From: Octopus sinensis | Taxonomy: Eukaryota | Length of the DNA stretch: 64,000 nucleotides | Reading direction: 5' to 3' | Assembly: GCF_006345805.1 (NCBI RefSeq) | Contig: NC_043011.1 | Coordinates: forward strand, 59,904,464-59,968,463 | Part shown: positions 1-64,000 of the stretch, piece after piece | Layout: every line of letters begins with the position of its first letter | How positions within the stretch are numbered: position 1 is the stretch's first letter | Notes under the pieces: model-generated | The model's input: the letters and a program-made list of their open reading frames with translations, nothing else | Told to the model about the DNA's origin: nothing | Databases searched by the model: none | Program-made: the position numbers and the translations under genes

Positions 1-443
1 GGTATAAATACAAAACAATATTGAAATGAAAATACATCAGTATGCAATTTTATAAAAATTTACAGCTTGTAAACCAAGCAAATACTCTGGGATTAGAGAC
101 AGCACTATTTTACCTCTCTGAAGCGAAAATATAGAATAATTAAAACTTCAGTGTTAATTAATAATTGAGCATATAATTAAGGAACTGTATGAAATATTAA
201 TAAGTTTTTATTTTAATTTCAATTGCTACAATTACAATCAAACTCAAAACTTAATTTAGAATATAAGTTAATTGTTGTACACAAAATTCTCGGTACACCA
301 AGGAAGAATTATGAATGTTTTAATTAATTTTGAATACCAGATATTTATTACCTGTTTGGGCCAAAAAGTTATTCAGAATTTCTATTCTGATTGGTTACAA
401 CTAAAAATTTACTTAGCTTTGTGTACTTAAAAATGGCTGTAAC

Positions 444-560
<117 letters not shown>

Positions 561-675
561 GACAGAGAAAAGGAGCGAAAGAGAGTCAAGAGGTGTGAGA
601 TCCTGAGATGTTTAGTATAGAAAACACTTAGTAGTGCTCAAATAATTTGAACATACACATCAAAGTCTTATTGAC

Positions 676-762
<87 letters not shown>

Positions 763-2034
763 TATAAATATATGCATACATGCAATGTTCTGCACCTACA
801 GACCTACCCAGAATCTAATGAAAATTAAAATGGAAACAGCTCCGTGCAATCAGCATTCCAGATACCTAAATAGCAGACAATATATGTTGCACAAAGGTAT
901 AGCATTTGATTACTTTTTTTTTTAATTATAACTTATATATCTATAAATTTGATATCCATTTTATCGTATCTATGTCAGTCCCTGTGAATTAACTGCAAAA
1001 GGAAAGGTGACACTAATGAACAAAGAGAAAGCTAGCAAACTATTCAGATCACGAAAAATTATTATTTTCCTAATTTAGGAAATAAACAATAAGAATAAGA
1101 CGTTTGAATAGATATATAATTAGAAAGTTCTATGTAATTTTCTTTACTTATATAGAATAAAGATATGGGGAAATATTTCCAAAATGTAGGGGGAAAAAAA
1201 AAATCATTTTATTTTGTGCTTTGAAAATGTAATTATTTTTGTTCCAATTTTCTTTTTTAACTGCTTTTTTTTGTCTTGTGAATAATTTTGCTTTTAAAAA
1301 TGCCAACAAATTTTAGAGATAGCACAAGTCATGAAACCAAATATGATTAACCCAGTTCTTCAAATAATACGCAAAGAGATAAGGAATAAAAACAATATCA
1401 ACATGAAAACTGAAAATTCCTCAGAAATTGCTAATAAATCCAATTAAAGCATTTCTAGCTCCATTGCAGTTATGAATTTAATGCTATTCTGATTCCTTAG
1501 AAAAGGATGGTTTTTTTTATATTTTCATTTAAGAATCCACTTACAATCTGATTATATAAAACATTATTAAGCATTTAAAAGGTGGTATCTGAATTGCCAA
1601 CTTTGAAGAATGCTCTGAAGATAAAATATTTATGGGGATAATTTATTTCCAAAGATACCAATAAAAGAAGAATTATTCTTCCACAAAAAACTGTCACCTG
1701 TCATTAGTACCTGAAGCATACTCAATCCATATTACTGTTACATTTCAAAACAACTACATATTCACGTATTCTGTACCAACACAGGACAAATATGAGCAAA
1801 CAATGATGCCTCTAGGTTATCACTTATCCTATTAAAAAAAAAAATCAACCAAATCTTCTTGAAATTTAGTATTTATACTAAGTATTTATACCTTTAGTAT
1901 TTATACCAGCCATATCAGCTACAAATATTCTACATGTTTTATGTTCAAACTGACCAGATTGGACCTCTCACACCTACCCTACAATGTCATTCTAAAAATA
2001 TACAACCACATCACTGAAATCTCAAAGCTACTGC

Positions 2035-2426
2035 GAGGTAAGTAGCTTGCTTGCCAACGACATGGTTCCGGGTTCAGTCCCACTGCGTGGCACCTTGGGC
2101 ATGTGTCTTCTGCTATAGCTAAGGGCTGACCAAAGCCTTGTGAGTAGACTTGATACATGGAAACTGAAAGAAGCCCATTGTATATATGTGTGTGTGTATG
2201 TGTGTGTGTGTGTGAGTGTTTGTATGTCTGTGTTTGTCCCTCCCCATCACTTGACAACCGATGCTGGTGTGTTTACATCCCTGTAACTTAGCAGTTTGGC
2301 AAAAGAGACCAATAGAATAAATACTAGGCTTACAAAGAATAAGTCCTGGGGTCGATTTGTTTAACTAAAGGTGGTGCCCCCGCATGGCCACAGTCAAATG
2401 ACTGAAACAAATAAAAGAATAAAAGA
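2035..2426 (+). mobile_element. SINE family A inserted into a TTAA MITE (further family A copies about 3722-4130 -, 13164-13323 +, 19525-20115 -, 29280-29640 +, 30590-31430 +, 48398-48776 +)
   Basis: Same head, body and tail as 10941-11360; MITE halves at about 1890-2034 and 2427-2495. Confidence 0.8.
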
Positions 2427-4852
2427 TTGACTAATTCAACCTGATTCGAATGAGTAAGCAATATGTTTGACAGAGTAATCTGATTCTAAAGGTTAAATAA
2501 GAAAATGACACATTTGTCAGGGTGGTCATGGATGAGGTGTCTTTGATCATATGTATGCTTCTTTCAGGATGGCTCGAGAAGCCAAACATTAACAGCAGCA
2601 GACTGTCATTTAAAATACTTGTCATTTATTTTAACTTAATTAATTACAATATACTTTTAGCAAATCCTGTTTGATTATCCAAAATTTTGCCCCTGGAGAA
2701 TGAAGGCGAGAAATTGAAGCTCATTACTATTGTTTATACTTAAACTGACCAGCAACTCACAGTTGGAAACAAGTTAAGCAGAGTAACATCCACTCACTCA
2801 TTCATGTATCTGAAACGAAACCAAAACAAGACATATCCAACACTCTTGTCTAATTGTTGCTGAAATGCATAATGCAGTTACTACACAAACATTTATAGCT
2901 GCACATAACTAAGATATACGTATATACATATATATACAAAGAGAGAGAGAGAATTAAATGTGAGTCAAATACATACATACATAGGCATACATAAAGAGAT
3001 AAATACACACACATCCAAACAGAGATTCATAAATAAGAGACAATTAATTTTCCAAACCTCCACTAATGAATCTAAAACATATGCATGGGTATTTTTAATG
3101 AGGCGACAGCTTTTGGCAGTTAATTATTACAGATTCATGTTATATACACCACGCCCTCCAAAACACACAAAGAAAATATATATAAGAATCCTGAATTCAA
3201 TGACCCCTATATTCTATTGACTTTTGCACAGTGTTCTCTGCATTGAATATCAAGGAATTGATTTGAAATATTCACTCTCATAACGTATCTGAATGTATTT
3301 CAGTAAATTAGGTAAAATTGATTAAATAATTAGTTCCACACACACACAAGGTCTTATATGCATAAAATGAATATAGCTAATTAGATCAATTACTATTTCA
3401 CTACTCAATCATGACTTCATTTTATCAATTGTGTAAGAATGGAGAGCTATCAAACACTAACAATTTTGTCAGTCCAGCACATCGGACCCCACTTTGTCAC
3501 TTGTTTCATACACTGGCACAAAAGGCCTTAAATTTAACGAGATGAGAATACATATTTATATTGACCCTAGCACAAGACCTTAAATTTAAGGGGGGAGTAT
3601 GGACATTTATATTGACCTCACTACTTGATTAGTTGATCCAGTGAAGATAGACAACTAAACAAATATCACAAGGTCTTTGTCCATTGCTCCACCGATTATG
3701 TCAATCTAATATATATTATATCTTATCTTTGACTTGTTTCAGTCACTTGGCTGTGGCAATGCTGGAGCACTGCCTTGAAGGGTTTCTAAGTGAAGCAAAT
3801 CAACCCTAGGACTTCTGTTTTTAAGCCTAGTACTTATTCTATTGGTCTCTTTTACTGAACTGCTAAGTTATGGGGAAGTAAACACACCAACACCACCAGT
3901 AATCAAGCAGTGGTGGAGGACAAACATAGACACAAAGATATACACACAAACACACACACAAACACATGCACAATGGGGTTCTTTCAGTTTTTGTCTACCA
4001 AGTTCATTCACAAGGCTTTGGTCAGCTCAAGGCAATAGAAGAAGACACCTATTCAAGATACCATGCTGTGGGACTGAACCCAGAACCATGTGGGTGTGAA
4101 GCAAACTTCTTACCACACAGCCACACATGTGTTTCCATTGTTGATTTCTCACATAAAAAGTAGACTTCTAATATGGAAGTGCAGAACATTACCATTTAGA
4201 TTAAATTCTGCCCCCATCAGAGTTCAACTGGTCCTTTATTACATCAGCCACACCCCATGGCCACCTTCCATCAAGGAATGACAGACAAAATCGTTTCAGG
4301 GAGTTTAGAATTCAGAACAAACTAAATATTGTTAAACATACTACTCCAGCTCTTAACTATTTCTTTATCATTTTCTTTCTTTCCCCTTGCACACAATGCA
4401 CCCACCCTACCCACCCCTCCTCCATCAGTCATGCTCTGTGGGAGCAGAGATAGTTGAGCTTGCATGGGATTTGAACTCAGAATGTAAAGGGGCCATAACT
4501 GAACACTTTAAAATATTTTGTTTGTTGTAACATATCTGTAAATTCAATACTAATTATAATTAGTATGTTAATTTGCTAATAGTTAACAGGAGGAATCAAT
4601 ATAGCAGAGTTTGAAATAAAGTGAAATTAAAGGAGTTTGCCATAAATCTATGGTATGGGGGTGGGGTGGTGGTGCCGGCTGTTTCATTATTTATAGGTAA
4701 GATATAATTATATATAAATAAGAAATAGACATCTTGGTCAATACACCTTGGCCAGATCTTCACATTTTAAAATTCTCTCAAATTTTTATTGCTTTGAAAG
4801 CTCTGGAGTCAAGATTGTAAGAATTACTAGTTGCTATTGTTGTTGTTCTTGT

Positions 4853-5078
4853 TTAACTCTTTAGCATTTAACTGGCCATATTCAGCTAAAATATGCCCTG
4901 TCTTATGTTCAGACTGGCCAGATCCAACCTCTTACACCTATCCTACAATGTTAGACAAAAAATACACAGTCACTTAACTGAAATCTCAAAGCTACAAGAT
5001 TATGCAGGATAAATTCAAAACAATGTGAATGAATATCCAATGTGAATTGGATATAATAATCTGAATGCTAAAGAGTTG
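4853..5078. mobile_element. TTAA-flanked piggyBac-like MITE (related copies about 1890-2495 and 54930-55340, both split by SINEs, and about 17000-17200)
   Basis: ttaactctttagcatt ... ctgaatgctaaagagtt ends; shared internal ccagat..cacacctaccctacaatgtcattctaaaaat. Confidence 0.55.
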
Positions 5079-8000
5079 TCCTTGGGTCAATCCTGACCAA
5101 AGACATTCAAGCCATGACTGTCACTCAGTTAGTGGTAGAGAGCAAAGTATGTAACTTGAAACAGATTTGGCTGCTATTTCTAGCATGCTGCATAGCTCTG
5201 TGGAGACATCCATTGGCTTTCCATAAGAATTGATTTCTGAATTTGGTGGAGCGAGTGAGCAAGAAGGAGATGAGTGAAAGAGAGAGAGGGAGTTCTGGCT
5301 ACATTTCATTGGCAGATGTTTTGACAAATTGTCAGCCTTGTTCACTTGGGAATTGTTTGTGCCACTCTCAATAATTCAATGGATATCAGTTTCTGTACAG
5401 CTGTAAACAACAGGCTATAATTAGCTTATGTAACATCCGATTTCATAATTTAGCCAATAATATTGAATGATTTGAATAAGGAGAAATATTGTGAAAATCT
5501 AATAATATCGGTGTGGCAGTATGGTTATGAAGTTGAGGCAGGATTTTATGGTTGGATGCACTTCCTGTTGCTAACCCTCACCTATTTTACATATAAGGTA
5601 TTTTTGTTTTATATATGTTCCACAGTTCTTTAAAAGTACAGAGTGACCAGTCATAATGTCAACAGGGAATGCCAACATTACTGCTGCATCACGCAAATGA
5701 TAACAAGTGAAATATCAACATTGACACACACACACACACACACACACACATCATGAAGAAAGAAATGTATAGAGATGCAAATGAGATACCAAGATTACAA
5801 GATGGAACAAAAGTTTTATAGTGAAGTTTGACATTTCTTTGGTTCCAATTTAATGGTTTGTGTAAATGGCTTTCAATCAGGGTCCCTTTGACCCTTGGGG
5901 ATCCATATAATGATTTTTTTTGTTAAAATTTATGTGTAAGAAATTAATTATAGACTTCTACAATACATCAAATATCTTGAACAATTTTTTTATACAAATC
6001 CTAATAATATTTAATTCTAAAAATATAATGGAATTTTTGAGACATTGGCCCTGAGGCTCCATCTGAGTAAAATAAGAATCAAAGGAGTTCATCAGTAAAA
6101 AATTGTCAGGAATCACTGGTTTATACCAATTCTTCAGGATGAAATAGAATGGACCTAAAGACATTTTTTAAAATTATAAAATGGAGTGAAGAGGAGCCAA
6201 GGTTAAAAAAATGAAGTTATTTGCTTTATTATCTATAAATAGAAATATATATTTTTTTATTTTACTGCTTCCAGTAACTGTATTGTAGCCATGCTGGGAT
6301 ACAACCTTCAAGTATTAATTTTTTTTTTCTTGGTAATCTCATTTAAGCACTGCGGATTATGTCGTCATGAGTTCAATCTCTCTGAAAGTATTGTATAGAC
6401 ATATTGCTTAAGGCATATAAGTATTCAACTATTATTGCCTAAAATTTCCTACATTAATAGGAGCTGAAACCCTGCTACACATATTTACCTATTACTAATT
6501 AATTAAGGGTTTTTATTAGTATTTTTACCTGAGTAGTTTTCTCAAGAAGCAATAATTTACTTATATAATAGTTTCCTAGCAGGAAAGTATTTAAAATATT
6601 AAGAAGGATATATTAAAGAAGAAACAGTCATTTTACAAAGGTTTCACAATTTAGAAAGTAAAAGAAAAAAAGTGAAAACTTCAATTAACTATATAAAAAA
6701 AAAAGCCAGATCACTTTTGATAATAAAGATTTAACATAGCAAAATAGCATTTTCTTTGAATGGGTGAAAATACACATAAAATTTTGATTTTATAAATTTA
6801 TAATCATGAAGTTGATAAGATTTGAAACTGAAGAATATTGATTGGAATAGCATGAAGTAGCTGCAAAGAAGCAACAAAGAAATGCAAGCAATTCTGTAAA
6901 GAAAAGAGTTTAGGATGAAAATATGATTGTCATGTGTTAGGTTTGAGTTTGTTGTTTTTATGGCTTAGCCAGAGGAGGATGGGAGAGCCTAACCCCACCT
7001 TTTTTACTGTTTTGTAGGGTCTACCACGAGAAACCCTAACTCAAGGCTTTTCCTCAGAGTGAAAACCTGGTTTGAATACTCGCCACAAAATGGGCTCTAC
7101 TAAAGGTGCCAAAGAACCAGACAATGGGATGAATCAGATCTACCCCGCAGGAGTAGGTGCAGTCCATTTAATGGACTTCTTTTCAGTTCTCTGTCTCCCC
7201 AATTTCATCCACAAGTTTGGGTTGACCTGACGCTATGGCAAAACATAGTAACCCTAGGAACTGTGCAATGGAATCAAACTGATAATCATGTGATTCCAAA
7301 ATAAGTTTGTTAACCACAAGACTATATTCTTGCACTACGTGTTAAACTGGACAAAATTGAAAGGCATGGTGTAGAGAAACAGTGAAAATAGAGATGGTTA
7401 TACAGGTAGAACGATGGTGACGACACGTAGTGAAGAAAAACAGGTTAACTTCTTCACACACAAAAGGGTATTGTTTACTCATATACAAGATCAAGGCATT
7501 TATGTTTTTCATATTTGAAGAATATTTTCTTATGTTATACAAATCAGGACACTCATAACTTGGCAAATGGATTCTTAACATTGGAACAACAGTTCTGGTC
7601 TTAATTTTGTAAATTTCAATGCAGTATCTATAAGTCTTTTGGTCTTGAGAATTCTTACAGATTTTTGGAGTACCTACAGAGTAACAATGATTTCTTCATT
7701 TAAATCTTGTGACAAATTCTACAGAGCTTATGGGTAATGTAGATTGATTCAGAGGGAATGATATAATTTCATTAGAAAAGTAAAGACAAACGACTTTGTG
7801 CTAAAAAAAAAAAAATGAAGATAAAAGCAATATATGTAGGTTATCGGAAATAAAACTCATCTCTAACTTTAATTTTGAGATTTGTTGGAAAGAATTAAGC
7901 TGCAAAATTGATATTTTGCGATGGGGAAAAAAGAAAATAGAAAAAAAAAATGGAATGGCAGAAAATCTTTTAGCGTTTTTCAAAAAAATTTTCAGTTCAG

Positions 8001-8132
8001 AATATGTTGACTAAAAATAACTTGATTGCATGTTAATATTATTTCTTTATCATAAAATTAATGGGGAGAAAATATAACAAAAAAAATATTAAGTTGATTA
8101 CTTTTATGAAATGAAAGTGAGTTATTCCTTGA

Positions 8133-8628
<496 letters not shown>

Positions 8629-9134
8629 TATATGGAAAAACTACATTTTGGATGTTAGAAAGAGAAAGTTGTAACAAATTTTAGGAAAGATATTGAAAAT
8701 CAAATTTCCCATAACATTAAGACATCTTTTTATAGATTATTTTTTTTTTCGTAAATATATTAGTAAGAGTAATGCCATGAAGAAATGATCTAAAAAATAA
8801 TGCGATGACTGTAAAACATCAACTTGTCAATAGAGAATGTTTGGATAGCTGTATGAATATCAGTCAAAATATGGCCAAGATATATGAAAAACATTTTATG
8901 TGTATGTATTTAAAAAAAATACTATTGCTTGCACTTAAAATATGAAAAGAATATTCTTAAATATTTCTTTGGGAGAAAATGAAATTCACACATATGTATG
9001 CAGTTCTTATGTTAATATATTTGATTATAGATGCATAGACACATACTTAGATGTCTCTATATTTATTATTAAATACAAATATGTAGGAAATGATTGAGAC
9101 CTATTAAGTTTAACTAAAAGTTCTACATTATATA

Positions 9135-9176
<42 letters not shown>

Positions 9177-9767
9177 TATATATATATAAATGTAACAGGA
9201 AAATAGTGAAAGTATTCACAGCTTTATGTAGTACCAACTGTCAGCTCAGTGAGTGGTTTGATGGTTCAAATTTAGAATGAAATAAATCTGATAATATAGC
9301 TGCATATAAATTGTTGAGTAGTACTGCCTTAAGGGGCATGGACACACTAGGCAGTTCAGTTGCCTGGGAGCACCACAAATGTCGGGACCTGATGCTAATC
9401 TCTCTCTCTATATATATATGTATGGAGCCCCAGTCTGTTGCTTTGCCTGAGGGCCTACAATGCATTTTTAAGATAGCAAGGACGATGAGCACTAAAAACA
9501 AATTAGCTTGCTGATATTGCAACTTAAATGTTGGGATTAAAATCGTCAATGAAAATAGTTATGAAGTATTATTTATTTATAAACAGACTGAATAATGACT
9601 AAAAGCAATATGTATCACCGAGTTTCCTTACTGGGATTAAAAATGCCATATTTGAATTACAGAGATTAATATAATGTTTGTTATCTCCTCATTGTCAAAA
9701 CAAGGAAAAAAACAAATCTTATACAATAATAAATCAATTTCTTCATTGGTGAATAAAAATATAGCTT

Positions 9768-9830
9768 TATGTGTGTGTGTGTGTGTGTGTGTGTGAGAAT
9801 ATATATATATATATATATACATACATACAC

Positions 9831-9861
<31 letters not shown>

Positions 9862-10031
9862 CATACACACACATACAAGTAATATATATATATATGTATA
9901 TATATATATAGATATATATATATATATATATACACACACATTCATGTATTATATATATCTATTCATACACACACACACATATATGTATTCATACATACAT
10001 ACACACACATATATGTATACGTATGTATATT

Positions 10032-10090
<59 letters not shown>

Positions 10091-10100
10091 TTATATATAA
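9768..10100. repeat. (TG)n/(TA)n/(TACA)n microsatellite block in the probable DGK 3' UTR
   Basis: Direct reading; about 0.6 kb downstream of the stop codon on the minus strand. Confidence 0.85.
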
Positions 10101-10677
10101 TAAACTGAAATATCTTGTAGAAAGATCATACAAGAAAAACATACTAAATGGTTCTGTCAAAATGTGTATAATGAGAGTTTAATTTTGAAGGCTTTTGACA
10201 TCACAGACTCATGGCATATTACTAAAGGTTGGGGGGGGGGGAAGAAACAGAATGATGATAGTTGTTTGTTTAGCTCAGCATTAAATAGGGAATAATGCCA
10301 GAAACTGGTCTTGGATTATTTTTCTGTGAAAAAGCTCGTAGGTTTAGAGTAGCACTTTCCTTATTCACCAATCAGCAATTGCAATGAGTTGCATGTATTG
10401 TATATATATATATATATATCTATAAGAATGGTATGTCACACCATTGTTATCGTGTAGCCAGTAGATTATCGTAATTATATCAACAGCAAGTGACCAGCAG
10501 CTTACCTAATGTCAGCTGATTCTAACCATCAGAGTCACAGAGAGAAAGAGAGAGAGACGGAACAAGAGAGTGAGAGAGAGAGAGAGAGTGAATATGTATT
10601 TGTTAATTTGATAATGGTTTTTTACAGCTTCTCTCTGTGTAAGAACAAAACCATACCAGCCACAAATGTTTACATTT

Positions 10678-10730
10678 CTAAACGGCAGTTTCTTGGTCTT
10701 CAGAAACCACGAGCTGGAAATGCTCTTTAC
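10678..10730 (-). CDS. DGKZ: DGK terminal coding exon: KEHFQLVVSEDQETAV* (PDZ-binding tail)
   Basis: Acceptor cttgtttttacAG, TAG stop at 10680-10678; the last 7 residues match the human DGKZ C-terminus I recall (EDQETAV). Confidence 0.95.
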
Positions 10731-10940
10731 CTGTAAAAACAAGCAGGGAAGAAAGTAATTAGAATTCAATAAAATAATTATTAAAAAACGAAATAAGCAA
10801 GGTAGAATATCAGAAACGTTTTGAGAAAAAGTGTAGAAGTGATTATGTGAATGAATCCAATTCCTTGTTTAAACTTAGAATGCAGACCCCATGATGTGGG
10901 ATGGGAAAACAATGCAGAATTTGAAACCAGAATGTAAGAA

Positions 10941-11360
10941 AGGCGCAGGAGTGGCTGTGTGGTAAGTAGCTTGCTAACCAACCACATGGTTCCGGGTTCA
11001 GTCCCACTGCGTGGCATCTTAGGCAAGTGTCTTCTGCTATAGCCCCGGGCCAACCAATGCCTTGTGAGTGGATTTGGTAGACGGAAACTGAAAGAAGCCT
11101 GTCGTATATATGTATATATATGTATGTATGTGTTTGTGTGTGTGTTTGTGTGTCTGTGTTTGTCCCCCTAGCATTGCTTGACACCGATGCTGGTGTGTTT
11201 ACGTCCCCGTCACTTAGCGGTTCGGCAAAAAGAGACCGATAGAATAAGTACTGGGCTTACAAAGAATAAGTCCGGGGTCGATTTGCTCGACTAAAGGCGG
11301 TGCTCCAGCATGGCCGCAGTCAAATGACAGAAACAAGTAAAAGAGTAAAGAGTAAAGAGA
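10941..11360 (+). mobile_element. tRNA-derived SINE family A, young full-length copy
   Basis: A-box tggctgtgtgg, B-box ggttcagtccc, CORE-like tcttaggcaagtg, internal (TA/TG)n, (gagtaaa)n tail. Confidence 0.85.
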
Positions 11361-12959
11361 GTATAGCAAAACTAATACTACACAATAATTTTGACAGGTG
11401 CTCTGATAATTCTCTCCACTCATATATTGCACGAACTAATCGTGCACAGTTTACATGCAAACAATTAGCAGATGCAAGTGGTAGCAGTTAAAAGCTCCAC
11501 ACATCAGGCACTGGTAAGTTTAAGCGATCATCAGGCAATAATGTGCACCATTGCAGGTCTTTAGTCTTGACGGCTCAACTTGCATGGGGCCCTACCTCAT
11601 TAAAGTGAGGTCCTACTTTCTAGATCAACCAGCTCACAGCCTTGGCTCAATGTTGTTTTAACTATTTACTATTTCTTTTTAGCCAAATCCAGCTGCTTGC
11701 CTCCTCAACTGTGGCTTAAAATAATTAAAGAAGAGATATCTCCTAATATAATAATGAGCATAGTGTCTTTTGTGTGTATGTGTACATATATATATATGAT
11801 ATTTATTCAGAATCACATTGGATGCAGAGGAGGAAAGAAAACAGTAATTCAGTGAAGGAGAAGTAGTGAGAGTAATAACCCTGAGAGGGAGTGAGAGAAA
11901 GTAATAGCAAGAGAGAAAAAAATGGGGTGATAGATAAATAAGGAAGGAAGGGATGAAAAAATCAGCGTTTCAACTCTGTGTGAGTATATGTGTGCATGTG
12001 TGTGCGTGTACAAGAGAAGTATGTGAATGTTTGTATGTGTGATTATTATGTACCTTATTTTGTACCCTTTTATAAATAAAATACTACAATTAGCTATCAT
12101 TATCGATGGCATGTGGTCAGCTAGTGGTTAATAAAATTTATAGCCTTTGGACTATTAACCTCATCCTTGAAGATAAAAAATTTATTTTCTTAAAACAACT
12201 ATAAAATAAATTTGTTTTCGAGAATAAATATCAACAAATACAAGTGATTGCTCTAATTGAAATTAGATTATGATTAAAGGTTCCTAGTTTGAATTCAGTC
12301 TCTTATCATTATTTATTTATCCAGGAATCAAATACCTGACCCAGACTGGAGACCAAACCAAGTGAAGAGTGGAAGCATAAATACTTTCTTTCTAAAAAAA
12401 TCTTATCTCAAAAAATGAAGTTACTTTTTGTCTGCAAAACGGGGGATCAAATAGAGGTGGGTGTTTCTGCCTAACTTTTAAGCTTAAATTTTCTTTATTG
12501 AGTTTGCCAAATACATTTTTACGCAGCTATCAGTAAATAGAATATTAAATGACATAATTTGCTTAGAAATGAGCTTATTCCATACAAGTTGTGCTTCAGA
12601 CACAACACAGTAGAAGACAACTGTCAGATATGAAATGATATGTGCATATGTTTATATATACACACACACACACATATATATATCTTATATGCTGCCATCA
12701 TCATCATCATCATGACACGTAATATCATAATATATATATATAACTAATGTATATTATATAGCTATACATATATGCATGTGTGTGTGTGTGTGTATGTGTA
12801 ACAGAATCATAAATTTAATTAAAATGCACCGTAAATAAAATTTGATATTTTTAAGAGATAAAAATACTTTACAGAAATGATTGTTATCCAAAATCAATAA
12901 ACTATATTTTTTTTATAGTTAACAATTTTTCTTCCTGAATTTTACACACACACACACAC

Positions 12960-12995
<36 letters not shown>

Positions 12996-13723
12996 TGTGT
13001 AAAGATAAGGCAATTTTGCAAAGTTAATAACATGTAAATTGGTGATACAACCAAAGGCATAACAGAAAGGTTCAATTATACTCATTTCAGTGACAGTAAT
13101 AAAAGAAAATAATAAAACAAACTCAGTTCATTGACCGAGCCAATTAGTTATACTTCAAAAATAAGATGCAGGTGTGGCTGTGTGGTAAGAAACTCGTTTC
13201 TCAACCACGTGGTTGTTGGTTCAGTCCCACTTTATGTCACCTTGGGCAAGTGTCTTCTGCTATAGCCTTAGGCTGTAGTGAGTGGATTTGGTAGATGGAA
13301 ACTGAAAGAAGCCTATCGTATATGAAACTAGAATTTTGCAAAGTTATTTTACTCACTTAGTTTTACATGTTAACATTTTGTATGGTTTTTCAAAAGTGTA
13401 AGATTTCATGGATGTGGGTATGTGTCACGAATTATGCACTCACATACACATACACATGCAGCTATGTTTGTGAGTGTGTGTATGTATAAAATACACACAT
13501 ATATATATATATGTGTGTGTGTATGTGTGTGTTTGTGAGTGCGTATGTATATATATATGCATTAAGCATCAAAATGTGAAATCATTGATGATCTGGCTAT
13601 ATCTGTGACCGTAGGAAGTTTGCCTCCCTTGTCAGTCATTAAGATAGTGCTTCAGTGGCTATCGAGTTGTTTTGACTCTTATTTCTAGCAATGCTGGTAC
13701 CAATTAGTGCTCTTTGTCATTTT

Positions 13724-14151
13724 AGGCACAGGAGTGGCTGTGTGGTAAGTAGCTTGCTTACCAACCACATGGTTCCGGGTTCAGTCCCACTGCGTGGCAT
13801 CTTGGGCAAGTGTCTTCTGCTATAGCCCCGGGCCAACCAATGCCTTGTGAGTGGATTTGGTAGACGGAAACTGAAAGAAGCCTGTCGTATATATGTGTAT
13901 ATGTATATATATGTATGTGTGTGTGTGTGTGTGTATCTGTGTTTGTCCCTCCTAGCATTGCTTGACAACCAATGCTGGTGTGTTTACGTCCCCGTCACTT
14001 AGCGGTTCGGCAAAAGAGACCGATAGAATAAGTACTGGGCTTACAAAAGAATAAGTCCCGGGGTAGATTTACTCGACTAAAGGCAGTGCTCCAGCATGGC
14101 CGCAGTCAGATGACTGAAACAAGTAAAAGAGTAAAAGAAAGAGTAAAAGAG
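13724..14151 (+). mobile_element. tRNA-derived SINE family A, young full-length copy
   Basis: Nearly identical to 10941-11360. Confidence 0.85.
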
Positions 14152-14233
14152 TTAGTGTCATGTGTATTTCTGCCTTTAGGTTGTAAAATTGTGAATTAGC
14201 CACCAGTATATTTATATATATAATATATATATA

Positions 14234-14315
14234 TACATTATATAAAAGGGCTTAGTAAAATAAATTACTTTGCCGCATACTGAATTTATTTTACTAAGCC
14301 CTTTTATATAATGTA
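14234..14315. repeat. Perfect 33-bp inverted repeat with 16-nt spacer
   Basis: tacattatataaaagggcttagtaaaataaatt (14234-14266) and its exact reverse complement (14283-14315). Confidence 0.95.
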
Positions 14316-14409
14316 ATAATTTGAATTCGCCTTGAATGGTCCCTTTGCATACTGAACACTTGGTGAAATTGATTAATAATTAATTAATTTTGCCCTCAAT
14401 TGTTGAAAT

Positions 14410-14472
<63 letters not shown>

Positions 14473-14473
14473 G

Positions 14474-14518
<45 letters not shown>

Positions 14519-14592
14519 AATAAATACACACACACAGAGTAATAGAAAAGAATTAAATTGATATTTTGAATTATGGAAATAAAAATACTTAC

Positions 14593-14656
14593 TTTTTAAA
14601 TAATTTGCCAGCTCCATGTCATCAGCCAGCAGAGCTTGCTGCCTTGGGCTTTGTCC
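14593..14656 (-). CDS. DGKZ: DGK exon: GQSPRQQALLADDMELANYLK(S)
   Basis: Acceptor tctgcttcgcAG, donor GTaagt; 64 nt, phase 0 to 1; resembles DGKZ [21 protein letters not shown]. Confidence 0.93.
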
Positions 14657-15887
14657 CTGCGAAGCAGATGAGTTTATATTAGTTATATTGGTGAGAGCGA
14701 GAGAATATACAGGTTACATTATGATATACGCATAAAGCTTGGAATTTTGAGGGCAAGAGTATATTAAGTTATATCACTTCCCGCTTCTAGTGCTTAGCTG
14801 GAACTTATTTCATCAACTGCTATGGAACCAAAGGCAAAATTAATCTTGGTGAAATTTAAAATCAAAAGCCTAGAGAGGTATGAGTAAATATCCCAATGCA
14901 TTATTATATTACCATTCCAGCAACTCTGTCAATTTACCATTCTTTGATTCGAATATTGCCAACAGATAATGAATGGCACATAGCATTCGCAATGCACAAT
15001 TATGCGCTTAATGCTTTGTTACATCATTGTTTTTAGGGCCTCTTTTATATATATTATCAAGGGCTCAGCTTAAAAATCTTTCTCTTAATAGGAATCTCTC
15101 AAAGCTTCTGCTGTTTAATCTCATGTGAGTACCGACTGAGCAGACCTAAGTCCAAAAACATTCAAACCATGGCCATCTTGTTCAATATTCTACATTAGAT
15201 TATTCCTTTTATTTTTTCTTTCTTTTAACCAAGATAGTAAAGAGTGTTGGTTGCATTTCCCAATCTCAAGGTTTTCAGTTCAGTTCCACTACATGACACA
15301 TCCTCCTCCTCCTCCTCATTGTTTAACATCCCTTTTCCATGCTGGCATGGGTTGGACGGTTTGACTGGGGTCTGGGAAGCCAGGAGGCTGCACCAGGCTC
15401 CAGTCTGATTTGGCAGTGTTTCTACAGCTGGATACCCTTCCTAACACCAACCACTCTATGAGTGTAGTGGCTGCTTTTTACATGCCACCAGCACAGGGGC
15501 CAGAGGAGGCTATCAATGGCCACGATTGGTTGGTGCTTTTTATGTGCCACTGGCACAGAAGCCAGCCAAGGTGATGCTGGCATCAGCCACATTCGGATGG
15601 TGCCTTTTATATACCACCGGCATGGGTATCACAACTACAATTTCCATTTGATTTTTATTTTATGTTGATGTACTTGACTCAATAGGTCTCCTCAAGCAGA
15701 GCAGGTCACCCTATGATCCAAGGTAAGCACAGGACAAACTATGCTTTGTGTGTGCATTTGGTAGATGGAAACTGAAAGAAGCTCATCACACACACACACA
15801 CACAGGTAGATATGTAGTGAAATAATGATAGCAATGATAATTATCAAATACAAAAACTGCAGGAGAAATGCAGAAATGTTGATTTAC

Positions 15888-15987
15888 CTGAAAATCTGTC
15901 TTAGTTAGTGAGGCTCCTGCTTCAACTAACAGATAGCAGATTGCCCGGTTCTGGCAGCGGGCAGCTCTATGCAAAGCAGTTTGACCT
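15888..15987 (-). CDS. DGKZ: DGK ankyrin exon: GQTALHRAARCQNRAICYLLVEAGASLTKTDFQ
   Basis: Acceptor gtaattcccAG, donor GTaaat; 100 nt, phase 2 to 0; resembles DGKZ GETCLHQAA..RTICHYIVEAGASLMKTD. Confidence 0.95.
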
Positions 15988-16450
15988 CTGGGAATTACAA
16001 AAATAAACAAATACATAAAAAAAGAACAAAAATAAAAAGATATCTTCTATACAGTATAAAAAGCATTTTAATTACATCTTTAATTATTTTCCTGGCTACA
16101 GGAAATGTGATACACTGATTAGCAACATTGTGGTATATCAGATTTTAATGAGTACAAACCTTTTAAAATAATTTTTGCTTGTATCTTTGTTTTACCATAT
16201 GTATGTATATATATATATATGTATATATATATATGTATGTATGCATCTAGGAAGCTAATTCCAAGTTGAGCATTTTGAAGTATATTTTGTTCTATGTCAG
16301 GAACTATACAGTCGATCATGTCCTAACTTTTCTTTAAGATAGTAAGGTATTATTTGAGGGAGATTTGGCTGCCATTTCCAGGAAGTCAAATCAACCACAT
16401 AAAGGTAATAAAATAAGGCATACAAAAGAAAAGACAAAATGACACAATAT

Positions 16451-16686
16451 ATTTATTTCTTTATTGCCCACAGGGGGCTAAACATAGAGGGGACAAGCAA
16501 GGACAGACAAAGGGATTAAGTCGATTACATCGATCCCAGTGTGTAACTGGTACTTATTTAATCGACTCTGGAAGGATGAAAGGCAAAGTTGACCTCGACG
16601 GAATTTGAACTCAGAATGTAAGGGCAGACGAAATACCGCTAACCATTTTGCCTGGTGTGTTAACGGTTCTGCCAGCTGGCTGCCCT
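16451..16686 (-). mobile_element. tRNA-derived SINE family B (other minus copies about 22225-22421, 24955-25183, 25478-25691, 40848-41081, 45309-45511, 55066-55282, 59582-59935, 61398-61602, 63121-63330, 63566-63788)
   Basis: Head gagctggcagaa..ttctgagttcaaattc, central gcctttcatcctttcggggtcgataaattaagtaccagt (recalled as resembling the Meta/MESC SINE domain), two alternative 3' ends. Confidence 0.85.
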
Positions 16687-16754
16687 CACTATATTGTAAA
16701 GACACTCTAGTTAATAGTTTTAATAAAAACTGATATAGCTGTAAATATACCTAC

Positions 16755-16791
16755 CTTTCATTATCTACTACATCTAGTATCACAGGTGGGG
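16755..16791 (-). CDS. DGKZ: DGK exon: (A)PPVILDVVDNE(R)
   Basis: Acceptor tatatttcAG, donor GTaggt; 37 nt, phase 1 to 2; resembles DGKZ APPEILDAVEEN. Confidence 0.92.
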
Positions 16792-18319
16792 CTGAAATAT
16801 AATTAAAACAAAAATACAATAAAGATCGAATTACGGTTTCATAAAGATATTCCAATTACATTTAACTGGGTAGAAATGGTTTTGCTTTTACAATAATCTC
16901 TGCTTTGGTATTAACCTGTCTGAAACTGCCCCTTAATCTGTGCTACAAACTCCATTTTAAAATGATTTTAATCACAACATTCCATCACAATTTCATGGTA
17001 TGTTCCAGATTAACCAGACCAAACATTGTACCTGTTTTATGTTCAAAATGGCCAGATCTGGCATCTTGCACCTACCATTCAATGTCATTCTAAAAATAAA
17101 CATATACATTATCAAAATCTTGAATCTACAAGATATTGTATGATTAATTGGAAACAATATGAATAAATTACTGCTGACAAAGTAATGTGAATGCTAACGA
17201 ATTAATAACGATACAATTAATTTTCTAAATTCTTCATTATTTCAAAAATTAACAGAAGCAAAGACTGTGTATTTCAACAGAATATAGTAACAAAAGGGTT
17301 AAACTGTATCATATCAATTCAATTAAGACAACAGCTGATTCCACGGTTCAAACTGCTTCTATTCCTTTTTTTTTTTTAACATGTTGACTCCTACATGTCT
17401 TGCCAGTGGGTCGTGATGGTATGTTAGCAAGTCCCTCCTGACCCACCACTGGGTTGTTCTTTAATTTCTTTCCTATGGGCTTTCTGAGAGGTACAGTATA
17501 GTGTAAAAATATTACACCACTCATATCAAAATTAATTAAGATATATTGGGACCCTGGGATAAAATATAAAATGAGGCTTTGGAGCCAACATGTTCATCAT
17601 CATCCTTGTTTAACGTCTGCTTTCCATGCTAGCATGGGTTGGACGATTTTGACTGAGGGCTGGCAAACCAGATGGCTGCACCAGGCTCCAATCTGATCTG
17701 GCAATGTTTCTACTGCTGGATGCCCTTCCTAATGCCAACCACTCCAAGAGTGTAGTGGGTGCTTTTTACGTGCCACTGGCATAGGGGCCACTCAGGCGGT
17801 ATGGGCAATGACCTCGCCCGAATCTTTTTACACGTGCCAGTGAAGTGTGCTTTTATTTTAATTACTAACCTTCCCTCATCATTTTATGTAAGAATGTTTT
17901 TGTTTATTAATTAGTTGGTGAAGTTATGTTGCAAAAGCCATCTTAATGAAAAAATTAGTTATCATATTAATTCGCTTAAATGTTTGATATTTCCAATATT
18001 TATTGAACCTCATTGCTTGCATAGTTCATAAGAAGCATGGACATGAAAAGGTTAAAACGATAAGGATTTATAGAATCTGATAGAGAGACTGTGAATATCA
18101 TTATTTTGAAGAAGAGTACTTATACAGAAATGATGTGAGTGTATGCAGGAGTGTGTGTCTGTGTGTGTATGTGTGTGTGTGTGTAACATACCATTCCAAG
18201 TGTATGGGACTAAAACAGCAACAATGTGCAAACAGCTAAAATGGATTCTGAGAACAAAAGTTGCTTTATGGAGTCAAGTAAATTATTATGAAATAAAGAC
18301 ACAGAATCAAACACACACA

Positions 18320-18757
18320 CATCTATGCATGTGTGTGTGTATGTGTGTGCATGCACATGTATGTGTATACACATGTCTGTGTACACACACAGACACACAC
18401 ACACACACACACAAAGCCAGCTGAGGGCCAATATAACTGAGTAAAACTCTTTGTGACACAACCCCAGCATGGCTTTAGTCCAATGACGAACCCAGTGAGA
18501 GAAACACGTACACATGCCTGCATGCACATGCATACACTGATATATGCACATGTGTGTGTGAGAATGTAGGCATATGTGTGCATGTATACATATGCATATG
18601 TGTGTATGTATGTATGTATGTGTGTCTGTATGCATGTATGTATATATGTATGTATGTATGTATGTATGTGTGTATGTATGCATGTATGTGTGTGTATGTA
18701 TGTATGTATGTATGTATGAATGTATGTATGTACGTATGCATGTATGTGTATATATAT

Positions 18758-18845
<88 letters not shown>
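18320..18845. repeat. (TG)n/(TATG)n/(TA)n microsatellite block
   Basis: Direct reading. Confidence 0.95.
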
Positions 18846-19108
18846 ATACTTTCTGGCATACAAGTTGAATTTTTCAGATCACAGTTTACAGCCAAATAGC
18901 TCAGTCAATTTATACATCAAGACGACTTTCGAGGAACAAAAATTCCAAGTGGAATGCAGCAGGATTTGGAACACACAGTGACAATGTCTGGATATTTACA
19001 CCAGAAGTCTACGTTATAAATTACGTCAACTTGTATACCGAAAAATACAACTAGAGCCAAGGATGGAAGTATGTATGATATAAATTGTGGTAAACAACAG
19101 TTTCTCAC

Positions 19109-19229
19109 CATTTTCTATGAGGTACTTCACAATATCTTTTTGACCATTACTAGCAGCATGGTGAAGAGCAGTCATTCCATATTCATCCTGAGTTAAAAAG
19201 TTGGCACCATCTTGATGAAGGACGTGCAA
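19109..19229 (-). CDS. DGKZ: DGK ankyrin exon: LHVLHQDGANFLTQDEYGMTALHHAASNGQKDIVKYLIEN
   Basis: Acceptor tctttctttcAG, donor GTgaga; 121 nt, phase 0 to 1; ankyrin consensus TALHxAA..G..DIVKYL. Confidence 0.95.
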
Positions 19230-22200
19230 CTGAAAGAAAGATAAACTTAAAATTATCTTTTTATAAAAAAACAAAAAATGGGAAAAAGAGTTGGTGATGA
19301 GCTGGAATATCGAGTGAGAGACCTAATTAATTATCTGATGAAGGTGTATTTTTTAACAGATTCCACTCTATTACAAGAATCTGGATCTTTTGTCTGAGAT
19401 GATAAATTAAATATGTTGAGGAGTTCAAATAAAACCGAAACAAGCAGTTGCTTTCAACAGCCACCATTAAAGAGCTGTTTTATTCCAACAGACCAGTTCT
19501 ATTCCAAACAGCATTTTCTATATTTTTTATCTTTTACTTGTTTCAATCATTGGACAGCAGCCTTGCTGTGCCACCATTTTAATGGTTTAGTTGAGCAAAT
19601 CAACCCCAGTACTTATTTTAAAACCAGGCACTTATTCTATTGCATTCTTTTTTTGCACCACTAAGTTAGGGGAATGTAAACAAACCAACACTGGTTGTCA
19701 AGCGGTGGTGGGGAACAAACATAAAGACATGTAATCTATATAGTACCTATATAGATAGGGTTAATTAAGCTGTTTCTCTGGAGGCTGAACAAAAATGAAT
19801 AATCGTTAATTGATTTTTGAATTTTATTGGATTCCCCTCAGTGGTGTCTCCATCATTTTCACCAATCCCAGACAAACAAGCAGTCAATCCATTTATATAC
19901 CCAACAATTACAGTAGTTACTATGGTTACTAATTTGTGTCAGGTAAGTGTGAACACTTTAGTCTTAAACACTATGGGCTTCCACACAGTTCTCTCAACCA
20001 AATCTACTCACAACTCTTTGGTCAGCCTAGGGCTATAACAGAAGACCGCTTGCCCAAGGTGCCACACAGTGGCATTGAACCTGAAAGCATGTGGTTGGGA
20101 AGCAAGTGCCTTACCACACAACCATAATCGATCTAAATGGTGTTCTCTCTCTTGCTTGTTGTTTTTAGATCTTCAGCACCTCCGGAAAGGTTTTAATTAC
20201 TAATTGCATGGATAGTGTAAGTTAACTGAGGACTTTCTATTTATCTAAGACTGTCCTCTATCATTATGTTGATTCTCTTTCCTACTACAGCAGCCCATAA
20301 GTGGTAGTAGCTTCTTTCCTTTCCTTCACCAGTCTTAGAGTTCTTGGAGAAAAAAGGTCATAAGGGTTGCCTACCCTTTTTTGGCTAAAGCCATTAAAAT
20401 ATTTAAAAAAAAAAAACAAGAAAAAATATTGGATTTTTAAAAAATATCAATTTAAAAAATTTCCAATAGGATGCTTTGCGGCTTTTCACACATAATTTTG
20501 GAAATGTAGTTATTGCTTTTTAAAGATGGGTGCAGTTTATAATTGCAAATTAAGAATGTAAATGCCTATATTTTAGCTCAGTTCATTGAAGCAAAGACGA
20601 GTTATGTGCTTTGCCAAAGGTATCATGATAATCATTGCGAAAATTATTTTTGAACATTATGTTGTCAAAAGCCAGACAACATTCTAACCTTGCATCAAAC
20701 TGCTCATTCAGTTCAATCAGTGTTTTTAATTTGTACTTGAAAGTTTGTTTAAATAAATTATCAAAGGACTTAATAGTTTTTCATGTCATAGCAACAATAA
20801 CAACAACAATGAAACAATAACAATCTCAAAATAATAAGTAGTAATGTGTATTTGCTATCAAGCAAATGACTGTGTGGATGTAGGAAGCTGTTAAATAATA
20901 AATGGAGAATGTGTAATATAGAAAATAAATAAAATGAAAGTGAGTAGAAGGATGAGGTGTGCATCACACTGCTCAGAGTGGGAAACAGAAAAAAAAATGA
21001 GAGGAGAGAATTAAAAAGTGTAGATTAGTTTAAGAGGAATTAGCATTCTGTTGCTTTAAGCACAAAGAGGAATAGGAACAATTTTAATATACTGATGACT
21101 AATGATGGAAAACAAGGAAAATATTTGTAAAGAGTAAATAATGGAATTTGTTTTAGTCTGAATGTTATGATAAAGGAACTGCAATAATTGATAAATGCAG
21201 ATCGTCTTTCAGTGTTATTATAATATTTTTGTAATTATAAGAACAATGCCTTTACAGTATATGGTTTGTAAGGCAAACTTATACGTATTTCTTTTTACAT
21301 CTCAATTTAACCTAATGGCATGCAGTACTTCTATGTTTCTATTGATATCTTCATCATTTTAACATCTACTTTTCCATGATTGCATGGGTTAGATGAAATT
21401 CATTAACCATTTAGCTTTTAGACGATTCTGTCAAATTTAATGCTTACTAATTCACATAGTTTTTAAATAATCATGCATCATCTTGTAGCTTCAACATTTT
21501 GATATGTGGTTGTTTATTTCAAGAATGGCATTGTATGATAGGTGTGAGAAGCTGGATCTGGCTAGTTCAAATACTAAAGACTGTATGCTCTCTTTGTCAT
21601 TAACTCTCACCTGTTTCCAGTTAAGAAGACAAGAAACAAACATCACTTGCATGATGATGATGATGATGATGCTCATATACAAATATCCCATGATGTCAAG
21701 GCAAGAGTATACACACTTATATAAACAAAGGGCATCTTTGAATTTCCATCGACCAAATCCATTCACAAAGTTTTTGTCAGTAGAAGACCCTTGCCTAAGG
21801 TGCCAGACACTGGGAATGAACCCCAAACCATAAGGTTGGGAAGCAAGTAACTTAACTGCACAGCCAAGCCAGCACCATAATTTTTTTTATCAGTTTTATA
21901 TAATTATCTAATTATCAATTAACCATTCAGTGGAGCAGTAAAATGTGTTAAAATGTTCTAGATAAAAAAAAAAGCTGTCATTTTCAAGTGTCCAAGTGGC
22001 TATGTTTATACATCATTGTCACGTCAGAATTACAAATTAATAGTAATATTGTTATGTGAAAGACGAAGTATGTGGTCTCTAAGGTAAGAAATATATTAAT
22101 GGTTTCACTAGTTCTTTTGAACAGATAAACCATTCTCTATGCTTAATAAAAAAATATTAGCATTTTTTCCTAACATAGACATAACAATAATTCTAATAAA

Positions 22201-23120
22201 AATGGCTTCAAATTTTGGCATAAGATCAGCAATTTTAGAGGGAGGCTGTTATTTGATACCACAGACCCTAGTGTACAACTGGTACTTATTTTATCAACCC
22301 TTAAAGGATGACAAGCAAAGCCAACCCTGGTGGTATTTGAACCCAGAATGTAAAGAATAAAAAGAACTGCTGCTAAGCATTTTGTCCAGCAAGCTAATGA
22401 TTCTGCCAGCTTGCTGCCTTAATTAAAATAATTACAATGTCTTTTATTTGCCACAAGGGTGTGGGAGTGAATGAGAAATTAAGACGATCTTAAAAAATAG
22501 TGTGGGCATTTACATAAAACAGGATGAGAAAGAAGAAAACAGAAGAATGAGATAAAAAAATTATATAAATAACATCCATGAATACATGTATGATAGAGTC
22601 CTGCAGGGATTGGAAATAGAAATAATTACTGTATTAAAAGGTGCCTTGGAAGAGATATAAAAAACTCAGGCAAATATATTATCAAAATATGAAGCACAAC
22701 AGTTAGGCCTGGGGGATAAATAACAAAAGCAGAAACATATCTGCACACTGCTAAGAACCTTGGCCTAGTGGATGAGAGCACTGAAATCCTCAAGAGATAA
22801 AAGTACTGTGGGATGAATTACTATTCAGGAACATGTACCATTTAATGAAGAATTTGAAAGAAAAAATGTCATTTGACATTGTTTCGCCATAAGAGAAAAT
22901 AAGTGTTATAATAATTGCATCAGTTATAGTAATCATCTCTCAAGTACATTAGGACAGGTAAATTACCTTACCTGTTACTTAAGGCAAGTCTTGTGATTGT
23001 TATTGAGTGAAATATAGAGAGGCAAGCAGCTTGATAGATGTTACAGCTTTTTTAAATACATAGAACTACATAGATCAAAGGAAGGTGTTTGTTTGAAGGA
23101 CACACACACACACGCACACG

Positions 23121-23177
<57 letters not shown>

Positions 23178-23694
23178 ATGAATATATAATTACATTAATG
23201 AGAGAAAGAGAGAGTGTGTGTGTGTATGTGTGTGTGTAAAGATAGATAAATGAAAAATATGTCTATGTTTGTTTCTATGTTCAGTTATGATAAAAATAAT
23301 TTTACATTATTCTGATGAGCTACTCTTTACTTATGTAGAGTACAAATTAATTATTCTTAAACAAGAATGTTGTTGACTGTGACTTCAGAGTTTTGGTTAA
23401 CTAAGCCATTGTTGGGTGAAACTTTGAAGTCACTATAAATGAAAATATGAAGGTAAATGGACCAAATAGATACATAGATAAGTAGATAGATTAGACAGGT
23501 AGACAAGTAAAGTAAGCTCTCTTTCACTCTCTCTCTCTTGGGAAGAGAGATTGCAAGAGAACACAGCATACATTGCACAAAAACAGCAAAAAAAAAAAAA
23601 GAGTTTTACGATACAACACAGTTTAATAATACAATAAAGCAAAAGAAAAACAAATGTAAAAAATGTTAGATTTTTTAAAGTATATTTTACTAAC

Positions 23695-23732
23695 CTTTTG
23701 TAAATCTCCATGTTTAGAGGCATCAATGACCA
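23695..23732 (-). CDS. DGKZ: DGK exon: (M)VIDASKHGDLQK, start of ankyrin region
   Basis: Acceptor gtttctttttAG, donor GTtagt; 38 nt, phase 1 to 0; resembles DGKZ LIEAAKRNDFCK. Confidence 0.9.
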
Positions 23733-24197
23733 CTAAAAAGAAACATAAGAAAATAGTGGAATGGTAAGTATTTTCACATAAATTGAAGGACAGATGGAGT
23801 TGTAGTTATTTCAGGAAACCAATTCTTCACACACACAAAATGGAGAAGGCTTACAACTAAAAAGAGGAAAAAAATGAAATGCAGTTGGGCCCAGGATGGG
23901 AGAAGCAGCAGAAAGATCCTGTTGCTGGTTATGGAGCAAAGGAGAGGAGGTGTGCTCTTGCGGTGATTTTACTAGTTAAACTGGAAGCCAGATGGTGATG
24001 ACGAGCAGTAATGTGGCCACCTCTGCTGACCCACAAATGGGAAGGTGTTATGGTAGAGAGTCGATCATTGAATATCATCTGGTGATATCAATTCCTCCTT
24101 GTTAAAGGTATATCAGACAAACGTGAATAAAGAAACAGCTTCTTTTAGATGCTATAAATATCATGTTATGTACGTATGTGTGTGTGAGTACGCATCA

Positions 24198-24654
24198 TAT
24201 CATCATCATCATCATCGTTTAACATCTGTTTTCCGCGCTAGCACAGGTTGGACTGTTCAACTGGGGTCTGGGAAGCCAGGAGGCTGCACCAGGCTCCAGT
24301 CTGATCTGGCAGAGTTTCTACAGCTTGATGCCCTTCCTAACGCCAACCACTCCGTGAGTGTAGTGGGTGCTTTTTACGTGCCACCTGCACAGGTGCCAGG
24401 GGGGTCTGGCATCGGCCACAATCGGTTGAAGCTTTTAACGTCCCACCGGCACGGTAGCCAGCCAAGGCAGCGCTGGCAACGCCCACGTTCGGATGGTGCT
24501 TTTTATGTGTCACCGGCACAGAAGCCAGTCAGGGCAGCGCTGACATCGGCCACGTTCGGATGGAGTTTTTTATGTGCTACCGGCACAGAAGCCAGTCGAG
24601 GCGGCGCTGGCAACGGCCACGTTTGGATGGTGCTTTTTATGTGCCACCGGCACC
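24198..24654 (-). mobile_element. SINE family C with (GAT)n tail and internal ~65-bp tandem units (other copies about 15301-15630 -, 17595-17842 -, 26085-26430 +, 40128-40370 +, 40770-41320 -, 50283-50480 -, 55995-56220 -, 62090-62265 -)
   Basis: Shared gttggcgttaggaagggcatccagctgtagaaac core and gcttttta(c/t)gtgccaccggcac units. Confidence 0.8.
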
Positions 24655-25696
24655 ACACACACATATATATTTATGTACACACACACATACATGTGTGAGT
24701 GTCTGTGTGTGTGTATAAAACCATCATCGTATCTACTTTTCTATGCTTGCATGGAACAGATTTTCTACTGCAGGGTCCCCTCCTCATTGCTAACCCCCAT
24801 CTGTTTCCAAGTAGAGCAATATTTCACTATGGCCAGATACTTGTTTTTTTTATGGAGGACCAGAAATGAACAACTTCACTCGTATGATGGTGATGCTCAT
24901 TTGTAATCATCTCCTGATGTGAAGACAAGGTTATCCATCCACCCATCCATATTATGTCTTTACTACCCACAAGGGAATAAACACAGAGGGGACAAACAAG
25001 GACAGACAAAGGGATTATGTCAATTACATCGACCCCAGTGCATAACTGGTACTTATTTAATCGACCCTGAAAGGATGAAAAGCAAAGTCGACCTTGGCGG
25101 AGTTTGAACTCAGGATGTAATGGCAGATGAAATACCGCTAAGCATTTCACCCGGCGTGCTAACGTTTCTGCCAGCTTGACACCCACCCATCTGCACACAC
25201 ACACAAATAGACAATGATGATGATGACAACGAGGATTGCAATTCTCACCACCACATCTTTTAATGGCATCCATTACTATGTCATCTAATATGTCGCCTCA
25301 TTTTTTTAAGACAGCAGGCAGTGATTTGACTATTATTCCTAGCAGGTCAGGAATCCTATTTCATCCTGATTTCTTTGAAATTGAATTGAATTCCATCCTG
25401 ATACAGTCTTTTACAGACAGTCCTACCTGGGTGCACTTATACTATTTTTGTTTCAGCTCAAAAGACAGTTAATAATCCTTTCTACTCTAGGCACAAGGTC
25501 TGAAAATTTGGGGGAGGAGGTTAGTCGATTAGATCAACCCTAGTACGCAACTGGTACTTAATTTATTGACCCTGAAAGGATGAAAGGCAAAGTTGACCTT
25601 AGCGGAATTTGAACTCAGAATGTAGCAACCAACAAAATACCGCTAAGCATTTCGTCCATCTTGCTAACAACCCCGTCAGCTTGCCGCCTTCAAGAC

Positions 25697-25735
<39 letters not shown>

Positions 25736-26500
25736 TAATAATAATAACAACAACAATAATAATAATGAACTGATTGTATACAGTGCTCAGGTGCACAAAA
25801 CTAATCAGGAAAAGTAACTAAAACTGCATGAACAGCACACAGAATATGCACAGGAAGTGAACAGTGAATAAGTCGTTAACAAAAAAGAAAAAAAAGTGTA
25901 TGTGTGTGGGTGGGGGGGGTGCATCAGGTGTACTGTTTGCAAATTTCAGGAGGCATGGAAGTTTTGAAGGATGTAGTGTCCTGACAGCTAACAACTGATG
26001 TGGGTAGTTAATTCCATGCTTCAGCAATTCTGAGCATGTAAGAAATGTTTCTGAAAGTCGAGAGTGCTGCGTTGGTTTTTGATTTTGTAAGCATGCCCAT
26101 GTATTGGTGGCATGTAAAAAGCACCATTCGAGTGTGGTTGGTGCCAGTACTGCCTGACTGGCTCCAGTGCCGGTGGTATGTAAAAAGCACTGTTTAAGCG
26201 TGGTTGATGCCAGTACTGCCTCACTGGCACTCATGCCAGTGGCACGTAAAAAGCACCAATTACACTCTCGGAGTGGTTGGTGTTAGGAAGGGCATCCAGC
26301 TGTAGAACACTGGCCAGATCAGATTGGGGCCTGGTACAGCCAACCTTCTGGTTCGCCAGTCTTCAGTCAAATCGTCCAACCCATGCCAGCATGGGAAGCA
26401 GACATTGAATAACAATGATGATGATGATGATGATGATTCAGTCTTGTTCAAATATCCATTAAGTTCAGAAGTAGCAAATAATGATTATGAAACGACTTAC

Positions 26501-26577
26501 TTCGGTCTAAAGAGTTAAGGCAGTGTGGTTCGACAGTAGACAATGGAAATTTGTCACCAGGGAATTCAGGCTGACAA
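26501..26577 (-). CDS. DGKZ: DGK linker exon: (S)CQPEFPGDKFPLSTVEPHCLNSLDR
   Basis: Best candidate found for the required phase 2 to phase 1 bridge; acceptor atctctttatAG, donor GTaagt; 77 nt. The peptide itself is not recognisably conserved. Confidence 0.75.
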
Positions 26578-26999
26578 CTATAAAGAGATTAAAATAAGTT
26601 GCATTTTAGTATATAGATATATGTGTGTGCAACACTTACAAACATAATCGGTATTTTAAGCATTAGTTTAAAAACACTGCTTCGGCTAAATAAACAAGCT
26701 GCAAGTCTTCTTCAAAACAAATACATAAATCAGAATATGTTTTATCATGGAATTTGATTAACATAAAGTAAGTTTTATATTTCTTCTAAGTAACAATATT
26801 ATTACAATTACTTCTCATTTTTTCTTTTCTTTGTCAGATAAACTAATCTTGTTTGTCAGTTAAATTCATTGCTGCAGACTTTTTACAATGAAACATCATA
26901 GGATCGTATTTTTACTCAGTGAATAAAAAATAAATGTGAGAGAAATTCTAAATAAAAGAACTACACCAATATTAGATAAACATTTTTATGATAATAGTT

Positions 27000-27376
27000 T
27001 TTGTAATTCTGGCACAATAGCAGCAATTTTGAAGGGAGGGGGCCAAGTTGATTATACTGACCCCAGTATTTGACTGATACTTATTTTATTGGACCCTGAA
27101 AGGATGACAAAGTTGAAATTGGTGGGATTTGAACTTGGAATGTAAAGAACCAGAAGAGATGCTGCTAGCTTGCCACTACATATTTTGCAATGATAATAAT
27201 ATATTTCTTTCTAATTTCGGCACAATGCCAGCAATTACGAGGGGAGGGTGCAAGATAACCCTAGTATCTGACTGGTACTTATTTTATTGACTCTGGAAGG
27301 ATGAAAGGTGAAATCGATAGGGATGTTGCTAACCATTTTGCCAGTGCGCTAATGATTCTGTCAGTTTGCCTCCCTA

Positions 27377-27423
<47 letters not shown>

Positions 27424-27654
27424 TAATAATAATAATAATAATGTTTTCTCTTGTAGGCACAAGGCCTGACATTTGAGGGAAGGGATTAAATCAATTACAT
27501 CAACCCCAGTGTGTAACTGGTACTTAATTTTTCAACCCCGAAAGGATGAAAGATAAAGTCAACCTTGGCAGAATCTGAACTCAAAAGGTAGTCATAAATG
27601 AAATACCGATAAGCATTTCGCATGGCATGCTAACAATTCTGCCAGCTCACTGCC

Positions 27655-27690
<36 letters not shown>
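27000..27690 (-). mobile_element. Three head-to-tail family B SINE copies joined by AAT-rich tails
   Basis: Repeated gaccccagta..ctggtactt..gaaaggatga..gaactc blocks near 27010-27170, 27210-27380 and 27450-27660. Confidence 0.75.
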
Positions 27691-27700
<10 letters not shown>

Positions 27701-28285
27701 GCTTATTGTATACAATGCTTAGGTATGCTATAACCTTGAATCAAACTGTTTTTACCAAGAGATTGAAAAAAGAACCAAATTTTAGAGATGCATCATTATT
27801 TACCAGTAAGAAAAGAAAAAAAAAACAATTTCAAGAGAAATGCACCTTCAGATAAAGTCTATGGAATTATTTTTGCATTATCATTTTTTCCCCCATGATA
27901 ATTTAACAATGGAAATTAGCTATTAAAGAAAAACAAGGATTATTATTAACAATCAAGATTAAAAAAAAAAGGAAAAAAAACTCTGTTGATCAAGAATTAA
28001 AATCTGAGAAGCTTTGCCCAAACACAGTGAATGCATCTTTGATTGGATGACACAATTTAGGATTTCTTGCAGTGGGTTTTGTTTTTTCGTTTTTTGTTAC
28101 TATTATGTGAAGTTGTGTCTCATGCAGACTTTTTTTTTTTAGTGGCCTCTTCATTGATAAGAAACCACTTGTAACTAATTAGCAGAGAGTGAAGAAATAA
28201 TTAAAGAAAGAAAGAAATCATTACCCAACTATTATCTGACAACAAGTTTAACAAAATCTTTATTTCCTATTGTTGTTCTTTGATG

Positions 28286-28321
<36 letters not shown>

Positions 28322-28381
28322 AACACATACATACACTTATACATATGTGTGTGAATACACACACACACATGTGTATATGTT

Positions 28382-28436
<55 letters not shown>

Positions 28437-30881
28437 ATACATTTTTATACACCCCCCCGTGTGTGTGTATATATATATATATATATAAATATATATTACA
28501 GTCAATTCAGAGATAACTAGATATATACCTCACACTTAATCATTATTGATTGACTATAGCTAGAAATCAAATTGGATAAACGCTAGATACATATTTCTTT
28601 AATAATAACAATAATAATAAAAGGTATTTTGTTATCATGCAATCACTGTTACAGATTTAATAAGAGTTTTAATGAATTTCTTGAAAAACGGTTAAAAACA
28701 ATTTGAAGATTAACGTGTACATCCTTCTTTTTGACCTTGTAATTTGTTGAACTTAAACTTTGCTGGCATCAGAAGGAAATTATAACTGTAATTTCTAAGG
28801 TACAGGAAATCATAAAAGACTTTAAATTAATGCTGACTACCTTTATTAATTATTTAATTATCATTTTATAATATTATATAAACATATACTTGATCACGTA
28901 TAGAAATTTAATATTTGAAAGAAATTATACCAAACATTAATTAATTAATCCCATCATCTTAATGAATAATGGCAGATAATTCTTCGAAACTTGACAAGAG
29001 AGGAATTTATATTGAAAGATTACATAATCACACTATTTGACTCATGAAATATTTCCATATTCATAGCGACGTAGATCTGGAATTTTACATGATATGCCAT
29101 GGCCGAACAATAGCTGTCAATTGAAATTATGCTTTGTTGTTTTCACACATACAAGACAAATATATGTCACAGTTTTTTGCATTTGATTTGCTTTGTTCTT
29201 GCTGTGTCAGCACAAAGTCAGCCCCGATGAAGCAGCTGAACCAGGATCAAAAACCAACCAGCCAATCCTTCTTCTCTACAGGCACAGGCGTGGCTGTGTG
29301 GCTTGCTTCCCAACCACATGGTTCCAGGTTCAGTCCCACTGTGAGGCACTTTGGGCAAGTGTCTTCCATTATAGCCTTGGACCGATCAAAGTCTTGTGAG
29401 TGGATTTGGCAGAGGGAAACTGAAAGAAACCTGTTATTTATATGTATCTGTGTTCATCCCCCACTGTCACATGACGACTACTGTTTATTTGATTATATTC
29501 CCATAACTTAGCATTTTGGCAAAAGAGACCAATAAAATAAATACCAGGCTTAAAAAAAACAACAAAAACTGTGGTTGATTCATTTGACTAAAACTTCTTC
29601 AAGGTAGTGCCCCAGCATGGCCAAAGTAAAATATAAAAGATAAACATATTGAACCCAGGACTTTATTACTCAATGTTCATTTGTTCTTTTTTATGTTTAT
29701 CTTTTTTTAAGCTAGCAAGAGTTATCCAAACATGTTACTGAGGCATTGTTTCACAACTGGATGCTTTTCCTGTCACTAACCCACACCTAGTTTTCAAGTA
29801 AAGGGTCTTTTATTCCATTCAGCTTTGCAGGCACAAACTGAGTGGAGGATCTATTGACAGGAGTACAGATAGCAACATAACTGCATGTAGACTACAACCT
29901 TCATAGCGGTGAGAGTAAATGTATGCAAACCACACACACACACACACTCACACAAATACATGTATTTATGCCAATCTTCTTTTAGCTTCTGTCAACCAAA
30001 TCACTCCCAAACTCTGGTTGCCTTGGTGCCTAACGCATCAAAGTGTTGAGCAGTGGGAATGAACACAAAGTCATGAGGTTGGGAAGTAAAATTCTCGATC
30101 ATACAGCTACACCAAAACTTATTCATACTTAAAGACAATATGGTGCAATTTAAGTGAAACTTGGCTGATATTTCTAGCATCATGTGATAGCACAGAAAAC
30201 CCCACATGGGCCTATTTTAAAGCTCATCTTTGCATTAAAAGGCTGACAAACACTTCATAACAAATTTATATCGGTCTATAGCAGATTCTTTTCTCTGGAA
30301 AGGTTTGTGGTTAATATATTAAGCAAATAAAAGGAATTTTATAATGCAGTGAACCAACTGTCTGTTGTGTTTACATTTTGATACCATATTTAATTGATTT
30401 TTCCACAAACATGATACAACATCTTCATTGGGCTCAATGAACTTTTGGTTAGACAGTCGACAGCTATCACTTGAAGAGGTACAAAATCCCCAAATATCAA
30501 CTAAATGTTTTGTAGATAAATTTACAGCTCCAAAATATATTTCATTCAATTTTTTCACATCAAGATATATATGATATATGCAATTATCTATATATGGTCG
30601 TGTGGTTACACTGCTCAATTTACAGCTACATGGTATTGGGTTCAGTTCTAGTGAGTGGTACTTCAGGAAAGTGTCTTCTGCTTAGCCTTGAGCCAACCAA
30701 TGCATTGTGAGTGAATGTGGTAGAGGGAAGCTATATGGAAGCTCATTGCATGTGTGCTTATATATATATATATATATATATATATACCGGAGTAAACACA
30801 TAAATGTGAAACAAGGTGGAAAAAAGAGTACTCAAATACCAGTGGTAGAGTAATATGCTTTATTTTAAGCAGCAGAAAATT

Positions 30882-30937
30882 CAACAAAATCTGTTACTCT
30901 GAGTTTCTCGTTGCCGTTCATCAGACAGTTTTTGCTA
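30882..30937 (-). ncRNA. Type I hammerhead-like motif (minus arm, identical mirror copy, sense to the DGK pre-mRNA)
   Basis: Reverse complement is identical to 30966-31021. Confidence 0.6.
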
Positions 30938-30965
30938 GAATGGAACTGATATATCAATTCCATTC

Positions 30966-31021
30966 TAGCAAAAACTGTCTGATGAACGGCAACGAGAAAC
31001 TCAGAGTAACAGATTTTGTTG
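30966..31021 (+). ncRNA. Type I hammerhead-like motif (plus arm)
   Basis: UAGCAAAAACUGU-CUGAUGA-A-CG(GCAA)CG-A-GAA-ACUC(A)GAGU-A-ACAGAUUUUGUUG: 13-position stem I with one A:A mismatch, 2-bp stem II with GNRA loop, stem III ACUC/GAGU, GUA triplet. The stem II junction is non-canonical. Confidence 0.6.
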
Positions 31022-31044
31022 AATTTTCTGCTGCTTAAAATAAA

Positions 31045-31135
<91 letters not shown>

Positions 31136-33276
31136 TTGTGTGCGTGTATATGAATATATATAAATAAATAAATATATATATATATATATAATTATACACA
31201 CACACAGACCTATGTGTATATTTTGTGTCTATGTTAATTATTCCCTACCCTGCTTGACAACTGCTGTTGGTTTGTTTACATCCCAATAGCTTAGCAGTTT
31301 GGCAAAAGATACTTATGGAATAGTTACTGAATGTAAGAAATTAATACCAGGGCTGATCTTTTTCACTAAAACCCTTCAAGGTTGTGCTTCTGCTTGGCTA
31401 CAGTTCAATGACTGAAGCAAGTAAAAGGCATACAGGATTATTCTCTTAATCCTTTTGTTAACACTCAGCCTCGGCCTGCATCTGATCCCATGATACATAA
31501 TCTCTGGTTCTAAGGTACTCACATTTAGATTTTAAAAAATCAAGTTCAAACCACCACTTTAATAACAAAAATCCAAAAAATAGTTATTTCGCTAATCTCT
31601 CCAGAATTTTGATTGTTTTCAAAATAAATTGAAACGAAGGAGCAGTGTAATTCATTAGAAAAATCTGGTAATGAAAAGGGTAATGGTATTGATGTTGAAA
31701 TATTCCATATAACCTGGTTTTTGTCCAAGACAAGAGAAATAAGTGATACAAAGATTTTTCTGATATTTATTCTTTTTATAAAATAAAAATAATTCAAAAA
31801 GAAAGAAAAGCAATAAAAAACCAGAAAACTTGCTTTTACTACTAAAAATATTTATAAAATTTAAAATAAAAAGCAGTCATGTAAAAATGTAATTTATAAA
31901 CTTAAAAAAAACACAATTAGTAAAATAATCATTTCATAGTATTCTATGAGAAGTCATAACTAAGATAAAACAGCTTTTTTTTATGCTTCAATGTCAAATC
32001 ATTACATGAAAAAGAAATAAAAAAACTATTTCTAGTTTTTATGGTTTTTTTTTTCTTTTCAAATTTCTTTTTTGTAACAAAATGAGAATTTAAAATAACT
32101 GCAGCAATATTTGAATTAGAGTTACAAAGATTATGAGACTCGGCAAAGCCTGTTGTAAAATAAATGCTCCACTGCATTTTCTATGGAGACAGTGACAAAA
32201 GAGAGTCTGTGAAATTCGGTCAGAACTATTAACACAAGCTAGTTTTGGCTCAGAAGCACTGATCTACCAATTACCTCGCCAATGTTTACAATATTGCCAG
32301 CCATCTACAGTGGAAGGTTTACACACACGCACGTGTGTGTGTGTGTGTGTATATATAATCATTACATTGTGGAAGTTGGCTTCAATGATTCTTCCAGTTT
32401 CAACCTGTAATCTCAGATCAAGTCACTTGTCAAGGAAGTATGATTCAAAAATGTGCATGTGTGTGTGAGTGTGTGTGTGTGTGTGTGTGTATGTGTGTGT
32501 GTATGCATGTGTGTGTGTATGATTGCTTGAAAATACACAGCACACTATACAAGCTTGTCTGACTAATGTATTTTCAGACATGAAACCAATTGTAGCTCAC
32601 ATTTAAATCCAGTGTGTATATTAAATGATGTATATTTCTCACTGGATGGAGCACTTTTTCTGCCGATCCTACCGATAATGGAATACTACACTATATACAT
32701 ACATATATATATATAAACATATATTCACACATATATGTATATACATACACATACACGCGCTCATACATATATATACACGTACATATTCAACATGTCTCTT
32801 TACTGCAACTGTTTATTAAGTTCCACTCATAAAGCATTGCTAGAAGGTACCTGTTTGCCCAAAGGTAACCAGCTTTTACCAATGTGTGATCAAAGTTAGA
32901 AAAAGCCAACATTTGGTTTCCTAGAGCCATTCCATTCTCGATTCTTCATGGAAGTATCAGACTTTGGAGTCATTGAATAAATTGGCAGCGGAATCACTGA
33001 AGGGAATCAACCAATGCCTCATGACGATGCTGAAGAATCAATTTCACAGAAATGTTAACAGGAAGGAATCAAAGCAATACTTGTTTACTCTCTCACAAAG
33101 GTGTGACACATTTAAATTATTTATTTACCCTTTTTATACCTGAAAAAACCCCTTTTGTTGGCACATGAAAGCAGTGTTGTGAGTAAACAAACATTTAGAT
33201 AAGTTCAAATATATTTGGGACATATTTGACCAGTGCAAAGGCCATATTTATTGCTCTTTGCTGTTGAGAGCATTTC

Positions 33277-33632
33277 CAGGGGTTCTCAACCATTTTTTTA
33301 ATCTATGGACCCCTTTGATTATTATTTTGTTCTGGTGGACCCCACTGCATAGCCATTTGATGTCTAAAACAAATTTCATAGACATTTCTTTCAAAATTCC
33401 TATTCTGTTTTTCACACATTAACTTGTGTAGGTTGAACTACATAAAAATGTTAGAGAAAGAAACTCAGCTGTTTCTTGCAATACATAACCAATACATACA
33501 CCTAAAGCAAAATTTTTTCAACAGCCCTTAAAATACTATTACGGATTCCCAATTTACTATTTTGTTATGTGGACCCCCAAAAATCTTATATGGACCTTCA
33601 GGGACCATATGGACCCCAGATGAGAACCACTG
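33277..33632. mobile_element. hAT-like MITE
   Basis: Ends caggggttctcaacc ... tgagaaccactg; no intact 8-bp TSD. Confidence 0.6.
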
Positions 33633-34433
33633 TAAAGTTTACACAATTGGTGATGAAAAACACCAACAGTCATTTCGAGGTGCCCTCTAGTGGAAGTGAT
33701 GAATGATGCATTTCTAATTTCCCAGCAACCATCAGCACCATGTACCTGAGAGACAATCCTAAAATGACTTTGGAGACAGTTATTTTCTTAGAGTAAATCA
33801 GCTTCAAGATATGAGCTGATTAAAGTTCAGACTGGCCCCAGCTATAAGAAAATATTATAGTTGATGCATGAAAGCAGTGTTCTGAGCAAAACATTTCGAT
33901 CAGTTCAAATAGTTTTGTCATAGATCTAACCTCTACTATGGCTGAATTCACTGCTATTTGCCATGGAGAATATTTCTCACTTTAGGCAACAGATGTTGTA
34001 CATTGACTTGAATCACTGTCTGCATGCATATAAAATATAAGTTAGTAAGATCATAAGACTGAAGCCTTATAAATGCATTTGATAGAGCAGAAGCTGAAAG
34101 AAGCTGATTGTATGTATGTGTACTTGCGTGCATGCATGTGTATTAGTGTCTCTTTGTCTGGACATCACATGATAGTCATCAGTGTGTGTCACCATTATAC
34201 AAGCTGTGGAATTTGTTTCCAGACCTGTGTGGAAACATGCCTATCCAAGGAGAAATATTAGCTTACTTAGAAACAGGTAAAGGTTGGTGACAGAAAGGGC
34301 ATCAGGTTGCAGAAAATCTGCTTTAAAGAATTCCATCTCATCCGAGTAAGAATGGAAAAGTGGATGCTAAAACAATAGGGATGTCGATGATGATACATGC
34401 ACATAGAATATGGAGATATTCCAGTTCTTTTAC

Positions 34434-34683
34434 CTGAGAGACTTTGGTGCAGAAACAGGAATGGAAATAGTGAGCTCTGGTTGTTGTTCATCGTTGTGTA
34501 AATTTTTATCAGCATTCTTTATCACAGCATGGTTTTCATCAGTCATTTTAGAGACTGTGGAGACTTTGGTCAGCGGTATGAAGTTATGGTCTAGGATGAA
34601 CAGATCCTCAGAAGATATATCAGTGATATAGTGTAAATGCTCTTGAGCCTTGTCAATTCGAAAGAATCGTTCAGCTGTTGTTG
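34434..34683 (-). CDS. DGKZ: DGK exon: (S)[31 protein letters not shown] plus variable linker to PKSL
   Basis: Acceptor ttccttttAG, donor GTaaaa; 250 nt, phase 1 to 2; resembles DGKZ [22 protein letters not shown]. Confidence 0.93.
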
Positions 34684-34856
34684 CTAAAAGGAAAATTAAT
34701 GGCATCAGAGAGAGAGCATCTAATCACCCTTATAAAAAATAGAGCAAACAAAAGAAAAATCAAACAAAGAAAAAAAGACACACAAACTTTGGAAATAATA
34801 ATAATAATACGAATGCTTTAATCAACATGAGAATGTGAAACAACATGTAAAGACAA

Positions 34857-35868
34857 TACAGTTCTATATTTAAGAGATGAGGAATTACGTACATTATTTA
34901 CATTTAACGGATATTTGTCCTCATCTTGTTTGTTGTTAACACAACGTTTCAGCTGATATACCCTCCAGCCTTCATCAGGTGTCTTGGGGAAATTTCGAAC
35001 CTGGGTTCTCATTCCTAAGGTATTTTTTGATGTTATGATTATTATTATTATTATTCAAGTCACTGCCTGGAATCGAAAAGGCCTCTCCAAAAAGATACAA
35101 AAGATATGCGGCCCATATGACATCAGGATAGTATTCAAGAGTAATACAACACTTTGCAAATATCTCCTTCGAGTAAGACCACCAACAGAAGAGAATATGA
35201 CTAAAGACTGCGTGTACTCCATCCCATGCAGCTGTGGTAGGTTATATGAAGCTGAAACATGCAACCCCCTTAAAATAAGGGTAGATGAACATCGCAAAGC
35301 TGTGACATGAGGCGATATTGATAAATTGGGTATAGCTGATCATGTATGGAAAAATGGAGACCACCTCCCCCTGTGGGATGAAGTTAAAATAACAGATAGA
35401 GAACACCACTGGAAAATATGAAAACTAAATGCTAGGACACAGCAACCTCCTAAGCAGACCGAGTGCAGATATGAGCAGCATATGGGAACCGGTATTGAGG
35501 AAGGATAGAAAATATTTGATTTATCAGCCCTAAAATTCACTCCATAATTGCCCACTGGCATATGGCATAGTGGTTAAGAGTGCAGGTTACTAACCCCAAG
35601 ATTCCAAGTTTGATTCCAGGTTGTGACCTGAATAATAATGATAATAACAACATCAAAAAATTCCTTATTTACAATAGGACAAATTCTTTTACAATAGGAC
35701 AAATTTATATTATTTAATCTTGACCGAAGTAAGGCTCTATAACCTCACTACCTCCTCCTGGTCCAAAAAAAAAAAAAATTTCCCAAGACGGCTGGAGGGT
35801 ATATCAGCCGAAACATGTTAACAACAAACAAAATTAGGACAAATATCCGTCAATGTAAATAATGTACA
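34857..35868 (+). mobile_element. 5'-truncated Penelope-like element with decayed GIY-YIG endonuclease and head-to-head inverted terminal repeats (pLTRs)
   Basis: 35077-35533 reads KGLSKKIQKICGPYDIRIVFKS..CVYSIPCSCGRLYEAETCNPLKIRVDEHRKAV*..GIADHVW..LWDEVKITDREHHWKI*..LGHSNLLSRPS, with stops and a frameshift; typical PLE GIY-YIG. Inverted pLTR copy at 34857-35077 (minus), direct pLTR at about 35557-35868 (plus). Confidence 0.9.
34938..34983 (-). ncRNA. Minimal type I hammerhead ribozyme motif (PLE type)
   Basis: Minus strand GACAC-CUGAUGA-A-GGCUG(GAGGGUAUAU)CAGCU-GAA-AC-GU-U-GUGUU: stem I GACAC/GUGUU, stem II 5 bp, palindromic loop-less stem III ACGU, GUU cleavage triplet. Confidence 0.75.
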
Positions 35869-36359
35869 CATACAGACATCTTAATTTAATATGCAGGCAT
35901 TTTGTTTTATGTGAAACTAGTGACTCTCACAGAACACACATATGCAAAATTGAATGAAATTTGTTCAAGGAATATTCTGTAGCTATTCTGCTGGGTTGGA
36001 TAGAGATGCTTAGCACTTTAAATTTTCTCTCTTTCTCACAGTAAAACAATTTATTTCACTTCTGGATTGTTTTGTTGATGTGAAGCATCCTCTTTGTTTA
36101 AAAGCTGCTTCAATTTATAAACGGTTTCAATGAATGTTGATGTAATTTTATAAGTGCAACAACACTTTTGGAATATAAGAGAAAGTCGTAATATCTCTGG
36201 TCACGCATGTCCCACAATTATAAAACTAGAAACAAAAACAAGAACACAACAAGAGGAATTCAGAAAATGGCAGCACAAATTCGAGAGAATTCCATCAGCA
36301 CAAGTCCACACATTTTGAAAGAAGCACTGTAACCAATTACATTAACTCAGTACTTTATA

Positions 36360-36925
36360 TATTATTGAGTTTAGAAGGAGAAAGTCCAAGGCTGATCTTG
36401 GAGTAATTTGAACAAAGGTTGCAAGCATGCTTATAGAAAGTAAAGAGGGGAAGAGAGAAGAATTGGGAGGCAGCAGGGTTGGATTGTAGGTGGCGGAAGA
36501 GAGGGAAGATTGGAGGATAGTGCATTATAAGGGCAAGGTGGTAGGTAAGGAAAAAGGGAATGTGATGGGTGGGATTCCAGGTACAGGGTGCAAGGGCTGG
36601 GGTGTAATCAATGCTACAGGTATGGAAGACAGCACACTGAATAAGAGTGCATAGGTGGGTAACCACAGGTAGGTCATGTGACGAGCCTGTGACTAAAAGC
36701 TGTGGTTAATGCAGCAGAGACACCAGAGATGGAAAAACTAGGAATAAGGGATGGAACACATGGTGTGGGTGAGGTGCAAGAAACAGTTAAGGTAGGAATG
36801 GGAGTTTGTGGGTTTGGTGAAGACAGAGGTAGACAGGATGAGGATAGGGTGGGTGATGGAGATGGTGATGTCAAGAAAATGAAAGGAGGTATTGGAGATG
36901 GAATGCAAAGAGATGTAACTGAATA
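36360..36925 (-). mobile_element. Decayed Penelope-like reverse transcriptase C-terminal fragment
   Basis: Frameshifted pieces HSISNTSFHFLDITISI..STSVFTKPTNSHSYLN..H..SIPYS and HIPFFLTYH..LFRHLQSNP resemble the PLE RT thumb region. Confidence 0.75.
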
Positions 36926-37167
36926 CCACAAGGTATTGGGTTCAACATTCTATTATTTCTGTCAATTCCCCATCATCTATTATCTTTTTATGATGACTTC
37001 AATTATATCTAAACTTATGAGCCAATCGAAAGAAGGAAATTGAACATTGAAAGAAACAAACATTTTCACAAACAAAAAATAAAATAAATAAAATGACAAC
37101 AATTACTGGATGCAACAAATATGTTGATACATACTTCCTCATAGTTATTCACTACTGAAGGTTATGT

Positions 37168-37168
37168 A

Positions 37169-37218
<50 letters not shown>

Positions 37219-37356
37219 TTGATATATATATATATATATATGTGTGTGTATATATATATATATACTGATATATATATATAATATACTGATATATATATAT
37301 ATATACTGATATATATATATACTGATATATACATATATATATATACTGATATATAT

Positions 37357-37398
<42 letters not shown>

Positions 37399-37417
37399 AT
37401 ATACTGATATATATATA

Positions 37418-37472
<55 letters not shown>

Positions 37473-37474
37473 TG

Positions 37475-37510
<36 letters not shown>

Positions 37511-37530
37511 TATATAGATATATATATATG
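37168..37530. repeat. (TA)n tract with recurrent ACTG interruptions
   Basis: atatatactgatatat recurs about 8 times. Confidence 0.9.
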
Positions 37531-39213
37531 TACACTTCCTTATAGCAGTTTGCCAATAATTGGATATTACAAAATATTGATATTTACTTCCTTATAGTTA
37601 TTCATCAATTATTGGACGTTATGAAATATATTGATTATGTTATTCCTCATAGTTATTCACCAATTATTCCCCCAATATATTTACTTGAGCTAACAAAGGA
37701 ACCTCTCTTCAGGCACTGAATCTGCTAGAAACAGCAGACAAATCTTAATCAAATTATATCTTACTGGGTTAAATAAAAAAAAATGGACATATTGAACAAT
37801 GTGGTCAGATATATAAATACACACACACACACACACACATAAATAGCCATAGTGGGAACATCTTTCATTACAGGTCTGCTTCATGAGGGCTGACCTAGGG
37901 CTAAACATCAAGTAGAGGGTCTAATGAAATAACTGGATAGACATATCCAATTACTGAAATAATCTTTACATAGTAACAGCCAATATAAAAACCGGTTCAT
38001 TTCTCCAGTGTAAAAGAAAGATACATAAGAAATGTAGGATGTGTGCACATACTAGGCTATGTGGCATACAATGAATGAAAGAATCCTGCTTCCACACACA
38101 CTGTGAGAGGGAAAGAATCATAGAGAGAGGTAAATGACAGAATAGTCATATAAATGAGAAATTTGTCTAATTTCAGGGTGATATATATTCTAGTTTTCAA
38201 AATATATATTCATTTTGTTATGTTGTTTAAGCACCAAAGAATATGATAAAAGTTGAATAATGATTTTTTTCTCCTTCCTGATATTACTCAAAACTATACT
38301 CAAGTTATAATAATATTTAGCCATCAGCAAAAGTTGTCATTTCCTCATGCATAAATATTTCTAATTAGATTTTTGATAGTAACTACATTAAATATATTAA
38401 CACTAACTTAGCTATTGTTTAATTAATCTCTATAGTTTATTTTATTAAATCATTAAATAGAGTAATATATGTACTAAGCATCAATTCTTAAGATTGATTT
38501 TTATTGCTAAAAATGTTACTGACGACATTGATGTCAAAACATAAAAACAATTTAATATAATTTTGTTGATTATGATCAAAGTGCTATTATCATATTAAAT
38601 ATTGCTCATTAATGTTTAGTTCTAAGAGACAGGTGTTCTCTTCAAGGTAAACTTTGACCATAAATTACAATTTAATTGCATTTGAGATGAGGTATTTAAT
38701 ATTTATAATTACAAAAATGTAAGTGAACAACAGTGAAAATACACTTCTGGTTGCATAAAGCCTCAAGCACTCACCAAAATGAGAAGATGAAATTAAAACT
38801 AAATTATAGAAATGTTGCTTTACCCAAAGATGTATTCAATTACTACCTGCAAGTCAAAATTTCCATTGATGAACAGCCAAACTTAAATGTAGTGAGCGGA
38901 AAATAATTTTTAACCAATTCAAATTAAACACACAATGAGAAGAAAAATCATTAGCATTAGTAAAAAATTATGCTAATGAAGTTCTCTCCCTTGCCTTCTT
39001 TAGCAAGAATTTTTAACACCAATGTTTTGCTTTTCATTATGAATGTAATTTTTATTTATTAAGAATTCTTTTTAGCTCACTATATTTAGTATGACAGGCT
39101 GCACTTAACTATATGTTCTTTATGCAGAAGGTATTATTGGGAAATTTTTTTCCAGTATCATATACACACAAATATAGAAGAGGCTCACACACAAGTTTAT
39201 AAAAAGTACTTAC

Positions 39214-39268
39214 AGTCTAAAAAACACCAATTCAACGGCATTTCATCAACTACTGGACCAAATGTTTC
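39214..39268 (-). CDS. DGKZ: DGK exon: ETFGPVVDEMPLNWCFLD
   Basis: Acceptor gttgttttAG, donor GTaagt; 55 nt, phase 0 to 1; conserved WCFLD. Confidence 0.92.
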
Positions 39269-39510
39269 CTAAAACAACAAAACATTTTAATTTTGGTTTT
39301 TCGCTCAAAATCATTTGCATCAATTTATTTATTTATTTAGTTATTTTTTAACTTCTGTTTACTTTAAAGACCAGTAAACTAAAACAATAAATGAACAGTT
39401 TGAAAGACAGCAATTTATTGAACTTTACTCACAGAACAGGTCATCTACAAGTTTTCTTCTATTATGATTCCATTCACATCTAGAAAGTTCTAGAGGAGTA
39501 TTAAATCTAC

Positions 39511-39797
39511 AGCTCTATATTTAAGAGATGAGGAATTATATACATTATTTACATTTGACGGATATTTGTCCTCATCTTGTTTGTTGTTAACACAACATTT
39601 CGGCTGATATACCCTCCAGCCTTCATCAGGTGTCTTGGGGAAATTTCAAACCTGGGTTCTCATTCCTAAGGTATTTTTTGATGTTATTATTATTATTATT
39701 ATCATTATTATTATTAGTATTCAGGTCACTGCTTGGAATCGAACTCGAAATCTTGGGGTTAGTAGCCCGCACTCTTAACCCCTACGCCATATGCCCT
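39511..39797 (-). mobile_element. Solo tRNA-headed, hammerhead-bearing unit (SINE-like solo pLTR of the 34857-35868 PLE)
   Basis: A-box TGGCGTAGGGG, B-box GAGTTCGATTCC, (AAT)n spacer, then sequence nearly identical to 34857-35077. Flanked by tattaaatctaca (39499-39511) and tattaaacctaca (39798-39810). Confidence 0.85.
39589..39634 (-). ncRNA. Minimal type I hammerhead ribozyme motif, second copy
   Basis: Minus strand GACAC-CUGAUGA-A-GGCUG(GAGGGUAUAU)CAGCC-GAA-AU-GU-U-GUGUU; perfect stem II, C15.2 to U leaves a U.G pair in stem III. Confidence 0.7.
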
Positions 39798-41096
39798 TAT
39801 TAAACCTACACCAGTAAATTGTTGTCTTTCAAACTGTTCATCTATTGTTTTATTTTAGTATTAAATCCACACCAAAACTCAGCTGGTATTTTAATTTAGC
39901 ACCGGAAAGATAACAACAAAGTTGGATTTGAACTCATAATGCAAATAACTGTAACAAGATATAGCAGATATTTTGTTTGGGGACTCTTCTGACTCTGAGT
40001 CACCAATACATCCAAACCAGACTGTTCTAACAGGATCCAATCCATTGTAAGCATTCAGAGCAGGAGCCAGTCTTAGAGATTCTGCAGAATAAATCATCAA
40101 AATCAAAAGGAATTTGTAGTTGTGATCCCCGTGCCATGTAAAAAGCACCATCTGATCATGGTCATTGCCAGCCCCCTCTGACCCCTGTGCTGGTGGCATG
40201 TAAAAAGCACCCACTACATTCATGGAGTGGTTGGCGTTAGGAAGGGCATCCAGCTGTAGAAACACTGCCAGATCAGACTGGAGCCTGGTGCAGCCTCCTG
40301 GCTTCCCAGAGCCCAGTCGAACCGTCCAACCCATGCCAGCATGGAAAATGGACGTTAAATGATGATGATGTATTGTCATTCGTTTGACTTTGTCATCAAA
40401 GCATACAAAATTCAAATTTATCCATTGCCATTTCATTTGGTCAACCTGAGGCTACAGTAAAAGACGCTTTGCCCAAGGCAAGAGAGTTCATTCATTGATT
40501 TTTTTAATGATGAATTTGATTCTTATTGGAGTCTTTGTTCCTTAAATACAAAATATCAATTTGCTTTACGTCTTAAACATAGCAAAACTAAACATTAGAA
40601 AAACATAATGAAATAGAAGACTACAAAGAAAATGGTGATGATCTGTATTGACAGAAACTATAAAGTGAAAATAATGAGTCTGGACATGTTTTTATGGTAA
40701 GGGTAGAACAGCAACCTGATGTTTTGGAACTGACAATTTGTTGTTGTCATCGTCATCCCCACACATCATCGCCATCACCATGATCACACATCACTGCTCC
40801 ATGCTGGCATGGGTTAGATGGGTTGACAGAATCTGATGGGTTAATCTTATTTCTTTATTGTCCACAAGAGGCTAAACATAGAGGGGACAAAAAAGGACAG
40901 ACAAAGGGATTAAGTTGATTACATCGACCCCAGCATGCAACTGGTACTTAATTTATCGACCCCGAAAGGATGAAAGGCAAAGTTGATCTCGGCGGAATTT
41001 CAACTCAGAATGTAACGGCAAACGAAATACCGCTAAGCATTTTGCCCAGTGTGCTAACGTTTCTGCCAGCTCACTGCCTTCTAAAAGTACAAATGT

Positions 41097-41168
41097 GTCC
41101 CTGGTGGGGAATTGAACCCTGGTCTCCTGCGTGATAGGTGGGGATAGTTACCATTATAGTACCGAGGA
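41097..41168 (-). pseudogene. tRNA-Asp(GTC)-derived pseudogene; anticodon decayed to ATC
   Basis: TCCTCGGTACTATAATGGTAACTATCCCCACCTATCACGCAGGAGACCAGGGTTCAATTCCCCACCAGGGAC aligns end-to-end (72 nt) with the eukaryotic tRNA-Asp consensus, with mostly G to A changes. Confidence 0.85.
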
Positions 41169-41524
41169 TGACACTGATGGGTTAATCTGATGGAGACTGC
41201 ATCATGATCCAGCATCTACTTTGGTATTGTTTCTATGGCTGGATGCCCTGCCTAATGCCAACCCCTTTACAGAGTGTACTGGGAGTTTCTTTTTCATGAC
41301 ACCAGCACAATTGAGGTCACCAGTCAGTTCACAAAACTATGATCCCTGATGATGGTCGGGATAACTTTATTCGACGGGAATGACAAATTAAGGTATAAGG
41401 TGGGAGGCAGAGCAAGTTTTGTAGGAGAGCTACAGGGTTGCTCAGATTTAGTGGGAGTTGTGAAGAGACAAACATTAGAGATGAAACGTCAAGGTGACCC
41501 CCAAAAGGGCTCAGGCGAGTAGAA

Positions 41525-41559
<35 letters not shown>

Positions 41560-41709
41560 TGTGTGTGTGTGTAGGTGAAAGGTTTGTGTAAAAGAGATTT
41601 TTTTCTTTGTTAGATGAATGTTCAATCATGAAATATTTCATTCTGCTCAAGGTGTATGAAGTTATTCCCATTCAAATAGATACAAGTTGTTTGCAAAGGA
41701 TGACCCTAC

Positions 41710-41789
41710 CATGTATAACTGATTGATGTGCTCTCGTACTTGCTCCAAGTCAGCATTATTGTCCACCACTATATTACCACATTTTGTAG
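41710..41789 (-). CDS. DGKZ: DGK exon: (S)TKCGNIVVDNNADLEQVREHINQLYM
   Basis: Acceptor cctttacaacAG, donor GTaggg; 80 nt, phase 1 to 0; resembles DGKZ [22 protein letters not shown]. Confidence 0.9.
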
Positions 41790-42036
41790 CTGTTGTAAAG
41801 GAAAGAAAAAAAAAAGAGAAAATAATAATAATAATAATAATGATAATTATAATGATAATAATGATAATAATGAAAAAATGAATGAATTGGTTACTAAGAC
41901 TTTCACTGTAAAATGATATTAGATATTTTAAGCAGCAAATAAGGAAAGACAAACAGGTCAATTTATAGGAGTTAAATCACAAATTCGTCATTTGCTGGAA
42001 ATTAGTGATAAAAAAAAAGAAACAATGCTTCATGAG

Positions 42037-42085
<49 letters not shown>

Positions 42086-42892
42086 TATAAGCAAACACAT
42101 GCACAGTTGAATTACATCCTTTTATTCAAATTTATGAAAAAACATGATTGGATTTAATTTGTCAAGATGCCATTGGTGAGGGCGCGGAGTGGCTGCAGTG
42201 GTAGTGGCATCATAATCACCATATTCATCACTGCCACCACCACCACCACCACCACCACCATCAAAATCATCATCACCAAGCATTCACCTCTTTATAAACA
42301 AGTTAATGTTTCCTTTATTCTTTCAAATAGCAAACAGCTTGATGGCCAAACATGTTTTTATGGAAAATTGCAAACAAATGGCACCAATTATATGAATGGT
42401 AACTCTGTCCTCATTTAGCATGCACAAATCAAAAACAGCAACACACACACATATATATCCATATATACACATGTATGTTTACAATGGGCTTTTTATAGTT
42501 TCAGTCTAATAGTTTCTCTCATAAAACATTGTCAGTCATGGCTGTATTAGAAGGTACCCCAGTGTAGAATTTATTGATCCCAGGAAGGTGGAGAGCAATG
42601 CCCACACAGTGGGACTGAATCCAAAATCATGATTAGGAGGTGAACTTCTTAACTACAAAGTCATGTCTGCACCTGCTCTATCTGTACATGTGTTTTGTGT
42701 GTGCATGTGTGTGTAGCGTTTTTCTATTGGAACTGAAAAAGACTTTGTTTTGCAACCCAAGTTTCATGCCACTGGTGTTAGGAAGGGCATCCAGCCATAG
42801 AGGCCATGTCAAAGCAGGCACTCAACTTCGGTAGGATCCGCTGGTTTGCCAGCTCCTGTCAAACCATCCACCCTAAACCAGTATGAAAAATG

Positions 42893-43236
42893 GACTCCCT
42901 TGGGTAAAAGACTCCCTTCAGTCATGAATGACCATGGGATTGGACTGAGAAAATTACCCTCCAAAGCGCAAGTCCAGGCAAGGTTGTTTATGGAAGACCA
43001 GCAGTCACCCGAGCATACCAGCCTCCCTTCTCCATGCCACTGATGTTATCCAAGGGAAAGGCAAAGGGGCTGATACAGTGTGAAACCTCTGATGTCATAA
43101 CTCATTTCTACAGCTGAGTGAACTGGAGCAACGTGAAATACGGTATCTTACTCAGGAACATAACCCACAGCCTAGTTCGGGAATCAAACTCACTACCTCA
43201 TAATTGTGAGCTTAAAGCTCTAACCACTGAGCCATT
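42893..43236 (-). mobile_element. tRNA-derived SINE family D
   Basis: Minus strand tggctcagtggttagagc (A-box), gtttgattccc (B-box), cagttcactcagctgtagaaatgagt central block. Confidence 0.65.
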
Positions 43237-43299
43237 GTATTTGTACATATTATGGTGAGTTGGAAGAACCAGAGGAGTCAGATCAGGTCAGGGATCATT

Positions 43300-43795
43300 C
43301 AGTTTTTCAGACTGTCACTGCATTCACCATTTGTCAGTATCTGCTGGAGTTGTCCCTGACTAATCTCCAAACGGTGTCTCAGTCGGTCTCCATCTTAGTG
43401 AGATATTTCCTAATACATGGAGACCATGTGATAAGTGGTCGACCAACACAATCCATCATCCAGCTGGATCTTCAGAGAAAAGAATGTGATACGCAAGATC
43501 CAACTTGGAAAATTGAGCAATAAGACCAAAACACATCAAAGCTGATGTTCCAGAATCATATAACTAACAGGATGCATTCCAGTTTCTGAGCAGAGTCATT
43601 GGATGGATACAAAATCAATCCAATGGAAACCCACCATAATCTTGTGAAGTGTCTTGGTACCAAAGGAGTTCAGGTTGCCCCTAAGGGTCTTAGCTACTGT
43701 CCAAGTGTTGCATCTATAGACCAAGACAAGAAGGACCAGAGACCTGAAATCTGAGTATACTTTGAGATGGATCTCTTTGCACTGTGTGTTCAAAT
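43300..43795 (-). mobile_element. RTE-clade LINE 3' remnant
   Basis: KVYSDFRSLVLLVLVYRCNTWTVAKTLRGNLNSFGTKTLHKIM resembles the RTE post-RT motif FRxLVLPVLLYGCETWT. Confidence 0.7.
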
Positions 43796-46523
43796 CCAGC
43801 ACCAGTCAATTTTAATTTTTCAGCTTCCCAGGTCTACAGAAGTACCAGGAAAAAATACTCTGGTTGAGATAATCAAGTAAACCTTTCAAGCCATTGCTCC
43901 AGCATGGCCACAGTTCAATGACGGAAACCAGCAAAAAGACAAACAGAAGACAATAGAAGCTTAATTCCATTGGTCTCCTCTGTGTTCTAGTATTTCACAT
44001 TTGTATATCTCCTCTCAGTTCTTAATCTATTTTACTGGGATCCATCGTGTAACTGTAGTGTTGGAAAAGTCAAGATATGACGTTCAGCAGATGTTAAAAT
44101 ACTGGAGAGATATACATCATCTTAGCTTCTGTGGAGAAGCAAGATGATGTATACTTCATTTTCATTAATATTTAAGCATCTTTAAGCTGCTAACACCATA
44201 TGTTCCCTCAAACTTGTACACTAGTACCACTATAACCAAAACTATTATCACGTTACTATTAAACAACAACAGCCACCACTGCCACCGCATGCAACTACTA
44301 ACAACAACAACAATCATCATCATTTATTCACCACTTTTCCACGCTTGGATGGGTGAGACACAATTTGTTGAGGCGGACTTTTTATGGCTGGATGCTCTAC
44401 CTCTTCCCAACCCTTACCTGTTTCCAGGCACGCTTTCACAGGAGTTTGAAAATGAAGGACACTGTTTGTTTGATAGTAACAACCATCATGCAAATGTCGA
44501 GGCAAAAAGACTAACATGGGGTGCTGTGCAAGGGTCTGGCAAAAGACAGTTGAGTGTGCACACACAATGATAGGAGAACCAGACCCTCAAAAACGGCCTT
44601 AGGATTATTAACTGGATTAGTAACACCCAGACTCTTAACTCTTTTTTATGACTTTGTCTTATAATCTGTAAGTCGACTGGATTATGTCTATGTATTTTCA
44701 CTATATTTTTAATGTATATATATCTACATTTTTATATATCTTTATATGTATATTTTTATGTATTGATTACTCTATATATTTCTTTATATATTTTTGATAT
44801 GTTTGATGTATTGAATAAACTTGCGGAGAAATTCATACATGCTGGGTCCAGGGCTGAATAAATATAAGTGTATATGTGGAATTGATATGGCTAAATTTGA
44901 TTCTTACTTCTACACACATACACACACACGTTTCAGTAGCTGTTTATCAAATCTGCTTACAAGGCTTTGATTGGCCTGGGGTTATAGTAGAAGATGATTA
45001 AAGTGAGACACAGTGGGATTGAACCCAGATCCATGTGGTTGGCAAGCAAACTTAATATCACGTCTGTGTCTAATAATAGCAATAATTATTTCTGGCATAG
45101 ATACAATGTCAGAAATTTGAAGGAGAAGGATACAGATGATTACAGAGACCCTAATAATCGATTGGTACCTTATCAACTGACAGGGTGAAAGGTGCTTATG
45201 CACTAAGTGTAAGGACCCAAACCAAATACTGCAAGGCATTTTCTCCAGCACCCTAACAATCCAACAAATCACCTGCCATGATGATGATGATGATGATGAC
45301 GATGATATAGGCACAAGGCCTGAAGTATGTTAAGAGGGAGCTAGTTAATTACATTGACCCCAGTGTTCAACTGGTACTTATTTTATTGACCCTGAAAGGA
45401 CGAAAGGCAAAGTCGACCTCAGTGGTATTTGAACTCAGAACGTAAGGACAGATGAAATGCTGCTAAGCATTTTGCCTGGTGTGCTAACGATTCTGCCAGC
45501 TCACCACCTTCTTAATAAAAATAATAATAATCTATGTTATTAGTTCTTCTACCATAATTACAATCACTATTGCTGCTGCTGATACTAGCACCACTACTGC
45601 TACCACTACCACCACTACCACCACCACTACTGTTCTCATCTCTAATGTTTGGAACGATGATGTAAAACATGAGAATATTATCACTTATATTAAAAACAAA
45701 AAAAAAAGCAAATCTCAATAAAACTGAAAAAAACCTCTCGTTAGATTACTAAAACCCAATCGTTAATAGGTTTAATGAAGTATGCTGCAATAAAGTGCTA
45801 GATTCTAATAAGATTATTATATTTTGGTCTATTAATCTCATCTTAAATGGAAATATTTTTGACATTCCCATTTACACTCATAATTTGCTGGCTTTTGGTC
45901 CCAACTGATAGCTTTTTTTTTTTTGTTACTGCTTGATGGGCGTGGGTGTGTAGCACCCAAGATTCATTTCCTTTTTTTAGTGGGGTCTATGAAACTGGTC
46001 AGTGGAAGTGAGGAAGCCATCCTCAAATTGATGATTGTAACCTGACCTGAATGCTTGCAACAGAGTGAAGTCCACTAAAAATGTCCACAGACCAGTTGGA
46101 GTAGATTAAGATTACCAACTGAGTGGAGAAGTTTGCTTCTCAGCCATGTGGCTTTGGACTCAGTGGAACCATGCAACACCTTGGGTAAATGTCTTCAACT
46201 ATAGACCCAGACTGGCCAAAACCTTGTGAGTAGTATTGGTGATCACTAAGGAAAAATAACAGCATCATGTATGTATATCACTGTTCAGTTTTATTTCAAG
46301 ATTTCTTGCCAATAGAGAAAGAGCCAGTTTCTAACCTAGATTCAAGGCTCCTTCATTGGAATTTCAACATCAACAACAGGGTATTTTTATATGTATGTAT
46401 GTATGTACACACACACACACACATACATAGGGTAGTGATAAATTGTCTTCACAACTGTCATGATTTATTGCATCAAAGTGTAAAGCTACTTTATCGATAC
46501 CCTGTATACAACCTGTATGTATG

Positions 46524-46582
<59 letters not shown>

Positions 46583-48175
46583 TTGTATGAACAGGTGTAT
46601 ATTGATTCCTGGGCTGGGTGGTGCATTGTTCTTGATCAAAACCATTTCACATTGGCTTACGACCACTTTGAAACCTGACATGTGGCACACAGTGTACCTG
46701 TACAGGTAATAATATTTTGATGGAGGGATTGAGCTGATGTACAAAACATACATTTGATCGCACCGTAAACAAATCATTTGATCAGGTCTTTCATCAAGGA
46801 ACTGCTGAACCATTTTTCTTGGCTCAAGAGACTACCAAGAAGATGTGTGTGTGTGTGTGTGTGTGTGTGTTTACTTACACATGCCATTTACACAAGTTCT
46901 GACAGTCTTTTAATGTCCTTGTTGATTCATCTCCTATCAATGAATTTCTAATTTTCTTCATGCAGAACAGACTATGACGTCCCTTACTTAGAAAACCAGT
47001 AAGGGTTAGAACAAGGAGGAGCACTTAATGGCAAAACAAACACTTCAAATACATATTCAACTAACTCCTGCTAACATGGAAAAACAGATGTAAAAATGAA
47101 TGAACAAACCCAGAAGGCAAATAAAACTAGATTATACACCACAAGGTATCCATTCCTCACTAATGCAAAAACAGTTCTGCTCATCATTCATCACTCTAGA
47201 CTGATACTTTATTTTATTGATCCCCACCCCAGGAGGATAAAAGCAGAGTTAATCTCTGTGGAATTAGAACTCAGAGTACATAGAACTGGAATAAACACCA
47301 AAAAATATTTTGTTCATTGCTCTAATGGTTCAGCCAAGTTGTTGCCTAAAACTATAAATATCTAAATGTCAAAAAAAGCTGTTATTTAGAAACAAAAAAA
47401 AATTGTTGTTTTGGTACCAACCAGTCTGAGACTGACCCTAATTCTATGATTCAAATTCCATCTTTTAAAGTGGTCTAATTAAAACCTTCAATTAAAATTC
47501 CTTATTAATTTATATTCCAAACACTAGTTAAATAATGATAGAGATATGCAAATAAATTCTTCATTATTTTCAAAATTAATTACAACAAAGATAGTACATA
47601 GCAAAAGAAGTATGGTAAAAGATGGGTTGAGAATCTGAAAAATTAAAACCAGATTATTTGAGAGATTTAGACAGGCTAGATTCACCCTCATCAATCAGTG
47701 TACGAACAGATTTAACTGAAATTATGCTGACAAGGTAGTAGTTGAGAAAAAACTATCACCAAACTTCTACATTGGTTAATTAACAATCAGAGGAGCTGAA
47801 ATACTTTTAGAAGAAAAAAAACATTTATGATTCAGATTTAATTTGTTATCTGCTAGACTAGTTTAATATCATCTGAATTTTGGTTTCCATTTAAAGAAAC
47901 CACTCAGATGCTAGGATTTGAACCATCGTCTGACACCAAGATGAGGATAACTCAGTACTTAGTTCCCTCCTTTTTACTGTAGTGATTGAGAAGTTATAGT
48001 ATTTATCTGCTCACCCCTGAAACAAATGGTCATAAATACTGTATTTCTACTTTGAAGTCATAAAGAGAAAATAAAGACAATTTTAAAAAAAAAATGTTGC
48101 TGCAAAAGAATGGAAAACCTATGAAAACCCTTGAAATGCAAGTTGGTCAATGGACGAAAGGAGAGCAATACTTAC

Positions 48176-48273
48176 ATGCACTTTGCAATTTATCTTTATC
48201 ATAATGTAATGCTTCATAATCTGACATACAGATTCGACTGACCTGTATACCTAGCCTCTTTGCTGGAGGTGGA
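48176..48273 (-). CDS. DGKZ: DGK exon: PPPAKRLGIQVSRICMSDYEALHYDKDKLQSA
   Basis: Acceptor ttctttaacAG, donor GTaagt; 98 nt, phase 2 to 1; resembles DGKZ IQVSRVSMHDYEALHYDK. Confidence 0.95.
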
Positions 48274-49284
48274 CTGTTAAAGAAAAGATAAAAGAAACAG
48301 GAGTTAACGAATGTATAATAACAAAACAATGACTCGTTCTTCATTAAAGCAAACACACATGCAAATAACAAAACAAAACAAAAACACATTCACAATGGTG
48401 TAGACATGGCTGGATAGTTAAAAAATATGCTTCCCAACTATATGGTTCCAGGTTCAGTCCTACTGCATGGTACCTTGGGCAAGTGTCTTCTACTATAGCC
48501 TCGGACCAATCAAAGCCCTGTGAGTGGATTTGGTAGATGGAAACTGAAAGAAGCCTGTCCTATATACATGTACTTGTCTCTCCCGCCACACCACTTGACA
48601 ACCGGTGATTATTTGTTTACACCTCTGTCTGTAGCTTAGTGTTTCTGCATAAGAGACCAACAGAGTAAGTACCAAGCTTTGAAAACTAAGAACTGGGAAT
48701 AATTCGCTTGACGAAAACTCTTCAAGGAATTGCTCCAGCATGGCCACAGTTGAATGACTGAAACAAGCAATAGAATGACAACCATAGCAACCACATTTCC
48801 AGCCAATTCAATCAAGGAAACATTATGTGGTTGCCCCTTAAACTGCTTGCAAAAGGAGACAAATTATCTTTCAATAAAAAAACAAAGTATACATTGTATA
48901 GTGTAGTCCTAGATACACTATACTAGGATGGATGGTCAAATCTGGAATACACATGATGATAGGGCTGTTCAGTAAGAGCTGACTTGGAGTACAACATCAT
49001 CATCTTGACCAGGACCACCACCACCTCCACTGCCGTCGTCATCAATAACAACAGTAACAATAGCAACAACAACATTTTCTTTAGTTAAGCTGAGAGATCC
49101 TCTGTGTGTGTTGCTCAACTTTCCAGAAATGGCAGTTAAATTTCCCTCTGCTAGCAGTTTGAATATGGGTGGGCATGTTGGATAATGTTTCAGATTTGCA
49201 ATAAGTGAAAGATGGGACAATTGGTCACCATGACTGGAACACCTTTCATCATGTATTTGCACAGTTACGGCTGACCAGGGCTTA

Positions 49285-49326
<42 letters not shown>

Positions 49327-50776
49327 CATCATGACCATGAACACCACCATCTTACAGTCAGTCAAACAACGATTTCTTGAAAACAAAGAGAATCTGAAAT
49401 AATCATTTTAACAGTATCAAAAATAGAATGTTATACTCAATATAAACTACTTAGGATTTGTTTAGTTAAATTAAGAGTCAGCATATTAAATGCAGAGAAT
49501 ATTAAAAAGGTAACTAGAAATTATGCAGTGATCCTCATCCCCTCAAAAACAAAGAAAAAAAAAAGCTAACCACAATATTAGTCCTTGCCTAATTATTGTC
49601 TAATTTTGCTAAATATAAGGGACAACTCTTGACATGTTTTGGTATTATTATGACCTCATCAGCAAAGCATAATTTTCACTGTATTTACAAGAGTAGTGAT
49701 GAATGAGGGGATCACTAGATAAATATACACAAATATAGATTAATAAGTGTAGAAAAATAATTTCTTATTATTTTGGATAATGAAATATCCAGAGAAACTA
49801 TCCGCAGGAAATACATTAAGGATATGGGTGTCTGTGAAGTGTTCATCCACTTGCAGAGTAATTTCATGAGCAGGCTTTTCAGTTGATTATGACAGAGGGC
49901 CTGGTCCTCATATCTGTAATAACTTCAATTTACTTCAATAAACTGATTAGAGGGTGGGGGCGAAGGGAGTTACCAGTCTTGGTTATGAGTAGAAAACAAT
50001 GCAAGTAAGAAGACATGGCTGTGTGGTTATAAAGTTTAATTCGCTATTGCATGGTCCCATTTTCTTTACTATCAAGCCTCCTGTCTTTGTTAAGCAGGCC
50101 ATTGGGTCTCTTGGTTCTAAACCTCACTTCCATATTTGGGCTATAAGAACTGTATCATTGACTTACAGAAGTTCCAATGGATAACCAATGTTGACTGAAG
50201 ATCTCTCACGTAGCCTGAAGCACAGGAAAGGGCTTATAATGTATGTGTGTGTAACTTTTATTAATGAGGCAAAAGGCGTATACAACATCATCATCATCAT
50301 CATTTAGTGTCTGTTGTCTACCTTGGCATCAGTACGACAGTTTGACCAGGGCTAGCAAGCTGGAAAGCTGCATCAGACTCCAGTCTGATTTGGCAATGTT
50401 TCTACTGCTGGATGCCCTTCCTAACACCAACCACTCTGAGAGTATAATGAGTGCTTTTATGTGCCACTGGCATGGGTGCCATTTGTGTGACACCAGTATC
50501 TGCCATGTCTGTCTCCTTATCCATGCTTCATGGATCCTATGAGAAGATGATGGGACGAAATTTCCTATAGTCAGATGCCTTTTCTGTCACCAACCCCAAC
50601 CTGTTTTGAAGTGAGCTAATAATTTTCCAGTCTGTTGCACAACAAGCAGCAGGGACATGCTTATGTGGAGAGCTCAAAACACGCAGCCTTATATGAATGA
50701 ACCTTTTGTTCACTAAAATCATGCAATATGTCGAGAAGTCTAGTTGTATTTCCATGGTGGAGTGCAAGCATGGAAT

Positions 50777-50884
50777 TACACACACACACAGACACACACA
50801 CACACACACAGACATAGACACACACACGCACACACACACAGACACACACACACTCACACACACACACAGACAGACACACAGACA

Positions 50885-50923
<39 letters not shown>

Positions 50924-50947
50924 ACACAGACACACACACACACACAC
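50777..50947. repeat. (CA)n microsatellite with GA interruptions
   Basis: Direct reading. Confidence 0.95.
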
Positions 50948-51896
50948 ATGATGGGCTTCTTTAGTTTTCATCTACCAAATCCACTCTCAAGGAGACAAAT
51001 AAAAACCAAAGTAGTTTTGAATAAAAATATGTTTGGTACTTAATCCGCCTGAATTGCTTAGATAATCTCTTGTCACAGTTGTCGTTAGAAATACAGCCGA
51101 CCATTGAGTGGCCTGTTGGAAACCTATAACCAATCGACGCTGATGTTTACAAAAACACACGACATAGAATAAAAAGAAAAAAAAATATATATATAAAAAA
51201 AATAAATATCAAACTTGATCTCATTATCTTTCCAGTCAAAATACTGACATCTAAATAACCGAACCATTGTGCTCCTATAACTCTTAATTTGGTTGCAACA
51301 AAACATTACTGGAATTTATTAGACAGAATACTCTTTACAACATCTCAATGGCAAGACAAGAAATTAAATCAATAAATATTAATTATTCATTCCGATCATC
51401 AAATGAAAAGTCATGCCTAATGTGTCGGAGTTACTTGTCACACATAACAAATAACATGAAGCACACCAGATTAATCTTTTCTTGGATTTCATCTGCATTA
51501 TAATGAGACAGTTATGTAGGTGAAAGCATACCAGCATACCTAATGATTAGAACATTAAATAGCCAAACTCTACTAACATATGTGGCAAAATAAAAACAAC
51601 GTCAGATGGGAGATTTGCAGATGTCAGAGCACCAGACAAAATGATTGCAGTACTTAGTTTTGGTTTGTATGTTATGAGTTCAAATCTAACTGAAGTCAAC
51701 TTTGATTTTGCTCTTCTAAGATTGGTTTCAAATTTTGGTATAAGGACAGGAGTTTCGAAGGAGGCTGAAAATCAATTACTTTAACCCAGAGATCAAGTGG
51801 CCCTTATTTCATCAACCCTGAAAGGATGAAAGACAAAACTGATCTCAGTAGCATTTGAGCTCAGAACTTAAAGTCAGAAAAAGGCTGCTAAGCATG

Positions 51897-52520
51897 GATC
51901 TGGGGATCGGAAAATAAGTGTAAGCCAGTGTCAACAATGGCTCCAGAAATTCTGAGCTGGAAGCTATAGCCTAGAAGATGAGCCTTGTCCTGGAAGATCT
52001 GTAGAGCTCGATTAAGACATCCGGCAAACCTTGGTGGAACAAAATCATAACTGTTGAAGAACTAGCAGAGAAGCTTGCATTTGATCATTCAACCATTCAC
52101 CGACACTTGTATACCATCGGAAAACAACCATCTTTGGTTTCAAGATGAAAGGTATTCTTCCATCAGGATAATGCTCAGCCACATACAGCGAGGATGACAT
52201 TCCAAAGGCTGGAGCAGTTTGAATGGAAAATGATGCCCCATCCACCATATTCATTGGACATTGCCCCATCTGATTATCATTTATTGCAAAGTCTTCAAAA
52301 CCATTTGGATGGAAAAATATGAATTCTGTAGACAAGGTTAGAACAATACAGAAGTCAGAGACAAGTGAATTTTGGAAGAGGGGCCTTGCAAGTCTACCAG
52401 GTAGATGGAAGAGCATTGTAGAAAATGCAGGAGAGTATATTTTAAGTTAAAAAAGAACTTTGTTTATCTTTATTTTGAAGAATAAAAGAAATATAAAATA
52501 TTTATGGAATGACTCAATTT
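51897..52520 (+). mobile_element. Internally deleted mariner transposase remnant
   Basis: SQCQQWLQKF*AGSYSLEDEPCPGRS, TVEELAEKLAFDHSTIHRHL (HTH), FFHQDNAQPHTA, HPPYSLDIAPSDYHL, LPGRWKSIVENAGEY; mariner-like 3' end near 52500-52520. Confidence 0.9.
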
Positions 52521-55500
52521 TTAGGTAAGTTACAGGGACATGGTAACAGAAACAGAAAGAAAAAAAAAACAAAAAAAAAAAAACAAATGTGAAACATGTC
52601 CACTAGTGCTGTCACCCTTAGTTGTTAATGAAAGATAATATTTTTCATTAGTCTTCAGCTAATAATATTTTTGTTTTAATTTTAAAACAAAAGATGAATC
52701 TATTCTTTCACTGGTGCCAGACAGTTAGTTGCAACCATGCTGGGATTTGTCATATTCTTTTGCAGTTCCACACTTGTTATCATTAAATAATCTTTCATCT
52801 CCAGAACAGTCTATTGTAGAAGCAGTCAATGGGAATCTATGAAGAATCTTAGGCAAAGCCAGACAATGAATCGAATACCAACTGATTGTAACAACTGTCG
52901 CATTCGACTGTGTTTGTTAAGACAGGCTTCACTGGTTAAGTTACAGTTAAACTATTTAATGCAGCAAAATTTCAAAAGCTAATTAGAAATAACAAGTCAC
53001 TGAAGAAAGAAATACCGTTAATCAATCACTGATAATTTGTCTTTAGCATTTTTGTTCTTTTTTTTTTGTCCCATCACTGTATGTTTTAAGAAGCTTGTTT
53101 CACAACTGTGTAATTTTGAGTTCAATTCCCATCCACTCTGTAAATTGCAAGCATTTTAAATATAGCATGTGTGTGTGTGCAGATATGTGTGTATGTGTCC
53201 ATGTTTATGCATAAGTACAGGAAACAACTCTGGACATGTTTCAGTTTTATTCCAACCTCGTCAATAAAACAAAAAATTCACTCCTAAGTAAATGTACAAT
53301 ATTGTACATTTACTGACATAGCACACTGGCAGTGTTTAGAGCAGTATTTCTCAAGATGGACCTTGACAATATTTTTGCAGGGTCTGGGGTCTTCAGAATG
53401 GAATGTTCCAAAGTTTGGTACAAGGCCAGCAATTTTTAAGGGGCCCCAGTAATTTTTGATTTGACCCCAGTACTCTACTGATACTTTATTTTATCAATCC
53501 CAGATAGATGAAAGGCAAAGCTGACTTCAGCAGGATTTGAACTCAGAATGTAAAGAGCCAGGAGAAACATTGCTAAGCAGTAATGATTCTGCCAATTTGC
53601 TATGATGATGATGATGAGGAGGAGGAGGAGGAGGAGGGGGAGGGAAATTGAAAGAGATACAATTGACAGAAATGTAAAAGCAAAGGAAAACAAAGACTGA
53701 AATAGTTCTTCACTTGTTTGAGGTGTAAAACACTTTTGAAAATAATTATGGTAAATATCAAGATGAAGACACTCTGGTTCTTAGCAGAAGATTTGATAAA
53801 ACAAGAAGGAATGACAGAACTTGTGTGTCAAGAAAATGGGAAAGATATAGAATATCGCTATGGAATAGTATTTCCATTTCAAGATAAAGAATTTCAGTGA
53901 AGACAATGGAGCCAGTGGAGAGAATGGATACAATGCATATAGCAACAACTGAGAACCCAGTCACTAAATTTAACACAAAGTTCAATCCAATATGCCTACC
54001 ACTAATGAAAATGAAATTAAATACCTTTAAATTGACATATATTTTATATTCTTTTTCTGTGGAATGAGAGCAATGGGTTACATGGAATGAAGACTTCTCT
54101 GCAGAAGACACTTGAAAACGAAAAGTGACAAAATGAGGAGAAGAATGTATAAATGTAAATGTAATAAGATAGGAGAAAAAGTAACAAGGTTAACCATTTA
54201 AGAATTGGTTTTGTCACCTGGATTAACTTTACAAGGTTTTTCGTTTCCTCCAGTTACCTTTTGGAATGTTGTTTTAAGTTATTTTGGTCGAGAAGTTTAC
54301 TTAACTACATACTCCTGGGTTCAAATCTCTAGCACAGCACCTTGGCTGACTGCTGTCATATTTTAGGTAGCTCCAAAAGATTTTATTTAGTTTATTTTTG
54401 GTAACAAGAGTAGCAAGGGAGTATTTGTAACTCAATGCAGAATAAATATCCTAAAGGAATTTGTTTGTAAAACACCATTCCTTTTTTTATCTTGCCAATG
54501 ATTATATCCTTCACAGATGCAAATCAGCAAATGTCATACACACACACACACACAGCAAGCTTCCACATAGTTTCCATCTATCAAATTCAGTACAGAAGGT
54601 ATTATTGGTTGACCTCAGGCTAAAGGAAAAGACATTTAGTTAAGGTGCTGTGCAGCGGGAATCAATCCAGAAACACTTAGTTGTGTAGAAAACTTCTGAT
54701 CCACACTGTATGGCCAATAAAATTTGATAGAAAACATATACTGTATGTGTGCATATGGTACTGTAAGAATATGACAAAAATCAGCAGAGCATCAAACAAA
54801 AATACCTTGTGGTATTATAGTCTTTCCTTGCTGATCCCATTACATTATACTCAGATCCTCTAAAACAGTCCTTCTTCAGAAGTTGATGCAATAAATCCTG
54901 GACAGAGTATTAGGGTCAATATAATTAACTGAAATCTTTTAGCATTGAAACCAGCCACATCCAGATCAAATATTCTGTTTTACGTTCAAATTATCCAGAT
55001 CTGGCTTTTTGCACCCACCCTACAATGTCATTCTAAAAATAAACAACCATATCATCAAATTATTCTTTTTTACTCTAGGCACAGGGCCCGAAATTTTGGG
55101 GGAAGGTGGGGGCAGTCGATTAGATCGACTCCCAGTATGCAACTGGTACTTTAATTTATCGACCCTAAAAGGATGAAAGGCAAAGTTGACCTCAGAAGAA
55201 TTTGAACTCAGAACGTAAAGACAGATGAAATATTGCTAAGCATTTCACCCAGCATGCTAACATTTCTGCCAGTTCACCGCCTCCCATCATCAAAATATTG
55301 CATGATTGATTCCAAACAACAAATAAATAGGCATTACATTTGGCAGAGTAATGTTGAGGGGGTTAGAGGGGCTGTCACAGCTTCATTACATTTGTAACCA
55401 GTAAAGCAAGCAAAGAATGAAATATTCAAGTTGTCTTTAATTTAAATAACGATTCCAAAAGACCTTAACTTCATTTGCCATCAACCTTACAACTGTAGCA

Positions 55501-56585
55501 ATTTGTTGATACCTAAGAAATCAATATCTGATAACTTTCTTATTCAAAGATACTTCAAAGTTTCATAGTTATTCTATGTGTAAGAGGCAGATAAAGCTCA
55601 CCAGAATGAAACTATTTGAATACTTGAAAATCTTTTCAATTTCCATAACTACAAAGTATTAGAGATGTCAGAGGTGTCAGAGAATATTGTCAGCAAACTA
55701 AAGAAGCAGTGGGTTAGTGTTGTGTCGAGTAGGATGTCTGAAGAGGAAGAATAAGCAGAGAGTAGCAGTGAAGATGTCCAGAAAGCAGTAGAATAGCAGA
55801 ACTATTGAGGAGTGGCAATAACTGGGAAGTAGCAAGAAAATGTAAGGAGTTTAGTAGGAGATTGTGAGTTCAAATCCCACCACAGCAAGTTAATGATACT
55901 TTGACATCTGTAATATTAATATCAGTAATATTTTGAGATTAATTTAATTTCCACCCTCCTTGCAGAGAAATTAGCTTTGTACATGGTTGACTTAATCATC
56001 ATCATCACCTGTTTTTCTTGCCGGCATGAGTTGGATGGTTTGACAGGATTTGGCAAGCCACAGACTTGCACCAGGCTCCAATTGTCTGTTTTGGTATGGT
56101 TTTTGCAGCTGGATGTCCTTCCTGATGTGAACCATTTTACAGAGTGTACTGGATGCTTTCTACATGGCACTGACCTGACACAGGTGCCTTTTAACTGGCA
56201 CAGGCATAGGTGTCTTTTGTAGGGCCACAGACTGGATTTGAACTATGTATGTATCTATAGCTGGCTTTGGGTTCTATCAGTTGGTTGTTGCATTTCTGTG
56301 TCTCAGATTACTTCTTAGCTGTTATTTCATTTATAATGTTTAATTAACGATATCAACAAGAAAAGTCTACTAATCATGACACGTTAGATATAGGAGCTAA
56401 CTCTAGAGTACATCATGAATTTTACTACAGGAATTTCTGGTGGCATTAAATATATTTAATATTTACATCTATTCTTTTCACTTAAAGACATTGTAAACTT
56501 ATCTTAAAATGTTATATGTTTTAAAAGTATCTTTACAGCCTTGGGATATCACACACACCCACCCACCCATACACACGCACACACA

Positions 56586-56629
<44 letters not shown>

Positions 56630-57600
56630 TCTTCTCAATATTATTTTGATTTCCTCGATACCATATAGGTTTAATGGTAAATTTCTCTTGAAGCCATTTA
56701 TAGCAACTATATATTGATTTCTTCATAACAAATCAAATCAAATTTCAATAGAAATCAAAAATGAGTATTTTTTTTCTTTTACACAATTTTAAACATTTCC
56801 AGTGTATATTTTTATCAAAATAATGAAGAAACTCTCCAAAAAAAAAAAAAAAGATTATGCTTTCAGTTATAATATGATATAATACACAACGAATTGTATT
56901 TCTTTGATAATAACTCTATTTGTACCACATTCCATTCTTGTTGTGCGTCAGACATAAAATTAAGTTAAAAGCAAGAAGCAAAGGAATTATCTATAGTTTT
57001 CAACAGGAAGAGAACTGTATTTCAGCTGCATTCTTCAAACTTAAAGACTTTTATAAGTACTGAGTTACCATATACATTGTTTCTATGAACTTTTGTAGAA
57101 GGCTGAACTCATGAAAATACCTGTGAACAGCAAAAAGTAATGAGACCAAGAATTAGTTTTGATTCCTAAATGACTTAATTAAATATTCGGACAGGTGTTC
57201 TGAAACCATTATAAGATCTAAGAGTTGATAAGAAATTTTAGGAAATTCTTTTCCTACCACTATGAAAGTGAGTTTCACTTTAGATGTTAGAAGGAGTATC
57301 TACAACCATCTACGTATAGAGTGTTGTGAAACTGCAATGGGAATATTGAAGAATTAAACAACCATTTCCGATAAAATGAAAGAACTACCATCAGAAGTAT
57401 TCATAATAAGTATCACTATGGCACCCATTCTCTCTCTCTCTCTCTCTCTCTCTTATATAAACATACATAGATATATATAAAGGTGGTGATGATGATGATA
57501 TATGATAAAATAAATGAAAAAAACAGAATCGTTTCATGGATTAATTTGGAAGTAACGTTCTCCAGAAAAGCTTAGTAAGAAATCTTCATAATCAAATAAA

Positions 57601-57796
57601 TTAACCCTTATGTTGCCGTATTTCTGCAGAAATTCACTGCCTTGGTTTCATATAATTTGGAAAAGAATTCAATAAGATAACTTTGCCATTATTAAGTTGG
57701 TTTTTGAAAAAAATAAACATCAACTTTTGGTGGACGGAATTAATTTGAATATATTTAAATGCATGAAATGTGCATAAAAGAGCCAGGTTGGGTTAA
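57601..57796. mobile_element. TTAA-flanked piggyBac-like MITE
   Basis: ttaaccctt ... ggttgggttaa. Confidence 0.5.
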
Positions 57797-58155
57797 TATA
57801 AAAATGGTTAAGATATCATAGAATTAAATAAAAAAAAAAAATGAAAGCCTTTCACTAGGTTTGAACACTTGAAATATCAGCTGTCAGTCCACTACTTTCT
57901 CCACATGTCTATTTTAATTCTTCCAGAGAACTGAAATAACAGTCAATGATACAGTAAAGCATTCAAGTAATACTTCTCCTTTAAAAGTTCCCATCTATAG
58001 GACATTAACCTCTACGTATTTTTTTTTCTATTGCTGTTCAAGAAATGTTTACTGATTAAATAGTCACAGATTAAGATAAGCATTTTCCAAGACAATGAAA
58101 CAACTACAAATATTATATAATATAATATATATAATATAATATAATATATATATAT

Positions 58156-58204
<49 letters not shown>

Positions 58205-58497
58205 CATTACATGTATGTGTATAAATGCTCTTCCTCTCCCCTGTAGCACTTTTAAGAGCTGAGTATACTTGCATTCTGCATCTCAAGTAGCCGTATTACA
58301 TATATTGTTTCCAAAACCAATCAGATTTAATGGAATATTTCTGGTAAACGATTCTAACTATAAAAAGAAAGGAAATACTCGAGTCATAAAATTCTCTGAG
58401 ATAAAAATGCTTTAAAGTGTTGTCATCTCCTTATATGGAAGGATTAAACAGCACACTCGATACCAGGATGTAAATCTATTGATAAAGAGAATCAAAC

Positions 58498-58535
<38 letters not shown>

Positions 58536-60499
58536 GCACTCACGCACTTACCCCCCACCCCCACCCCCAGACATCTCAACTAGACATAAAACTTGAAGGA
58601 TAGTGATGGTGATTCACATCAGCAAAATTATGAGTGAAAGGTCCTGTCTGAAATATTTATCTGTCATTCATCTCAAAACAGAACTAAATACCCTTCTTTT
58701 ATGTAAATGTGTGTGTTTGGTTATGAGTATATATATATATAAATTTCTGACCGTTAGACGATATACCACAATCTCCTATTTTGTCGGGTTTGTTCTGAGT
58801 CTGCGCAGTGTTTTGAATAGTTTAGAAAGAGCATTTCGATAGACGCACATGGGTCTATTGATATGGTCTTCCCATCATTAACAGGAATCTTACTGAAGAG
58901 CCAGCCTGAGTAAATAAATACTATTTTTATTACTGAATTTGGCGAAACTGCAGTATAAGAAAAGTTAAGTTTGTAAAAGTTTTTAATTTTCATCTCACTA
59001 AATTTATCCAGCTATTGTGTATCTAGTGCACTCTTCGCCTTGAATGTAATGATATATGTATAATATATGGCGTGTACTGGTACACCGGCGATTATAATTA
59101 ATTTTATTGTATCGCATTTATCTTTGTTTACATATATATATATATATATACAACACACAAGTCCATTTTCCAAGCTAGCATGGGTTGAACAAGTGAAGTA
59201 TTTAAAGTGGTATTTCTCCTGGCTGGTTGTTCTCCTTGTTGCCAACCCTTATTTGTTTTTCAAGTAGGGCTTTTGTATTTCCCTTTATTCCAGAGGAATT
59301 TGAAAGTGCAGAGTTAACGGCTGATGTGTTAACAAGGAATGTCAACAACCTTCACTACAAGCTGTTCAGCTACAAAGAATGACGATGCTTCTATTTATTC
59401 TGGAACTGAATGAAGTCATATAACTTTTAAAAATGACATGTAGTTTTAGAGAAGGCAACATCAAGATATATCAACTTAATTCTTTGTTTATTAAATAAAA
59501 ATCTACACTGCTAAAAGACAATTGAATTTTCAATGGATCTAGAGACAGAATTAAACCAACAGAAATTGCTGTATTTCATAATCCTTTCTACTCTAGGCAC
59601 AAGGCCCGAAATTTTGGGGAGAGGGTTAGTCGATTGTATCAACCCCAGTACCTGACTGGTACTTAATTTATTGATCCCGATAGGATGAAAGGCAAAGTCG
59701 ACCTTGGTGGAATTTAAACTCACAACATAGTGACGGATGAAACACTGCTAAGCATTTTGTCCAGCGTGCTAACGATTCTGCCAGCTCCCTGCCTTGTAAT
59801 TCATGATCTTTTCCACACTAGGCACAAGGCCTGAGATTTTTGGGGAGGGGACCAGTCGATTAGATCGACCCCAGTATGCAACTGTTACTTAATTTATCGA
59901 CCCTGAAAGGACAAAAGGCAAAGTTGACCTCGATGGCTTGTGCTTCTTAATAGAACATCGGAAAACTGCTTCCCATACCAAAACCCTTTGCATCAATGCT
60001 ATCTCTCTGTCTCTGTCTCTCTATCTATCTTTTTTTCTCTAGTTACATATGAATGCTACATCCAAATATTGACAAAGATGTGCTGTCTGAAGGTGTTGTG
60101 AGCAAAGAAAAACCAAGGGCTATAATAACAGACTTTTCATCTCCAGTGCTAGTACCAAAATGTAGGATATTTCACTGGGATAAATCCATCCCAACTGGAA
60201 GCAACCAGCAATATTGATAAGCTGTGTCTCATACTAAATGATAAGAAAAAGGTGTTTGATTATTGAATAGGTGTCACAAAGGCAGCAACCAGTTGCTGAA
60301 CAGCAGCAAGGAAAGTAAATGCAGCAACAAAGTGTGGTGAACTGTGAGAACATTGGACAGAAAACTTTGTAGTATTGGTCGATCCAATAAATGTCACACT
60401 GCAATACTTGTTGGTTATTTAAGCAAGGTGTTTGAGGAAGGTAAATGGGTTGGATGTGGGGGTTAAAGAACGAGCAAGAACTCTTGGAATATGCATATA

Positions 60500-60695
60500 C
60501 AGTAACCCTTCGACTATCACAGGTGTTATGTTCCAAAACCTCCCACAGAAATAATTAAAATCTAAAAAAGTATAAATATCTATCGACCGCAGAAACCTGT
60601 AATATAGTCAAAAGTCTGCGATATAAATTAACCAGAAAAATCCACAATGTACTGAGTGCGCAAAAGGTGAACCGTGATATGGTGAGGAATTACAG
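60500..60695. mobile_element. Tigger/pogo-like MITE
   Basis: TA + cagtaacccttcgactatcacagg ... ccgtgatatggtgaggaattacag; degenerate terminal inverted repeats. Confidence 0.6.
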
Positions 60696-61699
60696 AACAC
60701 CTGTTACCTATTTTTTCTGATGTTGATCTTATGGCTTACATTAGACATATACCTATACAAATTGTCATAACTTTCAGTGTTGGTTCTAATTTCTATACAA
60801 AATCTGTAGAAATAACTTAAAAAAGGGAATACTTTCTAACACTGGTTCTGGCTCTCTACATTCTGAGTTCAAATCTTGTTGAAGTCAATTTTGCTTTTAA
60901 TCCCTGTTTTATTTTGTGTATGTGTGTGTGTGTGTGTATGGGGTAGGGGTAATAAAAATGTATCAGTCTAAGACGGTGGATTGGCAGAACTGTAAGAATG
61001 TTGGAATCTTGGAGTATTTCTTCTCGCTCTTTCTGTTCTAAGTGCAAATTCTGCTCTGGGCCACTTGGGTAGTAGACTTAACCCATTGCCTAAATTTAAC
61101 ACCAACACCTGGCTTCCTTGGATACCTTTGGTGGTGTCCATTCTGCTGCAAGCATTGGGGTCCGGTTTTTGGTTTAAGGATATTATCCTCTCTCTTCTTC
61201 TAATTTTAGAGGCCCTGTAACAGGTTATGGGCATTATCATCCTTCCTGATTAAAAGATAGAAAACCAATGCTCAAAAGTAAGGAGAATAGTGTCTTGTGC
61301 ATCAAGAATGAATTCTCCAAGAAGCAATCAGTTCCTCAATGCAATCTCAGAATTGCTTGATGGATCTGTCTCAACAAGGACCAAGATGAGAACTATTTTT
61401 TTCTACTCTAGATACAAGGCCCGAAATTTTGGGGGAGGAAGCCAGTTGATTGGATCGACCCCAGTATACACTGGTACTTAATTTATCGACCCCGAAAGGA
61501 TGAAAGGCAAAGTTGGAATTTGAATTCAGAACGTAAAGACAGACAAAATACCACTAAGCAGTTTGTCCGGTGTGCTAATGTTTCTGCTAGCTTGTTGCCT
61601 TAAGATGAGAATTATTGCCACACCAATGAAAGATTCTTACATGATTATATTTCAAATACATTTGAAAAATATGCTAATATTGAAAGGTAACAGGACCTT

Positions 61700-62075
61700 C
61701 CTGGACTTGAGATCTTTATAGCTCATCACATGTTGAAGGTTGAATTTTTCTTTTTTGCGATTCAGAGGCAACAAATAAATACAAAATACCTGTAGAACAA
61801 ATGCGACAGTGAAGACCATAAACTCTGCAGAAACAACTGAAATGCTGATTTTGGAATGGGTGTTCCTTTAGCTTCAAATATTTTATGATAGGGATGTTAA
61901 TGCAACTATAAGTAACTTTTAAATCATTTCTGTTGAACATCTTGCAATTTGTAGTAGTTTTGTACATAGATGAGTCCTTAACAAGCGGGCCTATGACTAA
62001 AGGGAGTTTATTCAGGATTAGTTCCACAGCAATTTCTAGCAAGTTAAGCAACCACAAACAGTTTCCCTCGTAGGC
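61700..62075 (-). mobile_element. Decayed Penelope-like element fragment (pre-GIY-YIG region)
   Basis: KMFNRNDLKVTYSC resembles the PLE motif KIFNRNTxKxSYSC. Confidence 0.55.
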
Positions 62076-62327
62076 TTGTGCAACTTCATCACCATCATTT
62101 AACATCTGTTTTTTCATGCTGGCATGGGTTGGATGGTTTGACAGGAGCAGGCAAGCCATGAGCTACACCAAGTTCCACTGCCTGTTTTGGCATTGTTTCT
62201 ACAGCTGGATGCCCTTCCTAAAGCCAACCACAGGGTGCTTTTTACATGGCACAGGCATGTACCTTGCAAGACAAAACTCCATCAACTACGAGCGAGAGGA
62301 TTTGAGTAAATGATTGTTATATAAGCT

Positions 62328-62622
62328 TTAACCCTTTTGATAGCAACCTGCCCAAAACTACTCCTGGTTCTGATACAAATTCCTGCTTTGTAACAGGATT
62401 TTAATTAAAACCTCCCATAAAAATTTTGCATTAATTTGTTCCAAACACCAGCTTAATAATTGAAGCAAAGACACCATTTGTCTATTGAGGGAAATTTTCT
62501 CCATGACAAAACACAGTGAATGGCCTGTTTACCAGCTCAAACATGCAACAAGCGTATTCAAACTGGTAACAACATTGCAAAGACAGTGTATTTCCACAGA
62601 AACATATAAACAAAAGGGTTGA
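62328..62622. mobile_element. TTAA-flanked piggyBac-like MITE (related copies about 16862-17302 and 47410-47630)
   Basis: ttaacccttttg ... caaaagggttga terminal inverted repeats. Confidence 0.55.
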
Positions 62623-62715
62623 AAGTTTCCAGTTTTGGTGGACTTTGTTATTGTTAAGTGATGAGAAGAAGAAAAAAAATGCATAAGAATGAAATAAGAA
62701 AAATTGGGAACTTAC

Positions 62716-62912
62716 TCAAGTATTGGCATCGATCCACGTCTCTTACATTTCTGGATCATGTTAGCTTGATTTTTAAGATTAATTATGATCGTGGAAGGTT
62801 TTAATTTGCACGGTTCACCATCAACTTGCATAGGTATTGTTTTGTAGGTAGTCAGCTTCACCTCTTGACACTGTGTCAGTCGTTCTCCATGACCACCGAC
62901 CTGTACTGTTGC
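62716..62912 (-). CDS. DGKZ: DGK exon, kinase accessory domain end: [65 protein letters not shown](D)
   Basis: Acceptor tttctatttcAG, donor GTaagt; 197 nt, phase 0 to 2; contains the DGK accessory motif QVDGEP. Confidence 0.95.
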
Positions 62913-63090
62913 CTGAAATAGAAACGAAATATTATTATACAGGTTTATTGCGAATGAATTAGCTGGCAGGAGTTTCAGTATAGAACAGCATTGGGGACAT
63001 TATGATCAGGTGTCTGAGACAGAATGGACACATGTGGTTTAAGCCAGGAGACTTCTTTCTCTTTACTGTCTCAAGTGATTACTGTTGCAT

Positions 63091-63122
<32 letters not shown>

Positions 63123-63843
63123 TTTCTACTTTTTCTACTCTAGGCACAAGGCCTGAAATTTTTGGAGAGGGTGCCAGTCGATTAGATTGACCCCAGTACA
63201 CAACTGGTATTTAATTTATTGCCCCCGAAAGGATGAAAGGCAAAGTTGACCTTGGCAGAATTTGAACTCAGAACACGAAGACAGACGAAATACCGCTAAG
63301 CATTTTGTCCGGTGCGCTAAAGGTTTCTGCCATCATCATCATCATCATCATCACCACTGTCATTTTAATGTTTACTTTTCCATGCTTGCCTGTGTTAGCT
63401 GGAGTTTACAAGCAATGTGTTTCATTTGCAATATTCTGCAAAAACAATGTCAGACAGGGTGATATTAACTTACTTAGAAACAGATGAGGGTCCGCAACAG
63501 GAAGAGCATCCAACCATAGAAAATCTGCCTCAACACATTTTGTCTGACTCATGTAAGCAGGGAAAAGTGGATATTCTTTTCTACTCTAGGTACAAGGCCT
63601 GAAATTTTGGGGGAGGAGGCTAGTCAATTAGATCAATCCCAGTACACAACTGGTACTTAATTTATCGACCCCAAAAGGATGAAAGGCAAAGTTGACCTCG
63701 GCAGAATTTGAACTCAGAATGTAAAGACAGACAAAATACTGCTAAGTATTTTGCCTGGCATGCTAATGTTTCTGCCAGTTTGCTGCCATGAGAAAAAGTG
63801 TATATTTAAAACATTGATGACATTAATGATCTCTCTCCCCCAC

Positions 63844-63895
<52 letters not shown>

Positions 63896-64000
63896 GTACA
63901 CACAAAATAAATCAATGACCAGTACTTTCGATATGATCAATATGTTCCATTTTGCCATTCCAAACATCAGCTTTAGCTAAAACAAAAGAACTGACCCGAA

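What the first reader, a model, noticed from the sequence alone, without database searches (positions are those of the whole stretch)
34938..39634. Two same-strand minimal hammerheads bracket the 55-nt WCFLD exon in the DGK pre-mRNA
Seen: both motifs are on the minus (DGK sense) strand, with predicted cut sites at 39594/39593 and 34943/34942, 4651 nt apart, either side of exon 39268-39214. Established: minimal type I hammerheads with a palindromic loop-less stem III cleave mainly as dimers, and paired hammerheads release RNAs with 5'-OH and 2',3'-cyclic phosphate ends that can circularise (retrozymes). Inference: the two copies could form a double hammerhead in cis, excising an exon-containing ~4.65-kb RNA or aborting some transcripts; loss of the 55-nt exon shifts the frame. 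Each copy has one weakening substitution and the triplet is GUU, so activity may be low.
Basis: inference. Interest (0 to 1): 0.7.

Follow-up and report, generated by a model that had tools for sequence, protein, structure and literature searches.

The report
Retrotransposon hammerhead motifs in DGK introns
The two hammerhead-like motifs are real, but they are the standard minimal ribozyme carried at the 3' end of a Penelope-like retrotransposon that landed twice in neighbouring introns of an octopus diacylglycerol kinase gene, so this is an ordinary transposon footprint rather than a gene-regulating device.

Summary
Observation confirmed. Both motifs lie on the minus strand at the stated coordinates. 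The cut sites (39594/39593 and 34943/34942) are 4651 nt apart. They flank a genuine 55-nt exon of a type IV (zeta/iota-like) DGK.

The motifs are not free-standing. They sit in two 95%-identical copies of a repeat: A at 39508-39796, and B at 34857-35077, which is 5'-truncated. A third, inverted copy (C, 35557-35866) has lost the CUGAUGA box. C directly follows a decayed retrotransposon endonuclease remnant (35077-35505).

The same order (RT, endonuclease ORF, box A/B-like segment, hammerhead, tail) recurs in Octopus vulgaris and in other contigs. Helix II covaries between families.

The architecture matches the published "min-HHR" of Penelope-like elements (PLEs). It has an extra nucleotide between A9 and G10.1, a G10.1-C11.1 pair, a palindromic 15.2-16.2 pair, a 6-bp helix II, a 5-bp helix I and no loop 3.

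Such motifs show no cleavage as single copies and only weak cleavage as dimers in vitro. Each copy here also carries one CpG-to-TpG change.

Excision of an exon-containing 4.65-kb RNA in cis is not excluded, but nothing supports it. Verdict: new member of a known kind, low interest.

The parts
39589..39634 (-). Min-HHR of copy A. Order: helix I, CUGAUGA, extra A, 6-bp helix II with 8-nt loop, GAAA, loop-less helix III (A-U and U.G), U17. Predicted cut 39594/39593. G10.1-C11.1 is intact. Position 15.2 is U where the family has C (CpG to TpG).
   Evidence: 81.6 bits with model R1
34938..34983 (-). Min-HHR of copy B, same architecture. Predicted cut 34943/34942. C15.2-G16.2 is intact. Position 11.1 is U where the family has C (CpG to TpG), giving G10.1.U11.1.
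   Evidence: 81.4 bits
39508..39796 (-). Repeat copy A. It comprises a segment with pol III box A/B-like motifs (about 39796-39721), an (AAT)n tract (about 39716-39676) and a roughly 170-nt body with the HHR and a 3' tail hairpin. Homology to the other copies starts exactly at the 5' end of the box A/B-like segment. Its 3' end lies 240 nt upstream of exon 39268-39214.
34857..35077 (-). Repeat copy B, 5'-truncated within the box A/B-like segment. Its 3' end lies 174 nt upstream of the exon that starts at 34683. Its truncated 5' end abuts the inverted endonuclease remnant with no spacer.
35077..35505 (+). Decayed C-terminal ORF of a Penelope-like element (GIY-YIG-type endonuclease region: ...CVYSIPCSCGRLYEAET...RVDEH...ADHVW...). 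It has in-frame stops and a frameshift.
   Evidence: (18 homologues, 42-88% identity, including an Octopus vulgaris ORF). RT ORFs with YVDD lie just upstream of the homologous ORF in L004.
35557..35866 (+). Repeat copy C, the 3' UTR of the truncated PLE, antisense to DGK. The box A/B-like segment is present. The HHR remnant at 35780-35829 has lost ACCTGATGAA and 3 nt of helix III, so the ribozyme is dead.
   Evidence: (40.5 bits)
39214..39268 (-). 55-nt DGK exon (ETFGPVVDEMPLNWCFLD plus 1 nt) between the two motifs.
34480..34683 (-). Start of the next DGK exon ((S)[31 protein letters not shown]...). Its 3' end was not determined.
62715..62999 (-). Upstream DGK exon encoding the end of the DAGK accessory domain (open reading frame fragment; exact splice sites not determined).

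Best explanation
The two motifs are copies of the minimal hammerhead ribozyme (min-HHR) that Penelope-like retroelements (PLEs) carry in their 3'-terminal region (pseudo-LTR).

An octopus PLE family inserted at least twice, in the sense orientation, into two consecutive introns of a type IV diacylglycerol kinase gene.
- Insertion 1 is a short 3'-terminal copy (A).
- Insertion 2 is the inverted, head-to-head pair of 5'-truncated copies that PLEs typically produce: B on the minus strand, and the endonuclease remnant plus C on the plus strand.

In the element's own life cycle the ribozyme is thought to process longer-than-unit transcripts. It would do so by pairing with a second copy, in a domain-swapped double hammerhead whose helix III is the 4-nt palindrome ACGU. 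This role is inferred from the literature and is not shown here.

In the DGK pre-mRNA the two copies are passengers. They are removed with their introns, and any self-cleavage is expected to be rare. Reasons: this ribozyme class is intrinsically weak, each copy has lost one CpG of the core-adjacent pairs, and the partners are 4.65 kb apart and in different introns.

Shown: motif, repeat membership, PLE context, covariation, gene structure. Inferred: inactivity or near-inactivity in the host transcript.
For: 1. Repeat membership. A and B are 95% identical over 199 nt with unrelated flanks. A third copy is inverted.

2. PLE context. In the window, copy C lies directly downstream of an ORF remnant with 18 homologues. 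The order ORF stop, box A/B-like segment, spacer, HHR, tail recurs in O. vulgaris chromosome OX597819.1 (L003) and in ENA contigs L004-L007. L004 has RT ORFs with YVDD immediately upstream. Inverted copies upstream of the ORF recur in L002 and L005. This matches the published PLE insertion structure (PMC8557442).

3. Architecture. The motif meets the published min-HHR hallmarks that were not part of that paper's search descriptor: a nucleotide between A9 and G10.1, G10.1-C11.1, and palindromic 15.2-16.2. It also has a long helix II, a 4-5-bp helix I and no loop 3 (PMC4209133).

4. Family consensus. The O. vulgaris copy L003:6868-6932 has both CpGs (CAGCCGAAACGUU). A and B each differ from it by one CpG-to-TpG change.

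5. Covariation. Helix II is 91% paired across 11 copies. Pair 10.4-11.4 is C-G in 5, U-A in 4 and U-G in 1. Pair 10.5-11.5 is G-C in 7 and A-U in 2. Controls with partners slid by 1-3 columns reach at most 47% paired.

6. Weak activity is expected. The literature reports none for single motifs and low activity for dimers. The A+B dimer scores -19.9 kcal/mol against -25.4 for two monomers. Helix I is out-competed in the native context.
Against: - No Rfam hammerhead model detects the motifs.
- The endonuclease identity rests on motif inspection and on the RT neighbour. Pfam and PDB sequence searches gave nothing, and the AlphaFold model was too poor to use (pLDDT 52).
- The covariation sample is small: 11 copies, many decayed. 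Shuffle controls are only moderately exceeded (18/500 for cells changed on both sides).
- Helix I is poorly kept across families (64% paired).
- No RNA-level data were available, so inactivity in the DGK transcript is an inference.
- Copy A starts exactly at the box A/B-like segment. It could therefore be a SINE-like derivative rather than a truncated PLE.
Confidence: 0.8

Rival explanations
1. The two sense copies pair in cis within the DGK pre-mRNA as a double hammerhead. They cut at both sites and release (and possibly circularise) a 4651-nt RNA that contains the 55-nt exon, or they abort a fraction of transcripts. Either outcome would lower or modulate DGK output.
For: - Both cores are intact. 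The two substitutions still leave G.U wobbles, so every pair can form.
- In the A:B heterodimer each composite ribozyme has only one wobble (direct reading).
- In intact PLEs the natural partner motifs are about 3 kb apart, so a 4.65-kb spacing is not out of range.
- Intronic hammerheads with proposed roles in mRNA biogenesis exist in amniotes (PMC6155905).
Against: - Min-HHRs showed no detectable cleavage as single motifs and only low cleavage as dimers or trimers, mostly at non-physiological Mg2+.
- The predicted dimer is less stable than two monomers, and 4.4 kcal/mol weaker than a consensus dimer.
- Helix I is sequestered in the native context.
- The copies lie in different introns. Copy A can be spliced away before B, 4.65 kb downstream, is transcribed (inference).
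- The arrangement is explained by two unrelated transposon insertions.
- There is no evidence of conservation of the arrangement.
Confidence: 0.05
2. Copy A, and the solo copies of this family in general, is a SINE-like non-autonomous element rather than a randomly 5'-truncated PLE. It would be transcribed from the box A/B-like segment and mobilised by the PLE enzyme through the shared 3' tail, as proposed for the hammerhead-bearing Sm-alpha elements of Schistosoma.
For: - Homology of A to the PLE-linked copies begins exactly at the 5' end of the box A/B-like segment.
- That segment contains TGGCGTAGGGG and GAGTTCGATTCC, which resemble pol III A and B boxes (direct reading).
- It is conserved in the 3' UTR of divergent PLE families.
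- Sm-alpha and Sj-alpha are SINE-like elements with hammerheads (PMC2770079).
Against: - Only one full-length solo copy was seen.
- ARAGORN and the Rfam tRNA model do not recognise the segment, even at E<=10.
- Copy B is truncated inside the segment and is part of a PLE-type inverted insertion.
Confidence: 0.25
3. Chance resemblance. The CUGAUGA...GAAA arrangement is a fortuitous feature of a repeat, amplified by transposition, and has nothing to do with ribozymes.
For: - No Rfam hammerhead hit.
- A relaxed descriptor is expected to match about 4-11 times by chance in a 2.7-Gb genome.
- Helix III cannot form in a monomer.
Against: - The motif is kept at the same place downstream of the ORF in PLE families whose endonuclease regions are only 42-67% identical to the window's. 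Helix II shows compensatory changes.
- It shows all the incidental hallmarks of published PLE min-HHRs.
- The expected number in this window is about 1e-4 to 3e-4.
Confidence: 0.02

Closest known systems
Min-HHRs of Penelope-like elements (Cervera & De la Pena 2014, Mol Biol Evol 31:2941, PMC4209133)
   Same: - Type I topology with no helix III loop.
- An unpaired nucleotide between A9 and G10.1.
- G10.1-C11.1 and a palindromic 15.2-16.2 pair.
- Helix II of 6 bp or more and helix I of 4-5 bp.
- Location in the 3'-terminal or pseudo-LTR region downstream of the RT-endonuclease ORF.
- Mostly found as scattered single motifs from truncated copies, and sometimes as close pairs on opposite strands.
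   Different: Cephalopod examples were not mentioned in the papers read here. In this family the ribozyme is preceded by a conserved segment with pol III box A/B-like motifs and, in Octopus, by an (AAT)n tract. The two sense copies here flank a host exon rather than the element's own ORF.
Sm-alpha / Sj-alpha SINE-like elements of Schistosoma (Ferbeyre et al. 1998; Laha et al. 2000; cited in PMC2770079)
   Same: A short, high-copy non-autonomous retroelement that carries a type I hammerhead downstream of a pol III-type promoter-like region.
   Different: The Schistosoma ribozyme is a canonical, efficient hammerhead with loop-loop tertiary contacts and a real helix III, and Rfam recognises it. 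The octopus motif is the minimal, dimer-dependent kind. The tRNA derivation of its upstream segment is unverified.
Non-LTR retrozymes of animals (Cervera & de la Pena 2020, PMC7229834; Li et al. 2026 bioRxiv 10.64898/2026.07.22.740005)
   Same: Hammerhead-bearing non-autonomous relatives of PLEs. Paired ribozymes release RNAs with 5'-OH and cyclic-phosphate ends that a tRNA ligase can circularise.
   Different: Retrozymes are head-to-tail tandem repeats of about 170-400 bp with canonical type I ribozymes. Here there is no tandem array: the spacing is 4651 nt and the intervening DNA is host sequence. In vertebrates retrozymes are reported to be depleted from introns.
Conserved intronic hammerheads of amniotes (HH9/HH10 in RECK, CTCL, DTNB; De la Pena & Garcia-Robles 2010, via PMC6155905)
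   Same: A hammerhead in the sense strand of an intron of a protein-coding gene, thought to derive from retroelements.
   Different: Those are single, complete, highly active ribozymes, ultraconserved at orthologous positions and matched by Rfam models. The present motifs are young transposon copies (95% identical to each other) that Rfam does not match and that show no evidence of positional conservation.

Membership tests
Hammerhead ribozyme (catalytic core) | Conserved core C3 U4 G5 A6 N7 G8 A9 ... G12 A13 A14, an A15.1-U16.1 pair, and H17 (not G) at the cleavage site | tested here: met
   Both copies read CUGAUGA...GAAA, with A15.1 and U16.1 and with U17. One extra A follows A9.
Hammerhead ribozyme (catalytic core) | Three helices around the core that can form in one molecule | tested here: not met
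   Helices I (5 bp) and II (6 bp) form in the 55-nt fold. Helix III is 2 bp with no loop and can only form between two copies.
Hammerhead ribozyme (catalytic core) | Match to a curated covariance model (Rfam Hammerhead_1, _3, _II, HH9, HH10) | tested here: not met
   No hammerhead family listed at gathering score or at E<=10, even on 101-nt stretches.
Hammerhead ribozyme (catalytic core) | Site-specific self-cleavage giving 5'-OH and 2',3'-cyclic phosphate ends | not testable with these tools
   Needs in vitro transcription or RNA-end sequencing.
PLE min-HHR | [quoted passage not shown] | tested here: met
   An A at 39622 and at 34971. It is invariant in all 11 aligned copies (column 20).
PLE min-HHR | G10.1-C11.1 pair | tested here: met
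   G-C in copy A and in the O. vulgaris copy L003:6868-6932. G.U in copy B. Across copies: G-C in 5, G-U in 5.
PLE min-HHR | Palindromic 15.2-16.2, no loop 3 | tested here: met
   C-G in B and in 7 of 11 copies. U.G in A and in 3 others.
PLE min-HHR | Long helix II and short helix I (4-5 bp) | tested here: met
   Helix II is 6 bp (7 bp in L002). Helix I is 5 bp.
PLE min-HHR | Located in the terminal repeat or 3' region of an element encoding RT plus a C-terminal GIY-YIG endonuclease | tested here: met
   The motif lies about 250-400 nt downstream of the ORF stop in window copy C and in L003-L007. RT (YVDD) ORFs lie upstream in L004. Caveat: the GIY-YIG assignment rests on motif reading only (searches gave no independent support).
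PLE min-HHR | Families with covariation or compensatory changes in the helices | tested here: met
   Two helix II pairs have changes on both sides. 81% of cells are paired, against at most 47% in slid controls. The sample is small.
Non-LTR retrozyme | Head-to-tail tandem repeats of about 170-400 bp, each with a canonical type I hammerhead | tested here: not met
   No tandem array: the copies are 4651 nt apart with unrelated flanks and a host exon between them.
Non-LTR retrozyme | [quoted passage not shown] | not testable with these tools
   No transcript data available.
tRNA-derived SINE | 5' part derived from a tRNA, with a pol III internal promoter | tested here: inconclusive
   Box A/B-like strings are present, and copy A starts at this segment. 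ARAGORN and the Rfam tRNA model find nothing.
Conserved intronic hammerheads (HH9/HH10 type) | A complete ribozyme conserved at an orthologous intron position across species | not tested
   Orthologous DGK introns of other Octopus species could not be fetched because the gene range is too long for the look-up tool. The Rfam HH9 and HH10 models do not match.

The most novel reading that the evidence does not exclude
The two sense-oriented PLE ribozymes mimic the pseudo-LTR pair of an intact element, but with a host exon in place of the RT gene. At a low rate they would act as a cis double hammerhead on the DGK pre-mRNA. That would release a 4651-nt RNA with 5'-OH and cyclic-phosphate ends, which a tRNA ligase could circularise. 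It would also reduce or frameshift DGK output. This would be a transposon-born, ribozyme-based brake on a neuronal signalling gene.
Probability: 0.04. Interest if true: 0.7.

Novelty: new member of a known kind. Interest (0 to 1): 0.25.

Why it matters
As it stands, the main value is for annotation.
- It shows that hammerhead-like hits in this genome should first be checked against Penelope-like element termini.
- It documents a cephalopod PLE family whose 3' region holds a conserved box A/B-like segment followed by a covarying minimal hammerhead.

What these minimal ribozymes do for their elements is still an open question. The papers read here call their function unclear. A family with young, nearly identical copies in a large, transposon-rich genome could be a useful test case.

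If the pair did cut the DGK pre-mRNA, it would be the first example of minimal transposon ribozymes altering a host transcript. Nothing found here points that way.

Tried and rejected
- Rfam at gathering score on the whole window, at E<=10 on 6.5 kb, and on two 101-nt stretches found no hammerhead. It returned only spurious miRNA-like hits on a TA-rich palindrome at about 37.2-37.5 kb.
- A scan of metagenome contigs for a 19-nt core string gave one unrelated GC-rich bacterial contig. The viral contig scan gave nothing.
- A search with the ORF that runs through the repeat found only two Octopus proteins. Neither gave DNA.
- Pfam on the endonuclease remnant and its 17 homologues, and a profile search of PDB sequences, gave no meaningful hit.
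- The AlphaFold model of the endonuclease region had pLDDT 52 and was too poor for a fold search. I did not run one.
- ARAGORN and the Rfam tRNA model on the box A/B-like segment found nothing. The label "tRNA-derived" was therefore dropped.
- I considered whether A and B could be the two pseudo-LTRs of one old element. Rejected: the DNA between them contains a DGK exon conserved across animals, and there is no RT remnant in six-frame translation.
- I considered segmental duplication. Rejected: homology stops at the repeat boundaries.
- I considered an alternative helix III hairpin (GUUG/CAAC). Rejected: it leaves no U16.1 to pair with A15.1.

Full report
**1. The observation**

I read both sites on the minus strand. 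Copy A reads GACAC-CUGAUGA-A-GGCUGG-AGGGUAUA-UCAGCC-GAAA-UG-UU/GUGUU. Copy B is identical except for UCAGCU (11.1 = U) and GAAA-CG.

The numbering gives G12 at 39601 and 34950, U17 at 39594 and 34943, and G1.1 at 39593 and 34942.

A 27-nt string through the core occurs exactly twice in the window and never in shuffles. My own descriptor required:
- CUGAUGA, followed by 0-1 extra nucleotide;
- helix II of at least 4 bp;
- GAAA;
- a palindromic insert of 2-6 nt, then U and H;
- helix I of at least 4 bp.

It finds only these two sites in the window and none in 40 Mb of Markov sequence. By conditional simulation the expectation is about 1e-4 to 3e-4 per window, or about 4-11 per 2.7-Gb genome.

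No Rfam hammerhead model matches, even on 101-nt stretches at E<=10.

**2. The gene**

An ORF fragment at 62715-62999 (minus) hits short diacylglycerol kinase fragments (63-121 aa); 18 of the 32 carry DAGK_acc, and the named ones include a bird DGKI.

The exon at 39268-39214 has AG and GTAAGT splice sites. Spliced to the exon that starts at 34683, it reads ...VVDEMPLNWCFLD|[35 protein letters not shown].

An exhaustive search with the downstream exon returned P0054. This 1185-aa protein has C1, DAGK_cat, DAGK_acc, DGKI and ankyrin domains. It contains ...[47 protein letters not shown].

The exon, its frame and the strand are therefore confirmed. The gene is a type IV (zeta/iota-like) DGK. Copy A ends 240 nt upstream of the 55-nt exon. 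Copy B ends 174 nt upstream of the next exon.

**3. The motifs belong to a repeat**

A and B are 95% identical over 199 nt. The alignment shows that homology stops at the repeat ends.

The full unit, seen in A at 39796-39508, has three parts:
- a segment of about 75 nt with pol III box A/B-like strings;
- an (AAT)n tract;
- a body of about 170 nt that holds the hammerhead and a 3' hairpin.

B is 5'-truncated. BLAST of the unit against the window found a third copy, C, on the plus strand at 35557-35866. In C the hammerhead has lost ACCTGATGAA and part of helix III.

The organism is an Octopus or a close relative. An ORF running through the repeat matches an O. bimaculoides protein at 85%. The neighbouring ORF matches an O. 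vulgaris protein.

**4. The repeat is the 3' end of a Penelope-like element**

Six-frame translation of the interval revealed, on the plus strand at 35077-35505, a decayed ORF...KGLSKKIQKICGPYDIRIVF...CVYSIPCSCGRLYEAET...RVDEHRKAV...ADHVWKNGDHLPLWDEVKI.... It lies directly upstream of copy C. It directly abuts the truncated 5' end of the inverted copy B.

This ORF has 18 homologues. Their consensus, CVYSIPCSCGKIYKGET..RPLKVRLEEH...ADHIW, has a GIY...YxG core with two cysteines inside it and two downstream histidines. That is the feature described for canonical PLE endonucleases (PMC8557442). This assignment rests on motif reading. Pfam, PDB sequence search and an AlphaFold model gave no independent support.

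I fetched nine loci that encode the homologues.
- In O. vulgaris (L003) the ORF stop is followed by the same box A/B-like segment, AT-rich tract and hammerhead. A second, better-preserved copy lies 1.3 kb away on the other strand.
- In ENA contigs L004-L007 the ORFs are 42-62% identical to the window's (60% for L005's P0037 by that same alignment). The same order holds.
- L004 has RT ORFs with ...SPVLANIYM... and RYVDD immediately upstream.
- Inverted copies next to the ORF recur in L002 and L005. [quoted passage not shown]

B, the ORF remnant and C are therefore most simply one composite PLE insertion. A is a second, independent insertion.

**5. The motif is the published PLE min-HHR**

Cervera and De la Pena (PMC4209133) define min-HHRs as hammerheads with no helix III loop that can only work as dimers. 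They list features that emerged without being searched for:
- a conserved G10.1-C11.1 pair;
- palindromic 15.2-16.2;
- consensus families with compensatory changes.

They also describe a long helix II and a 4-5-bp helix I. All of these are met here.

The O. vulgaris copy L003:6868-6932 has CAGCCGAAACGUU. The single differences in A (ACGU to AUGU) and in B (GCC to GCU) are therefore both CpG-to-TpG decay.

On an 11-copy alignment the given structure is 81% paired, against at most 47% when partners are slid. Helix II is 91% paired. Two of its pairs change on both sides: C-G/U-A/U-G at 5/4/1, and G-C/A-U at 7/2.

A covariance model built from this alignment finds only A, B and the damaged C in the window. 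The chance-resemblance reading is therefore very unlikely.

**6. Likely behaviour in the DGK transcript**

The same paper reports no detectable cleavage for a single min-HHR. Dimeric and trimeric constructs gave only low cleavage, mostly at non-physiological Mg2+. A later paper still calls the function of hammerheads in endonuclease-bearing PLEs unclear.

Folding gives the following picture.
- In isolation (55 nt), helices I and II form at about -13 kcal/mol.
- In 221 nt of native context helix II persists. The CUGAUG box pairs with an upstream CAUCA, and the 3' strand of helix I is taken up by a GUUG...CAAC hairpin.
- The domain-swapped double hammerhead of A with B evaluates to -19.9 kcal/mol. 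Two separate monomers total -25.4. Two consensus copies give -24.3 as a dimer and -27.2 as monomers.

These energies ignore tertiary contacts, so they are only indicative.

The two copies lie in different introns. Copy A can be removed by splicing before B, 4.65 kb downstream, is made (inference). I put the functional reading at about 5%.

**7. Comparison and novelty**

The element works like a PLE min-HHR and passes the membership tests for one.
- It is not a retrozyme, because there is no tandem array.
- It is not a conserved intronic hammerhead of the HH9/HH10 kind: the Rfam models do not match, the copies are young, and orthology was not testable.
- Its resemblance to the Sm-alpha SINE-like elements is limited to the general layout.

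Cephalopod min-HHRs were not mentioned in the papers I read. A giant-squid genome paper reports 235 Rfam Hammerhead_1 hits. I rate this a new member of a known kind, with low interest.

The conserved box A/B-like segment in the PLE 3' UTR, and the fact that copy A starts exactly there, is the most intriguing side observation.

Noticed in passing
window 39721-39796 (-), 35557-35625 (+); L003 5412-5470; L004-L007 about 100-250 nt after the endonuclease ORF stop: A segment of about 75 nt with pol III box A/B-like strings (TGGCGTAGGGG/TGGCATAGTGG and GAGTTCGATTCC/GGTTCAATCCTG) is conserved in the 3' UTR of divergent PLE families, upstream of the hammerhead. Solo copy A begins exactly at its 5' end. 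ARAGORN and the Rfam tRNA model do not recognise it. It may mark a SINE-like way of making non-autonomous copies.
   Followed up: partly
window 39540-39580 (-) and 34890-34930 (-); also L007 about 6810-6870: The tail of the element folds into a 9-bp hairpin (AGAUGAGGA ... UCCUCAUCU) just downstream of the hammerhead. The arms are conserved in a PLE family whose endonuclease is only 42% identical. It could be the 3' structure recognised for reverse transcription.
   Followed up: partly
P0034 (Octopus bimaculoides dystrobrevin beta isoform X1, 94 aa): The predicted N-terminus MPMGIWHSGEGWRVYQPKCCVNNKQDEDKYPSK is a translation of this repeat (box A/B-like segment joined to the hammerhead region). 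A copy of the element therefore seems to supply an annotated alternative first exon in another gene.
   Followed up: no
window 37157-37554: A 400-nt TA-rich, near-perfect palindromic microsatellite (arms about 153 nt, 80% complementary) lies in the same intron. It produces spurious sub-threshold Rfam miRNA hits (mir-3149, mir-297, mir-568).
   Followed up: partly
window 2031-2364, 3794-4160, 10784-11256, 13720-13983 and others: There are many copies of another short interspersed repeat (translated fragments such as PRSGTEPGTMWLVSKLLTTQPLL, followed by TG/TA microsatellite). From memory it resembles the abundant Octopus SINE. The window is very repeat-rich.
   Followed up: no
window 24099-24698 (+), 39891-40436 (-), 44214-44570 (+), 55925-56242, 62074-62310: A further repeat family (translated fragment ...GWTVRLGSGKPGGCTRLQSDLA.FLQLDALPNANH...) occurs several times. 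One copy lies immediately upstream of repeat copy A.
   Followed up: no
window 52005-52447 (+): A mariner-like transposase remnant (...FHQDNAQPHTARMT...PYSLDIAPSDYHLLQSLQNHL...) broken over three frames.
   Followed up: no
L009 6363-9930: In one fetched locus the PLE 3' UTR is interrupted by about 3 kb that includes a zf-CCHC (gag-like) ORF. As a result the hammerhead lies 3.5 kb downstream of the endonuclease ORF. This is a nested insertion.
   Followed up: no
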